Shown: positions 1 to 24,229 of the stretch, one piece after another
How the letters are laid out: each line of letters opens with the position of its first letter
Position numbering within the stretch: position 1 is the first letter of the stretch
Assembly (NCBI GenBank): GCA_036625875.1
Contig: JAZKSW010000005.1
Coordinates: forward strand, 1 to 24,229
From: Minisyncoccota bacterium
GTDB taxonomy: Bacteria > Patescibacteriota > Minisyncoccia > Minisyncoccales > JAZKSW01
Length of the DNA stretch: 24,229 bases
Direction: 5' to 3'
The notes under the pieces: model-generated
What the model was told of the DNA's origin: nothing
The model's database searches: none
Seen by the model: only the letters and a program-made list of their open reading frames with translations
Position numbers and translations under genes: made by a program

Positions 1-450
1 ACACAGTGCTGCCCCCAGAGCATCAGCTGCATCATTCGGCTTGGGAATTTCTTCTAAATCAAGGTGTTCCTTTACCATTTTCTGCACTTGTTTCTTTTTA
101 GCCTTCCCGTAGCCCGTCATAGCCATCTTAATTTGAAGGGGGGTAAATTCATAAACTTCCAGGTTATTCTCTACAGCAGTCAACATAGCTACTCCCCTAG
201 CTTGTCCCACTGGAATAGCCGATTTAGCGTTTTTAAAGAAATAAACGCTCTCTATTGCAAGAGCCTTTGGTTTATATTTATCTATTAAGCTTTTAATGTC
301 CTCGTGTATTTCTTTGAGCCGCTGTTCCGGTTCCAAATCCGCAGAGGTACGAATGCTACCAAAATCCAAAGCCTTAACTTCCTCATTCTCATACTTTACT
401 AACCCGTATCCGGTAGTAGCGGTCCCGGGATCAATTCCAAGTATAATCAT
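1..450 (-). CDS. ruvC: Holliday junction resolvase RuvC; the window edge cuts off its 3' end, so the C-terminus is missing
   Basis: Not in the ORF track because the stop lies before position 1. Manual minus-strand translation from the ATG at 450 gives MIILGIDPGTATTGYGLVKYENEEVKALDFGSIRTSADLEPEQRLKEIHEDIKSLIDKYKPKALAIESVYFFKNAKSAIPVGQARGVAMLTAVENNLEVYEFTPLQIKMAMTGYGKAKKKQVQKMVKEHLDLEEIPKPNDAADALGAALC. This matches the classic RuvC N-terminus (GIDPG), mid-region (AIE..FF..N....VGQARGV) and C-terminal motif (PKP.DAADALA.A.C). Confidence 0.88.
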   Translation of the reverse strand, partial: MIILGIDPGTATTGYGLVKYENEEVKALDFGSIRTSADLEPEQRLKEIHEDIKSLIDKYKPKALAIESVYFFKNAKSAIPVGQARGVAMLTAVENNLEVYEFTPLQIKMAMTGYGKAKKKQVQKMVKEHLDLEEIPKPNDAADALGAALC

Positions 451-728
451 ATTAGCTCTATCTGTCCATATACTAATCCGCTTAGCGAATTTAATTTTAA
501 GGCAGATTTTAAATTACGAGGAATGTAATGTATTGACGACAGGAAATACATAATATTGACGAGTAATTTAACAATGTGGTCAAAATTAATTCGTGACAAA
601 GTCAAAGCTAATAATTGAGCAATCTCTTTGTCGCTCCTCTTTGCTGTAGTATTGCTACGCAACTACAGCTTCATCGTTGCTCCGCGAGGCTTGAATTAAT
701 TGTTAGCTTCTAAGAGGATTCTATATGG

Positions 729-1442
729 TCAGAGAGAGCTATTGGTATAAACCGATTGAATTTCGGAATTATCTCTTAATTTCTCCACTAATTCTTTAAC
801 TTTTTCTTTTTCTTCTTCATTGGCCTCCGCTTCTTTTTTAGGTACCCATTTAATACCACTGGATTTTACTTCATAATCACCTAACTTTTCTTTTATCTGT
901 TCCAGATCTTCCAGGGTAGTGTAAACCTTTAATTGTTCTTCTTCAGTGACAATATCATCAGCTCCAGCATCAATAGCTTCTAATTCTAATTTTTCTTGAT
1001 CTTGATTCTTAGTATCAATTATCACCACCCCTTTCTGCTCGAATAACCATCTTACCGAACTTGTTTCCGCCAATTCACCTTGATTTTGTTTTAAAACTTG
1101 CTTTATTTCTGATAAAGTTCTGTTACGATTATCAGTCTCCCCCTCTAAAAGTATAGCAACTCCGCCAGGACCATACGCGCCAAACATAACTTTTTCTATA
1201 CTTTCTCCTTCTAATTCACCAGTTCCTTTCTTAATGGCTCGTTCAATGTTTTCCTTGGGCATATCTTCGTTACGTGCTTTTTCAATAATGCTTTTCAAAT
1301 CGGAATTCTTTTCAGGGTCGCCACCTCCTTCTCGAGCAGCAGTGGTAATTTGCTGAGAAAGTTTGGAAAACTTTTTAGCGCGTTTTTTGTCCTTTTTTTC
1401 TTTTTTATGTTTTATATTTGAATAATGAGAGTGTCCGGACAT
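729..1442 (-). CDS. yebC: YebC/PmpR-family DNA-binding transcriptional regulator
   Basis: 237 aa. N-terminus MSGHSHYSNIKHKKEKKDKKRAKKFSKLSQQITTAAREGGGDPEKNSDLKSIIEKARNEDMPKENIERAIKKGTG matches the YebC signature (MAGHSKWANIKHRK...AAR.GG.DP..N..L...I.KA...NMPK..I.RAIKKG.G). Sits in the conserved neighbourhood next to ruvC. Confidence 0.9.
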   Translation of the reverse strand: MSGHSHYSNIKHKKEKKDKKRAKKFSKLSQQITTAAREGGGDPEKNSDLKSIIEKARNEDMPKENIERAIKKGTGELEGESIEKVMFGAYGPGGVAILLEGETDNRNRTLSEIKQVLKQNQGELAETSSVRWLFEQKGVVIIDTKNQDQEKLELEAIDAGADDIVTEEEQLKVYTTLEDLEQIKEKLGDYEVKSSGIKWVPKKEAEANEEEKEKVKELVEKLRDNSEIQSVYTNSSL

Positions 1443-1473
1443 AATTTCAATTTAATTATATCTTAATTTGTCG

Positions 1474-2145
1474 CTAATTTTCAACTTCTAATAATTGTTT
1501 AAGGTAAAAAATAATGAATACCGAAAAAATAGCCGTTATTGAAGCCATTACTAACGTAAACCAAAAATTGGTAGTTTGAGGTAAGGAAGTAGTCAAAGGT
1601 CTAGCGGGCATTTGTTCCTTTTCAGGCTCTGGTTCGCTATTAACTTTTCCGGGAGTTCCACCTTCCTTTCGGGAGGTATGCCATTTCTTACCTTTTTCCA
1701 TTGTTTTATACCCCTCAACTCTACCGGCCCTCCAACCTGCTTTGTCATTTACTTCTTGCAATACCACTTCTTTTCTTTTTAATTTCAAATACTGACCATT
1801 ATTATTTAAACCACCAGTATAAATTTGATCAGCTTCGGTATCGGAAAGAGTTTTATCGTCAGTTCTTTCCAAAATAAAAAAGGAATCTGGGGCAATTTCT
1901 CCTTGTAAGTCTATTTGTAGATTTTCGTCTTGAGTTACTAACCTCCAATCCTTAAGGTTAATGGTTTTATCAGCAGAATTATACAACTCAATCCACTCGT
2001 CAGCCCAACTACTTTCCGTACCCATCCAAGCTATTTCATTAATACGCAAACTTGACCCAGCTGCCTCCACCGAGCTGCCTATCATTAACAAAACTGTTAC
2101 TAACAATATTATTTTATAATTCTCAGGGAAAATATTATTGACCAC
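1474..2145 (-). CDS. Membrane-anchored lamin-tail-domain (LTD) protein
   Basis: 223 aa. N-terminal hydrophobic signal/anchor (IILLVTVLLMIGSSVEAAG). Central segment SSLRINEIAWMG...DEWIELYNSADKTINLKDWRL...FFIL...NNGQYLKLKRKE matches the LTD fold signature (InEi..n..g...eWiEl.N.....vdLsgw.l......f.l....L.n.Gd.l.L). C-terminal TM helix (FWFTLVMASITAIFSVFIIFYL). Confidence 0.62.
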   Translation of the reverse strand: MVNNIFPENYKIILLVTVLLMIGSSVEAAGSSLRINEIAWMGTESSWADEWIELYNSADKTINLKDWRLVTQDENLQIDLQGEIAPDSFFILERTDDKTLSDTEADQIYTGGLNNNGQYLKLKRKEVVLQEVNDKAGWRAGRVEGYKTMEKGKKWHTSRKEGGTPGKVNSEPEPEKEQMPARPLTTSLPQTTNFWFTLVMASITAIFSVFIIFYLKQLLEVEN

Positions 2146-2150
2146 GGCAC

Positions 2151-3242
2151 TTATAATAATTTCCGGTTATCAATATCAACCTCATCTAAATGTTCATAGG
2201 ATTTCTCGGTAGCTATTCTGCCTCGATTAGTCCTTTCTATAAAGCCTCTTTGAATAAGATAAGGCTCATAGATATTAAGAATAGTACGTTCTTGTTCTGA
2301 AGTAGCAGCAGCCAAGGTTTTTAACCCTACCGGTCCTCCGTCGAATTTATCTACAACTGCCTTTAAAATCCTTCTATCTCCGGGCTCTAAACCTTCTTCA
2401 TCTATCTCTAAAAATGTTAATGCCTTTTCGGCGATATCCGCTTCTATTTTTCCTTCCCCTTTAACTTGAGCAAAATCTCTAACTCTTTTCAATAAGCGAT
2501 TAGCAACTCTCGGAGTAAAACGTGATCTTTCTGCTATTTTTACTACTGCTTCTTCTTCAATTTCTACTTCTAAAATATCAGCTGATCTTCTAATTATATC
2601 TTCCATTTCTTCTTGGCTGTAAAATCCCAATCTGAAAGTTGCTCCAAATCTATTTCTTAAAGGTGCAGATATCAAAGCTAACCGAGTAGTAGCCCCCACT
2701 AATGTAAACTTAGGGAGATCTATTTCTTTAGTTTCTGCCATCGGACCTCTTCCTAACACCAAATGGAGTTTGAAATCCTCCATGGCGGGATACATTACTT
2801 CTTCCGCCATTTTATTAATTCGATGACATTCGTCTAAAAATAATACGTCTCCTTCTTCTAAGTTAGTTAAAATAGATGCTAAATCGCCCGGTCTTTCTAT
2901 GGAAGGACCTGCCGTAACTTTAATATTAGCACCCATCTCTTCGGCTATTAAATGGGAAAGAGTAGTTTTTCCAAGTCCTGAACCTCCATAAAGTAATAGA
3001 TGTTCCAAGTGAGGATCTCCTCTCTTTTTTGCAGCCTTAACTATCACTTTAATATTCTCCTTTACTTTTTCCTGACCAACGTATTCATCCCACTCAGTAG
3101 GGCGAAGGGTAGAATCCAACTCCTCGTCTTCTTCCGTAGGCGTAGGATCAACCGGATCCGACTTAACGGATTCATTTGAATTTAACTCAGAAGATCCAGA
3201 ATTCGGAGCATCTGCCCCGTTTGAATTGGACTTGACAACCAT
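2151..3242 (-). CDS. ruvB: Holliday junction branch-migration ATPase RuvB
   Basis: 363 aa. EYVGQEKVKENIKVIVKAAKKRGDPHLEHLLLYGGSGLGKTTLSHLIAEEMGANIKVTAGPSIERPGDLASILTNLEEGDVLFLDECHRI is a near-textbook RuvB Walker A / sensor region. Carries a ~45-aa low-complexity N-terminal extension compared with E. coli RuvB. Confidence 0.93.
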   Translation of the reverse strand: MVVKSNSNGADAPNSGSSELNSNESVKSDPVDPTPTEEDEELDSTLRPTEWDEYVGQEKVKENIKVIVKAAKKRGDPHLEHLLLYGGSGLGKTTLSHLIAEEMGANIKVTAGPSIERPGDLASILTNLEEGDVLFLDECHRINKMAEEVMYPAMEDFKLHLVLGRGPMAETKEIDLPKFTLVGATTRLALISAPLRNRFGATFRLGFYSQEEMEDIIRRSADILEVEIEEEAVVKIAERSRFTPRVANRLLKRVRDFAQVKGEGKIEADIAEKALTFLEIDEEGLEPGDRRILKAVVDKFDGGPVGLKTLAAATSEQERTILNIYEPYLIQRGFIERTNRGRIATEKSYEHLDEVDIDNRKLL

Positions 3243-3283
3243 TTTATTATTTATTATTATATAGGCGGTTAATAGAAAGTAAC

Positions 3284-3410
3284 AGCCCCTGGGCTGGGGG
3301 CAGGAGACTTTTTCGGCCGGGTAATCCGGTGTAAAAGATGCTCTCCATACGGAGTATCGTCTGGATTATTCCTCAAAAAGACTCTGGCATTCCCCCCAGC
3401 CCAGGGGCTG
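3284..3410. other. GC-rich structured element: an 18-bp perfect closing stem around ~91 nt containing sub-hairpins. Candidate structured ncRNA or miniature inverted-repeat element; class unknown
   Basis: 3284-3301 (CAGCCCCTGGGCTGGGGG) is the exact reverse complement of 3393-3410 (CCCCCAGCCCAGGGGCTG). A second inner helix pairs 3305-3314 GAGACTTTTT with 3375-3384 AAAAAGACTC (9/10). Internal hairpins are CCGG-GTAAT-CCGG (3318-3330) and CTCC-ATAC-GGAG (3344-3355). It forms a strongly GC-rich island inside an otherwise AT-rich dnaN-ruvB intergenic spacer. Confidence 0.35.
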
Positions 3411-3419
3411 CTTACATTT

Positions 3420-4538
3420 TTAAGTAGACTTAATAGGCATTATTACGTACAAATAACTCTCATCTCCATCCGGTCTCAAGGTAGCTGCACCCTCTCCCCC
3501 ATTCATCTCAAAGATTACTTGATCCGTATTAATATTAGAGAGTCCATCTCTCACAAAGCGCCAATTAAATGAAGCTTCGGAATCTTCTCCTTCTACTTCA
3601 GCTGAAACTACTGATTTATTCTTTCCTAAATTAGGATCCTCAGAAGATATTTCTAATCCTTTATCCGAAGTTTTACATTTAACTTCATTAACTTTTCCTC
3701 CGAATAGGCTAGCTGCTTTAATTTGATTCAAGAATTTTTCGCGAGGTAATTTCAATCGAGTTTGGTGATCATCAGGAATTATTTTTTCATAGTCAGGATA
3801 GTCGCCTTCAACTAATTTGGAAGTAATTTGAAATTCCGGCTGAGTCTTTTCCGGCGACTCTGTTTTGAACATTATTTGGTTCTCGGAAATAAAAACTTTT
3901 AATTCCCTTTGTTGGTCTTTAAAAATATTCATCAACTCTCTTGCTGTTTTGCTGGGCAAAATTAAACATCTTGTTGAATCCAAAGTAGTATCGGATAAAG
4001 AAACAGTTTTTTCTCCCAATCTGAAACTGTCAGTAGCTACCATTTTTATTTCTTTTTTATTAAAGCAAATATAAACACCGGAAATTTCTGGTCTTACTTT
4101 ACTGGGAGAAGCAATGTCTTCTACTTGAGAAAGTCCTTCCATTAAAACAGAACTTTTTATTTCGGCGAATTCATCTTCTAGTTCCGGAATAATGGGAAAT
4201 TCTTTAGGATCCAATCCTTTTAATTGGCTTTCGTAATTTCCACATTTAATCTTTAAATCTTGTTTCTTTTGTTTTAATTGTATTTCCTCTTCCGGTAAGG
4301 AATTAATTAAATTAGAAAAGGCTTTAGCTGGTATAGCTACCTTTCCTTGATCTTTTATTTTAGCAAGTACTTCATATTTTATTCCTAATTCCAGATCGGT
4401 AGCAGCTAATTCTAAATGATTCTTTTTGGTGGTTAAAAGTACACTATCCAGAACAGGTAAAGAGGAACTTTTAGAAGCCACCTTTTTTATTTTATCCAGA
4501 CCTTGTTTTAAATTTTGTTTTAAAATTTTTAATTTCAT
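3420..4538 (-). CDS. dnaN: DNA polymerase III beta sliding clamp
   Basis: 372 aa. N-terminus MKLKILKQNLKQGLDKIKKVASKSSSLPVLDSVLLTTKKNHLELAATDLELGIKYEV is typical of DnaN domain I. Located directly downstream of dnaA. Confidence 0.9.
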   Translation of the reverse strand: MKLKILKQNLKQGLDKIKKVASKSSSLPVLDSVLLTTKKNHLELAATDLELGIKYEVLAKIKDQGKVAIPAKAFSNLINSLPEEEIQLKQKKQDLKIKCGNYESQLKGLDPKEFPIIPELEDEFAEIKSSVLMEGLSQVEDIASPSKVRPEISGVYICFNKKEIKMVATDSFRLGEKTVSLSDTTLDSTRCLILPSKTARELMNIFKDQQRELKVFISENQIMFKTESPEKTQPEFQITSKLVEGDYPDYEKIIPDDHQTRLKLPREKFLNQIKAASLFGGKVNEVKCKTSDKGLEISSEDPNLGKNKSVVSAEVEGEDSEASFNWRFVRDGLSNINTDQVIFEMNGGEGAATLRPDGDESYLYVIMPIKST

Positions 4539-4685
4539 ATTAATATTAATTTATTTAAATAATTAAATGTTAATACTACTATTAGGGTAGTGGATTGTGT
4601 TAATAACTTTTTAAGACCTTGAAAAAATAACGAAAGAACTGGAAAGAGATTGTTAAAAAATATTGGAAAAAATGTGGCCGTAATG

Positions 4686-6026
4686 TTAGTTGTTTTGAAT
4701 CTTCTGATTGATAAGGTCAATCTCCTCAGATAATCCATCTTCTTTACCCAACTTTTCTTCAATTTTTTCACAGGCATAAATTACCGTTGTGTGATCCCTA
4801 CCTCCAAATCTGTCTCCAATAGAAGGATAAGAATTGTCCAATTTTTCCCTTAACAAATACATTGCTACTTGTCTTGGCTTCACTACTTCTCTCTTACGTG
4901 AAGAAGAGGATAATTTTTCTTCATCTATTCCATAAAAATCAGCTACGGTTTCAACGATTTGTTCCGGATTAATTGGTTTTTTAGAAGAATAGGTGAAGTT
5001 TTTAAGAAGGGATTTAGCAACTTCTAAGTCAGGCGTTTCATTGTTAAGTTTTTTATATGCTACTAATTTATTCAAAGCTCCTTCTAACTCTCTGATGTTG
5101 TCTTTCACATTGGAAGCAATATAATCCAAGATCTTATCCGGGATTGTAATTTCCCCCTCCTTCATTTTTAGTTCCAGAATAGCCATCCTGGTTTCATAAT
5201 CAGGTAAGCTAATATCCGTAATCATACCGCCCTCAAAACGAGACCTAAGACGGTCTTTTAATGAAGAAATTGCTTTGGGGGGACGGTCCGAGGATAAAAC
5301 TATTTGGTTATCCTTTTCGTAAAGGACGTTGAAAATATGAAAGAACTCCTCTTGTGTTTTTTCTTTTCCTGATAAAAATTGAATATCATCAATTATTAAG
5401 GTATCGACATCCTTGAAGTTAGATTTAAACTCTTGGATCTTTTGGTTTTTGATTGAAGATACTACACCGGACGTGAATTTTTCTGCAGAAATGTATTTTA
5501 TTTTCTTATCTTCAAAATCTTCTCCGACTCTGTTTCCTATTGCTTGTAATAAATGGGTTTTTCCCAAACCAACTCCTCCGTAAATGAAAAGGGGATTATA
5601 AACGGAACCTGGTTCTTTTGCTACTGCCCACGCGCCCGCATGCGATAATTCATTAAAAGAACCCACCACAAAATTTTCAAAAGTATAGCGAGGATTTAAG
5701 TTGGTTTCTTTATCTAAATCAAAATCATCAAACTTCAATTGTTCTTCTTTAACGCTAGGGTTAGAGGCTTGACTTGTTTCTGAAGAATCTACCTTGTAGT
5801 CTACATCTTTAATATCAGGATCAAGATTGTGTAGTATTTTTAATATCTTTTTATGATATTTGTTTTCTAGCCACTCCTTAGTAAAATTATTAGGTACAGA
5901 TACCGTTAATTGGTCATCTTCTCTAGAAGATATTTTCGTTTTCTTGAACCAAGTAGCAAAGTTAGCTGGAGAAGTATTAAACTGGATTTGGGCTAACACT
6001 GCTTCCCACAATTCCTCTTTATTCAT
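4686..6026 (-). CDS. dnaA: Chromosomal replication initiator DnaA
   Basis: 446 aa. N-terminus MNKEELWEAVLAQIQFNTSPANFATWFKK (DnaA domain I). AAA+ Walker A NPLFIYGGVGLGKTHLLQAIGN. Walker B LIIDDIQFLSGKEKTQEEFFHIFN. C-terminal DNA-binding helix-turn-helix VAMYLLRE...S...IGDRFGGRDHTTVIYACEKI. Confidence 0.95.
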   Translation of the reverse strand: MNKEELWEAVLAQIQFNTSPANFATWFKKTKISSREDDQLTVSVPNNFTKEWLENKYHKKILKILHNLDPDIKDVDYKVDSSETSQASNPSVKEEQLKFDDFDLDKETNLNPRYTFENFVVGSFNELSHAGAWAVAKEPGSVYNPLFIYGGVGLGKTHLLQAIGNRVGEDFEDKKIKYISAEKFTSGVVSSIKNQKIQEFKSNFKDVDTLIIDDIQFLSGKEKTQEEFFHIFNVLYEKDNQIVLSSDRPPKAISSLKDRLRSRFEGGMITDISLPDYETRMAILELKMKEGEITIPDKILDYIASNVKDNIRELEGALNKLVAYKKLNNETPDLEVAKSLLKNFTYSSKKPINPEQIVETVADFYGIDEEKLSSSSRKREVVKPRQVAMYLLREKLDNSYPSIGDRFGGRDHTTVIYACEKIEEKLGKEDGLSEEIDLINQKIQNN

Positions 6027-6328
6027 GGTTATAACTAAATAGGAGGTTAAAGTTTATAAAAGAATACAGAACTTTGTTTCTTTTGTTTCTACTTTAATTT
6101 TAACACATCCTGAAAAAGTTTCCACACCCCCAAACAACCTTTATTTATGTTTTTTGTGTATAACATGAGGAAAATTTGTTGATCAATTTTGGATTAATTG
6201 GTAGTTTTTAGAACATTGTAATCAGCAAAAATTTACGTTAAACTGAATAAGGTGCTTCTATTTTCTCGCTCGCTTCAGAAATATAAATAAACAATTATTT
6301 AATTTCCTTGCTCGCTCGTAATTATAAG
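6027..6328. promoter_or_regulatory. dnaA-rnpA divergent intergenic region; candidate oriC / dnaA promoter region with a few DnaA-box-like 9-mers and an AT-rich stretch
   Basis: TGTGTATAA at 6156-6164 is 8/9 to TGTGGATAA. GTTTCCACA near 6117-6125 is the reverse complement of TGTGGAAAC, 7/9. An AT-rich run spans 6130-6165. Box density is modest and I cannot compute GC skew, so this is only a candidate. Confidence 0.3.
6262..6328 (+). promoter_or_regulatory. rnpA promoter/leader module, copy A of a duplicated ~55-nt leader element
   Basis: TTCTCGCTCGCTTCAG-AAATATAAATAAACAATTATTTA-AATTTCCTTGCTCGCTCG-TAATTATAAG-ATG. The 23-nt core at 6278-6300 is identical to 15100-15122 on the opposite strand. 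It contains a -10-like TATAAAT at 6281-6287. Confidence 0.45.
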
Positions 6329-6697
6329 ATGCTGCCTAAAGATAATAGACTCAAAAAGGAAAAAGATTTCGAAAGGGTTTTTAAAAAAGGAAAGAGCTAC
6401 AACCAAACCTTTTTATTTTTGAAGGTTCTAAAAAGAGATAACAACCAAGAAAGTCGATTTGGTTTTGTAGTATCTACTAAGGTTTCAAAGAAGGCAGTAG
6501 TTAGAAATAAATTAAAAAGACAATTAAGAGAAATAATAAGAGAGAAGTTACCGGAGATTAAGTCCGACTATGATGCAGTAACAGTTGTTCAGCCCGGTAT
6601 TGAAACTCAGTCTTTTCATCAACTCAAGCAAAATTTACTTCAGCTTTTAAAAGAAGCGAATTTAATAAAAGATGAATCCATTAATCAAGATAATTAA
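6329..6697 (+). CDS. rnpA: Ribonuclease P protein component RnpA
   Basis: MLPKDNRLKKEKDFERVFKKGKSY...FGFVVSTKVSKKAVVRNKLKRQLREIIRE carries the RnpA RNR motif (R.RN..KR..RE). I prefer the ATG at 6329 over the in-frame TTG at 6308 that the ORF track used. No rpmH is detectable upstream. Confidence 0.85.
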   Translation: MLPKDNRLKKEKDFERVFKKGKSYNQTFLFLKVLKRDNNQESRFGFVVSTKVSKKAVVRNKLKRQLREIIREKLPEIKSDYDAVTVVQPGIETQSFHQLKQNLLQLLKEANLIKDESINQDN

Positions 6698-6875
6698 ATT
6701 TTATCAAGAATACATAACTCCTTATACGGGGAGACATTGTCGTTTTTATCCTACGTGTTCCCAGTATTCAATTACAAGTTTAAAAAAGTACGGATTTTGG
6801 AGGGGTTTATGGAAATCAACAAAGAGAATTAGCAGATGTCATCCTTGGAATAAAGGAGGAATAGATCTCCCCTGA
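6672..6875 (+). CDS. yidD: Membrane protein insertion efficiency factor YidD
   Basis: 67 aa. YTGRHCRFYPTCSQYSITSLKKYGFWRGLWKSTKRISRCHPWNKGGIDLP matches the YidD signature (CRF.PTCS.Y.......G...G......RI.RCHP...GG.D). Overlaps the rnpA 3' end by 26 nt. Confidence 0.85.
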   Translation: MNPLIKIIKFYQEYITPYTGRHCRFYPTCSQYSITSLKKYGFWRGLWKSTKRISRCHPWNKGGIDLP

Positions 6876-6900
6876 AACTTTTTTGGCTAAAAAAGTTTCA
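6873..6900. repeat. AT-rich perfect palindrome (12-bp arms) TGAAACTTTTTT-GGCT-AAAAAAGTTTCA, copy 1 of 2. Possible bidirectional terminator/attenuator or protein-binding palindrome
   Basis: Left arm 6873-6884 and right arm 6889-6900 are exact reverse complements. The left arm begins with the yidD TGA stop. It is followed by CACAAAAAAA. A near-identical element lies at 22249-22274. Confidence 0.5.
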
Positions 6901-6945
6901 CAAAAAAACGTATACAAATCGTAAATTAACTAATTATTATTTTCC

Positions 6946-7674
6946 ATGAACATATTTATTCAAGCATTTAACGTAATTTTATACCAGCCACTATTTAATG
7001 CACTGATTTTTCTTTATCAGGTTATTCCCGATTTTGGAATAGCCGTAATTGCACTTACGGTTTTGATAAGGTTGCTACTTTATCCTTCTACTGCTAAGTC
7101 CATTAGATCTCAACAAGCAATGTCTGAGATTCAGCCTGAGATTAAAGAAATCCAGGATAAATATGACGATGATAAAGAAAAACAAGCTCAGGAAATGATG
7201 GAATTATACCAAGATAAGGATGTTAATCCTTTTTCCGGTTGTCTACCCTTGCTGGTGCAGTTACCTATCTTAATTGGCTTGTTTAGGGTCTTTTACAGAG
7301 GATTTGGACAGGAGCAGATGAAATATTTATATAGTTTCGTATCCAATCCCGGAGTGATAGATCAGAGTTTCTTGGGATTAGTTAATTTAGCTGAACCGAA
7401 TGCAGTAATGGCTGTTTTAGCGGGAGTATTTCAATTTTTTCAGACTAAAACCTCAACGGCTTCTACTCCGCAGACAGGAGACGATTCCGGATTCGGAGCT
7501 ATGTTCAAGAAACAAATGATATATCTTTTTCCGGTAATAACTGTATTTATTGTTTGGAATCTTCCTTCTGCGATTGCTTTGTATTGGGTTACCACTACAA
7601 TGTTTATGGTCGCCCAGCAGTATTATCTTAAAAATCAGAACTCAGAAGGTGAAGAGGAAACCCAAGAAGATTAA
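6946..7674 (+). CDS. yidC: Membrane protein insertase YidC (short Oxa1-type form)
   Basis: 242 aa, multi-TM. LYQPLFNALIFLYQVIP..GIAVIALTVLIRLLLYP...KSIRSQQAMSEIQPEIKEIQDKY.DDKEKQAQEMMELYQDKDVNPFSGCLPLLVQLPILIGLFRVF is the conserved YidC/Oxa1 core. Confidence 0.85.
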   Translation: MNIFIQAFNVILYQPLFNALIFLYQVIPDFGIAVIALTVLIRLLLYPSTAKSIRSQQAMSEIQPEIKEIQDKYDDDKEKQAQEMMELYQDKDVNPFSGCLPLLVQLPILIGLFRVFYRGFGQEQMKYLYSFVSNPGVIDQSFLGLVNLAEPNAVMAVLAGVFQFFQTKTSTASTPQTGDDSGFGAMFKKQMIYLFPVITVFIVWNLPSAIALYWVTTTMFMVAQQYYLKNQNSEGEEETQED

Positions 7675-7715
7675 CCCTTGCATTTAATAATTTTGTATTA
7701 TAATCTTTAATTACC

Positions 7716-8177
7716 ATGATTGACCAACAACAAACTAATAAAGTTAAGGAAATAATTAAAGGATTCTTAAACCACATGGATCTTGAGGCGGATGTTGAAG
7801 TTGGAAAACCCGATGATGATACCATCCCGGTTGATTTGGAAATGGAAAACCCTAAAACTTTAATTGGTAAAGAGGGGCGAACCTTAGCTAAGGTACAGCA
7901 CTTGCTAAAGCTAATGAGTAGAGATGAAATTGAAGGCCGTTTTTACATTGATTTGGATATTAATAATTACAAAGAAAAAAAGACCTCCTATCTTAAAGAA
8001 AAGGCAAGAGAAGTAGCGGATAAGGTTGCTTTAACTAAAAAAGAGAGACAGCTACCAGCAATGCCTCCTTATGAAAGAAGAGTTATTCACATGGAACTAG
8101 CGGATCGTAATGATGTTACGACTCAAAGTGTGGGGCAAGATCCCGAACGAAAGGTAATTATTAAACCCTATGAATAA
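7716..8177 (+). CDS. khpB: Jag/KhpB (EloR)-family RNA-binding protein with KH and R3H domains
   Basis: 153 aa. KTLIGKEGRTLAKVQHLLKLM (KH-like) and YERRVIHMELADRNDVTTQSVGQDPERKVIIKP (R3H motif). Gene order follows the usual rnpA-yidD-yidC-jag arrangement. Confidence 0.8.
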   Translation: MIDQQQTNKVKEIIKGFLNHMDLEADVEVGKPDDDTIPVDLEMENPKTLIGKEGRTLAKVQHLLKLMSRDEIEGRFYIDLDINNYKEKKTSYLKEKAREVADKVALTKKERQLPAMPPYERRVIHMELADRNDVTTQSVGQDPERKVIIKPYE

Positions 8178-8181
8178 TTTA

Positions 8182-9657
8182 TTAATTTGATTGCCGAAGA
8201 GGAATAATTCCTATACTTCCTATTTCATCATCTTCGGGATAGGTTATGACATTGTGACCTGTTAAATTCGGGTCGCTATTTTTAATTACTTTGCATTGTT
8301 CTTCAAAGGTGAAGGGGTCTATAAAGCTAGTTCCGCCGAACTTATCTTTACCCAACACTACCATAAAACTGCCTTGTATTTCTATAGATAGTATTCTATC
8401 TACAGCCTTATCTTCATCGGGATCATCGGGATCATCATGCACCTTTACGCCTAAATCACCACTTTTAATTGGGTAGTCAATTTCTTCACTCCAGAAGCGT
8501 CTGTCATGCTTATCTTCTATTGTGCTGGCATCTATTGTGAAAAAATCCCCTTCGTGACCTATTTCTTCGTAAAAAGTGACTTTCCCTTTTTTTATTTTTG
8601 ATAACCTAAGTGCAAACGGTGTGATAGATTCTGCTTCTTTGGCACCGAAATCGGACTGACTTGTTAAATCAACTGTTCGGTTTGTGCAAAAGGACATAGT
8701 ACTTCTTCCTCCACCTATACCAGGCGGGCTTCCAGCTGTTGGATCCTGGGGCATAACTCCTTTTACTGTACACTTACCTTTGTAATCGGTTTTGCCATGA
8801 AGTACTGCTCCGTAAGCAATTTCAGGAACCAGAAGGCCATCTTTGTTTTTACATTTCCCGGCACTCTTAAAAACTATTCCCCCAACCTCATTCTTATAAC
8901 CTCCCAAATCATCTTCTTTGCTAAGATAGTGTTGGTAAGGCTCTCCTGGAAAGGCAGCCATAGTACATTTATCAAAAGGATCTGAAGAGTCGTAACCCGA
9001 TTTGGGAGGATTTTTATAAAGATACACCCCCGGTTTGTTATCTTCCAGATAAAATGATTTTAATCCGCTAACACTCTCTTTCTTACCATCTTCTTCCGGA
9101 TCAGTTTTATAGTTACCTTTATAACTACAGCTTCCCTCGTATTTCTTGGAATCAAACCAAAAAGCTCCTTCAATTGCGTCTCTGATGCTCTGAAATTGCA
9201 ACTCCTCTGCCTCAAACCCTTCGGGCAGAGCCTCTTGGCTGTCACTAAAACAACATCTTGTAGAAGAACCGTTTTCGTTCTCTCCGTACAAGCAAATTCC
9301 CTGACTGGGAGTTCCGGGATCCATAGTATTTCTTAACAGTTGTGGATTGATTGTTTGTAGAAGTAAATACGACCCCAGTAAGATAACAATTGCTATTACG
9401 GCTCCCGTTATGTAGCTTTTGGCATCATCAATTCTGCTTCGATTACCTCCTGAAATTAAATACATGAAACCTCCGAACACCAAAGCGCCGAAGACTAATA
9501 AACCTCCGAGCCATAAGGACCACGTGAAAATCTTAGCGATAAGAGAAGATAAGCCACTGCCTCTTCCCAGGATCACACAATTTGCCCCTGTAACTATTGA
9601 AGGGGTAATTAAGGTGATAGTTACCAAGAAGACAATTGTTTTTTTAGTTATTCTCAT
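8182..9657 (-). CDS. Secreted/membrane protein: an N-terminal VirB2/TrbC-like (Patescibacteria 'T4SS pilin'-type) domain fused to a ~380-aa extracellular domain with scattered Cys
   Basis: 491 aa. Signal peptide MRITKKTIVFLVTITLITPSIVTGANC. Two TM segments flank GGFMYLISGGNRSRIDDAKSYITGAVIAIVILLGSYLLLQTINPQL, the GG.Y..SGG.....AK....TINPQL pilin-type pattern, and the upstream ORF shares it. The stop lies 4 nt from the jag stop, with the two genes convergent. Confidence 0.6.
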   Translation of the reverse strand: MRITKKTIVFLVTITLITPSIVTGANCVILGRGSGLSSLIAKIFTWSLWLGGLLVFGALVFGGFMYLISGGNRSRIDDAKSYITGAVIAIVILLGSYLLLQTINPQLLRNTMDPGTPSQGICLYGENENGSSTRCCFSDSQEALPEGFEAEELQFQSIRDAIEGAFWFDSKKYEGSCSYKGNYKTDPEEDGKKESVSGLKSFYLEDNKPGVYLYKNPPKSGYDSSDPFDKCTMAAFPGEPYQHYLSKEDDLGGYKNEVGGIVFKSAGKCKNKDGLLVPEIAYGAVLHGKTDYKGKCTVKGVMPQDPTAGSPPGIGGGRSTMSFCTNRTVDLTSQSDFGAKEAESITPFALRLSKIKKGKVTFYEEIGHEGDFFTIDASTIEDKHDRRFWSEEIDYPIKSGDLGVKVHDDPDDPDEDKAVDRILSIEIQGSFMVVLGKDKFGGTSFIDPFTFEEQCKVIKNSDPNLTGHNVITYPEDDEIGSIGIIPLRQSN

Positions 9658-9662
9658 AGATA

Positions 9663-12257
9663 TTATTCACGAATTAATTCTACACAGAAGAAATTATTCA
9701 TGCCTCCGTTTCTCCCTAAATTCTTAATAGCGTTTTGGCATTTATCACTTTGTTTGTTTGTTAAGCAGGCTTCTTTTTGCTCGTTGGTTAAATCCTTGTG
9801 GCTATAAGGATAACAACTGTTTTGCACATTGGGTAAACTTGGCAAGGAAAACTCGGGAGGATAACAATTATTGTAGTTGGTGATGGGGAAATTAGGTTGA
9901 ATGTCCAGTTGCCCTAATTTTAACAAATCAAGGCCCAAACTACAACTGAGTATACCTTGAAGGTTCATATTTTTTTCAGCCACTCCCCCAAAACCTGTTA
10001 AGCATCCTTTCATTTTATCTCTGCTTTGAGATAGCATAGTTATTAATTCGTGACGGTCAGGATCATCTTTTTTGAGGTCTTTTACTTTTATCAAATCAAC
10101 AATACGATTGAAAGAATTTTTAATTGTTTCTTCAGCTTCTACTACTGTATTTGTCTGATCCTTAATTGCATCCATTAAACAAGGGTTTTCAATTTTGCAT
10201 TTACACTCACAAATATCCGGTCCTGGGTCACAACAGTAGCAATTTTCTCCATCGCTGTCACAACACATCTCACAACATGCACCTTGCCCAACTACATCAC
10301 AATAAGCTTCAGAGTGGTAAGCTCCCCAGTAATCATCCGGATTATTCTGACATCTACAACTTAATGGGAGTACGTAAAGCACAGAAAGATCTCCTTGAGG
10401 CTCATCCTCTAAGTCTCCTGCCGGATCTTCTGGATTGAATAAAGCATTAGTAGCCTTTTCTATTCTATTATTAATATCTTTTAATTTGTTTAAATTTATT
10501 TGGGCGAGTTTTTCTGCATCGTCCGTAGCATCTCCAATGGGGATTAAGCCTCGCGGGTATCTGCTGTCCGGTTCGGGATCTAAAGTGGCTTTTCCCAGCA
10601 AGGGGGCGATAGAACTAGGCACTTTTTCCGAATTAGGATCCGGACAGTAAAAGGTAGCCGGGTCACCGTCTTTTTTCTCACAGGTCTGTTCCGGTTTATC
10701 ACCTTCTTTTTCGTCCTCTATTTTGCATAAAGTACAAGTGGCATCGGTAGTAGTACAAGATGAACTACCGGTTTCATTATTTAATAAATACTCTGAAGGT
10801 TTGCAGGTTTTTATTTCTCTTTTCCCTACGGTTGACGTAGCACAATCTCCCTTTTCAAGTGTATCTAAATCACAATCATAGCAAGGTAGTTTACCTTCAT
10901 CGGTAGTAGTGCAATTTTTAGCATTAAATTCTTTACAGTATTTAGTAGTTTCCACTTTGTTTTCTTCAGAACAGCTGTTTCCCCAAGAAGTTCCGCTTTC
11001 ACAGAAATCTTTTTTCTGCCATTCAGCGGGTCTTTCTTTTTTAGAGAAATAATAATTTGCCTGAGAAATTACAGTTTGGTAAGGACAATCATTTTTAAGA
11101 AAATTTTCTGCTCTTCTAAGATAAGTTAAGTCTTTTTCTAAGTCCTTTTCCAGAGGCTTTAAAAAGTTAACCATTAAAAAACGAACTTGGTCCGCTACCA
11201 ACAGTGGTTCTCCTTCACCGGAGTGATCGTCCGGGTTAATTACAGCTCTTTCGTTAAACTGTTTGGTAGTTAAGTCCTTAAGTTTATCATCGGTGTAATT
11301 CCGCCTAATTTTCTTTCTGTATTCGTCAATTTTATCTCTAAAACCATCACAAGGGTCTCCGTCTTCATAAGGGTCTCCTATGCAACTTTCCAGAGGTTCA
11401 CAGGTGCCCTGCTTGCATGATTTACTATCACAGGTTCCGTCTATGCACTCTCCTTCCACGTTGCAGTATTCAGTAGAACAATCACTTGTTAAATTTTTGA
11501 TTTTTTCAGCCCACTCTCTTAATTTTTCCATTTTCTTGTTCACGGGTTCTTCGAATTTGGTCAGGCAGTCCATTCGGTCATGTTCGGTCATGGGGTCAAT
11601 TTGTTCCGTGTCGGGATTAGCGTCTTTAAAAACAAGTAGTTCATCTTCTTCTATAAAATCATAACAATACCCTTGACGGGCGTCTTTTTGATTGACTAAA
11701 GTATCTACCTCCTTACCATCTTGACAGTCCACCATCGTCTCGTACTTCTCTCCTTTCCGGTAGCAATCTATTTCTTTCGCTAATATTTTTTCGGTTAGAG
11801 TTCCAATGGGAATTTCTTGAAAAGTAGTTGTGGCTTTTACAGTAGAAGGAGGATCGGGTTTAATTGGTGGAGTGGTAGTGGGGCTATCCACGTCAAAAGG
11901 AGTTTCTACTAGTTGGGGGTTAATAGTGGTTAATATTAAGACAGAAGTCAGTAGTAACAGAAGGCCTAAGAAAGCATGACGGGCCGTGTTTTTTGCATTT
12001 TGAATTCTCGTAGCGTTACCTCCCGAAGTTAAATACAAAATTCCTCCATAGATTAAGACTCCGGTTACTATTATAACACCTACGAACAATCCCAAACTAA
12101 AAAGGTAAGTTAAGAGTCCCGTAATACCGGCTCCCGGTTCAGGCTCCTTTACACCCGGAAGGTTGGGATAGTCTACAGCTTGCGCTAAATTAAAAAACCC
12201 TAACCCCAAAGAGATTAAGGTAAGAAGTAATAAAGTTTTATATTGTTTTTTATTCAT
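9663..12257 (-). CDS. Giant cysteine-rich surface protein: an N-terminal VirB2/TrbC-like pilin domain fused to a ~750-aa disulfide-rich ectodomain. Paralog of the downstream gene
   Basis: 864 aa. Signal peptide MNKKQYKTLLLLTLISLGLGFFNLAQA. Pilin-type segment LFVGVIIVTGVLIYGGILYLTSGGNATRIQNAKNTARHAFLGLLLLLTSVLILTTINPQL. The rest is extremely Cys-rich (CxxC/CC/CxC clusters, e.g. CCEMCCDSDGENCYCCDPGPDICECKCK) with D/E/K/T-rich linkers. Confidence 0.6.
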   Translation of the reverse strand: MNKKQYKTLLLLTLISLGLGFFNLAQAVDYPNLPGVKEPEPGAGITGLLTYLFSLGLFVGVIIVTGVLIYGGILYLTSGGNATRIQNAKNTARHAFLGLLLLLTSVLILTTINPQLVETPFDVDSPTTTPPIKPDPPSTVKATTTFQEIPIGTLTEKILAKEIDCYRKGEKYETMVDCQDGKEVDTLVNQKDARQGYCYDFIEEDELLVFKDANPDTEQIDPMTEHDRMDCLTKFEEPVNKKMEKLREWAEKIKNLTSDCSTEYCNVEGECIDGTCDSKSCKQGTCEPLESCIGDPYEDGDPCDGFRDKIDEYRKKIRRNYTDDKLKDLTTKQFNERAVINPDDHSGEGEPLLVADQVRFLMVNFLKPLEKDLEKDLTYLRRAENFLKNDCPYQTVISQANYYFSKKERPAEWQKKDFCESGTSWGNSCSEENKVETTKYCKEFNAKNCTTTDEGKLPCYDCDLDTLEKGDCATSTVGKREIKTCKPSEYLLNNETGSSSCTTTDATCTLCKIEDEKEGDKPEQTCEKKDGDPATFYCPDPNSEKVPSSIAPLLGKATLDPEPDSRYPRGLIPIGDATDDAEKLAQINLNKLKDINNRIEKATNALFNPEDPAGDLEDEPQGDLSVLYVLPLSCRCQNNPDDYWGAYHSEAYCDVVGQGACCEMCCDSDGENCYCCDPGPDICECKCKIENPCLMDAIKDQTNTVVEAEETIKNSFNRIVDLIKVKDLKKDDPDRHELITMLSQSRDKMKGCLTGFGGVAEKNMNLQGILSCSLGLDLLKLGQLDIQPNFPITNYNNCYPPEFSLPSLPNVQNSCYPYSHKDLTNEQKEACLTNKQSDKCQNAIKNLGRNGGMNNFFCVELIRE

Positions 12258-12258
12258 A

Positions 12259-12564
12259 TTAATCCTGAAGTATCTCCATTATTACGAGAATGGTCCAAAA
12301 TGGTGCAATGTCACCAAGGGCGGGAATTAATTCCCCTCCGGTAAAGCCCATCAGTTTCTTAGCACTGGTTCCACCGAACCCCATACCATCTCCCCTGACA
12401 AAGTAAAGCCAGGATCCTAGAAAGACACCTCCTAACAAATCGGGAATGAAAGAAATGCCGAAGCCTATTCCTACAAAGTCTAGTACTAAACAAGCCAGAC
12501 CTATTAAGTCCAATATCGCAGCCAAAAAGAACATCATAGTGGAACCCGGGCTAGGAAAGCTCAT
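12259..12564 (-). CDS. Small glycine-rich integral membrane protein (hypothetical; possibly a divergent pilin/VirB2-like subunit)
   Basis: 101 aa with two hydrophobic helices (FFLAAILDLIGLACLVLDFVGIGFGISFI ; IAPFWTILVIMEIL) and a G-rich loop GFGGTSAKKLMGFTGG. Tightly packed between virB4 (3-nt gap) and the 864-aa gene (1-nt gap). Confidence 0.45.
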   Translation of the reverse strand: MSFPSPGSTMMFFLAAILDLIGLACLVLDFVGIGFGISFIPDLLGGVFLGSWLYFVRGDGMGFGGTSAKKLMGFTGGELIPALGDIAPFWTILVIMEILQD

Positions 12565-12567
12565 ATT

Positions 12568-14409
12568 TTAAAATTCTCCTTGTTCTAACCTACTTTGATT
12601 TTTAGAAGATTGTTGTCCTAACTCTTTTTTGGACTCTTTAATCTTCTTAACTTCTTCCGGAGAGGTGGTAATTATTTGCTCCTCGGCATAAGAAGCTACT
12701 ACTCTTAAGCCAACGTGCTTAGGCCCTGCAAAAAACAACCCTTCTCCTACCGGAGCTTCTAATAGCATTGTTTTTTCTGCTTCAGTTAAATTAAAGGCAT
12801 CTTGAACTGCTTCGGCTCCTGAAGGTGATTGTTTCATTAATAATTGGAGAGAAGAGTTGGTAATAATAGGTTTTCCATAGTCCGACTTCATGAAATCAAT
12901 CACATCTTGAGTAATAGTGGTAACTCCAAGCCAATATTTTCTGCCTCTTTTAGCTGTGCCGAATAGGAAGGAGGCTCCATCTTCGTTCTTCATCATCCAC
13001 CATGCTTCGTCTACCACTAAAATTCTTTTCTTGAGTTCAGCTCTAATAGTGTTCCAAATGTAGCGCATAATCATGAACATGGCCATCGGCCTTAATTCAT
13101 CTTCCATGTCTCTAATACCGAAGGTAACGAGATTATTATCCATTTCTACGTTGGTCGGATTATTGAAGAATTCAGAATAACTACCTTCGGTGAATTTTCT
13201 TAATCTCCTGACAAGTGATTCTGCTCCTTCCATCGTTTCCAAAACAGATTGAAAGTCTTCCATTAGAGGGGTTCTTTCGTCCCATAAAGAGGGGTCGGTT
13301 TCGGGAGTAATATCCCGAGCGCGATAAGTTTCGGTTAGAGCTTGATCTATAATTGCATCTTCCTCGGCATTAAGTCCGCCAAGCATTATTCTTAAAAGCC
13401 CTACTAAATTAATAATATTGCTTCTCAACACGTCTGACGGCCTTTCGTTTTCTCTCGGTGGAGGGAGGTCAAAAGGGTTAACATGGTTAGGGGAAGTCAA
13501 AGACATATTGTAATAAGAACCTCCTACTGCGTCCGACAGGAATTTATATTCGTTTTCGGGATCGATTATGATAACATCCGTTCCCATCATTAAGGATCTT
13601 AAAATTTCTAGCTTCTCGAAGAATGACTTTCCGGATCCGGCCTTACCGAAAACAACCGAGTTCGCGTTTTCTAAAGAAAAGCGGTCGAACAATACCAAAG
13701 AATTATTATGTTTGTTAACTCCGTAAAGAATTCCCTCATTGGAGCTTAGATCAAAGGAAATAAACGGAAAGGCACTGGATAACGGGGCAGTATTCATGGG
13801 GTTGGTTACTCCCAATTTATCAGTTCCGTAGGGAACGGAAGACAAAAAGCCCTTTTTCTGTTGAAATAAAGCTGGCTTAGGATAAATCATCCGGGATTCC
13901 AAAATAGATCTTAGCCGGGTTTCCGAACTGTTCAAATCTTCTTTGCTTTCTCCGTAAACGGTGATATAGAGTGAGAATTGAAACATCTTTTCCCTGGCGG
14001 TCTGTAATTTATCTCTCAATTCTTCCAGGTCTTGGTAGGCAGTTTCCAGTTCAGGACTTCTTACTAATCCTTTCTCTTCTCTTTCGGCAATTTCTGATTG
14101 AACCTCTGCTGTTCTTTTTCTCAACTTTTTAAGAATTTGTTCTGAATCTTCAGGATGAATAAACATTGAAACATCCATCGGGGTGTCCATGTTGATTACG
14201 GGAGACAACCAGCCCGTACTCAGATAACGGGGATAGGAAAATACGAAGAAAGATTTAACATATCTTTCTCCTAATTTAATATTATCCTCGCTGACTTTAA
14301 TCGAAGCCGGAGCGGCTATATCTTTAGCTCCAATGGGCCGAGTCTGGAAAACCTGCTCCGGTATTTTTTCTCCTCTATTGAGTAATTTGTCCAAAAAAGG
14401 AATCTTCAT
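12568..14409 (-). CDS. virB4: VirB4/TrbE-family T4SS ATPase, C-terminal ~3/4 (middle domain plus ATPase domain)
   Basis: 613 aa. Walker A VVFGKAGSGKSFFEK. Walker B RILVVDEAWWMM. The N-terminal part YVKSFFVFSYPRYLSTGWLSPVINMDTPMDVSMFIHP aligns to the VirB4 mid-region (YVGSIYSF.EYP....PGML..L.SLDFPLVLTQSFSFL in A. tumefaciens VirB4). The ATG overlaps the upstream ORF's TGA (ATGA). Confidence 0.85.
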   Translation of the reverse strand: MKIPFLDKLLNRGEKIPEQVFQTRPIGAKDIAAPASIKVSEDNIKLGERYVKSFFVFSYPRYLSTGWLSPVINMDTPMDVSMFIHPEDSEQILKKLRKRTAEVQSEIAEREEKGLVRSPELETAYQDLEELRDKLQTAREKMFQFSLYITVYGESKEDLNSSETRLRSILESRMIYPKPALFQQKKGFLSSVPYGTDKLGVTNPMNTAPLSSAFPFISFDLSSNEGILYGVNKHNNSLVLFDRFSLENANSVVFGKAGSGKSFFEKLEILRSLMMGTDVIIIDPENEYKFLSDAVGGSYYNMSLTSPNHVNPFDLPPPRENERPSDVLRSNIINLVGLLRIMLGGLNAEEDAIIDQALTETYRARDITPETDPSLWDERTPLMEDFQSVLETMEGAESLVRRLRKFTEGSYSEFFNNPTNVEMDNNLVTFGIRDMEDELRPMAMFMIMRYIWNTIRAELKKRILVVDEAWWMMKNEDGASFLFGTAKRGRKYWLGVTTITQDVIDFMKSDYGKPIITNSSLQLLMKQSPSGAEAVQDAFNLTEAEKTMLLEAPVGEGLFFAGPKHVGLRVVASYAEEQIITTSPEEVKKIKESKKELGQQSSKNQSRLEQGEF

Positions 14410-15077
14410 TGGTTAAAATTTGATTGAGTTACTCTTTGTTGTTGATTTTGTTGAGTTATCTCGGGAGGGATTTCCGGGTAATAACCTACCTCTGCTCTAC
14501 GTGGATGATGGATGCTCCAGAATAACTCTATTATTTCCGGAGTGGTGAGGGGTACGGCTTTTAAACTACACCTTCTCAACCCCAACGCTACGAATTCCAT
14601 TCTTTGCCACAGTTGCCTTTTTGCTCTTTGGAATTTTTGCTCCGTCATTTTATGTCTTTTTGGCATTTTTCCTCCCGACTTTCGTTGTGCTTCTCTCAAA
14701 GTGTAGGGTACAACTACAAAGAAATTCTTTGACATAATGGTGTTTTTTTGTACCGTTTTATCTATAAACTTACGGTAACTTTCGGTCTGTGTTTGTAGTA
14801 ATTCATTATCTTGTTCCTTTTGTAGTTGTTCTAATTTATCTAAATAACCGGTAATGTTAAGCTGTCTGGATTTAAGATAAATTTGCAGAGGAAAATCCAG
14901 AGAGTTCAGCATTTCTTGAAATTGATAGATAATCGATTTTTTCTGGTCCGAAGTCTTTAGAGCAAAATTTAAAGAATTAACCATTAAAATACCCCTTAAT
15001 GCTTTGTTTTTCAATATGACTACTCCTTCTCTGACTTGATCAAATTTTAGAAAGTCTTGAGTTGCAGCTTCAGGCAT
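14406..15077 (-). CDS. virB4: VirB4/TrbE N-terminal segment encoded as a separate, translationally coupled ORF (split virB4)
   Basis: 223 aa. VREGVVILKNKALRGILMVNSLNFALKTSDQKKSIIYQFQEMLNSLDFPLQIYLKSRQ follows the VirB4 N-terminal pattern (I.LL.DGS..I.RI.G..FEL........F..LL......V.IY.HL.R). It ends in a TGA that overlaps the ATG of the 613-aa ORF. Combined length is ~836 aa, typical for full-length VirB4. Confidence 0.6.
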   Translation of the reverse strand: MPEAATQDFLKFDQVREGVVILKNKALRGILMVNSLNFALKTSDQKKSIIYQFQEMLNSLDFPLQIYLKSRQLNITGYLDKLEQLQKEQDNELLQTQTESYRKFIDKTVQKNTIMSKNFFVVVPYTLREAQRKSGGKMPKRHKMTEQKFQRAKRQLWQRMEFVALGLRRCSLKAVPLTTPEIIELFWSIHHPRRAEVGYYPEIPPEITQQNQQQRVTQSNFNQ

Positions 15078-15145
15078 ATTTGTGAACGAGTGAGAAAATT
15101 AAATAATTGTTTATTTATATTTTTGAAACGAGGAAGCAAGCGAAC
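15078..15145 (-). promoter_or_regulatory. virB4 promoter/leader module, copy B of the duplicated ~55-nt leader element (inverted relative to copy A)
   Basis: The minus strand reads GGTTCGCTTGCTTCCTCGTTTCA-AAAATATAAATAAACAATTATTTA-ATTTTCTCACTCGTTCACAAAT-ATG. The core 15100-15122 is the exact reverse complement of 6278-6300. It sits in a 139-nt gap inside the otherwise overlapping operon, between prgI-like and virB4-N. Confidence 0.45.
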
Positions 15146-15216
15146 CAGCGGTCGCGTAGTGACTGCTACACGACAATTTTCAAGAATTCGAGCGGAGCGA
15201 GAAGTTCTTATAATTA

Positions 15217-15633
15217 TTACTTTTTACCTGTTTTAACCTTTGTTTCCATTTCTTTTAATCGACTTTTTTGAGTCATTCTTAAAGGAGATTGTTTAGTATC
15301 GGTTTGCTGTGGTTGCTTCTTTTCTCTTTTTTCAATAATTTTAGGAGTGCTTTGCTTCTTTTTCCATAAGTAAACTTTGGAAGAAAACAAGAACGAAACG
15401 GAATGGAGAATTATCTCTGGCAAAGATTTACCGCCGACAGTGATAAAAGCTAAAGCCATTGCCACTGCAAAAAGAAGAAGAGCGGAGAGCACAAAAGGGA
15501 TTAGAGAGACAGTAAAGTAAAGGACGGCGGAAATTAAACCGGCTACTCCGATATAGGTAAATTGCTTAAAGGTCATCGGGCCTATAATTTTAGGTTCTTT
15601 TTCTATAAATTTTGGGACGCGGTAACGAGCCAT
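15217..15633 (-). CDS. PrgI/TcpE-family (VirB3-like) T4SS membrane protein
   Basis: 138 aa. MARYRVPKFIEKEPKIIGPMTFKQFTYIGVAGLISAVLYFTVSLIPFVLSALLLFAVAMALAFITV matches the PrgI-family N-terminus (..VPKD...EDKIIG.LT.RQ..Y...G, followed by two TM helices). Sits upstream of virB4, as prgI precedes prgJ. Confidence 0.65.
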   Translation of the reverse strand: MARYRVPKFIEKEPKIIGPMTFKQFTYIGVAGLISAVLYFTVSLIPFVLSALLLFAVAMALAFITVGGKSLPEIILHSVSFLFSSKVYLWKKKQSTPKIIEKREKKQPQQTDTKQSPLRMTQKSRLKEMETKVKTGKK

Positions 15634-16052
15634 TACTCAATTGATTCTCTATATTTATCTTTAGATGCTTTATCTTGTTGATTGGTTTGTTCCGGCTCTT
15701 TTGCTCCTTGTGGTTTTTGAGTTGGTTTTATTTCCGTTCCGTACAAAGCTGATAAGGTATCTCGTATTGGCATGAGAATAAACCGGTTAATTTCACGATA
15801 GATACTTCTAACTTGCTTTGCACTGAGTTCCAAGTCTTCTTTCAAGGTTTGTTTAAATTCTTTAGGGGTAAGTAATCCCATCAACACCTGACCGGTATAT
15901 CTAGCTACCTCGGAGTTTTTATCTACTCCCGCTCTTTCACACGCCTGTTTAATACGTTCAGCGGTGTCAGGTGAAAAAATAGCCTCCTGAAGTTCTTCAG
16001 GTAGTTTTTCATATACATCCCATAATTCATCTTTGGAATATTTCTTAGCCAT
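15633..16052 (-). CDS. Hypothetical soluble protein, first gene of the T4SS-like operon
   Basis: 139 aa, hydrophilic, no TM (MAKKYSKDELWDVYEKLPEELQEAIFSPDTAERIKQACERAGVDK...). Its stop overlaps the prgI-like start (TAATG). I recognise no family. Confidence 0.45.
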   Translation of the reverse strand: MAKKYSKDELWDVYEKLPEELQEAIFSPDTAERIKQACERAGVDKNSEVARYTGQVLMGLLTPKEFKQTLKEDLELSAKQVRSIYREINRFILMPIRDTLSALYGTEIKPTQKPQGAKEPEQTNQQDKASKDKYRESIE

Positions 16053-16122
16053 GTTTAACTGCCTTTATTTTAACAAAAAACGTTGGGTTATAAAAGTGGA
16101 GAAGCAGGAGAAAAGGTTAAGG

Positions 16123-16151
16123 TTGACAAATTATGTATTAATTAATATAAT
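16123..16151 (+). promoter_or_regulatory. Consensus sigma70-type promoter (TTGACA-17 nt-TATAAT) driving the SPFH-domain gene
   Basis: TTGACA at 16123-16128, a 17-nt spacer, then TATAAT at 16146-16151. A second TTGACA at 16198-16203 is followed by the RBS AAGGAG at 16213-16218. Confidence 0.55.
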
Positions 16152-16226
16152 ATGGATAACAATAGAAAGTTATTCTCTATTGGATATATTCTTTGGTCTT
16201 TGACATTTATATAAGGAGTGATAAAA

Positions 16227-17801
16227 ATGTCTCCCTCTCAAGAAGAACAGTTTTTTACGTTTCTATTGGTGTTGAGTGTTATTGTTTTGTCAATTATGTG
16301 GTTATTCCAAGCACCGACTGCTTGGGAGTTACGATTTGGCTGGTGGTCAGTGCTGGCCTTGATAGTTGGAATTTCTAGTGTTTTGATACTAGCCATGAAT
16401 ACGGCTTGGAAACACCTTGCAATTGTTCTCGTAGCTGCCGGTGTATTTTTCGGGGTTTATCTTCTGCCCTTCTGGCTACAAATTTGCCTGATGATAGTAG
16501 GAGGTTCTGTAAGTTTATTCTTTTCCGTTTATTACGGATTAGCCGAAAACAACAGATGGTTTACCAAACTCGAAGAAGGACAAGCTAAATTCGTAATGAA
16601 AGCGGGTCGATACGTAAAGACTTTATTCCAATGGGAAGGACATACTTTAGATGACGAAGGAAACGTAGTGCCCCTAGGAAAATACACGAGAAACGGAAAA
16701 GTAATAGAAGAGTTCGAAGAGCTAGAAGATGATATGCCAATTGAGGCGAAATATCTTGCCGAAATGGATCGCTTTAGCTTTTCAAGGGCTAAAAAATTTA
16801 GGGAACGCATAGAAAATCAAGGTATAGACAACTTGGAAGATTTAAGGGAAGCAGCCAGTGAAGGAAGACTTGCCGAAGAAGTTAAAGGAATAGGAGAAGT
16901 AACGCAGGATGAAATTCATAGGATAATTGAGTCAAAGAGAGGTACTTATTATGAACCTTCCCTAAAGGCGGTTACTAAGCAAGGCAAAGAGGCAGATACT
17001 TCTTCTAAGGCGGACAAAGTAATTACTACCTATGACGAAGTAGCAAACCCTGCCGGTAGTGATGATATTTTCCGGCAAGACAATAGAGACTTTTATCGTG
17101 GAGGTGGACTTAGATTTTTCAGTCCCTATTACCCTCTGTATGAAGTGAATACTTACAAGTTTTCTTGGGCGGCTCTTAGTCAAGACGGAGAAGTGAAGAT
17201 ACACAAAAATGAAGAACTTGATTACATATTAGTACAACCTGATTTATATTATTTCCAAGTGACGGATGCAGAGGATGAAGATCTTTTACCTCTAGGTGCT
17301 GAAGTGACCGTGAGAATTAGAGTTGTCAATCCCAAAAAGGCAATGCTAGTTCCCGAAAATTGGCTTGAAATGGTGATTAATTTAATTCGTCCAGCAATAA
17401 GAAATTCTTTGAGCTCCGAGAAATACAAAAATCTTACTGGTCAATACGAAGATCTCAGTGAAGACATTTTCGCTACGATTGTCAGTAGTGGGTTAATAGA
17501 CCAGCTTGAGGAAGACTACGGCGTACAAGTAGAAAGACTGGACATAAAAAATCTTGATCCACCGGAAGATTTGAGAGAAGCTACTTTGAAGGAAGCTATA
17601 GCCGGCTATGAGGCAGATGCAGCAAAAACAAGAGCGAAAGGAGAGGCTGAAGCGAAGAAGATAAAGTACGAAGCGATTAAAGAATACGAGCCCATTTCAT
17701 TGACCGTAGAAGGAATAGAAGCAGCAAAAGAATCAAATCCATACGTTATCACTCAAGGTTTACCGGGACTTGTTGATGCTATGAAATCCCTTAAAAATTA
17801 A
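16227..17801 (+). CDS. Polytopic membrane protein with a C-terminal SPFH/band-7 (HflK/C/flotillin-like) domain and a helix-hairpin-helix-like motif
   Basis: I prefer the ATG at 16227 (8 nt after AAGGAG) over the track's GTG at 16218. About 4 N-terminal TM helices. The SPFH pattern GAEVTVRIRVVNPKKAML...MVINLIRPAIRNSL...DYGVQVERLDIKNLDPPEDLREATLKEAIAGYEADAAKTRAKGEAEAKKI resembles V.V..RV.DP.KA / G..V..V.I.DI.PP.E....M.....AER...A...AEGE. A possible HhH lies at IENQGIDNLEDLREAASEGRLAEEVKGIGEVTQDEIHRII. Confidence 0.68.
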   Translation: MSPSQEEQFFTFLLVLSVIVLSIMWLFQAPTAWELRFGWWSVLALIVGISSVLILAMNTAWKHLAIVLVAAGVFFGVYLLPFWLQICLMIVGGSVSLFFSVYYGLAENNRWFTKLEEGQAKFVMKAGRYVKTLFQWEGHTLDDEGNVVPLGKYTRNGKVIEEFEELEDDMPIEAKYLAEMDRFSFSRAKKFRERIENQGIDNLEDLREAASEGRLAEEVKGIGEVTQDEIHRIIESKRGTYYEPSLKAVTKQGKEADTSSKADKVITTYDEVANPAGSDDIFRQDNRDFYRGGGLRFFSPYYPLYEVNTYKFSWAALSQDGEVKIHKNEELDYILVQPDLYYFQVTDAEDEDLLPLGAEVTVRIRVVNPKKAMLVPENWLEMVINLIRPAIRNSLSSEKYKNLTGQYEDLSEDIFATIVSSGLIDQLEEDYGVQVERLDIKNLDPPEDLREATLKEAIAGYEADAAKTRAKGEAEAKKIKYEAIKEYEPISLTVEGIEAAKESNPYVITQGLPGLVDAMKSLKN

Positions 17802-17819
17802 AAAATTAGATAATCAGAT

Positions 17820-17853
17820 AGAGGGCGGAGTTCTAATCCGCCCTCTTTTTTAT
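17820..17853 (+). terminator. Rho-independent terminator for the SPFH gene
   Basis: AGAGGGCGGA-GTTCTAA-TCCGCCCTCT is a 10-bp GC-rich stem, followed by TTTTTTAT. Confidence 0.7.
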
Positions 17854-17882
17854 ATTTCTTAGCTTTTCTTGTTCTGGCTAAT

Positions 17883-20108
17883 TTAATTATTATCTGAATC
17901 ATCCTTCATTTTATTGAGGATATTTTCAATTTCAGAATTCTTTTCTTGTAAAATCTGCTTTTCTCTATCTCTTAATTTATTATTTTTCTTTAATTGTTTT
18001 GCTATGGTCTCTAATCTTTCTTGAGTAACTTCATTTTCTTGAGTGAACCTTTCAAATTCTTCGTCTGAAATATTTCGTTCCTTTGAGCTGAATTTAACGG
18101 TACCTTCTGTTGAAGAAGATACTTCTATTTTGCTTTCTTCTGTTTGCTCATCCTTTCCGGTTTGCTTTTCATAGGGAGACATATAACCCATGCCTTGAGC
18201 CGCATCATTGCTGAGGTAGTTGGCTGCACCTTTGTTGTTTTTCTCAAACCATTGTTTGTCTCTTCCTTTGCCTTTTGCTTGTTCATTATATTGTTCTACA
18301 AAGTCTCTGCCGTGTTCTTGGCCTGCTTTGCTTAACTCACGACCCGACCAATCCAAATGAACACCCTTCATAAAGTTTTCGTTTTTAAAGGCTTCTTCAT
18401 TTAAGTTTTCAATTTCATTGAGATCCAAGTCGGCAGCTACTTTAGCGGTCAATGATCCGTATTTGTCTTTTTCGGCCTGGGACATGGTCAAGCCTGTTTT
18501 TTCTTTTTGCTCGTCGGTTAATTCTTCAGCAACTTCGTCGGCAATCGTGGGGAATGAATTAACTATGTCCTCGGCTTTCTGGGGAGCAACTTTACTAGCT
18601 GTAATAGCAGCCTGTTTGATTTTGCTATTAGAAAGCCCCATTTTTTTCATAGTCTTAAGTTGTCCTTCTTCTATTCCCGCTAAGATTTGTGTCATCTCAT
18701 CCATCTTTCCTGTGGCACCGCTTTTAATTGTACTGACTTTTTCTCCGGGATCGGTTTCTTCAGCGTCATCCACTTTTCCTTCAACCCTTTCAGTAGTTGT
18801 ACTGCCCTGGCGTAAGGCCCACCTTCCTATAGTTCGTTTACTTCGAGCTAATGCACCGGAAGCTACTCTGGTAGCTGCACCGTAATCTTCATCGAATTCT
18901 TCTCCTTTTTCCTCTGCTTCCTCCTCTCGTTCAGCTATGGATCGAGAAGTCCTCATATCCTCCAAACGGTTTCTAACCCTGTCGGGTACACCGGTTGCTT
19001 CCGCTCCTTTCCAGGCTCCCTTACCGGCTGCTCCGGCTACCCATTTACCACTTGCTTTTGCCCCGTTTATAATTGCTTCACTTCCCATTGCGCTAACTTT
19101 CAAAGTAGCTAGATAACCTATAACCAAAAAGAGTAAAGGAAGGGTAAAAGTTATAATAAAAGTTATTAAACCTTCAGCTAAACTGTCTCCCATTCCCGCA
19201 TCGGTAGTCATTTCGTTGGCTTTCATCAAAACCTCTTTACCTAAAAGCAAAGTAATGGCGGCTGGGATTCCGATAATACACCAATTTACAAATTGTTCCC
19301 ACCAATCATCCCAGATTTTCTCTTTTGCTGCCGGGAAAATATAACTGAAGAAAGCAATAGGAGAAACAATAATTAGAAGCCATAATACTACGTAACGAGC
19401 CATAAACAAAAAGGCGAACATGAATAGAATTAAGGTAGCTCCCCAGCCGAACAACATCAAAAAGAATGCCTCTCCCAAAGCTCCCACCGTATCCGCATTA
19501 CTTAATTCGGACATATAAGAACCAACATATCCTTGAATGCTGTTTGCTTGGGCTCCTCCCGGTGTTTCCATTGTTTGTTCTATAGTAGTAAAACCTCCGG
19601 CTCCCGCTTCTGCTAAAAACGCTTCCGTTGCTGCGTCGGCAAAGTCAATAACTGCAGCTGCTAAAGCAGGGGTGAAGTTGATTAACAAGGCCACTATTAA
19701 TAACTTGGGTAAAGCTTTCTGCGCTTTATATTCTTCGTACTGAAGGGCGGTAGCTACTCCAATAATTATTAACCCCACGATAAAAAACATGTTAGCAAAA
19801 TTCCTGACCGGTTCCCATCCTGCTTTAATAATATCATTGTTATGAGGTTGATAGCCTATGTCTTGAGCTAAAAATCCTCCTTCCAGGACCCAATTTAACA
19901 TGGAGGTGGCAGCTTTTAACGGTAGGGTAGTCAAATGTTTCATTATCAACAAGATAAGATTTTGTCCCTTACAAACAAGATCAAAAGTACCACAGTTAGC
20001 AGCCTCGATCAGTTGGGGTAGAAAAATCAAAACTCCTCCTACTAATATTAAAATCAATAAGTGTTTTTTGGAAATGGAATTTTTAATTTTCTTCAGCACT
20101 TGAAACAT
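17883..20108 (-). CDS. VirB6/TrbL-like polytopic membrane protein with a long charged C-terminal extension (putative T4SS channel component)
   Basis: 741 aa. Signal peptide MFQVLKKIKNSISKKHLLILILVGGVLIFLPQLIEAANCG; its AANCG resembles the GANC of the 491-aa pilin-fusion protein. At least 6 TM helices with Trp-rich loops (IWDDWWEQFVNWCIIGIPAAITLLLG), then ~350 aa of E/K-rich low-complexity sequence. The architecture resembles Gram-positive VirB6-like proteins (PrgH/TcpH type). The call rests on topology, not on recognised motifs. Confidence 0.45.
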   Translation of the reverse strand: MFQVLKKIKNSISKKHLLILILVGGVLIFLPQLIEAANCGTFDLVCKGQNLILLIMKHLTTLPLKAATSMLNWVLEGGFLAQDIGYQPHNNDIIKAGWEPVRNFANMFFIVGLIIIGVATALQYEEYKAQKALPKLLIVALLINFTPALAAAVIDFADAATEAFLAEAGAGGFTTIEQTMETPGGAQANSIQGYVGSYMSELSNADTVGALGEAFFLMLFGWGATLILFMFAFLFMARYVVLWLLIIVSPIAFFSYIFPAAKEKIWDDWWEQFVNWCIIGIPAAITLLLGKEVLMKANEMTTDAGMGDSLAEGLITFIITFTLPLLFLVIGYLATLKVSAMGSEAIINGAKASGKWVAGAAGKGAWKGAEATGVPDRVRNRLEDMRTSRSIAEREEEAEEKGEEFDEDYGAATRVASGALARSKRTIGRWALRQGSTTTERVEGKVDDAEETDPGEKVSTIKSGATGKMDEMTQILAGIEEGQLKTMKKMGLSNSKIKQAAITASKVAPQKAEDIVNSFPTIADEVAEELTDEQKEKTGLTMSQAEKDKYGSLTAKVAADLDLNEIENLNEEAFKNENFMKGVHLDWSGRELSKAGQEHGRDFVEQYNEQAKGKGRDKQWFEKNNKGAANYLSNDAAQGMGYMSPYEKQTGKDEQTEESKIEVSSSTEGTVKFSSKERNISDEEFERFTQENEVTQERLETIAKQLKKNNKLRDREKQILQEKNSEIENILNKMKDDSDNN

Positions 20109-20213
20109 TGCCTGATTATAAGCAAAGCTTGAAATTACTCGCTCCCCTCAAAAGATTAAAATAAGTGAACCATTTTAATTTTCTTACTCACTCGTGATTA
20201 TAACAAAAAAATA

Positions 20214-21050
20214 TTAGGAGGACAATTTAATAAATTGCTTAGTTAGTTTTATCCATTCGTCATTGGTTAAAGTTTCTGCTCTTCTGCCCGGTTCAATGTT
20301 GCTTTTTTTAAGTATTTGCTTTAATCCATTTTTGTTAAAGCTTAATTCTAATTCTAAGCTGTTAATCAGTTTCTTACGGGAGTGAGCGAATCCTCCTTTC
20401 ATTACCTTGAAGAATGCTTGGTTGAAATTTTCTTTTCTGTATTTATGGTTTAAAGGTAAAATATCGGTGATTTTCAGAATAGAAGAATTAACTTTCGGTT
20501 CAGGAAAGAATTCCTGCTTGGAAATACTGCCTGCTATTTCAGGATTACTGTAAAATTGGATGGCAGAGGCTACTACGGTCATTTCCGGAGGATTGGTAGT
20601 TATTTTCTCCGCTACTTCCTCTTGGACGGTCACCGCCATTAAGTTAGGAGTTGATTCTTCCAGGATTTTTCTAATAATAGCAGTAGCGGCATTAAAGGGT
20701 AGGGAGCTTACTACCTTGTAATTTTTAAAGTGGGAAAGGTCTAACTCTAAAAAATCTTCATTAATCACCTCTACATTATTTAAATCACAAGTCTGGTTTA
20801 GAATTTTTACCAGGCGTGAGTCGCGCTCCACTGCTGTTACCTGTTTTACTTTTTCTGCTAATTCCTTGGTTATGGTTCCTAAACCGGGCCCTACTTCCAA
20901 TACGTGATCGTTCTTTCTCAAGTCAGCAGTACCCAAAAGTTTGTTTAGAGCTACTTTTGAGGTTAAAAAATTCTGTCCTTGGTTCTTGTCGGCTCTGATG
21001 TTGTGTTGGGCCAGTAGTTCTTTAATTTTTGCTTCTGAAAGTAAATTCAT
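20214..21050 (-). CDS. rsmA: 16S rRNA (adenine1518-N6/adenine1519-N6)-dimethyltransferase RsmA/KsgA
   Basis: 278 aa. GQNFLTSKVALNKLLGTADLRKNDHVLEVGPGLGTITKELAE is the KsgA signature (GQNFL...., SAM-binding LE.GPG.G.lT). Confidence 0.9.
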   Translation of the reverse strand: MNLLSEAKIKELLAQHNIRADKNQGQNFLTSKVALNKLLGTADLRKNDHVLEVGPGLGTITKELAEKVKQVTAVERDSRLVKILNQTCDLNNVEVINEDFLELDLSHFKNYKVVSSLPFNAATAIIRKILEESTPNLMAVTVQEEVAEKITTNPPEMTVVASAIQFYSNPEIAGSISKQEFFPEPKVNSSILKITDILPLNHKYRKENFNQAFFKVMKGGFAHSRKKLINSLELELSFNKNGLKQILKKSNIEPGRRAETLTNDEWIKLTKQFIKLSS

Positions 21051-21184
21051 TACATTAGTGGATTATTTGTGGAAAAGTAATTTGACTTTGAAGTGGATAT
21101 AACTACAATTAGATAAAGTAGAGAATTGATATTATTTCTATTCTACCGAAACAATTAAAGAAAGCATGGAGAAGCAGCTTTGAT

Positions 21185-22198
21185 TTGAAGCGCTTGCAAA
21201 GCTTTTCTTTAATAATAAGGCCCTTGTTGGTCATAGGGGTTTTTGTTTTTGCTTTAATATTAGCCTCTTATCCTTCTCCGAAAAAGCTGCAAGCGGATAC
21301 CAGTGTTTCCAATCAAAGCTTATTTCTCAAATCTAAACGTACTAATACAGTCTCAGCTCCACTAAGAATAGTGGAGAGTTCTATTTTACAGAGTAACCGA
21401 ACTCCCGGTTTGGTGCAACCTCAAACTTTAGGATCTGTGAGTTCTAATGAGGAACGAAGTGAAATAACCAAATATACGGTGGAAAAAGGAGATACTGTTT
21501 CTTCAATAGCGGATAATTTTGATTTGAAAACTGATACTATATTATGGGCTAATGATTTAACCGTAAATAGTACTTTGCAACCCGGAGATGAATTAATAAT
21601 TTTGCCCTTAGACGGTGTTCTTTATTCCGTCCGGTCGGGTGATACGATTAGCGGTATAGCTCAGGCTTATGATACTAAGGCAAGCAAGATCGTTGATTAC
21701 AATAACCTTGAAAGCGGTGCTGACATTTATGCTGGAGACACTTTAATTCTACCAAATGCAGAAAAACCGGAAACAGTGGCTGCAGCTGAGAAAATACCTC
21801 TGGGAGATACTTCCTTCAGTTATCCTGCTCAAGGAGTAATTACTCAAACTACGAGTGGAGTGACGCATAAACCCTCCATGCATGCAGTTGATATTGCTAA
21901 TAACTGTGGGAGCCGAATAGTGGCAGTAGCGGGAGGAACAGTTAAAAGAGCGGGTTATGCGGGTATGTTAGGCAATAGAGTAACTATTAAGCATCCTAAC
22001 GGAGTGGTTACGCTTTATGCGCATCTTTCCCAGATAAATGTAGTCCCCGGTCAAGAAGTACACCGAGCTCAAATCATAGGCAGAATGGGAAGTACCGGCT
22101 TTACAATAGGAGGTCCCGGATGTCATCTTCATTATGCTACTCCTAGAGCAAGAAATCCTCTATCTAGTTATCCGTTGAAAAGTACAATTAGCTGGTAA
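21185..22198 (+). CDS. Cell-wall hydrolase: signal/anchor, two LysM domains and a C-terminal M23 (LytM) metallopeptidase
   Basis: 337 aa. LysM 1 YTVEKGDTVSSIADNFDLKTDTILWANDL. LysM 2 YSVRSGDTISGIAQAYDTKASKIVDYNNL. M23 HAVDIA...GNRVTIKHPNGVVTLYAHLSQINVVPGQEVHRAQIIGRMGSTGFTIGGPGCHLHYA (H.xD and HLH motifs). The start is a TTG and uncertain. Confidence 0.85.
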   Translation: MKRLQSFSLIIRPLLVIGVFVFALILASYPSPKKLQADTSVSNQSLFLKSKRTNTVSAPLRIVESSILQSNRTPGLVQPQTLGSVSSNEERSEITKYTVEKGDTVSSIADNFDLKTDTILWANDLTVNSTLQPGDELIILPLDGVLYSVRSGDTISGIAQAYDTKASKIVDYNNLESGADIYAGDTLILPNAEKPETVAAAEKIPLGDTSFSYPAQGVITQTTSGVTHKPSMHAVDIANNCGSRIVAVAGGTVKRAGYAGMLGNRVTIKHPNGVVTLYAHLSQINVVPGQEVHRAQIIGRMGSTGFTIGGPGCHLHYATPRARNPLSSYPLKSTISW

Positions 22199-22221
22199 AT
22201 TTAATTAATTTGAATACAAAA

Positions 22222-22245
22222 GAGCACCACTTTCAAATGGTGCTC
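22222..22245 (+). terminator. Hairpin downstream of the M23 peptidase gene (GAGCACCA-CTTTCAAA-TGGTGCTC); probable terminator together with the adjacent palindrome
   Basis: 8-bp perfect stem, 8-nt loop, located 24 nt after the stop codon. Followed by CTC and the AT-palindrome at 22249-22274. Confidence 0.4.
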
Positions 22246-22248
22246 CTC

Positions 22249-22274
22249 TGAAACTTTTTGGACAAAAAGTTTCA
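22249..22274. repeat. AT-rich palindrome TGAAACTTTTTG-GA-CAAAAAGTTTCA, copy 2 of the element at 6873-6900
   Basis: 12-bp arms. It has the same 5' context (CTCC/TCT before TGAAAC) and 3' context (CACAAAAA) as copy 1. Lies between the convergent peptidase and dksA-like genes. Confidence 0.5.
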
Positions 22275-22328
22275 CAAAAACTTAATATAGACAACAAACC
22301 TATACCATGAACTTAATTCATGGCTTTT

Positions 22329-22715
22329 TTATTTACTACAATCTACACAAGTCCTAGCTGCAGGATAAGCCTTTAATCGGTCTACGTTGATAGGGTCATT
22401 ACAATTCTCACAAATTCCGTAATTACCTTCTTCCATTTTCTTTAAAGCCAAGTTGATGGCTTTTACTTTTAATTCCAGGCTATGCTCTACGGGTAACCGG
22501 GAAGTGTACTCTTCAACCTCCATCGCTTCATTTTCTTTTTTCTCTCCTCCTGCGTCCCCTTGGTTGTAATCCGGATACAAAGAATCCCAGTTACCTTCTA
22601 TATCGGCATCCTCCTTAGCGAAAGTTTTTAATTCTTCAATAATTTCTTCTTTTTCCTCTTTAAGTTGTTTTTCGAGTTGTTGAAGTAACTCATCATCAAG
22701 ATTAGCGTTGTTCAT
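22329..22715 (-). CDS. DksA/TraR-family C4-type zinc-finger protein
   Basis: 128 aa. Acidic coiled-coil N-terminus. C-terminus CENCNDPINVDRLKAYPAARTCVDCSK matches C.xC...I...RL.A.P.A..C..C. The start overlaps the upstream ORF's stop (ATGA). Confidence 0.75.
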   Translation of the reverse strand: MNNANLDDELLQQLEKQLKEEKEEIIEELKTFAKEDADIEGNWDSLYPDYNQGDAGGEKKENEAMEVEEYTSRLPVEHSLELKVKAINLALKKMEEGNYGICENCNDPINVDRLKAYPAARTCVDCSK

Positions 22716-24229
22716 GATTTTAGTAAATCAATTAATTCTTCCATGCCTTTCCAAGAACTTGTGAATAAGAGATGATTCTTGGTTACGGCGTAGCAAATTC
22801 CCAGATCCTCTCGACTAAAGGCCTGACATCTAAAGTTTTGTTGGTTATGAGTGCCTTGAGTAAAGGAATTGCTGTAAGGTTCTCCGTCATAGCCTAATAT
22901 TTCGTAGAAGCTTTCAAAGTCACTTTCCATGTCCGGTTCCCAATTGCTCAGTAACTTGGATAGATCTTCGTTCTTGTTCTCCTTAACTTCAGTGATAAAA
23001 CCCGGCCTTTTCTTCTCTTCGTTAGTATAGACGAAGAAGGTTGAACTTGCCCTTAAGCTAGCGTGAAAGCTAGTAGCAGCCTTTATTTCAAAGACCGAAA
23101 AGATGCTTGATAAGTCGGAAAATTCGTTTTTCTTTTCGTTCTTTATTATTATTCTGGTGAATCCTTTTTCCAATTCTTGTTGTAAATATTCATTCAATAC
23201 GGGAGAAATATCTTCACTGGAAGAAGCTGTTAATATCTTTGTTTGATCCACCTTTATCAGAGAAGCAGAAGGTTTGGGTTCCGGTTCGGGCTCGGGTTCC
23301 GGTTGTGGTTCTTCATGACAAGTCGCTTGTGCTGAACTTGTCGCGGCATACCAGTGAAAGCCTGCATCCGTACAAGTTGTTTCTTTTTCAAAGTCGCTTG
23401 GCTTCTTCGGTCTTACGACTTCTTCTTCCTCCTGTTCTTGTTCGTGGCAAGCGTTATCATACCAGTAAAAGTCGGCATCTTTACAGGATTGCTGGGTAAC
23501 ATAATCTTCGGGGCCTTTGGGTTCTTCTCCTCTTATTGCAAAGAACCAATATCCCAATCCGCCGATCCCCGCTAATAACAAGATTACCAGGACTACAATT
23601 AAAACACGGGATGCTATTTTCTTTCCGGAGGAAGGTCTTTCCGGAACCTCAAATTGTAAATTACCACTTGAGGGTTCGGAAGGAGGTGGTCCTTCCGATT
23701 GTTCTTGTTGAGGTTGAGCGCGCGAACCTCGTTCCGTAGCCTTCTCTTCTTTTATCTTAGATAAAAATTCCTCTCTTTTTTCATCTTCTTCCTCTTGAAT
23801 ATTTTTTAATTTGTTTTTTAGGTTTTCCAGTCTTTCTTTTTTATCTTTTTCTTGTTCTTCTGCTTTTCTCTGTTGTCGGGCTTCTCTTTTTTTATCGAAC
23901 CACTCCTTCTCTTGCTTCTCTGCTTCTTTTTCGGGTGGTTTTGGCGGTTGGTATTGTTCTTTTTCCTCTAATTCTTGTTTCTCTTTCATCATTTCATCTT
24001 CCTCTTGCTGTTTTTGTCTTTCCTTTTTCAGTTTTTCCAAGAATTCGTCTTTTTGTTCTTCTGTTTGCCGACCCTCAACTGACTCTCTGTATTCTTCTTC
24101 TGTCTGTTTTTGTTGCTTTTGAGGTTCCTCTTCCCTCTCTTCTTTCTCCTGCTGTTCGACTTCTTGCGGTTCATTCTCCATCTTTTTTACTTGTTCAACA
24201 GTTTCTTCTTCCTCAGTTGCTTGTTTGGG
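22712..24229 (-). CDS. Highly charged single-pass membrane protein with a duplicated Cys motif; probably 5'-partial, since the reading frame stays open to the window edge
   Basis: At least 489 aa. No in-frame stop lies between the first Met (24181) and the window end. ~200 aa of E/K/Q-rich coiled-coil-like sequence, then a TM (VLIVVLVILLLAGIGGLGYWFFAI). Two repeats of C-x-DA-x-F-x-WY...C-H-E-E (CKDADFYWYDNACHEQ ; CTDAGFHWYAATSSAQATCHEE), a PEPEPEPEP linker and a ~200-aa C-terminal domain of unknown family. Confidence 0.45.
   Translation of the reverse strand, partial: PKQATEEEETVEQVKKMENEPQEVEQQEKEEREEEPQKQQKQTEEEYRESVEGRQTEEQKDEFLEKLKKERQKQQEEDEMMKEKQELEEKEQYQPPKPPEKEAEKQEKEWFDKKREARQQRKAEEQEKDKKERLENLKNKLKNIQEEEDEKREEFLSKIKEEKATERGSRAQPQQEQSEGPPPSEPSSGNLQFEVPERPSSGKKIASRVLIVVLVILLLAGIGGLGYWFFAIRGEEPKGPEDYVTQQSCKDADFYWYDNACHEQEQEEEEVVRPKKPSDFEKETTCTDAGFHWYAATSSAQATCHEEPQPEPEPEPEPKPSASLIKVDQTKILTASSSEDISPVLNEYLQQELEKGFTRIIIKNEKKNEFSDLSSIFSVFEIKAATSFHASLRASSTFFVYTNEEKKRPGFITEVKENKNEDLSKLLSNWEPDMESDFESFYEILGYDGEPYSNSFTQGTHNQQNFRCQAFSREDLGICYAVTKNHLLFTSSWKGMEELIDLLKS

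Follow-up and report, generated by a model that had tools for sequence, protein, structure and literature searches.

A predicted stand-alone small RNA gene with a conserved fold between dnaN and ruvB in a Minisyncoccota genome

Our analysis of a 24,229-nt stretch of DNA from a Minisyncoccota bacterium (contig JAZKSW010000005.1; the whole stretch is referred to here as the window) indicates that positions 3232–3421 very probably make up a full gene, transcribed in its own right, whose product is a small non-coding RNA of ~155 nt (range, 130–160 nt) encoded on the + strand. This reading was derived from sequence comparison, and the ends of the RNA, the use of its promoter and its abundance are predictions. 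Three features by which a stand-alone structured small RNA gene is recognized were found at the locus—a promoter of its own, a structure supported by compensatory changes, and a defined 3′ end in the form of a predicted terminator. An initial annotation had singled out a GC-rich inverted repeat in this region and interpreted it as a small structured RNA, a cis-regulatory RNA for ruvB or a miniature inverted-repeat insertion; the first of these readings is the one borne out by the conserved fold, the compensatory changes and the element's own promoter and terminator signals. Members of the Candidate Phyla Radiation (CPR) are uncultivated and possess tiny genomes, and, to our knowledge, very few non-coding RNAs have been described in them beyond rRNA, tRNA, RNase P RNA, tmRNA and SRP RNA. 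The RNA apparently constitutes a new family within a known kind, i.e., the structured bacterial small RNAs of unknown function.

The element resides in the 177-nt spacer between dnaN (3420–4538, with the stop codon at 3420–3422) and ruvB (2151–3242), both encoded on the − strand, as are yebC (729–1442), a gene for a lamin-tail-domain (LTD) protein (1474–2145) and dnaA (4686–6026). Located upstream of ruvB, it is separated by 40 nt from the ATG of that gene, and the predicted small RNA gene runs towards dnaN (convergent) and away from the ruvB-LTD-yebC(-ruvC) operon (divergent). Its GC content of 0.55, compared with 0.38 for the contig, confirms the compositional contrast described initially; the foreign origin suggested on that basis, however, does not hold, and the high GC content stems from RNA structure in a genome that is otherwise AT-rich.

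At the core of the locus is a perfect 18-bp inverted repeat, formed by CAGCCCCTGGGCTGGGGG at 3283–3300 and its exact reverse complement at 3393–3410, with 92 nt between the arms. Both a sequence search and a repeat finder established that the 18-nt arms are 100% complementary. The closing stem of the initial annotation was therefore correct in its perfect pairing and in its right arm, whereas the left arm, given as 3284–3301, actually spans 3283–3300. The stem is further extended by GTAA (3279–3282) and TTAC (3412–3415), past one bulged C at 3411, and each arm is, as had been recognized early on, nearly palindromic in itself. A match to the 18-mer with up to three mismatches allowed was absent from all 100 dinucleotide shuffles of the window, and a chance origin of the repeat is excluded. 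Folding, which had been proposed as a check on the element, gave z-scores of −6.9 for the + strand and −6.2 for the − strand, i.e., both strands folded far better than shuffled sequences (none of 200 shuffles folded as well), with an energy of −69.5 kcal/mol on the − strand.

To place the element in an evolutionary context, homologs were collected by DNA pattern and by gene neighborhood. A scan with the P1 core (12 nt from each arm of the closing stem, 77–107 nt apart) across 185,579 representative genomes, one per species, returned three loci, and the same arm-pattern approach applied to metagenomes returned seven. Two of the sequences recovered by these pattern scans, L003 and L006, are genuine homologs from AT-rich CPR DNA. 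L003 belongs to Candidatus Nealsonbacteria, recurs identically as L004, L008 and L009, and was the single CPR/AT-rich match of the P1-core pattern among the 185,579 species representatives. Further relatives came from neighborhoods fetched via RuvB homologs, and the element was present in all 11 distinct loci obtained in this way (L011–L015, L017–L019, L021, L023 and L043), across RuvB identities ranging from 90% down to 62%. In total, 14 distinct copies (the window plus 13) are available, all from contigs of Paceibacteria/Parcubacteria within the CPR; the MAGs that contain L003, L012, L017 and L019 derive from groundwater and sediment. A covariance model built from ten copies (model R1, alignment A3) found the four more distant ones with 52–83 bits and E-values between 1e-11 and 1e-21, which are rough figures owing to a shortened calibration. 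R1 detected one copy per locus in ~220 kb of related DNA and, with filters off, one copy in the 24-kb contig. The gene is vertically inherited in Paceibacteria/Parcubacteria, and the comparison with relatives proposed in the initial annotation showed conservation at the locus with compensatory changes rather than dispersal.

Other pattern matches were set aside. Four of them (L001/L007, L002, L005 and L010) are GC-rich hairpins of unrelated organisms, the interiors of which do not align with the element; R1 scored them at 25–48 bits, about equally on both strands, and we attribute their match to a 12-nt GC-rich stem shared by chance. Similarly, a three-block pattern produced 17 hits in viral contigs, none of which was recognized by the covariance model, and their GC content (0.54–0.70, except for 0.45 in L026) is unlike that of the AT-rich CPR loci. 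A blastn search against plasmid and phage collections gave no match.

The genomic surroundings of the homologs follow a consistent plan. In the window and its closest relatives (L011–L017), the gene order is dnaN, element, ruvB and LTD, while in L003, L018–L025 and L043 the element is preceded by a T2SS-E/PilB-type ATPase gene and followed by ruvB and, mostly, by LTD, yebC and ruvC. The order in L006 is ATPase, element and LTD gene—with LTD, not ruvB, adjoining the element. Its orientation relative to the neighboring genes is the same in all 14 loci. The neighbor on one side has therefore switched between dnaN and the T2SS-E ATPase gene, and the element has stayed at the head of the ruvB operon. 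Part of this synteny with ruvB reflects ascertainment, as most homologs were collected via RuvB neighbors; the DNA pattern alone led to L003 and L006, whose context agrees with that of the RuvB-collected loci.

RNAalifold, run on the ten-copy MAFFT alignment A3, resolved the element into three stacked helices comprising 47 pairs (21 in P1, 14 in P2 and 12 in P3). Compensatory double changes were observed in 21 of these pairs, and 94.5% of the cells were paired, as compared with 43–63% when the partners were slid by 1–3 columns; none of 500 shuffles reached the observed value on any of five measures. Extending the set to 13 copies (alignment A4, guided by the model and biased towards the structure of the latter, and with which the independent MAFFT alignment A3 agrees) raised the number of pairs with double changes to 27 of 47, with 93.3% of the cells paired, slid controls at 42–62% and, again, 0 of 500 shuffles. 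Within P2 and P3, 15 of 25 pairs are kept by double changes. Individual exchanges in P1 illustrate the trend: a T-A pair of the window is G-U in L011/L012 and A-U in L013, G-C becomes A-U in L015/L018, G-C becomes C-G in L017, and C-G becomes U-A in L043—and, in L019, GGGGG and CCCCC tracts have been deleted together on both arms.

Mapped onto the window, the 5′ arm of P1 occupies 3279–3300 (GTAA plus CAGCCCCTGGGCTGGGGG) and the 3′ arm 3393–3415 (CCCCCAGCCCAGGGGCTG, the bulged C and TTAC), the latter being able to form a small GC hairpin alone; 96–98% of P1 cells are paired, and 11 of the 21 P1 pairs carry double changes. The 5′ strand of P2, GGAGACTTTTTCGG at 3303–3316, opens with a nearly invariant G-U pair, which is found at the base of the helix in 12 of 13 copies (columns 34–142 of A4), and 8 of 13 pairs show double changes. 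Its 3′ strand, AAAAAGACTCT, lies at 3375–3385. P3 begins with GGGTAATCCGG at 3319–3329, where a tandem G-U (12/13 and 8/13 copies) sits beside an invariant G-C (13/13). The segment CTGGATTATTCCT at 3361–3373 provides the 3′ strand of P3 together with the start of the 3′ strand of P2, and contains most of the best-conserved motif of the family, TCCTC(A/G)(A/G), which extends to C3374. An apical extension hairpin, GATGCTCT-CCATAC-GGAGTATC at 3337–3358, occurs only in the window, L011, L012 and L014; it is dispensable, since L013 and every more distant copy do without it. The interior proposed in the initial annotation is thereby partly retained and partly redrawn. The inner helix GAGACTTTTT/AAAAAGACTC is real and corresponds to P2, albeit with one A-A mismatch, and CTCC-ATAC-GGAG is likewise real as the apex of the clade-specific extension. 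CCGG-GTAAT-CCGG is able to form alone, but in the comparative structure its bases make up the 5′ strand of P3, with CTGGATTATTCC at 3361–3372 as the partner. Finally, P2 and P1 are joined by a 7-nt linker, GGCATTC (3386–3392), which is replaced by a 20–30-nt hairpin, P4, in the distant copies L018, L003, L006, L019, L021, L023 and L043. This difference points to a three-way junction as the ancestral shape, and to a simple rod as the form adopted in the window's clade.

Signals for transcription frame the structure on both sides. A promoter scan identified a predicted sigma-70 promoter with a −35 box TTGACA at 3232–3237 and a −10 box TATTAT at 3255–3260, both on the + strand and 17 nt apart—matching the consensus at 11 of 12 positions and ranking as the second-best site in the first 20 kb. 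Transcription would start at ~3267, given the usual distance of ~7 nt after the −10 box, leaving a short A/U-rich 5′ leader (3267–3278); in the homologs, the predicted leaders measure ~0–20 nt, and their sequence is not conserved. The arrangement TTGACA, exactly 17 nt, TAnnnT is present in all 14 distinct copies, with a TGn extended −10 in 8 of the 13 tabulated homologs. Some copies have the −35 box within ruvB codons on the other strand, in the window within codons 2–4. Its counterpart overlaps codons 4–6 of the LTD gene in L006 and is wholly intergenic in L019 and L023, which argues that TTGACA is conserved for its own sake and not as a by-product of the RuvB codons. On the − strand, positions 3261–3256 read TATAAT, overlapping the −10 box of the small RNA; this could possibly be a divergent −10 element for ruvB, and inspection by eye revealed neither a recognizable −35 nor conservation of the box across the family. 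A Shine-Dalgarno sequence before the ruvB ATG was likewise not visible by eye.

At the opposite end, P1 is followed by TTTTT at 3417–3421 (+ strand), a likely intrinsic-terminator tail that overlaps the dnaN stop codon. A U-rich tail after P1 (at least six U in the first 10 nt) occurs in 13 of 14 homologs; the U-runs are weak in L015 and L018. The 3′ arm alone forms a 4–5-bp GC hairpin before the U-run in 11 of 14 copies (L019, L021 and L043 being the exceptions), which explains the self-palindromic arms noticed at the outset. Kinetically, this hairpin may permit termination while the long-range P1 helix has yet to form. A terminator scan further detected small terminator-like hairpins with T-rich tails at the P1 arms on both strands. 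Canonical intrinsic terminators consist of a short GC-rich hairpin with a loop of 3–8 nt that leads directly into a U-tract; the interior of P1 measures 92 nt.

Searches for known RNAs and for coding potential complete the description. No tRNA or tmRNA was detected in the window by ARAGORN, and Rfam 15 (4227 families) gave no match at gathering scores over the whole window; no bacterial family emerged when the E-value limit was relaxed to 10 for the element, or to 1 for seven homologous loci. The covariance scan that had been proposed as a check on the element hence recognized no family, its one relevant result on the element being a sub-threshold look-alike of the mir-326 stem (RF00719; 23.6 bits, with a gathering score of 66), which scored equally on both strands and skipped ~88 nt. 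The stem of mir-326 holds GGGCUGGAGG/CCUCCAGCCC, resembling the P1 core, but mir-326 is a eukaryotic microRNA precursor, unlike the element, and the likeness is a chance resemblance. The other matches in these relaxed Rfam searches were ZFAT-AS1 at an E-value of 6.4 and, elsewhere, Teg23 at 0.62. The combination of P3 and UCCUC was also considered as 16S helix 45 with an anti-Shine-Dalgarno tail, a candidate that was dropped because the shared bases covary. As judged by eye, there is no conserved open reading frame, with a frame of 30–33 codons on each strand of the window copy; a small-ORF reading was rejected, the ATG-started frames beginning in the apical hairpin that most homologs are missing. 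Literature searches on non-coding RNAs of CPR/Patescibacteria, 6S RNA in CPR and structured RNAs of Parcubacteria returned nothing relevant.

The question of which strand carries the function separates the small RNA gene from a sense-strand ruvB leader, such as a riboswitch, an attenuator or a protein-binding 5′ UTR—the cis-regulatory RNA of the initial annotation. A position 40 nt upstream of the ruvB ATG and the good fold of the − strand (z −6.2) would both suit a leader. However, G-U pairs, which account for 89 of 608 cells and are nearly invariant at individual positions (12/13, 12/13, 10/13 and 8/13 copies), would become C-A mismatches on the gene strand, and paired cells decrease from 93.3% on the + strand to 80.8% on the − strand. 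In each of the 13 copies compared, the + strand gives the better fold (e.g., −74.4 versus −69.1, −67.6 versus −50.6 and −47.7 versus −35.5 kcal/mol), and the covariance model scores the window at 106 bits on the + strand and at 45 bits on the − strand. Moreover, the consensus promoter and the U-run were identified on the + strand only, and the downstream gene in L006 is not ruvB. In particular, the conserved G-U pairs argue that the + strand, antisense to ruvB, is the one that functions as a single strand; we consider a ruvB leader very improbable. Even less credible, to the point of being extremely improbable, is the insertion of a MITE or of a REPIN/ERIC-like dispersed palindrome between dnaN and ruvB, in spite of the 18-bp perfect terminal inverted repeats, a size of ~127 bp that matches ERIC and Correia elements, the REP-like palindromic arms and a GC content above that of the genome. 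Such an element would be expected neither as a single copy, both in the 24-kb contig and per locus in ~220 kb of related DNA, nor at an orthologous site that is occupied in 14 of 14 distinct copies, with no empty site seen. In addition, the copies differ by compensatory changes, plasmid and phage collections hold no match, and there is no target-site duplication—the GTAA/TTAC flanks being inverted, not direct.

The remaining alternatives accept transcription at the locus and assign it a different purpose. If the element were only an insulator that terminates dnaN or T2SS-E transcripts and shields ruvB, with the + strand RNA as a mere by-product, its constant location between two transcription units, the terminator-like hairpins with T-rich tails at the arms on both strands and the strong barrier posed by a GC-rich stem of ~20 bp would all be accounted for. 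A terminator, however, needs neither an interior of ~90 nt with 15 of 25 covarying P2/P3 pairs, nearly invariant G-U pairs and conserved helix sequence, nor an exactly spaced consensus promoter in 14 of 14 copies, and several copies, e.g., L019, have no U-rich tail behind the stem on the gene strand; we regard this explanation as quite unlikely. A cis-antisense regulator is an unlikely reading as well; if ruvB has a long 5′ UTR or shares a transcript with the upstream gene, the + strand RNA would match that stretch with perfect complementarity and tune expression of the ruvB operon through RNase III cleavage of the duplex or transcription collision. This reading draws on the constant position of the element at the beginning of the ruvB operon where the other neighbor changes, on the overlap between the promoter and the ruvB start, and on the lack of a visible Shine-Dalgarno sequence at the ruvB ATG. 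Yet perfect antisense pairing requires no conserved intramolecular fold or G-U pairs, the overlap of the promoter with the ruvB start would alone keep both together, and the neighbor in L006 is the LTD gene instead of ruvB. A divergent housekeeping RNA, either 6S RNA (a decoy of RNA polymerase) or small SRP RNA, would agree with a rod of ~130–160 nt that has a strong promoter of its own, exists as a single copy and is closed by a long terminal stem; L023, where the junction has an unpaired 5′ side of ~10 nt, also fits. Against this identity, which we judge decidedly improbable, stand the lack of any Rfam match to 6S, SRP, 5S or Y RNA at E-values up to 10, the lack of a large two-sided central bubble as in 6S RNA (the 5′ side of the P1/P2 junction measures 1–2 nt in most copies), and the lack of a GNRA tetraloop or of the domain IV loops of SRP RNA, with apical loops that vary (UUCG, UCCG, UUUG or longer).

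Returning to the stand-alone small RNA gene as the preferred reading, we propose that the near-consensus sigma-70 promoter drives a transcript that would fold into a rod, in which P1, as a 21–22-bp GC-rich helix, joins the 5′ and 3′ ends. The wobble-rich helices P2 and P3 would follow, with the linker (or the P4 hairpin of the distant relatives) leading back to P1, and transcription would stop at the U-run after the 3′ arm of P1. The RNA could be abundant and long-lived, because both of its ends would be locked in a 21-bp GC helix. As to its activity, RNAs that bind proteins are expected to combine variable loops with conserved helices, a pattern not expected of small RNAs that pair through a seed. 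In this family, the conserved positions are located in helices—the G-U that opens P2, the G-U tandem of P3 by the invariant G-C, bulged A and C residues and UCCUC(R)(R)—and the loops, the leader and the linker are free to vary. Since conservation is concentrated in helical segments that include bulges and nearly invariant G-U pairs, and no single-stranded stretch suited to be a seed is conserved, the RNA may act by binding a protein, a tentative proposal to which we assign about one chance in three.

Transcription of the small RNA gene might also have consequences in cis. The GC-rich stem and convergent transcription could keep transcripts of dnaN or of the T2SS-E gene from running on, and the promoter may compete with the initiation of ruvB transcription, as it overlaps the ruvB 5′ end and the TATAAT of the − strand overlaps its −10 box; positional effects of this kind on neighboring transcription are likely. 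A more specific and rather speculative scenario, which we hold to be on the unlikely side, is that of a lineage-specific, abundant housekeeping RNA of Paceibacteria that forms a new RNA-protein particle, e.g., as a functional substitute for a regulator such as 6S RNA, which has gone unrecognized in these reduced genomes, or that controls a DNA-uptake/recombination block. The wobble-rich P2/P3 helix would serve as the protein recognition site in such a scenario, and the surrounding block, encoding a PilB-like ATPase, a ComEA-like LTD protein, RuvB and RuvC, could be an alternative target.

The RNA is likely to be important, given that it is encoded by a single-copy gene with a consensus promoter, displays 27 covarying pairs and has been kept down to 62% RuvB identity in reduced genomes from which almost all that is dispensable has been lost. 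The RNA is a candidate for inclusion in Rfam as a new family, and, in this clade, the opposite-strand promoter would constrain the initial ruvB codons. For annotators, the case is a warning that the GC-rich palindrome at this position should not be called a repeat or a terminator—and, experimentally, the element can be targeted by metatranscriptome mapping and by pull-down experiments aimed at a partner protein.

Comparison with known systems helps to delimit the family. With ERIC, Correia, RPE and REPIN sequences, the element shares an imperfect palindrome of ~127 bp over nearly its full length, perfect terminal repeats and an intergenic location; unlike them, it is neither repeated nor mobile, is orthologous among its hosts, is strand-asymmetric through its G-U pairs and appears to have its own promoter. 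The overlap of TATTAT (+) and TATAAT (−) at 3255–3261 is reminiscent of bidirectional promoters, and the T-tailed hairpins on both strands recall bidirectional intrinsic terminators, from which the element differs in its structured 92-nt ‘loop’ (as against 3–8 nt). The rod shape, the similar size, the long closing stem, the strong sigma-70 promoter and the single copy are features in common with 6S RNA (ssrS). Some 6S RNAs have a hairpin in the 3′ part of the central domain, and P4 recalls that hairpin; the element, however, is devoid of the defining central bubble and of an Rfam match to 6S, and P4 has been lost in the window's clade. Likewise, small SRP (4.5S) RNA is a hairpin of ~110–150 nt with a GC-rich closing stem and a stand-alone gene, but the element has neither the conserved domain IV loops nor the GNRA apex, nor an Rfam match. 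The closest parallel in kind is provided by stand-alone structured small RNAs of unknown function, which were found through comparative genomics in GC-rich intergenic regions of AT-rich genomes (PMC11109978, PMC8723152); the 50-genome survey paper mentions neither ruvB nor CPR lineages. The element has in common with such RNAs a GC-rich intergenic island, a covarying structure and promoter and terminator signals of its own, and differs from typical small RNA candidates in the extent of its structure and in its fixed gene neighborhood.

The reading frame of ruvB and the promoter of the predicted small structured RNA, which is encoded on the opposite strand between dnaN and ruvB, overlap at the start of the gene. 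In many of the genomes compared here (the window and the related CPR loci L003 and L011-L018), the RuvB N-terminus reads M-(V/T/S)-V-K (window 3228-3242, - strand), and reverse-complementing the -35 box of the small RNA yields the ruvB codons GTC AAG. Judging from sequence, the RuvB N-terminus therefore appears to be constrained by the opposite-strand promoter. The N-terminal region that follows this motif is highly variable in length, and of low complexity in the window.

The upstream neighbour of the small RNA was rearranged in the window's clade: a comparison of window 1-6100 with L003, L018, L019, L021, L023 and L043 places dnaA-dnaN where a gene for a T2SS-E ATPase would otherwise lie, with the breakpoint between the stop codon of the upstream gene and the small-RNA terminator. 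In L043, dnaN and dnaA are found ~7 kb away on the opposite strand. Locus L023 carries two further features, i.e., an additional inverted repeat (CCCACTACC ... GGTAGTGGG, ~9925-10000) located between the promoter of the small RNA and the start of ruvB, and a NUMOD3/HNH homing-endonuclease-like gene (17393-18160) between yebC and ruvC.

Unrelated GC-rich organisms also carry highly stable long hairpins, 115-140 nt in length (e.g., -93 and -119 kcal/mol), at L001 4015-4144 (the same as L007), L002 6262-6402, L005 1298-1449 and L010 2812-2955. These elements and the small RNA have a 12-nt stem core (CTGGGCTGGGGG) in common; their interiors are unrelated, and we judged the common GC-rich word to be probably coincidental. 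The L010 hairpin is perfectly palindromic and lies at the end of a contig, and may have arisen as an assembly artefact.

Elsewhere in the window, a 64-nt sequence occurs twice in opposite orientation with 81% identity (6262-6325 and 15076-15139), both copies comprising a common core, AAATATAAATAAACAATTATTTAATTT, followed by a CT-rich stretch. The copies end just 5' of the start codons of the gene for the RNase P protein (6308, + strand) and of a 223-aa gene (14406-15077, - strand), respectively, and the pair may represent a promoter or 5' UTR module common to both genes. The sole 12/12 promoter site in the first 20 kb of the window, a predicted perfect consensus (TTGACA, 17 nt, TATAAT; 16123-16151, + strand), lies ~70 nt upstream of a 527-aa gene starting at 16218. 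Finally, a large gene block at window 8182-20108 encodes membrane proteins, secreted proteins and ATPases, among them a VirB4/TraC-like ATPase (12568-14409). Equivalent genes in related loci have Pfam matches to T4SS_pilin, PrgI and TraC-like families and, from its predicted gene content, the block looks like a type IV secretion/pilus-like cluster.

Follow-up and report, generated by a model that had tools for sequence, protein, structure and literature searches.

The window, i.e. the whole stretch of DNA analysed here, is the complete 24,229-nt contig of an NCBI MAG (Candidatus Paceibacterota bacterium). Its gene layout was obtained from Pfam scans, and one conserved non-coding block upstream of rnpA is listed with the genes:

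4686-6026, minus strand: dnaA, in a group with ruvB and dnaN (Pfam scan)
Between dnaA and rnpA: intergenic region of 302 nt
6216-6244, plus strand: native promoter-like block of rnpA, TTGTAA-17 nt-TAAACT, invariant columns in a five-way alignment
6329-6697, plus strand: rnpA, followed by yidD, yidC and jag (Pfam scan)
Minus strand: type IV secretion-like cluster including pilin-like genes (Pfam scan)
12568-14409, minus strand: VirB4/TraG P-loop ATPase, 613 aa
14406-15077, minus strand: separate TraC-like N-terminal ORF, 223 aa (PF26593, TraC-like)
15217-15633, minus strand: prgI, with one further ORF after it

The gene rpmH, the usual predecessor of rnpA, is absent both in the window and in its relatives. 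In the secretion-like cluster, prgI and the traC-like gene are separated by a gap of 139 nt. The VirB4/TraC split (14406-15077 and 12568-14409), with the two ORFs overlapping by ATGA, occurs in all relatives examined and is thus a stable feature of gene organisation rather than the result of a frameshift. A GC-rich patch located between ruvB and dnaN (3278-3415) contains a perfect 18-bp inverted repeat (3283-3300 and 3393-3410) around an interior of 92 nt, and looks like either a structured RNA or an element bounded by terminal inverted repeats (TIRs). In Rfam this patch gives only a meaningless miRNA match (E ~0.02), and it contains no tRNA or tmRNA.

The Shine-Dalgarno (SD) sequence is missing from most genes in the window, and several of them carry a TATAAT-like word 6-13 nt before the ATG. 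Some of these boxes, 6-13 nt 5' of the start, are perfect or near-perfect, for example CTTATAATCAGGCA-ATG of a 741-aa gene (window 20100-20125), and a site matching the consensus at 12 of 12 positions, TTGACA-17-TATAAT, is located at 16123-16151. The placement of the TATAAT words suggests that leaderless or very short-leader transcripts may be widespread in this organism.

A sequence-only reading of this DNA had described a 23-mer (AAATATAAATAAACAATTATTTA) that is present once before rnpA and once, inverted, before the virB4 segment. The 23-mer does occur exactly twice and in inverted orientation; its first coordinate was off by one, and the two positions are 6279-6301 on the plus strand and 15100-15122 on the minus strand. 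The perfect identity extends to 27 nt (6279-6305, plus, and 15096-15122, minus). The flanks are similar as well, as had been noted, with 64 nt aligned at 81% identity by a repeat finder (6262-6325 vs 15076-15139). Among 100 dinucleotide shuffles none contained any 23-mer match, allowing up to three mismatches. The suspicion that the core could be a common low-complexity AT word is not borne out, as the 20-mer core is rare in both genomes and metagenomes. We found 35 single matches in 596 Gb (185,579 species genomes), all of them unrelated by their flanks, and 68 loci in metagenomes, where the flanks are shared in L089 only.

Each of the two sequences is located just 5' of a start codon and reads toward its gene (rnpA, ATG at 6329; the traC-like gene, ATG at 15077). 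The second does lie in a non-coding gap, as reported, and occupies the entire 139 nt between prgI and the traC-like gene. With profile and covariance model (CM) searches, the pair can be described as two copies, A and B, of a longer unit, and a third, diverged copy (E) is found in the same window. The features are:

6247-6323, plus strand: copy A, 77-nt short form (ATAAGGTGCTTCTATTT...CTCGCTCGTAATT); nhmmer E=6e-20, CM 76.3 bits
6265-6276, plus strand: box 1 of copy A (CTCGCTCGCTTC), pyrimidine-rich, 5' of the hairpin; conserved in every copy by profile and CM alignments
6278-6306, plus strand: central bulged hairpin of copy A; MFE fold and covariation
6307-6318, plus strand: box 2 of copy A (CTTGCTCGCTCG), a direct repeat of box 1, 3' of the hairpin
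15078-15216, minus strand: copy B, 139-nt long form; nhmmer E=6e-19, CM 75.4 bits
15083-15094, minus strand: box 2 of copy B (CTCACTCGTTCA)
15095-15123, minus strand: AT-rich bulged central hairpin of copy B, containing the 27-nt identical core
15125-15136, minus strand: box 1 of copy B
15151-15174, minus strand: second, GC-rich hairpin of copy B (GTCGTGTAG-CAGTCA-CTACGCGAC); MFE and centroid folds
20118-20199, plus strand: copy E, diverged; nhmmer E=1e-13 to 6e-15, CM 37.5 bits, E=1.8e-6

Copy A ends 5 nt before the rnpA ATG, and these 5 nt are a second ATAAG (6324-6328). Its hairpin has an outer stem of 5 bp, a bulge of 1 nt, an inner stem of 7 bp and the loop ACAA. Copy B spans the distance from the prgI stop codon (15217-15219) to the traC-like ATG (15075-15077). 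Copy E is located between rsmA (20214-21050, minus strand) and the 741-aa gene (17883-20108, minus strand), with its hairpin at 20152-20182 and TGATTATAA flanking it on both sides. It is the only copy that is antisense to its neighbours. In the window, A and E are on the plus strand and B on the minus strand, and all three lie on one side of the presumed origin.

To compare occupied and empty sites, relatives of the copy A locus (L052-L055) were fetched via RnpA, and relatives of the copy B locus (L001-L003) via the TraC-like protein, which in L001 is 89% identical. Looking up the exact DnaA and TraC-like proteins of the window gave no match. The synteny of L052-L055 is the same as in the window (ruvB-dnaN-dnaA, rnpA-yidD-yidC-jag, type IV secretion). 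In all four of these loci the site of copy A is empty, with ...AAACTAAATAAG directly contiguous with ATGCTGCC. Their dnaA-rnpA spacer is highly conserved and ends with ...TTTACGTTAAACTAAATAAG immediately before ATGCTGCC, while the window has 77 additional bases (6247-6323). The site of copy B is empty in L001, where the genes overlap by TAATG (...AAAAAGTAATGCC), and in L002 and L003 (TAATTATG). Since prgI and the traC-like gene abut or overlap in these three relatives, the 139 nt at 15078-15216 are extra. The L001 junction orthologous to that of copy E showed no detectable element.

The same operon holds a second presence/absence polymorphism of a selfish element: in L001 (6987-10823) and L052 (12479-15381) the VirB4-like ATPase is ~1,280 aa long and contains an intein with a LAGLIDADG endonuclease, while the 613-aa ATPase of the window has no intein.

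The part of the dnaA-rnpA spacer to the left of copy A (6027-6246) is nearly invariant among the relatives and contains the DnaA-box-like words AAAAGTTTCCACACCCC and TGTGTATAACATGAGG; it is probably an origin and/or a dnaA control region. The promoter-like block of rnpA is a consensus match only, with 8 of 12 positions, i.e. under the threshold of our sigma-70 scan. It is kept in the relatives, where its end is 7 nt before the ATG, and this conserved arrangement (TTGTAA-17-TAAACT-7 nt-ATG) suggests that their rnpA transcript could be leaderless. In the window the block has been shifted 77 nt farther upstream by copy A, which would convert a leaderless rnpA transcript to a leadered one.

The two window copies A and B belong to a dispersed family. 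Profile and covariance searches identified 15 distinct copies in ~125 kb of non-redundant sequence from six related lineages; in the loci that were not ascertained through the element there are 11 copies in 104 kb. A covariance model built on the hairpin recovers all 15 copies and nothing else convincing. Copy C, in the metagenomic locus L089, is located between the rpoA stop and the rplQ ATG, and the right half of copy B is identical to that of copy C save one base. Two diverged copies were found by nhmmer, D at the rnpA/yidD junction of L053/L054 and F at the traC-N/virB4 junction of L001. Loci fetched via RpoA added nine copies (L125 five, L124 two, L129 two), including a head-to-tail array of three units in L125 (2622-2855).

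The contig L125 (GCA_001549325.1, LHYJ01000001.1; 37 kb) was deposited as 'candidate division MSBL1 archaeon SCGC-AAA382N08'. Its genes include those for bacterial ribosomal proteins and for an RpoA with 81% identity to the L089 protein, and five copies of the element are present; evidently, it is a Paceibacterota-like contaminant of the MSBL1 single-cell assembly.

The genes downstream of the copies are functionally unrelated (rnpA, rplQ, yidD, virB4, tpiA, fba, rplY, rpsM, PPDK, pfkB). No occupied site is common to two lineages, and wherever a comparison could be made, at least one relative lacks the element. At site F it is missing from the window, L002 and L003, all with the ATGA overlap, at site D from the window, L052 and L055, and at site C from L124-L127. 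The galT-tpiA, tpiA-RNaseH-like and infA-rpsM junctions (sites G/H, K and L) vary among L124, L125 and L127, and the sites at PPDK, pfkB, fba and rplY (I, J, M and N) vary between L125 and L129.

These comparisons bear on the proposal that the pair is a shared regulatory leader. It stands in so far as A and B are homologous, co-oriented modules directly 5' of genes, and each is part of the upstream leader of its gene. A coupling of rnpA to virB4 through a dedicated promoter or operator is not supported: the copies are lineage-specific insertions, both sites are empty in three to four close relatives, and elsewhere the element precedes a dozen unrelated genes. The promoter expected around TATAAAT did not appear either. 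A sigma-70 scan of 5900-16300 (-35/-10 with 16-18 nt spacing) gave no site at 6262-6328 on the plus strand or at 15078-15139 on the minus strand. The TATAAA of the core lacks the T at position 6, and there is no TTGACA-like hexamer 16-18 nt upstream. The conserved property of the core is its base pairing, seen in compensatory changes, and not a -10 hexamer. Judged from these alignments, A and B are two recent insertions of a hairpin repeat and not a control switch for rnpA and virB4.

The unit exists in a short form of ~75-80 nt and a long form of ~140 nt. The left end carries the motif ATAAG-nAAGCTTGAAATT, or TCTCACTTCGTTC-n4-CTTCTATTT, and is followed by box 1 (CTCGCTCGyTTC), an A-run, the hairpin, a T-run, box 2 (CTCACTCGTTCG) and a TAAAT or TAATT end. 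Box 2 is a direct repeat of box 1. No terminal inverted repeats were found, as the ends AAGCAAAGCTT... and ...CTCGTAATT are not complementary, and the sole inverted repeat within the unit is the central hairpin. In the family this hairpin is AT-rich, with an outer stem of 5 bp, a one-base bulge, an inner stem of 5-8 bp and a loop of 4-9 nt, and it lies at a fixed distance of ~21-22 nt from the AUG. The 27-nt core shared by A and B corresponds to the hairpin minus its outermost pair, which is G:C in A and A:T in B and C. The long forms (B, J, K, M, N) have an extra GC-rich hairpin of varying sequence near the left end, so that they contain two hairpins, ~20 nt from each end, and the short forms one. 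In J, K, M and N the GC-rich inverted repeat is at the same position as that of B and differs in sequence; in these four it was identified by eye.

Covariation supports the hairpin. In a MAFFT alignment of eight copies, 96.9% of the cells are paired and 5 of 12 pairs have changed on both sides. None of 500 shuffles was as good, and slid registers gave 32-52% paired. Over all 15 copies, 90.8% of the hairpin pairs are standard. The fold energy of the hairpin shows no excess stability compared with shuffles (z-scores -1.2 to 0), and an argument for a stable RNA structure from energy was for this reason dropped in favour of covariation. The assignment of the sense RNA as the folding strand was also withdrawn, given wobble counts of 4 G.U (G.T) vs 5 A.C.

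A second small repeat in the window, at 6860-6906 and 22236-22280, is a terminator-like palindrome (TGAAACTTTTT..AAAAAGTTTCA) followed by CAAAAA, with one copy at the yidD end and the other between a convergent gene pair. It was considered as another dispersed family and rejected, as the search gave just the two window copies and none in the related loci.

All copies of the hairpin unit can be written as AT-X-AT, and the empty sites of A, B, C, F and L, the five for which a base-level alignment is possible, contain one AT each. Tandem units are joined via a single AT (TAATT/ATAAG). The base after the right-hand AT is a purine in every copy and the G of a start codon in 11 of 15, i.e. 11 of the 15 copies end exactly at the downstream ATG, with the right-hand AT being the AT of the start codon. 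Fourteen of the 15 read in the direction of the gene downstream (p ~0.001, two-sided binomial test). When the antisense strand of the gene is read, each copy is preceded by (C/T)AT, which is CAT in 11 cases; this motif has only 3 nt and can equally be described as an AT duplication. The AT of the start codon is favoured even where AT-rich spacers offer other AT (sites L, K, H), a preference that purifying selection would not fully explain.

Four of the copies (B, C, D, F) are at formerly overlapping stop/start junctions. Since X starts with AAG, an ATGA overlap becomes A-TAA-G...ATG, and both the upstream stop and the downstream start are preserved. The stretch repeated at the junctions is 2-9 nt long, in DNA that is AT-rich and with an AT duplication that is short, and this variable microhomology is compatible with template switching or illegitimate recombination too. 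A target duplication of 5 bp or of 9-10 bp was rejected; it fits A, E, F and L and fails for B and C, and only AT-X-AT fits all. A Correia- or mariner-like TA duplication was rejected as well, as the empty sequence of site C (GTGATGG) has no TA.

On this evidence, A and B probably belong to a previously undescribed family of non-coding, mobile, non-autonomous interspersed repeats in this Paceibacterota clade. We infer the mobility of the repeat from its presence and absence among related sequences. A non-autonomous mobile repeat is preferred over a regulatory module because there is no canonical promoter, the core is conserved in its pairing, and Rfam has no match: Rfam 15 gave none on the window at gathering thresholds and only noise at E up to 5. 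No transposase or recombinase genes were found in the loci examined, and viral scans with the core, box 2 and the left-end motif gave chance matches only. A literature search for repeats of this kind in CPR/Patescibacteria returned nothing relevant.

Such an element would depend on an enzyme acting in trans, with the hairpin and the boxes as its recognition features and the AT core as the joining point. One candidate is a strand-specific HUH/Y1 enzyme like those of IS200/IS605 or RAYT, another a serine recombinase that uses a 2-bp crossover. The hairpins, a constant orientation beside a short sequence and the lack of TIRs recall IS200/IS605 or REP biology (PMC5027513), while an AT crossover core would suit a serine recombinase. 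In a compact and largely Shine-Dalgarno-free genome, perhaps only insertions at stop/start junctions survive; they may do so because the unit opens with a stop codon (A-TAA-G), and its A/U- and pyrimidine-rich end would still allow initiation at the ATG. The unit would then be co-transcribed as a new leader or an intercistronic spacer, and any promoter or regulatory activity would be secondary.

Tentatively, and with a good deal of doubt, the element may even seek start codons, i.e. a strand- and sequence-specific CPR enzyme might insert the hairpin unit at the AT of ATG, bringing with it its own stop codon and an SD-independent leader. If so, it could colonise even the essential operons of a streamlined genome at junctions where stop and start codons overlap, and would turn leaderless or translationally coupled genes into leadered ones.

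Several other explanations were weighed. The element might be a portable promoter or 5'-leader cassette, a 'mobile promoter' like REP2, kept for transcription start and/or as an initiation leader, with its carrier genes co-regulated. It agrees with the 14 of 15 co-oriented copies and the 11 that abut an ATG, with the TATAAAT/GATAAAT-like words that recur in the 5' arm of the hairpin, and with the precedents of REP2 (PMC3184786) and of putative mobile promoters (PMC3488235). In copies A, K and L, moreover, the element separates a native promoter-like block from the ATG, which requires an initiation signal that works across it or from inside it. However, the canonical -35/-10 pair is missing on the gene strand in A and B, and it is the pairing that is conserved and not the hexamer, e.g. 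TGAATAA/TTATTCA in place of TAAATAA/TTATTTA. The occupied genes also differ per lineage, with relatives that do without the element, which means that there is no conserved regulon; several sites are translationally coupled operon junctions, where a promoter is not needed, and copy E is antisense. We regard this explanation as unlikely, and a second one as less likely still: a cis-acting RNA hairpin (for example one acting as 5' stabiliser, RNase site or weak bidirectional terminator) that has spread for its benefit to downstream expression. Compensatory changes that maintain the hairpin, the conserved bulge, the A-run and U-run at its flanks and the fixed distance of ~21-22 nt to the AUG would be expected for such an RNA, and inside an operon the element should always be transcribed. 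The fold energies are nevertheless those of shuffles, permissive thresholds give no Rfam match either, the occupied sites are not conserved from lineage to lineage and the wobble test shows no preference for the transcribed strand. All in all this makes a cis-acting RNA function improbable.

The sequence-only reading had also raised the idea that A and B are inverted substrates for homologous or site-specific inversion of the 8.8-kb segment from rnpA to traC. Their 27 nt of perfect inverted identity inside 64 nt at 81% would be the substrate, but this length is at the lower limit for RecA-dependent exchange, no invertase gene is nearby, and A and B come from a dispersed family and were not placed as a pair. 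The gene order of the window is also that of relatives without the repeats, i.e. the arrangement is ancestral, and inversion appears very improbable. Chance likeness of AT-rich DNA, or an assembly artefact, can practically be dismissed. The core is indeed nearly pure A/T, but the shuffles give an expectation of zero matches, the GC-containing flanks are also common to both copies, there are 13 further copies, some from independent assemblies, and the synteny with relatives continues unbroken to either side of each copy. Signals of the boxA/nut antitermination type, sigma-54 sites, integron attC sites and CRISPR-like arrays were rejected, as their defining motifs are absent.

Genomes of the candidate phyla radiation have the reputation of being minimal, with little mobile DNA. 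The present repeat is found roughly every 8-10 kb, at positions that differ between close relatives, and within core operons (rnpA-yidD, rpoA-rplQ, infA-rpsM, glycolysis genes and the type IV secretion cluster). It could serve as a strain-level marker comparable to MIRU typing and as a handle for finding the mobilising enzyme, and it offers a natural experiment on how genes without a Shine-Dalgarno sequence are initiated once a 75-nt leader lands in front of them. For annotation it is a warning, as 'promoter modules' shared between genes in such genomes may be selfish repeats and not regulons.

Among known systems, the putative mobile promoters are near-identical upstream regions before non-homologous genes of one genome, a descriptive category obtained via similarity searches (PMC3488235). 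This is the pattern first noticed here for A and B; unlike that category, the element has defined ends, a covarying hairpin and insertion signatures, and its promoter activity is only putative. MITEs such as Correia, RUP and ERIC are likewise small, non-coding, multi-copy, polymorphic in presence and absence and near gene starts, and some of them carry promoters. They have TIRs and a fixed duplication (TA for Correia), whereas the element has direct-repeat boxes, no TIRs and AT borders.

REP/REPIN and IS200/IS605-derived elements are centred on hairpins, lack TIRs, insert in one orientation beside a short specific sequence and make no classical target duplication (PMC8049555; PMC5027513). The element, too, is centred on a hairpin and lacks TIRs, and its orientation and its borders may be comparable. 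Its long forms have a hairpin near each end, as do LE and RE of IS200/IS605; most copies, in contrast, contain a single hairpin. REP hairpins (PMC8049555; PMC5027513) are GC-rich with a conserved 5' tetranucleotide and form inverted doublets beside a RAYT gene. The hairpin of the element is instead AT-rich, its units are single or in direct tandem and never inverted doublets, and there is no RAYT or Y1 gene in the loci examined.

MIRU are 40-100-bp intergenic units in operons, transcribed with their neighbours; relatives can have a filled or an empty site, units may follow one another head to tail in tandem, and short direct repeats are found at the borders (PMC3184786). The element is similarly found inside operons, co-oriented and in tandem arrays, with ends that meet the stop and start codons of the neighbours. 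MIRU are GC-rich, with small ORFs overlapping both neighbours and imperfect TIRs (PMC3184786). The element differs in that its unit supplies a stop codon (A-TAA-G) and abuts the ATG, with no ORF bridging the neighbours, and in its AT-rich covarying hairpin between two pyrimidine boxes, in an unrelated, AT-rich phylum; the two were compared by description.

REP2 of Neisseria and IR-A/IR-B of Borrelia are multi-copy intergenic sequences with no TIRs and with internal stem-loops, reaching up to the ATG of unrelated genes (Delihas 2011 review, PMC3184786). REP2 is 120-150 bp long and contains a recognisable promoter and a ribosome-binding site, and its genes are co-regulated (PMC3184786). Like REP2, the element has no TIRs and an internal hairpin, lies directly upstream of ORFs up to the ATG and forms a 5' leader. 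There is no sequence similarity between the two, and the element has neither a canonical promoter nor a Shine-Dalgarno sequence; unlike the co-regulated set of REP2, its occupied sites vary among close relatives and many are inside operons. The AT-X-AT borders and the head-to-tail arrays are seen for the element only and are undescribed for REP2. Taken together, the best reading is that the element functionally resembles REP2 and MIRU, which appear to be the closest known repeats in their effect on genes.

Follow-up and report, generated by a model that had tools for sequence, protein, structure and literature searches.

Described T4SSs and the present locus

Patescibacteria are ultra-small, host-dependent bacteria, and the majority have a chromosomal T4SS-like cluster beside dnaA. 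This T4SS, including its proximity to dnaA and the missing relaxase, has already been published (PMC12102498, PMC10633639, PMC12857230). Its function has been termed "completely unknown" (PMC11665869). The Paceibacteria-type system of Quinonero-Coronel et al. 2025 (PMC12102498) comprises VirB4 with a separate TrsD homologue, PrgI/VirB3, VirB6, and VirB2-like pilins near virB4. It lacks a relaxase and a linked coupling protein; adjoins dnaA, dnaN, rnpA, and ksgA; and features M23/LysM VirB1 homologues, whose association with virB4 is seen chiefly in Paceibacteria. The locus described here, located in a window that is the entire 24,229-bp contig of a Candidatus Paceibacterota MAG, is alike in each of these respects. 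It differs in three others: the genes termed p139, tm101, and SPFH below are not named in that study; rpmH, a typical neighbour there, is absent from the window; and VirB2 was described as small, with no adhesins detected, whereas the pilin ORFs of the window and 105 of 112 in related loci are large fusions (>300 aa; only three of the 112 are <200 aa).

The only member of this group with functional data is the T4SS of Southlakia epibionticum ML1 (SEML1_0006-0019; Wang et al. 2023, PMC10633639), which is essential for epibiotic growth by Tn-seq and includes an essential pilin array. By description it is likewise chromosomal, resembles Gram-positive conjugation systems, and combines an array of VirB2-like pilin genes with a cluster lacking a recognisable relaxase or coupling protein. 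However, S. epibionticum belongs to another class (Saccharimonadia), its six pilins are structurally conserved and sequence-divergent where the window has two large fusions, and peptidase and lysozyme genes lie directly downstream of its virB4.

The staphylococcal MPF_FATA system of pSK41/pGO1 (trs; tra in pIP501) encodes TrsC (VirB3-like, 135 aa), TrsD (227 aa), and TrsE (VirB4 without the N-domain), an order mirrored in the window by PrgI (138 aa), a TrsD-like protein (223 aa), and VirB4 (613 aa). TrsL is the TrbL/VirB6 homologue of the 741-aa window protein. Unlike the window, pSK41 is a conjugative plasmid with the Nes relaxase, TrsK/VirD4, a CHAP hydrolase, a topoisomerase, and SSB. Large pilin-domain fusions are missing from this plasmid, whose TrsB was not matched by the pilin profile, and p139 showed no similarity to TrsA. 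The pilus-biogenesis core of the R388 Trw/VirB-type system also consists of VirB2, VirB3, VirB4, and VirB6 (cryo-EM 7O3V, 8RT9), but R388 is a diderm, conjugative system with VirB5, VirB7-11, an outer-membrane core, a relaxase, VirD4, and a small VirB2 pilin, in which it differs from the window locus. No VirB5-like or VirB8-like subunit was recognised at the locus. Finally, Helicobacter pylori ComB and crenarchaeal Ced are T4SS-derived, lack a relaxase, and work in import; they share no specific homology with the window beyond VirB4 (CedB NF041017: 54 bits, cut-off 700).

A vertically inherited locus in the dnaA neighbourhood

Our analysis supports a T4SS-derived locus of PrgI/VirB3, two-gene VirB4, VirB2-type pilin-domain fusions, and a VirB6 homologue, embedded in core genes by dnaA. 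The housekeeping flank consists of yebC, ruvB, dnaN, dnaA, rnpA, yidD, yidC, and jag, with ksgA at the other side, which agrees with the core-gene setting given in a first-pass annotation of this DNA. That annotation also placed the locus next to oriC; the dnaA neighbourhood stands, but DnaA boxes are not enriched (8 found versus 6.1 expected).

Across the 80 related Patescibacteria genomes fetched, the order ksgA, VirB6, (SPFH), p139, PrgI, TrsD, VirB4, pilins, jag, yidC, rnpA, dnaA recurs, as would be expected of the minimal, non-conjugative T4SS-like locus recurrent in Patescibacteria that had been suggested. In the same related loci, VirB4 has a higher median identity (67%) than DnaA (58%), YidC (50%), or DnaN (44%). 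The window VirB4 is 60-72% identical to the 80 Patescibacteria loci versus at most 36% to any plasmid VirB4. The recurrent synteny and the conservation of VirB4 beyond that of DnaA argue for a vertically inherited host function rather than a mobile element, in line with the earlier interpretation, which offered attachment and DNA uptake as hypothetical roles. We therefore regard it as almost certain that this is a chromosomal "Patescibacteria-clade" T4SS, derived from monoderm MPF_FATA conjugation machinery, whose linked relaxase and coupling protein were lost or never present and which in Paceibacteria-type genomes is located in the dnaA/rnpA/yidC/ksgA neighbourhood. Because the same reading, dnaA proximity included, has been published for Patescibacteria (PMC12102498), it is correct but not new, the system having been described in 2023-2025.

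Alternatively, the cluster could be an integrated conjugative element, or its decaying remnant, that lies near the origin by chance. The VirB4, TrsD, PrgI, and TrbL families are all conjugation-derived, the nearest systems among those characterised are Gram-positive conjugative plasmids and ICEs, and distant relaxase and T4CP genes would be compatible with a window that is a single contig. However, profile searches recovered no relaxase, coupling-protein, or integrase domain from any window ORF, nor was a recombinase present among them; there is no tRNA in the window and there are no flanking direct repeats at the locus, all as first reported. Since the window is the whole contig, its surroundings were judged from relatives only: pSK41 TrsK, Nes, MobV, and Res probes gave no tblastn match in 1.28 Mb of relatives, with VirB4 as a positive control matching 81/81, and no relaxase, coupling protein, or recombinase turned up there. 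The genome may carry a coupling-protein gene at another place; many distal VirD4 homologues are reported in Patescibacteria, and a relaxase lies near virB4 in only 15 cases (PMC12102498). The GC content is similar to that of the flanks, and the jag-ksgA insertion context is the same across the related genomes fetched. With mobility genes and repeats missing, the insertion context shared, and VirB4 so conserved, a mobile origin of the present locus is largely refuted and, in our view, highly improbable.

VirB4 is encoded by two genes

The N-terminal domain of VirB4 is encoded separately, as a TrsD-like protein of 223 aa (14406..15077, minus strand) that matches NF045975 at positions 103-234 (E 1.1e-8) and NF045971 at positions 2-119. 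All 32 members of its family match the VirB4 N-terminus and 23 match NF041427 TrsD/TraD; the hhalign match to pSK41 TrsD is collinear but weak. The VirB4-family ATPase itself (613 aa; 12568..14409, minus strand) is of the CD1110/MPF_FATA type (NF045971, CD1110 family: 375 bits, cut-off 325) and aligns with pSK41 TrsE at a BLASTP E of 3e-43. It features P-loop_TraG, AAA_10, and CagE_TrbE_VirB domains, and its Walker A (GKAGSGKS at residue 255) and Walker B (ILVVDE at residue 463) motifs are intact.

As most T4SSs have VirB4 as one polypeptide and the two ORFs share 4 nt (ATGA), the split might be read as a frameshift or assembly error in a non-functional locus. It is, however, kept in 73/75 relatives, with TrsD-like lengths clustered at 200-235 aa, and only L053 and L075 encode a fused form (813 aa). 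The same TrsD and TrsE pair exists in pSK41, where TrsE likewise begins past the N-domain; the Walker motifs are preserved; and every ORF is full length with coupled junctions. The conserved split refutes a pseudogenised cluster, which we consider next to impossible. The two VirB4 genes first reported are real and represent the ancestral TrsD + VirB4 arrangement, seen in pSK41 too, with no lesion.

Upstream, the cluster begins with p139 (139 aa; 15633..16052, minus strand), a soluble protein with no predicted TM segment and a conserved C-terminal D-x-Y-R-E-x-I-E motif. It occurs in 49/68 related loci with enough flank, always directly upstream of prgI, and has 54 homologues, all unnamed, in a 5.8-billion-protein database; no credible Pfam or PDB match was obtained even at the family level, and no Pfam family was matched by more than 2/41 members. 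The small PrgI/VirB3-like membrane protein (138 aa; 15217..15633, minus strand) matches PF12666 (32.3 bits, cut-off 27), carries one hydrophobic segment at residues 48-66 in a simple hydropathy scan, and occurs in every one of the 71 related loci with sufficient flank. It is presumed to be the membrane anchor for VirB4.

All ORFs were confirmed at the coordinates and strands initially assigned, and the overlapping minus-strand operon was confirmed in part. p139 and prgI share 1 nt and are translationally coupled, and the TrsD-like/VirB4 overlap is followed by gaps of 3, 1, and 5 nt at the next three junctions, but a 139-nt gap between prgI and the TrsD-like gene interrupts the operon. VirB4 is separated from the pilin genes by tm101 (101 aa; 12259..12564, minus strand), a small membrane protein that was found at the corresponding position in 13 related loci. 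It has 12 invariant columns, including D19, G22, D42, E78, P81, and W90, and only weak DUF4112 matches (3/14 members).

Pilin-domain fusions and the VirB6-like protein

The less familiar feature of the locus is the large size of its "pilins", which carry variable, Cys-rich outer domains. Their genes come directly after VirB4, with junctions of 1-5 nt. pil864 (864 aa; 9663..12257, minus strand) consists of a signal peptide, a VirB2-type pilin hairpin (~residues 45-112), and a 739-aa ectodomain with 6.4% Cys (the full-length protein has 47 Cys); pil491 (491 aa; 8182..9657, minus strand) has the same layout with a 381-aa ectodomain (2.4% Cys). The predicted topology is signal peptide, TM1, basic loop, TM2, then ectodomain. 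PF18895 (T4SS_pilin) scores for pil491 (25.8 bits, E 1.2e-5) and pil864 (20.6 bits, E 4.7e-4) are just below the cut-off of 26.6, but these weak calls are rescued by the relatives, 106/113 of which match PF18895; TrbC/VirB2 is found in nine.

The two proteins share only the 86-aa pilin domain (41% identity, E 5e-20), and their ectodomains are unrelated. In most pilin ORFs of related loci (the 105 of 112 given above) the pilin domain is similarly the N-terminal module of 300-2,095-aa proteins with a variable, Cys-rich ectodomain that aligns over only ~16% of its length, and 1.84 billion cluster representatives yielded only 57 relatives of the pil864 ectodomain. Such unrelated, fast-evolving, and rare ectodomains fit the pattern of surface-exposed recognition modules. 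The AF2 model of pil864 is of low confidence (mean pLDDT 59). It gives the hairpin a block-mean pLDDT of ~72-81 and the ectodomain four long helices that are confidently predicted, joined by loops that are not, with no PDB fold match and no known adhesin fold. A short classical pilin is absent at the window locus.

The VirB6/TrbL-like polytopic membrane protein (741 aa; 17883..20108, minus strand) combines a ~370-aa membrane domain with a long, charged, low-complexity C-terminal tail. The end of its gene is indeed upstream of the p139 start, at 1.83 kb rather than the 1.7 kb first given. Among the proposed family assignments, PrgI and VirB4 exceed their cut-offs and the pilins fall just short, while the best match of the window VirB6-like protein alone is TrbL_4 at E 0.032.

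Proposed mechanism

Beyond the domain identities, topology predictions, synteny, conservation, and lack of conjugation genes established above, we infer assembly, display, and host contact. We tentatively propose, as quite possible, a VirB4/PrgI/VirB6 platform that assembles and displays pilin-fusion ectodomains; together with the T4SS identity, this makes a best explanation that is probable as a whole. Cytoplasmic VirB4 would act with its separately encoded TrsD-like N-domain, tethered to the membrane by PrgI/VirB3, and these proteins plus the polytopic VirB6-like protein would form a membrane assembly platform. Its substrates would be the pilin-domain proteins encoded immediately downstream, which may enter the membrane via Sec through their signal peptide and two-helix VirB2-type hairpin, with the Cys-rich C-terminal domains outward. 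VirB4 could then pull the hairpins out of the membrane for polymerisation or mounting on VirB6, giving a short wall-crossing fibre or stalk, and a LysM-M23 hydrolase may aid wall crossing. The outcome would be variable ectodomains displayed in contact with the host cell, on a structure that might also conduct DNA, nucleotides, or proteins.

Packing into a VirB2-type helical filament may be sterically impossible if each subunit carries a 380-740-aa ectodomain. Another possibility is that the fusions are minor, tip, or membrane-anchored components. We know of no experiment or structure showing a pilus or fibre in any Patescibacterium. A pilus or conduit has been suggested (PMC12857230).

A possible but unlikely alternative is an import conduit for host DNA, nucleotides, or other macromolecules, in which the pilin-domain proteins serve only for docking; ComB and Ced have been given as precedents (PMC12102498, PMC11665869). 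Patescibacteria lack nucleotide biosynthesis, and in S. epibionticum ComEC competence is dispensable where the T4SS is essential (PMC12102498, PMC11665869). Moreover, the missing relaxase and coupling protein, in the window and by probes in the relatives, imply no export-type substrate selection, and VirB4 weakly resembles the CedB model (E 8.8e-15, far under cut-off). However, that likeness amounts to generic VirB4/HerA P-loop homology, no DNA-binding, nuclease, or ComEC-like component is present at the locus, and the sequence gives no sign of transport direction. Import is compatible with, and not exclusive of, pilin display.

We consider it improbable that the locus is an effector exporter, with the large Cys-rich proteins being effectors or toxins released into or onto the host bacterium rather than structural subunits. 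Hypervariability, as seen in the ectodomains, is common among effectors; Wang et al. suggest that the S. epibionticum T4SS "may instead export proteins" (PMC10633639); and protein-secreting T4SSs without a T4CP are known (Ptl and Brucella VirB; PMC12102498). Nevertheless, the candidate effectors combine a Sec signal peptide with a conserved two-TM hairpin of the pilin type, which points to membrane insertion and assembly rather than channel translocation; neither toxin or enzyme domains nor immunity-like genes came to light, and there is no coupling protein for substrate recruitment.

Accessory genes and noncoding elements

Between the VirB6-like gene and p139 lies an SPFH/Band-7 membrane protein gene (527 aa; 16218..17801, plus strand; PF01145, E 8.5e-13), divergent from p139 as first described and preceded by a perfect TTGACA-17-TATAAT at 16123-16151. 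It is found in only 9/59 relatives, eight of them with the same slot and orientation; its product is a possible scaffold whose membership in the system is uncertain. The SPFH and VirB6-like genes converge on a GC-rich hairpin (17820..17846; 10-bp stem, 7 GC pairs, flanking T-runs) that is likely a bidirectional terminator. Beyond ksgA, a secreted LysM + M23 peptidase (21185..22198, plus strand; PF01551 E 7.5e-24, PF01476 E 1.7e-23), whose gene adjoins ksgA in 24/42 loci, is tentatively a functional analogue of the VirB1 wall hydrolase.

Finally, most of the 139-nt prgI/TrsD-like gap is filled by an AT-rich 64-nt element (15076..15139, minus strand) that abuts the TrsD-like start codon. The element is absent from the 80 related loci and matches no Rfam family. 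A second copy (6262-6325, plus strand) abuts the rnpA start codon, and the two copies share 81% identity across the 64 nt and an exact core of 27 nt, where 0 such matches are expected by chance; the element is a candidate internal promoter or leader.

A compact example of the Patescibacteria T4SS

The locus is real, and the first-pass annotation was right to interpret it as a non-conjugative T4SS-like apparatus of Patescibacteria; this interpretation is also already in the literature, since two studies describe the system (PMC12102498, PMC10633639), and the locus adds no new kind of system. Quinonero-Coronel et al. 2025 surveyed 3,035 Patescibacteria genomes and reported a monophyletic Patescibacteria VirB4 clade nested in MPF_FATA (PMC12102498). 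TrsD is the most abundant associated component, accompanied by PrgI/VirB3, VirB6, and VirB2-like pilins that often form arrays of divergent copies; relaxases are almost absent, coupling proteins are rarely linked to virB4, and in Paceibacteria and Microgenomatia the genes lie near dnaA, dnaN, rnpA, ksgA, and rpmH (PMC12102498). The window shares with that system a VirB4 with an adjacent TrsD-like protein, PrgI/VirB3, VirB6, and VirB2-like pilins near virB4, together with a cluster free of relaxase and coupling protein and a chromosomal context near dnaA.

By Tn-seq, Wang et al. 2023 found the homologous cluster of Southlakia epibionticum (ML1), including its pilin array, to be essential for epibiotic growth, a requirement demonstrated for S. 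epibionticum ML1 alone (PMC10633639). Patescibacteria are a very large group, most of it uncultivated, and the T4SS is one of the few of their machines for which an essential part in epibiotic life has been demonstrated. The system is singled out in a 2025 review of T4SSs, which speculates on a pilus conduit (PMC12857230), and a 2024 perspective describes its role as "completely unknown" (PMC11665869). The value of the present locus is that of a clean, compact Paceibacteria example, with the R388 platform subunits retained, a VirB4 more constrained than DnaA, and large pilin fusions whose Cys-rich outer domains are unrelated to each other and evolve fast. The modest novelty left lies in its pilin-ectodomain fusion architecture and two conserved partner proteins, p139 and tm101.

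Organization and genomic setting

Every ORF listed in the first-pass annotation is present where it was placed. In minus-strand order, the cluster encodes a 139-aa protein (p139, 15633-16052), a PrgI-like protein (15217-15633), a 223-aa VirB4 N-domain protein (TrsD-like, 14406-15077), a 613-aa VirB4 (12568-14409), a 101-aa membrane protein (tm101, 12259-12564), and two pilin-domain fusion proteins of 864 aa (pil864, 9663-12257) and 491 aa (pil491, 8182-9657). Its description as an operon with overlapping start and stop codons holds in part: p139 and prgI overlap by 1 nt, the TrsD-like ORF overlaps the virB4 start by 4 nt (ATGA), and the genes that follow are separated by 3, 1, and 5 nt, but a 139-nt gap lies between prgI and the TrsD-like gene. 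The gene for a VirB6-like, 741-aa polytopic protein (17883-20108, minus strand) does lie upstream, at 1.83 kb from p139 rather than the 1.7 kb first given. Between them, an SPFH gene (16218-17801, plus strand) is divergent from p139, as claimed, and also convergent with the VirB6-like gene across a GC-rich hairpin.

Pfam matches bear out the housekeeping flank (yebC, a lamin-tail-domain protein, ruvB, dnaN, dnaA, rnpA, yidD, yidC, and jag with KH and R3H domains) and identify ksgA, a LysM-M23 peptidase, and a DksA/TraR zinc-finger protein on the opposite side. Neither an Rfam family nor a marked compositional break was found across the window. The placement next to oriC needs qualification: the replication-gene neighbourhood (dnaA, dnaN, rnpA) is there, but DnaA boxes are not enriched in the window (8 found versus 6.1 expected), so proximity to oriC rests on gene context, and DnaA-box clustering was dropped as evidence for it.

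Core subunits of the secretion apparatus

The HMM searches that the first-pass annotation had called for assign VirB4 and PrgI without difficulty. VirB4 scores 375 bits against a cut-off of 325 for NF045971 (NCBIfam, CD1110 family), carries P-loop_TraG, AAA_10, and CagE_TrbE_VirB domains, and retains intact Walker A (GKAGSGKS) and Walker B (ILVVDE) motifs; its profile matches identify it as a VirB4-family ATPase of the monoderm CD1110/MPF_FATA type. The PrgI-like protein scores 32.3 bits for PF12666 against a Pfam cut-off of 27. The best 80 genome matches to the window VirB4, labelled almost all as Patescibacteria/CPR MAGs, are 60-72% identical to it, and the best plasmid VirB4 among more than 5,000 plasmid matches reaches 35.8%. 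Used as a proxy for a clade that is itself defined by phylogeny (PMC12102498), these identities strongly suggest that the window VirB4 is a member of the Patescibacteria VirB4 clade.

The first-pass annotation described VirB4 as split, and the N-domain and the remainder are indeed carried by two ORFs: the 223-aa TrsD-like protein corresponds to the first 120-230 residues of models for the complete VirB4, whose remainder is matched by the 613-aa VirB4. The split is not a lesion; the layout is the ancestral one of TrsD plus VirB4. The VirB4 N-terminus was matched by 32/32 members of the TrsD-like family tested, and NF041427 (NCBIfam TrsD/TraD) by 23/32. A single ORF broken by a frameshift might look similar, and the two halves are fused into one 813-aa ORF in 2/75 relatives (L053:2-2443 and L075:4096-6537), so the halves are able to function as one polypeptide; the frameshift origin is nonetheless ruled out by the occurrence of two ORFs in the other 73/75 and by the same arrangement in plasmid pSK41. 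There, the gene order is TrsC, TrsD (227 aa), TrsE, and the alignment of the window VirB4 with TrsE starts at residue 30 to 36, indicating that TrsE also lacks the N-domain. Gene structure in the relatives and the plasmid thus identifies the split as an inherited architecture. Because hhalign scores of the TrsD-like family against the single pSK41 TrsD sequence were weak, as were those of the PrgI family against the single TrsC sequence, the TrsD assignment rests on NCBIfam.

The window scores for VirB6 and the pilins were sub-threshold or essentially unsupported, and these weak domain calls were therefore retested at the family level, with families built from the 80 related loci. The window VirB6-like protein alone gives only TrbL_4 at E 0.032 (Pfam). 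At the family level, 7/37 relatives match PF04610, database homologues have PF04610/PF19590, and a profile of the membrane domain retrieves TrwI, the VirB6 of R388, as the top match among PDB sequences (E 1e-5) and aligns to pSK41 TrsL with 79.6% probability. By family-level comparison, then, the assignment stands, and the protein is a VirB6/TrbL homologue encoded near virB4.

Pilin-domain fusion proteins

The pilin assignments follow the same pattern. Both window proteins score just under the PF18895 gathering score of 26.6 in Pfam (pil491, 25.8 bits, E 1.2e-5; pil864, 20.6 bits, E 4.7e-4), but 106/113 pilin N-terminal domains of the family match PF18895 (best E 2.9e-12), and nine match TrbC/VirB2 PF04956. 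The two proteins share a layout of signal peptide, TM1, short basic loop (SGGN-x-RI-x-x-AK), TM2 ending in TINPQL, and a large region predicted to be extracytoplasmic, which we call the ectodomain. Hydropathy segments fall at residues 10-28, 51-69, and 94-112 of pil864 and 7-25, 39-57, and 82-100 of pil491, with the basic loop between two TMs in each. In predicted topology, both therefore have the signal peptide and two-helix hydrophobic hairpin of VirB2/TrbC, but at 864 and 491 aa they are not the small, hairpin-only proteins that classical VirB2/TrbC pilins are; they are pilin-domain fusion proteins. Relatives encode the same kind of protein: the 112 complete pilin-domain ORFs in related loci range from 115 to 2,095 aa, with 105/112 longer than 300 aa and 3/112 of classical pilin size.

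Outside the hairpin, the sequences diverge. The similarity between pil864 and pil491 is confined to the 86-aa pilin domain (41% identity); the two ectodomains, of 739 and 381 aa, are unrelated, and alignments of relatives to the window proteins cover only about 16% of the length. The pil864 ectodomain is 6.4% Cys, with 47 Cys in the entire protein, and has 57 relatives among 1.84 billion cluster representatives. Its only widely shared part is a Cys-containing C-terminal module of about 130 aa (window 9663-10100), which forms the very C-terminal end of proteins of 126-1,331 aa in the 1.84-billion-protein library that differ in the rest of their sequence. AF2 gives a weak model of pil864 (pLDDT 59.1, pTM 0.59), with the hairpin (helices 45-77 and 82-112) and four confidently predicted long helices, between which lie Cys-rich loops of low confidence; Foldseek found no PDB fold match to it, nor did the pilin-domain profile significantly match any PDB sequence.

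Gram-positive T4SSs are usually said to have no pilins. RefSeq gives TrsB of pSK41 (25115-25432 of the plasmid) a VirB2-like annotation, "CagC family type IV secretion system protein". A link between the CPR pilins and this Gram-positive protein is unsupported, because the pilin-domain profile had no significant match to TrsB (hhalign E 0.2). Our literature search found no description of pilin-ectodomain fusions; the main text of the 2025 survey describes VirB2 by its "small size" and reports no adhesins (PMC12102498). In a 2026 preprint, freshwater-specific structural clusters are dominated by PF18895, which fits the diversity of pilin fusions.

Conservation in relatives and the mobile-element reading

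The order ksgA, VirB6-like, (SPFH), p139, PrgI, TrsD, VirB4, (tm101), pilins, jag, yidC, yidD, rnpA, dnaA, dnaN recurs across relatives. Counted over related loci with enough flank, PrgI is present in 71/71, TrsD-like in 73/73, p139 in 49/68, VirB6-like in 35/50, jag in 54/63, and dnaA in 43/52. Median identity to the window over the 80 loci is 67% for VirB4, 58% for DnaA, and 56% for the TrsD-like protein, with DnaN, YidC, Jag, and RnpA in the range of 44-50% (DnaN 44%, YidC 50%). VirB4 and the TrsD-like protein are as conserved as DnaA or more, and clearly above the latter four; judged by these identities, VirB4 is under stronger constraint than DnaA.

An integrative conjugative element (ICE) would carry its own mobility genes and attachment sites. 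Domain searches detected no relaxase, coupling-protein, integrase, or recombinase in any ORF of the window, which spans one whole 24,229-bp contig of a Candidatus Paceibacterota bacterium MAG, and the window holds no tRNA and no flanking direct repeats, as the first-pass annotation had claimed. In tblastn searches, which are insensitive for divergent proteins, neither the window nor the related loci (1.28 Mb) matched the pSK41 TrsK, Nes, MobV, or Res probes; the TrsE control probe matched 81/81 sources. The window accordingly shows neither a relaxase nor a VirD4/TcpA-type coupling protein nor integrase/tRNA/repeat sites, and an ICE is effectively excluded by the missing flanking repeats and the negative mobility probes. 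A cluster of pseudogenes is effectively excluded as well. The recurring jag-to-ksgA order and the conservation of VirB4 above DnaA instead support a host locus in a core-gene context.

Proposed function

In R388 (structures 7O3V and 8RT9), VirB3, VirB4, and VirB6 form the membrane platform where VirB2 subunits leave the membrane and assemble, and the subunits kept here are those of the inner-membrane complex and stalk base in that solved system. Going beyond the observed domain identities, predicted topology, intact ATPase motifs, gene coupling, conservation, and absence of conjugation genes, we propose that the locus may be an assembly and display machine for pilin-domain proteins, acting via a fibre or stalk. 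This is the most economical reading because the locus keeps the VirB3, VirB4, and VirB6 parts plus pilin-domain proteins; drawn by analogy, it has in our view somewhat less than an even chance of being correct. By the logic of R388-type T4SSs, the VirB3/VirB4/VirB6 platform would pull pilin-domain proteins from the membrane and assemble them, and the product would be a wall-crossing fibre or stalk by which variable ectodomains are shown to the host. Two live alternatives, each compatible with assembly and display, are uptake of DNA or nucleotides from the host and effector export.

Elsewhere, host recognition is the job of separate adhesins (VirB5, PrgB). More speculatively, and with a probability that we place below that of assembly and display itself, the VirB2-like hairpin of the Paceibacteria-type system could serve as a conserved "handle" that lets the T4SS core (VirB4/TrsD/PrgI/VirB6) extract large, hypervariable, disulfide-rich ectodomains and mount them on the surface. 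The fusions would then be pilin-adhesins for host recognition, with p139 and tm101 as clade-specific accessory subunits. If true, this would account for the lack of reported adhesins in the main text of the phylum-wide survey and for the dominance of PF18895 in freshwater-specific structure clusters. Ectodomains that serve as host-recognition modules would be natural host-range markers in uncultivated Patescibacteria and a means of probing what the system does.

Accessory genes and other elements

p139 is soluble, conserved, and translationally coupled to prgI. Searches of Pfam and NCBIfam, family-level Pfam, a PDB profile search, and hhalign against pSK41 TrsA gave no credible match. In its homologues, a charged linker of variable sequence, probably disordered, leads to a nearly invariant D-x-Y-R-E-x-I-E at the C-terminal end, and this motif might act as a docking peptide towards some other subunit. 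tm101 was found in 13 relatives and has 12 invariant columns; DUF4112 is weakly matched in 3/14 members of its family. The SPFH gene, a candidate component of the system, is present in only 9/59 relatives, in the same slot and orientation in 8 of those 9. Facing it, in the 165-nt divergent intergenic region, is a perfect sigma-70 consensus (16123-16151, plus strand; TTGACA, 17 nt, TATAAT).

A 64-nt AT-rich element occurs twice, at 6262-6325 (plus strand) and 15076-15139 (minus strand), with 81% identity and a 27-nt exact core (AAATATAAATAAACAATTATTTAATTT). The copies abut the rnpA and TrsD-like start codons in the same orientation relative to each gene; the element is absent in the 80 relatives and matches nothing in Rfam. 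It may be a promoter/leader that was duplicated (TTCAGA or TTCAAA, 18 nt, TTTAAT), in which case the T4SS cluster would gain an internal promoter. Alignment of the repeats also points to an ATG at about 6329 as the rnpA start, and the TTG at 6308 is probably wrong. Between dnaA and rnpA (6027-6307), no forward frame contains an rpmH (L34) ORF; rpmH is listed as a typical virB4 neighbour in Patescibacteria (PMC12102498).

An 80-aa ORF (4535-4777, minus strand) covers the stretch from the dnaA stop to the dnaN start and reaches into the 3' end of dnaA. It is unlikely to be a gene, because it has neither a Pfam match nor a tblastn match in related loci. The lamin-tail-domain (LTD) protein between yebC and ruvB (1474-2145, minus strand) has a signal-like segment at its N-terminus and a TM anchor at its C-terminus and was found in only 3 related loci. 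Beyond ksgA, the LysM-M23 peptidase is conserved in 24/42 loci, in agreement with the VirB1-like hydrolases with M23/LysM domains that associate with virB4 mainly in Paceibacteria (PMC12102498). Finally, the gene for a 489-aa protein (22712-24181, minus strand), whose N-terminal half is extremely rich in Glu and Lys and which has one TM segment and a C-terminal domain without a Pfam match, overlaps the DksA/TraR zinc-finger gene (22329-22715, minus strand) by 4 nt, and the pair recurs beyond the LysM-M23 gene in 5 related loci.

What the first reader, a model, noticed from the sequence alone, without database searches (positions are those of the whole stretch)
12568..15077. VirB4 ATPase encoded as two translationally coupled ORFs (223 aa N-terminal piece + 613 aa) with an ATGA overlap
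The 223-aa ORF matches the extreme N-terminal region of VirB4/TrbE. The 613-aa ORF begins with VirB4 mid-region homology and carries the Walker A/B ATPase domain. Together they are ~836 aa, a normal full-length VirB4. The junction is a clean stop/start overlap (ATGA with a proper ATG) rather than a mid-codon frameshift. This is therefore either a natural split of VirB4 into two polypeptides or a recent nonsense/indel event; a split would matter for how the N-terminal membrane-association domain works.
Basis: partly seen in the sequence, partly recalled or inferred. Interest (0 to 1): 0.55.

Follow-up and report, generated by a model that had tools for sequence, protein, structure and literature searches.

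The report
Two-gene VirB4 ATPase: known TrsD-like split
The secretion-machine ATPase VirB4 really is encoded here as two adjacent genes, but this is an old, conserved arrangement (a TrsD-like protein plus a short VirB4) already reported across Patescibacteria and in staphylococcal conjugative plasmids, not a recent mutation or sequencing error.

Summary
On the minus strand, a 223-aa ORF (14406-15077) and a 613-aa ORF (12568-14409) share an ATGA stop/start overlap.

The split is not recent:
- The 223-aa protein has thousands of stand-alone homologues of about 210 aa in Patescibacteria.
- In 82 of 83 related loci its gene ends in a stop and the short virB4 follows.
- Junctions range from 4-nt overlaps to gaps holding unrelated genes, and all three relative frames occur.

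The 223-aa protein is homologous to TrsD/TraD of Staphylococcus plasmid pSK41 (hhalign 93.5%), and TrsE there starts at the same VirB4 position. A 2025 paper (PMC12102498) already names TrsD as the most abundant type IV secretion (T4SS) component of Patescibacteria, usually next to virB4, and essential in one cultured species.

Verdict: real, natural and already known. Translational coupling is plausible at this locus but is not a conserved requirement. Physical assembly of the two polypeptides is inferred, not shown.

The parts
14406..15077 (-). N piece: 223-aa TrsD-like protein, equivalent to roughly the first 180-200 residues (first half of the N-terminal domain) of a full-length VirB4
12568..14409 (-). 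C piece: 613-aa short VirB4 ATPase (TrsE-like), comprising the second half of the N-terminal domain plus the P-loop C-terminal domain
   Evidence: Pfam P-loop_TraG E 3e-27, CagE_TrbE_VirB positions 63-196/204, TraC_F_IV positions 251-373/375. NCBIfam CD1110 VirB4: 375 bits, positions 180-733/752. PDB 4ag5 VirB4 CTD E 3e-49; TrwK residues 284-734 align to query 104-547. PrgJ residue 222 aligns to query 26. TrsE residue 36 aligns to query 30.
14406..14409 (-). ATGA stop/start overlap between the two genes
   Evidence: The same -4 overlap is found in 9 of the 82 related loci that hold both genes.
13624..13647 (-). Walker A motif GKAGSGKS (C-piece residues 255-262)
   Evidence: coordinates computed from the ORF start at 14409.
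13006..13023 (-). Walker B motif ILVVDE (C-piece residues 463-468)
15217..15633 (-). PrgI/VirB3-like small membrane protein (138 aa), the likely membrane anchor for the N piece
   Evidence: Pfam PrgI, 32.3 bits against a cutoff of 27. Hydrophobic stretch at residues 25-72. The same gene lies directly upstream of the N piece in L001, L085 and L086.
15633..16052 (-). Conserved 139-aa protein of unknown function, first gene of the block
   Evidence: ORF; no Pfam family above its cutoff. A gene of 139-148 aa sits in the same position in L001, L085 and L086.
12259..12564 (-). 101-aa hydrophobic protein directly after virB4, a possible VirB2-like pilin
   Evidence: Hydrophobic segments; no Pfam hit. 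In L001 the gene at this position is a 126-aa T4SS_pilin protein.
9663..12257 (-). 864-aa protein with a pilin-like N-terminus and a large Cys-rich extension
   Evidence: Pfam T4SS_pilin at residues 48-111, 20.6 bits, below the 26.6-bit cutoff.
8182..9657 (-). 491-aa protein with a pilin-like N-terminus
   Evidence: Pfam T4SS_pilin at residues 35-94, 25.8 bits, just below the 26.6-bit cutoff.

Best explanation
This is the chromosomal type IV secretion locus of a Patescibacteria (Paceibacterota) genome, and its VirB4 ATPase is naturally made as two polypeptides. The 223-aa TrsD-like protein supplies the first half of the VirB4 N-terminal domain. The 613-aa protein supplies the rest of that domain plus the Walker A/B ATPase domain. 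By inference from full-length VirB4 (TrwK of R388), the two are expected to associate non-covalently into a VirB4-like subunit. The N piece would provide the surface that the PrgI/VirB3-like membrane protein, encoded just upstream, wraps around, docking the soluble ATPase on the membrane. At this locus the ATGA overlap and the lack of a Shine-Dalgarno-like sequence suggest that termination-reinitiation coupling keeps the two parts near 1:1. Shown here: complementarity of the two pieces, the fold of the N piece, conservation of the split, and homology to TrsD. Inferred: physical assembly, VirB3 docking and translational coupling.
For: Complementarity. On NCBIfam CD1110 VirB4 the N piece covers positions 2-119 and the C piece 180-733. 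On the Mbov_0397 VirB4 model they cover 103-234 and 293-890. C-piece residue 26 aligns to PrgJ residue 222 of 796, and residues 104-547 align to TrwK 284-734. The TrwK N-terminal domain is residues 15-400, and VirB3 wraps around it (PMC9259494).

Conservation. There are 3749 homologues, the best 120 all 208-223 aa. There are 1754 clusters at 50% identity, and the top 150 are all stand-alone proteins of 112-443 aa, none of VirB4 length. In 82 of 83 loci the N gene ends in a stop and the C gene follows. Junctions are -4 (9 loci), -1 (1), -41 (1), 0-30 nt (54), 31-150 nt (13) and >150 nt (4). Relative frames are 17/35/30.

Link to the known system. hhalign of the N-piece profile against a TrsD/TraD alignment gives 93.5%, E 2.3e-7, over 164 colinear columns. 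TrsD homologues carry the same precomputed Pfam family, PF26593. pSK41 has the same gene order, a small upstream ORF in the VirB3 position, then trsD (227 aa), then trsE (672 aa), and TrsE starts at the same VirB4 position. PMC12102498 reports 2272 TrsD homologues in Patescibacteria, 1664 of them next to virB4, one essential in Ca. S. epibionticum, and a location near dnaA. The window likewise has dnaA, dnaN and ksgA nearby.
Against: No experiment or complex model shows that the two polypeptides bind each other; a multimer prediction could not be run with these tools. Sequence similarity of the N piece to VirB4 N-termini is remote: E 1e-8 and 0.0026 against NCBIfam profiles, and hhalign against the single PrgJ sequence was not significant. 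The N piece did not reach NCBIfam's TrsD model at E <= 1. The local Pfam scan did not list PF26593, although precomputed annotations do. Coupling cannot be a general requirement, because relatives have long gaps or inserted genes between the two genes.
Confidence: 0.85

Rival explanations
1. The split is a recent nonsense or indel mutation, or an assembly error, in an otherwise single virB4 gene, making it a pseudogene or an artefact.
For: Only the geometry supports this. A 4-nt overlap between two ORFs that together equal one VirB4 is what a frameshifting indel could also produce.
Against: 82 of 83 related loci from independent assemblies have the same stop followed by a separate C gene, with many junction types and all three relative frames. 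The nearest relatives (89% and 81% identity) are also split. Stand-alone homologues extend down to about 30% identity. The C frame is closed by TAA just upstream of its ATG.
Confidence: 0.01
2. A single fused VirB4 is made from the two ORFs by programmed ribosomal frameshifting or stop-codon readthrough at the junction.
For: An A-AAT-TTT stretch lies 7 nt upstream of the N-piece stop in the window (sequence). In 17 of the 82 related loci that hold both genes, the two genes are in the same frame.
Against: In the window, a -1 shift on that stretch runs straight into the TAA that closes the C frame. Relative frames 0, +1 and +2 all occur, gaps reach 1675 nt, and unrelated genes sit between the two ORFs in four loci. 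No single recoding mechanism fits all of these.
Confidence: 0.02
3. The 223-aa protein is an independent accessory factor that merely descends from a VirB4 N-terminal domain. It might act as an assembly chaperone, regulator or adaptor, with its own stoichiometry, rather than as a structural stand-in for the missing part of VirB4.
Against: The C piece lacks exactly the segment the N piece resembles; this is complementarity, not duplication. The two genes are adjacent in 82 of 83 loci. The top structural match covers 171 residues of TrwK itself.
Confidence: 0.12

Closest known systems
TrsD + VirB4 of the Patescibacteria (CPR) chromosomal T4SS, as described in Microb Genom 2025;11:001409 (PMC12102498)
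   Same: The gene set and order match: PrgI/VirB3-like, TrsD-like, VirB4, then pilin-like genes. The chromosomal position near dnaA, dnaN and ksgA also matches. NCBI assigns the exact protein to a Candidatus Paceibacterota MAG. This locus is an instance of that system.
   Different: Nothing substantive differs. The paper describes TrsD as remotely homologous to the VirB4 N-terminus with no assigned function. In the parts read here, it does not spell out that the accompanying VirB4 lacks that region; that is what the profile coordinates here show.
TrsD/TraD + TrsE/TraE of Staphylococcus plasmids pSK41/pGO1 (the pGO1 subclass of MPF-FATA)
   Same: A ~225-aa protein is encoded directly upstream of a short VirB4 (672 aa), with a small ORF in the VirB3 position before it. 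TrsE begins at the same VirB4 position as the window's C piece (CD1110 profile start 183 versus 180). The N piece and TrsD are homologous by profile-profile comparison (93.5%) and share Pfam PF26593.
   Different: Pairwise similarity of the N piece to TrsD is not detectable by BLASTP. The N piece does not reach NCBIfam's TrsD model. The pSK41 system is a plasmid conjugation apparatus with a relaxase and a coupling protein; this one is chromosomal, and most such clusters in Patescibacteria lack a relaxase according to PMC12102498. Whether the two splits share one origin is unresolved.
Full-length monoderm VirB4 (PrgJ of pCF10, CD1110 family) and diderm VirB4 (TrwK of R388)
   Same: The C piece aligns over the ATPase domain and the second half of the N-terminal domain. 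The N-piece model superposes on TrwK. A PrgI/VirB3-like gene lies upstream, as in pCF10.
   Different: Those proteins are single polypeptides of about 800 aa; here the first ~180-200 residues are a separate gene product.

Membership tests
VirB4/TrbE/CagE T4SS ATPase (C piece) | P-loop ATPase domain with Walker A and Walker B motifs | tested here: met
   GKAGSGKS at residue 255 and ILVVDE at residue 463. Pfam P-loop_TraG E 3.2e-27. PDB 4ag5 VirB4 C-terminal domain E 2.8e-49.
VirB4/TrbE/CagE T4SS ATPase (C piece) | Score above a curated family cutoff | tested here: met
   NCBIfam NF045971 (VirB4-like, CD1110 family): 375.1 bits against a cutoff of 325. Pfam CagE_TrbE_VirB: 26.2 bits against 21.
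VirB4/TrbE/CagE T4SS ATPase (C piece) | Complete N-terminal domain within the same polypeptide | tested here: not met
   The match starts at profile position 180/752 (CD1110), 293/894 (Mbov_0397), PrgJ residue 222 and about TrwK residue 180. The missing part is supplied by the upstream ORF.
TrsD/TraD family (N piece) | Stand-alone ~210-230-aa protein encoded directly upstream of a short virB4, downstream of the virB3-like gene | tested here: met
TrsD/TraD family (N piece) | Sequence homology to bona fide TrsD | tested here: met
   hhalign of A1 against the TrsD alignment A3: probability 93.5%, E 2.3e-7, 164 columns. Both carry precomputed Pfam PF26593. BLASTP alone is not significant.
TrsD/TraD family (N piece) | Reaches NCBIfam NF041427 (TrsD subfamily, cutoff 200 bits) | tested here: not met
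   The family was not listed at E <= 1 for the window protein, whereas pSK41 TrsD scores 227.6 bits. The window protein lies outside that narrow staphylococcal subfamily, so 'TrsD-like' is the accurate label.
TrsD/TraD family (N piece) | Fold of the VirB4 N-terminal domain | tested here: met
   [not shown]
Patescibacteria MPF-FATA-derived chromosomal T4SS (PMC12102498) | VirB4 with TrsD, PrgI/VirB3 and VirB2-like pilin genes nearby | tested here: met
   PrgI is above its cutoff, and TrsD-like and VirB4 are as above. The pilin-like N-termini are just below the Pfam cutoff, at 20.6 and 25.8 bits against 26.6, so the pilin part is only borderline.
Patescibacteria MPF-FATA-derived chromosomal T4SS (PMC12102498) | Chromosomal location near dnaA, dnaN and ksgA | tested here: met
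   dnaA at 4686-6026, dnaN at 3420-4538, RrnaAD/ksgA at 20214-21050, compared with the paper's description.
Patescibacteria MPF-FATA-derived chromosomal T4SS (PMC12102498) | VirB4 falls in the monophyletic Patescibacteria VirB4 clade | not tested
   No phylogeny was built. Support is indirect: the exact protein comes from a Paceibacterota MAG, and all close homologues come from Patescibacteria MAGs.
Functional two-subunit VirB4 | N and C polypeptides physically assemble and bind the VirB3-like protein | not testable with these tools

The most novel reading that the evidence does not exclude
The VirB4 gene may have been split independently, at the same boundary between subdomains, in Patescibacteria and in the pGO1/pSK41 plasmid lineage. 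Alternatively, the free N-terminal module may let the machine vary how many ATPase subunits are docked through VirB3. The evidence does not exclude either. The CPR N piece matches the N-termini of fused VirB4 models (Mbov_0397, E 1e-8) better than NCBIfam's TrsD model (no hit). The C piece is not clearly closer to TrsE than to PrgJ (152 versus 137 bits).
Probability: 0.2. Interest if true: 0.35.

Novelty: already known. Interest (0 to 1): 0.15.

Why it matters
The result settles an annotation question. Two-ORF virB4 loci in Patescibacteria genomes should not be flagged as frameshifted pseudogenes or assembly errors, and the upstream ~210-aa gene should be annotated as the TrsD-like N-terminal module of VirB4.

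Biologically, it is a natural experiment. The first half of the VirB4 N-terminal domain, the part VirB3 wraps around in R388, can work as a separate polypeptide. That could help in dissecting VirB4 assembly in a T4SS reported to be essential for the epibiotic lifestyle. The arrangement itself is already in the literature, so the finding adds little that is new.

Tried and rejected
- **PDB sequence searches with the N piece.** Neither the single sequence nor the 55-sequence profile gave anything meaningful. Only fold comparison found VirB4.
- **BLASTP, N piece against pSK41 TrsD.** Not significant. Profile-profile comparison was needed.
- **hhalign, N-piece profile against the single PrgJ sequence.** Not significant: probability 0.2%, although the short aligned stretch is at a plausible position.
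- **Local Pfam scan.** It did not return PF26593 for the N piece, although precomputed tables list it. The cause is unknown; the local Pfam copy may lack that model.
- **First genome-contig scan.** The 55-sequence alignment had no sufficiently conserved stretch. A narrower 15-sequence alignment worked.
- **Literature on the TrsD/TraD mechanism.** Searches for TrsD/TrsE and for pIP501 TraD/TraE found no functional or interaction data. In the pELF paper, TraD is a VirD4-type ATPase and unrelated. The main text of the 2014 CONJScan paper does not mention TrsD.
- **Frameshift-fusion hypothesis.** Examined and rejected.
- **PrgI-to-N-piece spacer.** A promoter/terminator scan of the 139-nt spacer showed nothing convincing.
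Full report
**1.

On the minus strand, a 223-aa ORF (14406-15077) and a 613-aa ORF (12568-14409) both start with ATG and overlap by the four bases ATGA. The downstream frame is closed by a TAA two codons before its ATG, so no longer reading frame is hidden there. No Shine-Dalgarno-like sequence precedes the downstream ATG, whereas the next gene in the operon has AAGGAGA.

**2. What the two proteins are**

The 613-aa protein is a VirB4-type ATPase.
- Pfam: P-loop_TraG (E 3e-27), AAA_10, the last third of TraC_F_IV, and positions 63-196 of 204 of CagE_TrbE_VirB.
- Motifs: Walker A GKAGSGKS at residue 255 and Walker B ILVVDE at residue 463.
- It passes the curated cutoff of NCBIfam's CD1110-family VirB4 model (375 against 325 bits), but only over profile positions 180-733 of 752.
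- Its residue 26 aligns with residue 222 of the 796-aa PrgJ of pCF10.
- Its residues 104-547 align with TrwK residues 284-734.

It therefore lacks about the first 180-200 residues of a normal VirB4.

The 223-aa protein matches that missing part: positions 2-119 of the CD1110 model (E 0.0026) and positions 103-234 of the Mbov_0397 VirB4 model (E 1.1e-8). On the Mbov_0397 model the C piece continues at positions 293-890. The two ORFs are thus complementary and colinear, not duplicates.

**3. Fold of the N piece**

An AlphaFold2 model of the N piece was built on 55 diverse homologues (alignment A1). It is confident, with mean pLDDT 89.7 and pTM 0.79.
- The 14 best Foldseek matches in the PDB are all TrwK/VirB4 chains of the R388 secretion system (probability 0.92-1.0, TM 0.31-0.54 normalised to the query). 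Below them, probabilities fall under 0.25.

In R388, the VirB4 N-terminal domain spans residues 15-400. VirB3 wraps around it, and it mediates VirB4 dimerisation (PMC9259494). The split therefore falls inside that domain, between two subdomains.

Neither piece has a hydrophobic segment. The upstream PrgI/VirB3-like protein has one, at residues 25-72.

**4. The split is old and conserved**

- The N piece has 3749 homologues at E <= 0.001. The best 120 are all 208-223 aa, from Patescibacteria metagenome-assembled genomes.
- An exhaustive search of cluster representatives found 1754 clusters at 50% identity. The best 150, down to about 30% identity, are all stand-alone proteins of 112-443 aa, and none has VirB4 length.
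- A scan of species-representative genomes gave at least 587 loci. I analysed 83 loci by script: the 80 kept from that scan plus three fetched separately.
- In 82 of the 83, the N gene ends in a stop codon and the short virB4 lies downstream. The remaining locus is cut by the contig end.
- Junctions: a 4-nt overlap in 9 loci, a 1-nt overlap in 1, a 41-nt overlap by my start call in 1, gaps of 0-30 nt in 54, 31-150 nt in 13, and more than 150 nt in 4.
- The second gene sits in relative frame 0, +1 or +2 in 17, 35 and 30 loci.
- In the four long gaps, unrelated genes are inserted: a methyltransferase-like plus a second ORF in L027, and small proteins in L052, L060 and L062.
- The closest relatives from other samples are also split. 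One (89% identity) has a 78-nt gap, and its virB4 carries an intein. The other (81% identity) has a 4-nt overlap.

This excludes a recent mutation or an assembly artefact. It also makes a frameshift- or readthrough-generated fusion untenable as a general mechanism. In the window itself, a -1 slip on the only slippery-looking stretch would run into the TAA.

**5. Relation to known systems**

Staphylococcus plasmid pSK41 has the same layout. Its trsD (227 aa) lies directly upstream of trsE (672 aa, VirB4-like), with a small ORF before trsD.
- TrsE aligns with the window's C piece from residue 36 to residue 30 (E 3e-43).
- TrsE starts at CD1110 profile position 183, against 180 for the window protein. 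The break point is the same.
- BLASTP of the N piece against TrsD is not significant.
- The N-piece profile against a 12-sequence TrsD/TraD alignment gives hhalign probability 93.5% and E 2.3e-7 over 164 colinear columns.
- Both groups carry the same precomputed Pfam family, PF26593 'TraC-like'.

The N piece does not reach NCBIfam's narrow TrsD model, so 'TrsD-like' is the right label.

**6. The arrangement is already published**

PMC12102498 (Microb Genom 2025) reports the following:
[quoted passage not shown] There are 2272 homologues, 1664 of them associated with virB4, and one is essential in Ca. S. epibionticum.
- The patescibacterial VirB4 clade is nested in MPF-FATA.
- The cluster often lies near dnaA, dnaN and ksgA.

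The window fits this description. It holds ruvB, dnaN, dnaA, yidC, two pilin-like giant proteins, a small hydrophobic protein, virB4, the trsD-like gene, a prgI-like gene, a conserved 139-aa gene, an SPFH protein, ksgA and an M23/LysM peptidase. NCBI labels the exact N-piece protein 'TraC family protein [Candidatus Paceibacterota bacterium]' on a 24229-base contig.

**7. Mechanism**

Shown here: the two polypeptides are complementary parts of VirB4, the N piece has the VirB4 N-domain fold, and the two-gene state is maintained across a very large clade.

Inferred:
- The pieces assemble non-covalently into a VirB4-like subunit.
- The N piece is the docking surface for the PrgI/VirB3-like membrane protein, by analogy with R388.
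- At this locus the ATGA overlap gives termination-reinitiation coupling and near-equal amounts of the two products.

Coupling is not conserved, because many relatives have gaps or inserted genes.

The main live rival, at about 0.12, is that the N piece acts as a separate accessory factor rather than as a structural stand-in. It also remains open whether the Patescibacteria and pGO1-type splits are one event or two. The N piece hits fused VirB4 N-termini better than the NCBIfam TrsD model. The C piece is not clearly closer to TrsE than to PrgJ.

**8. Verdict**

The feature is real, natural and already known. Interest is low. The practical value is for annotation: these loci are not pseudogenes. 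A minor addition is that the accompanying VirB4 lacks precisely the region that TrsD resembles.

Noticed in passing
L001:6661-10437 and L085:4736-8572 (relatives); absent from window 12568-14409: In two relatives, including the closest one (89% identical N piece), the short VirB4 is about 1260-1280 aa because it carries an intein with a LAGLIDADG endonuclease (Pfam Intein_splicing, LAGLIDADG_3). The window's copy has no intein.
   Followed up: no
L027:5663-7339, L052:5642-6105, L060:2135-2811, L062:5660-6134: In four related loci, unrelated genes sit between the TrsD-like gene and virB4. L027 has a 356-aa protein with an NPPF methyltransferase-like motif plus a 193-aa ORF. L052 and L062 have near-identical ~120-aa proteins. 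L060 has a 147-aa protein, and its gap also contains 100 N bases.
   Followed up: partly
window 9663-12257 (-) and 8182-9657 (-): Two large proteins (864 and 491 aa) have N-termini that resemble the T4SS pilin family just below Pfam's cutoff. The 864-aa protein continues into a very Cys-rich, Asp/Glu-rich extension. Pilin-like anchors fused to large extracellular domains may be adhesins or effectors of this secretion system.
   Followed up: no
window 15078-15216 (-): A 139-nt non-coding spacer separates the PrgI-like gene from the TrsD-like gene. In L001, L085 and L086 these two genes abut or overlap (a 2-nt gap, a 1-nt overlap and a 2-nt gap). A promoter/terminator scan showed nothing convincing.
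   Followed up: partly
window 15633-16052 (-): A 139-aa protein with no family assignment opens the gene block and overlaps the PrgI-like gene by one base (TAATG). A gene of 139-148 aa sits at the same position in L001, L085 and L086, so it is probably a conserved, uncharacterised component of this secretion system.
   Followed up: no
[not shown]
   Followed up: no
window 16218-17801 (+) and L085:1501-2628: A 527-aa protein with an SPFH/Band 7 domain is encoded divergently next to the secretion genes. A Band_7-like gene (faint hit) lies at a similar position in the closest relative.
   Followed up: no
window 14406-15077 (-): The local Pfam-A scan did not report PF26593 'TraC-like' for this protein, even at E <= 0.1. 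The precomputed tables list PF26593.2 for it and for all its homologues, which suggests the local library copy lacks that model.
   Followed up: no
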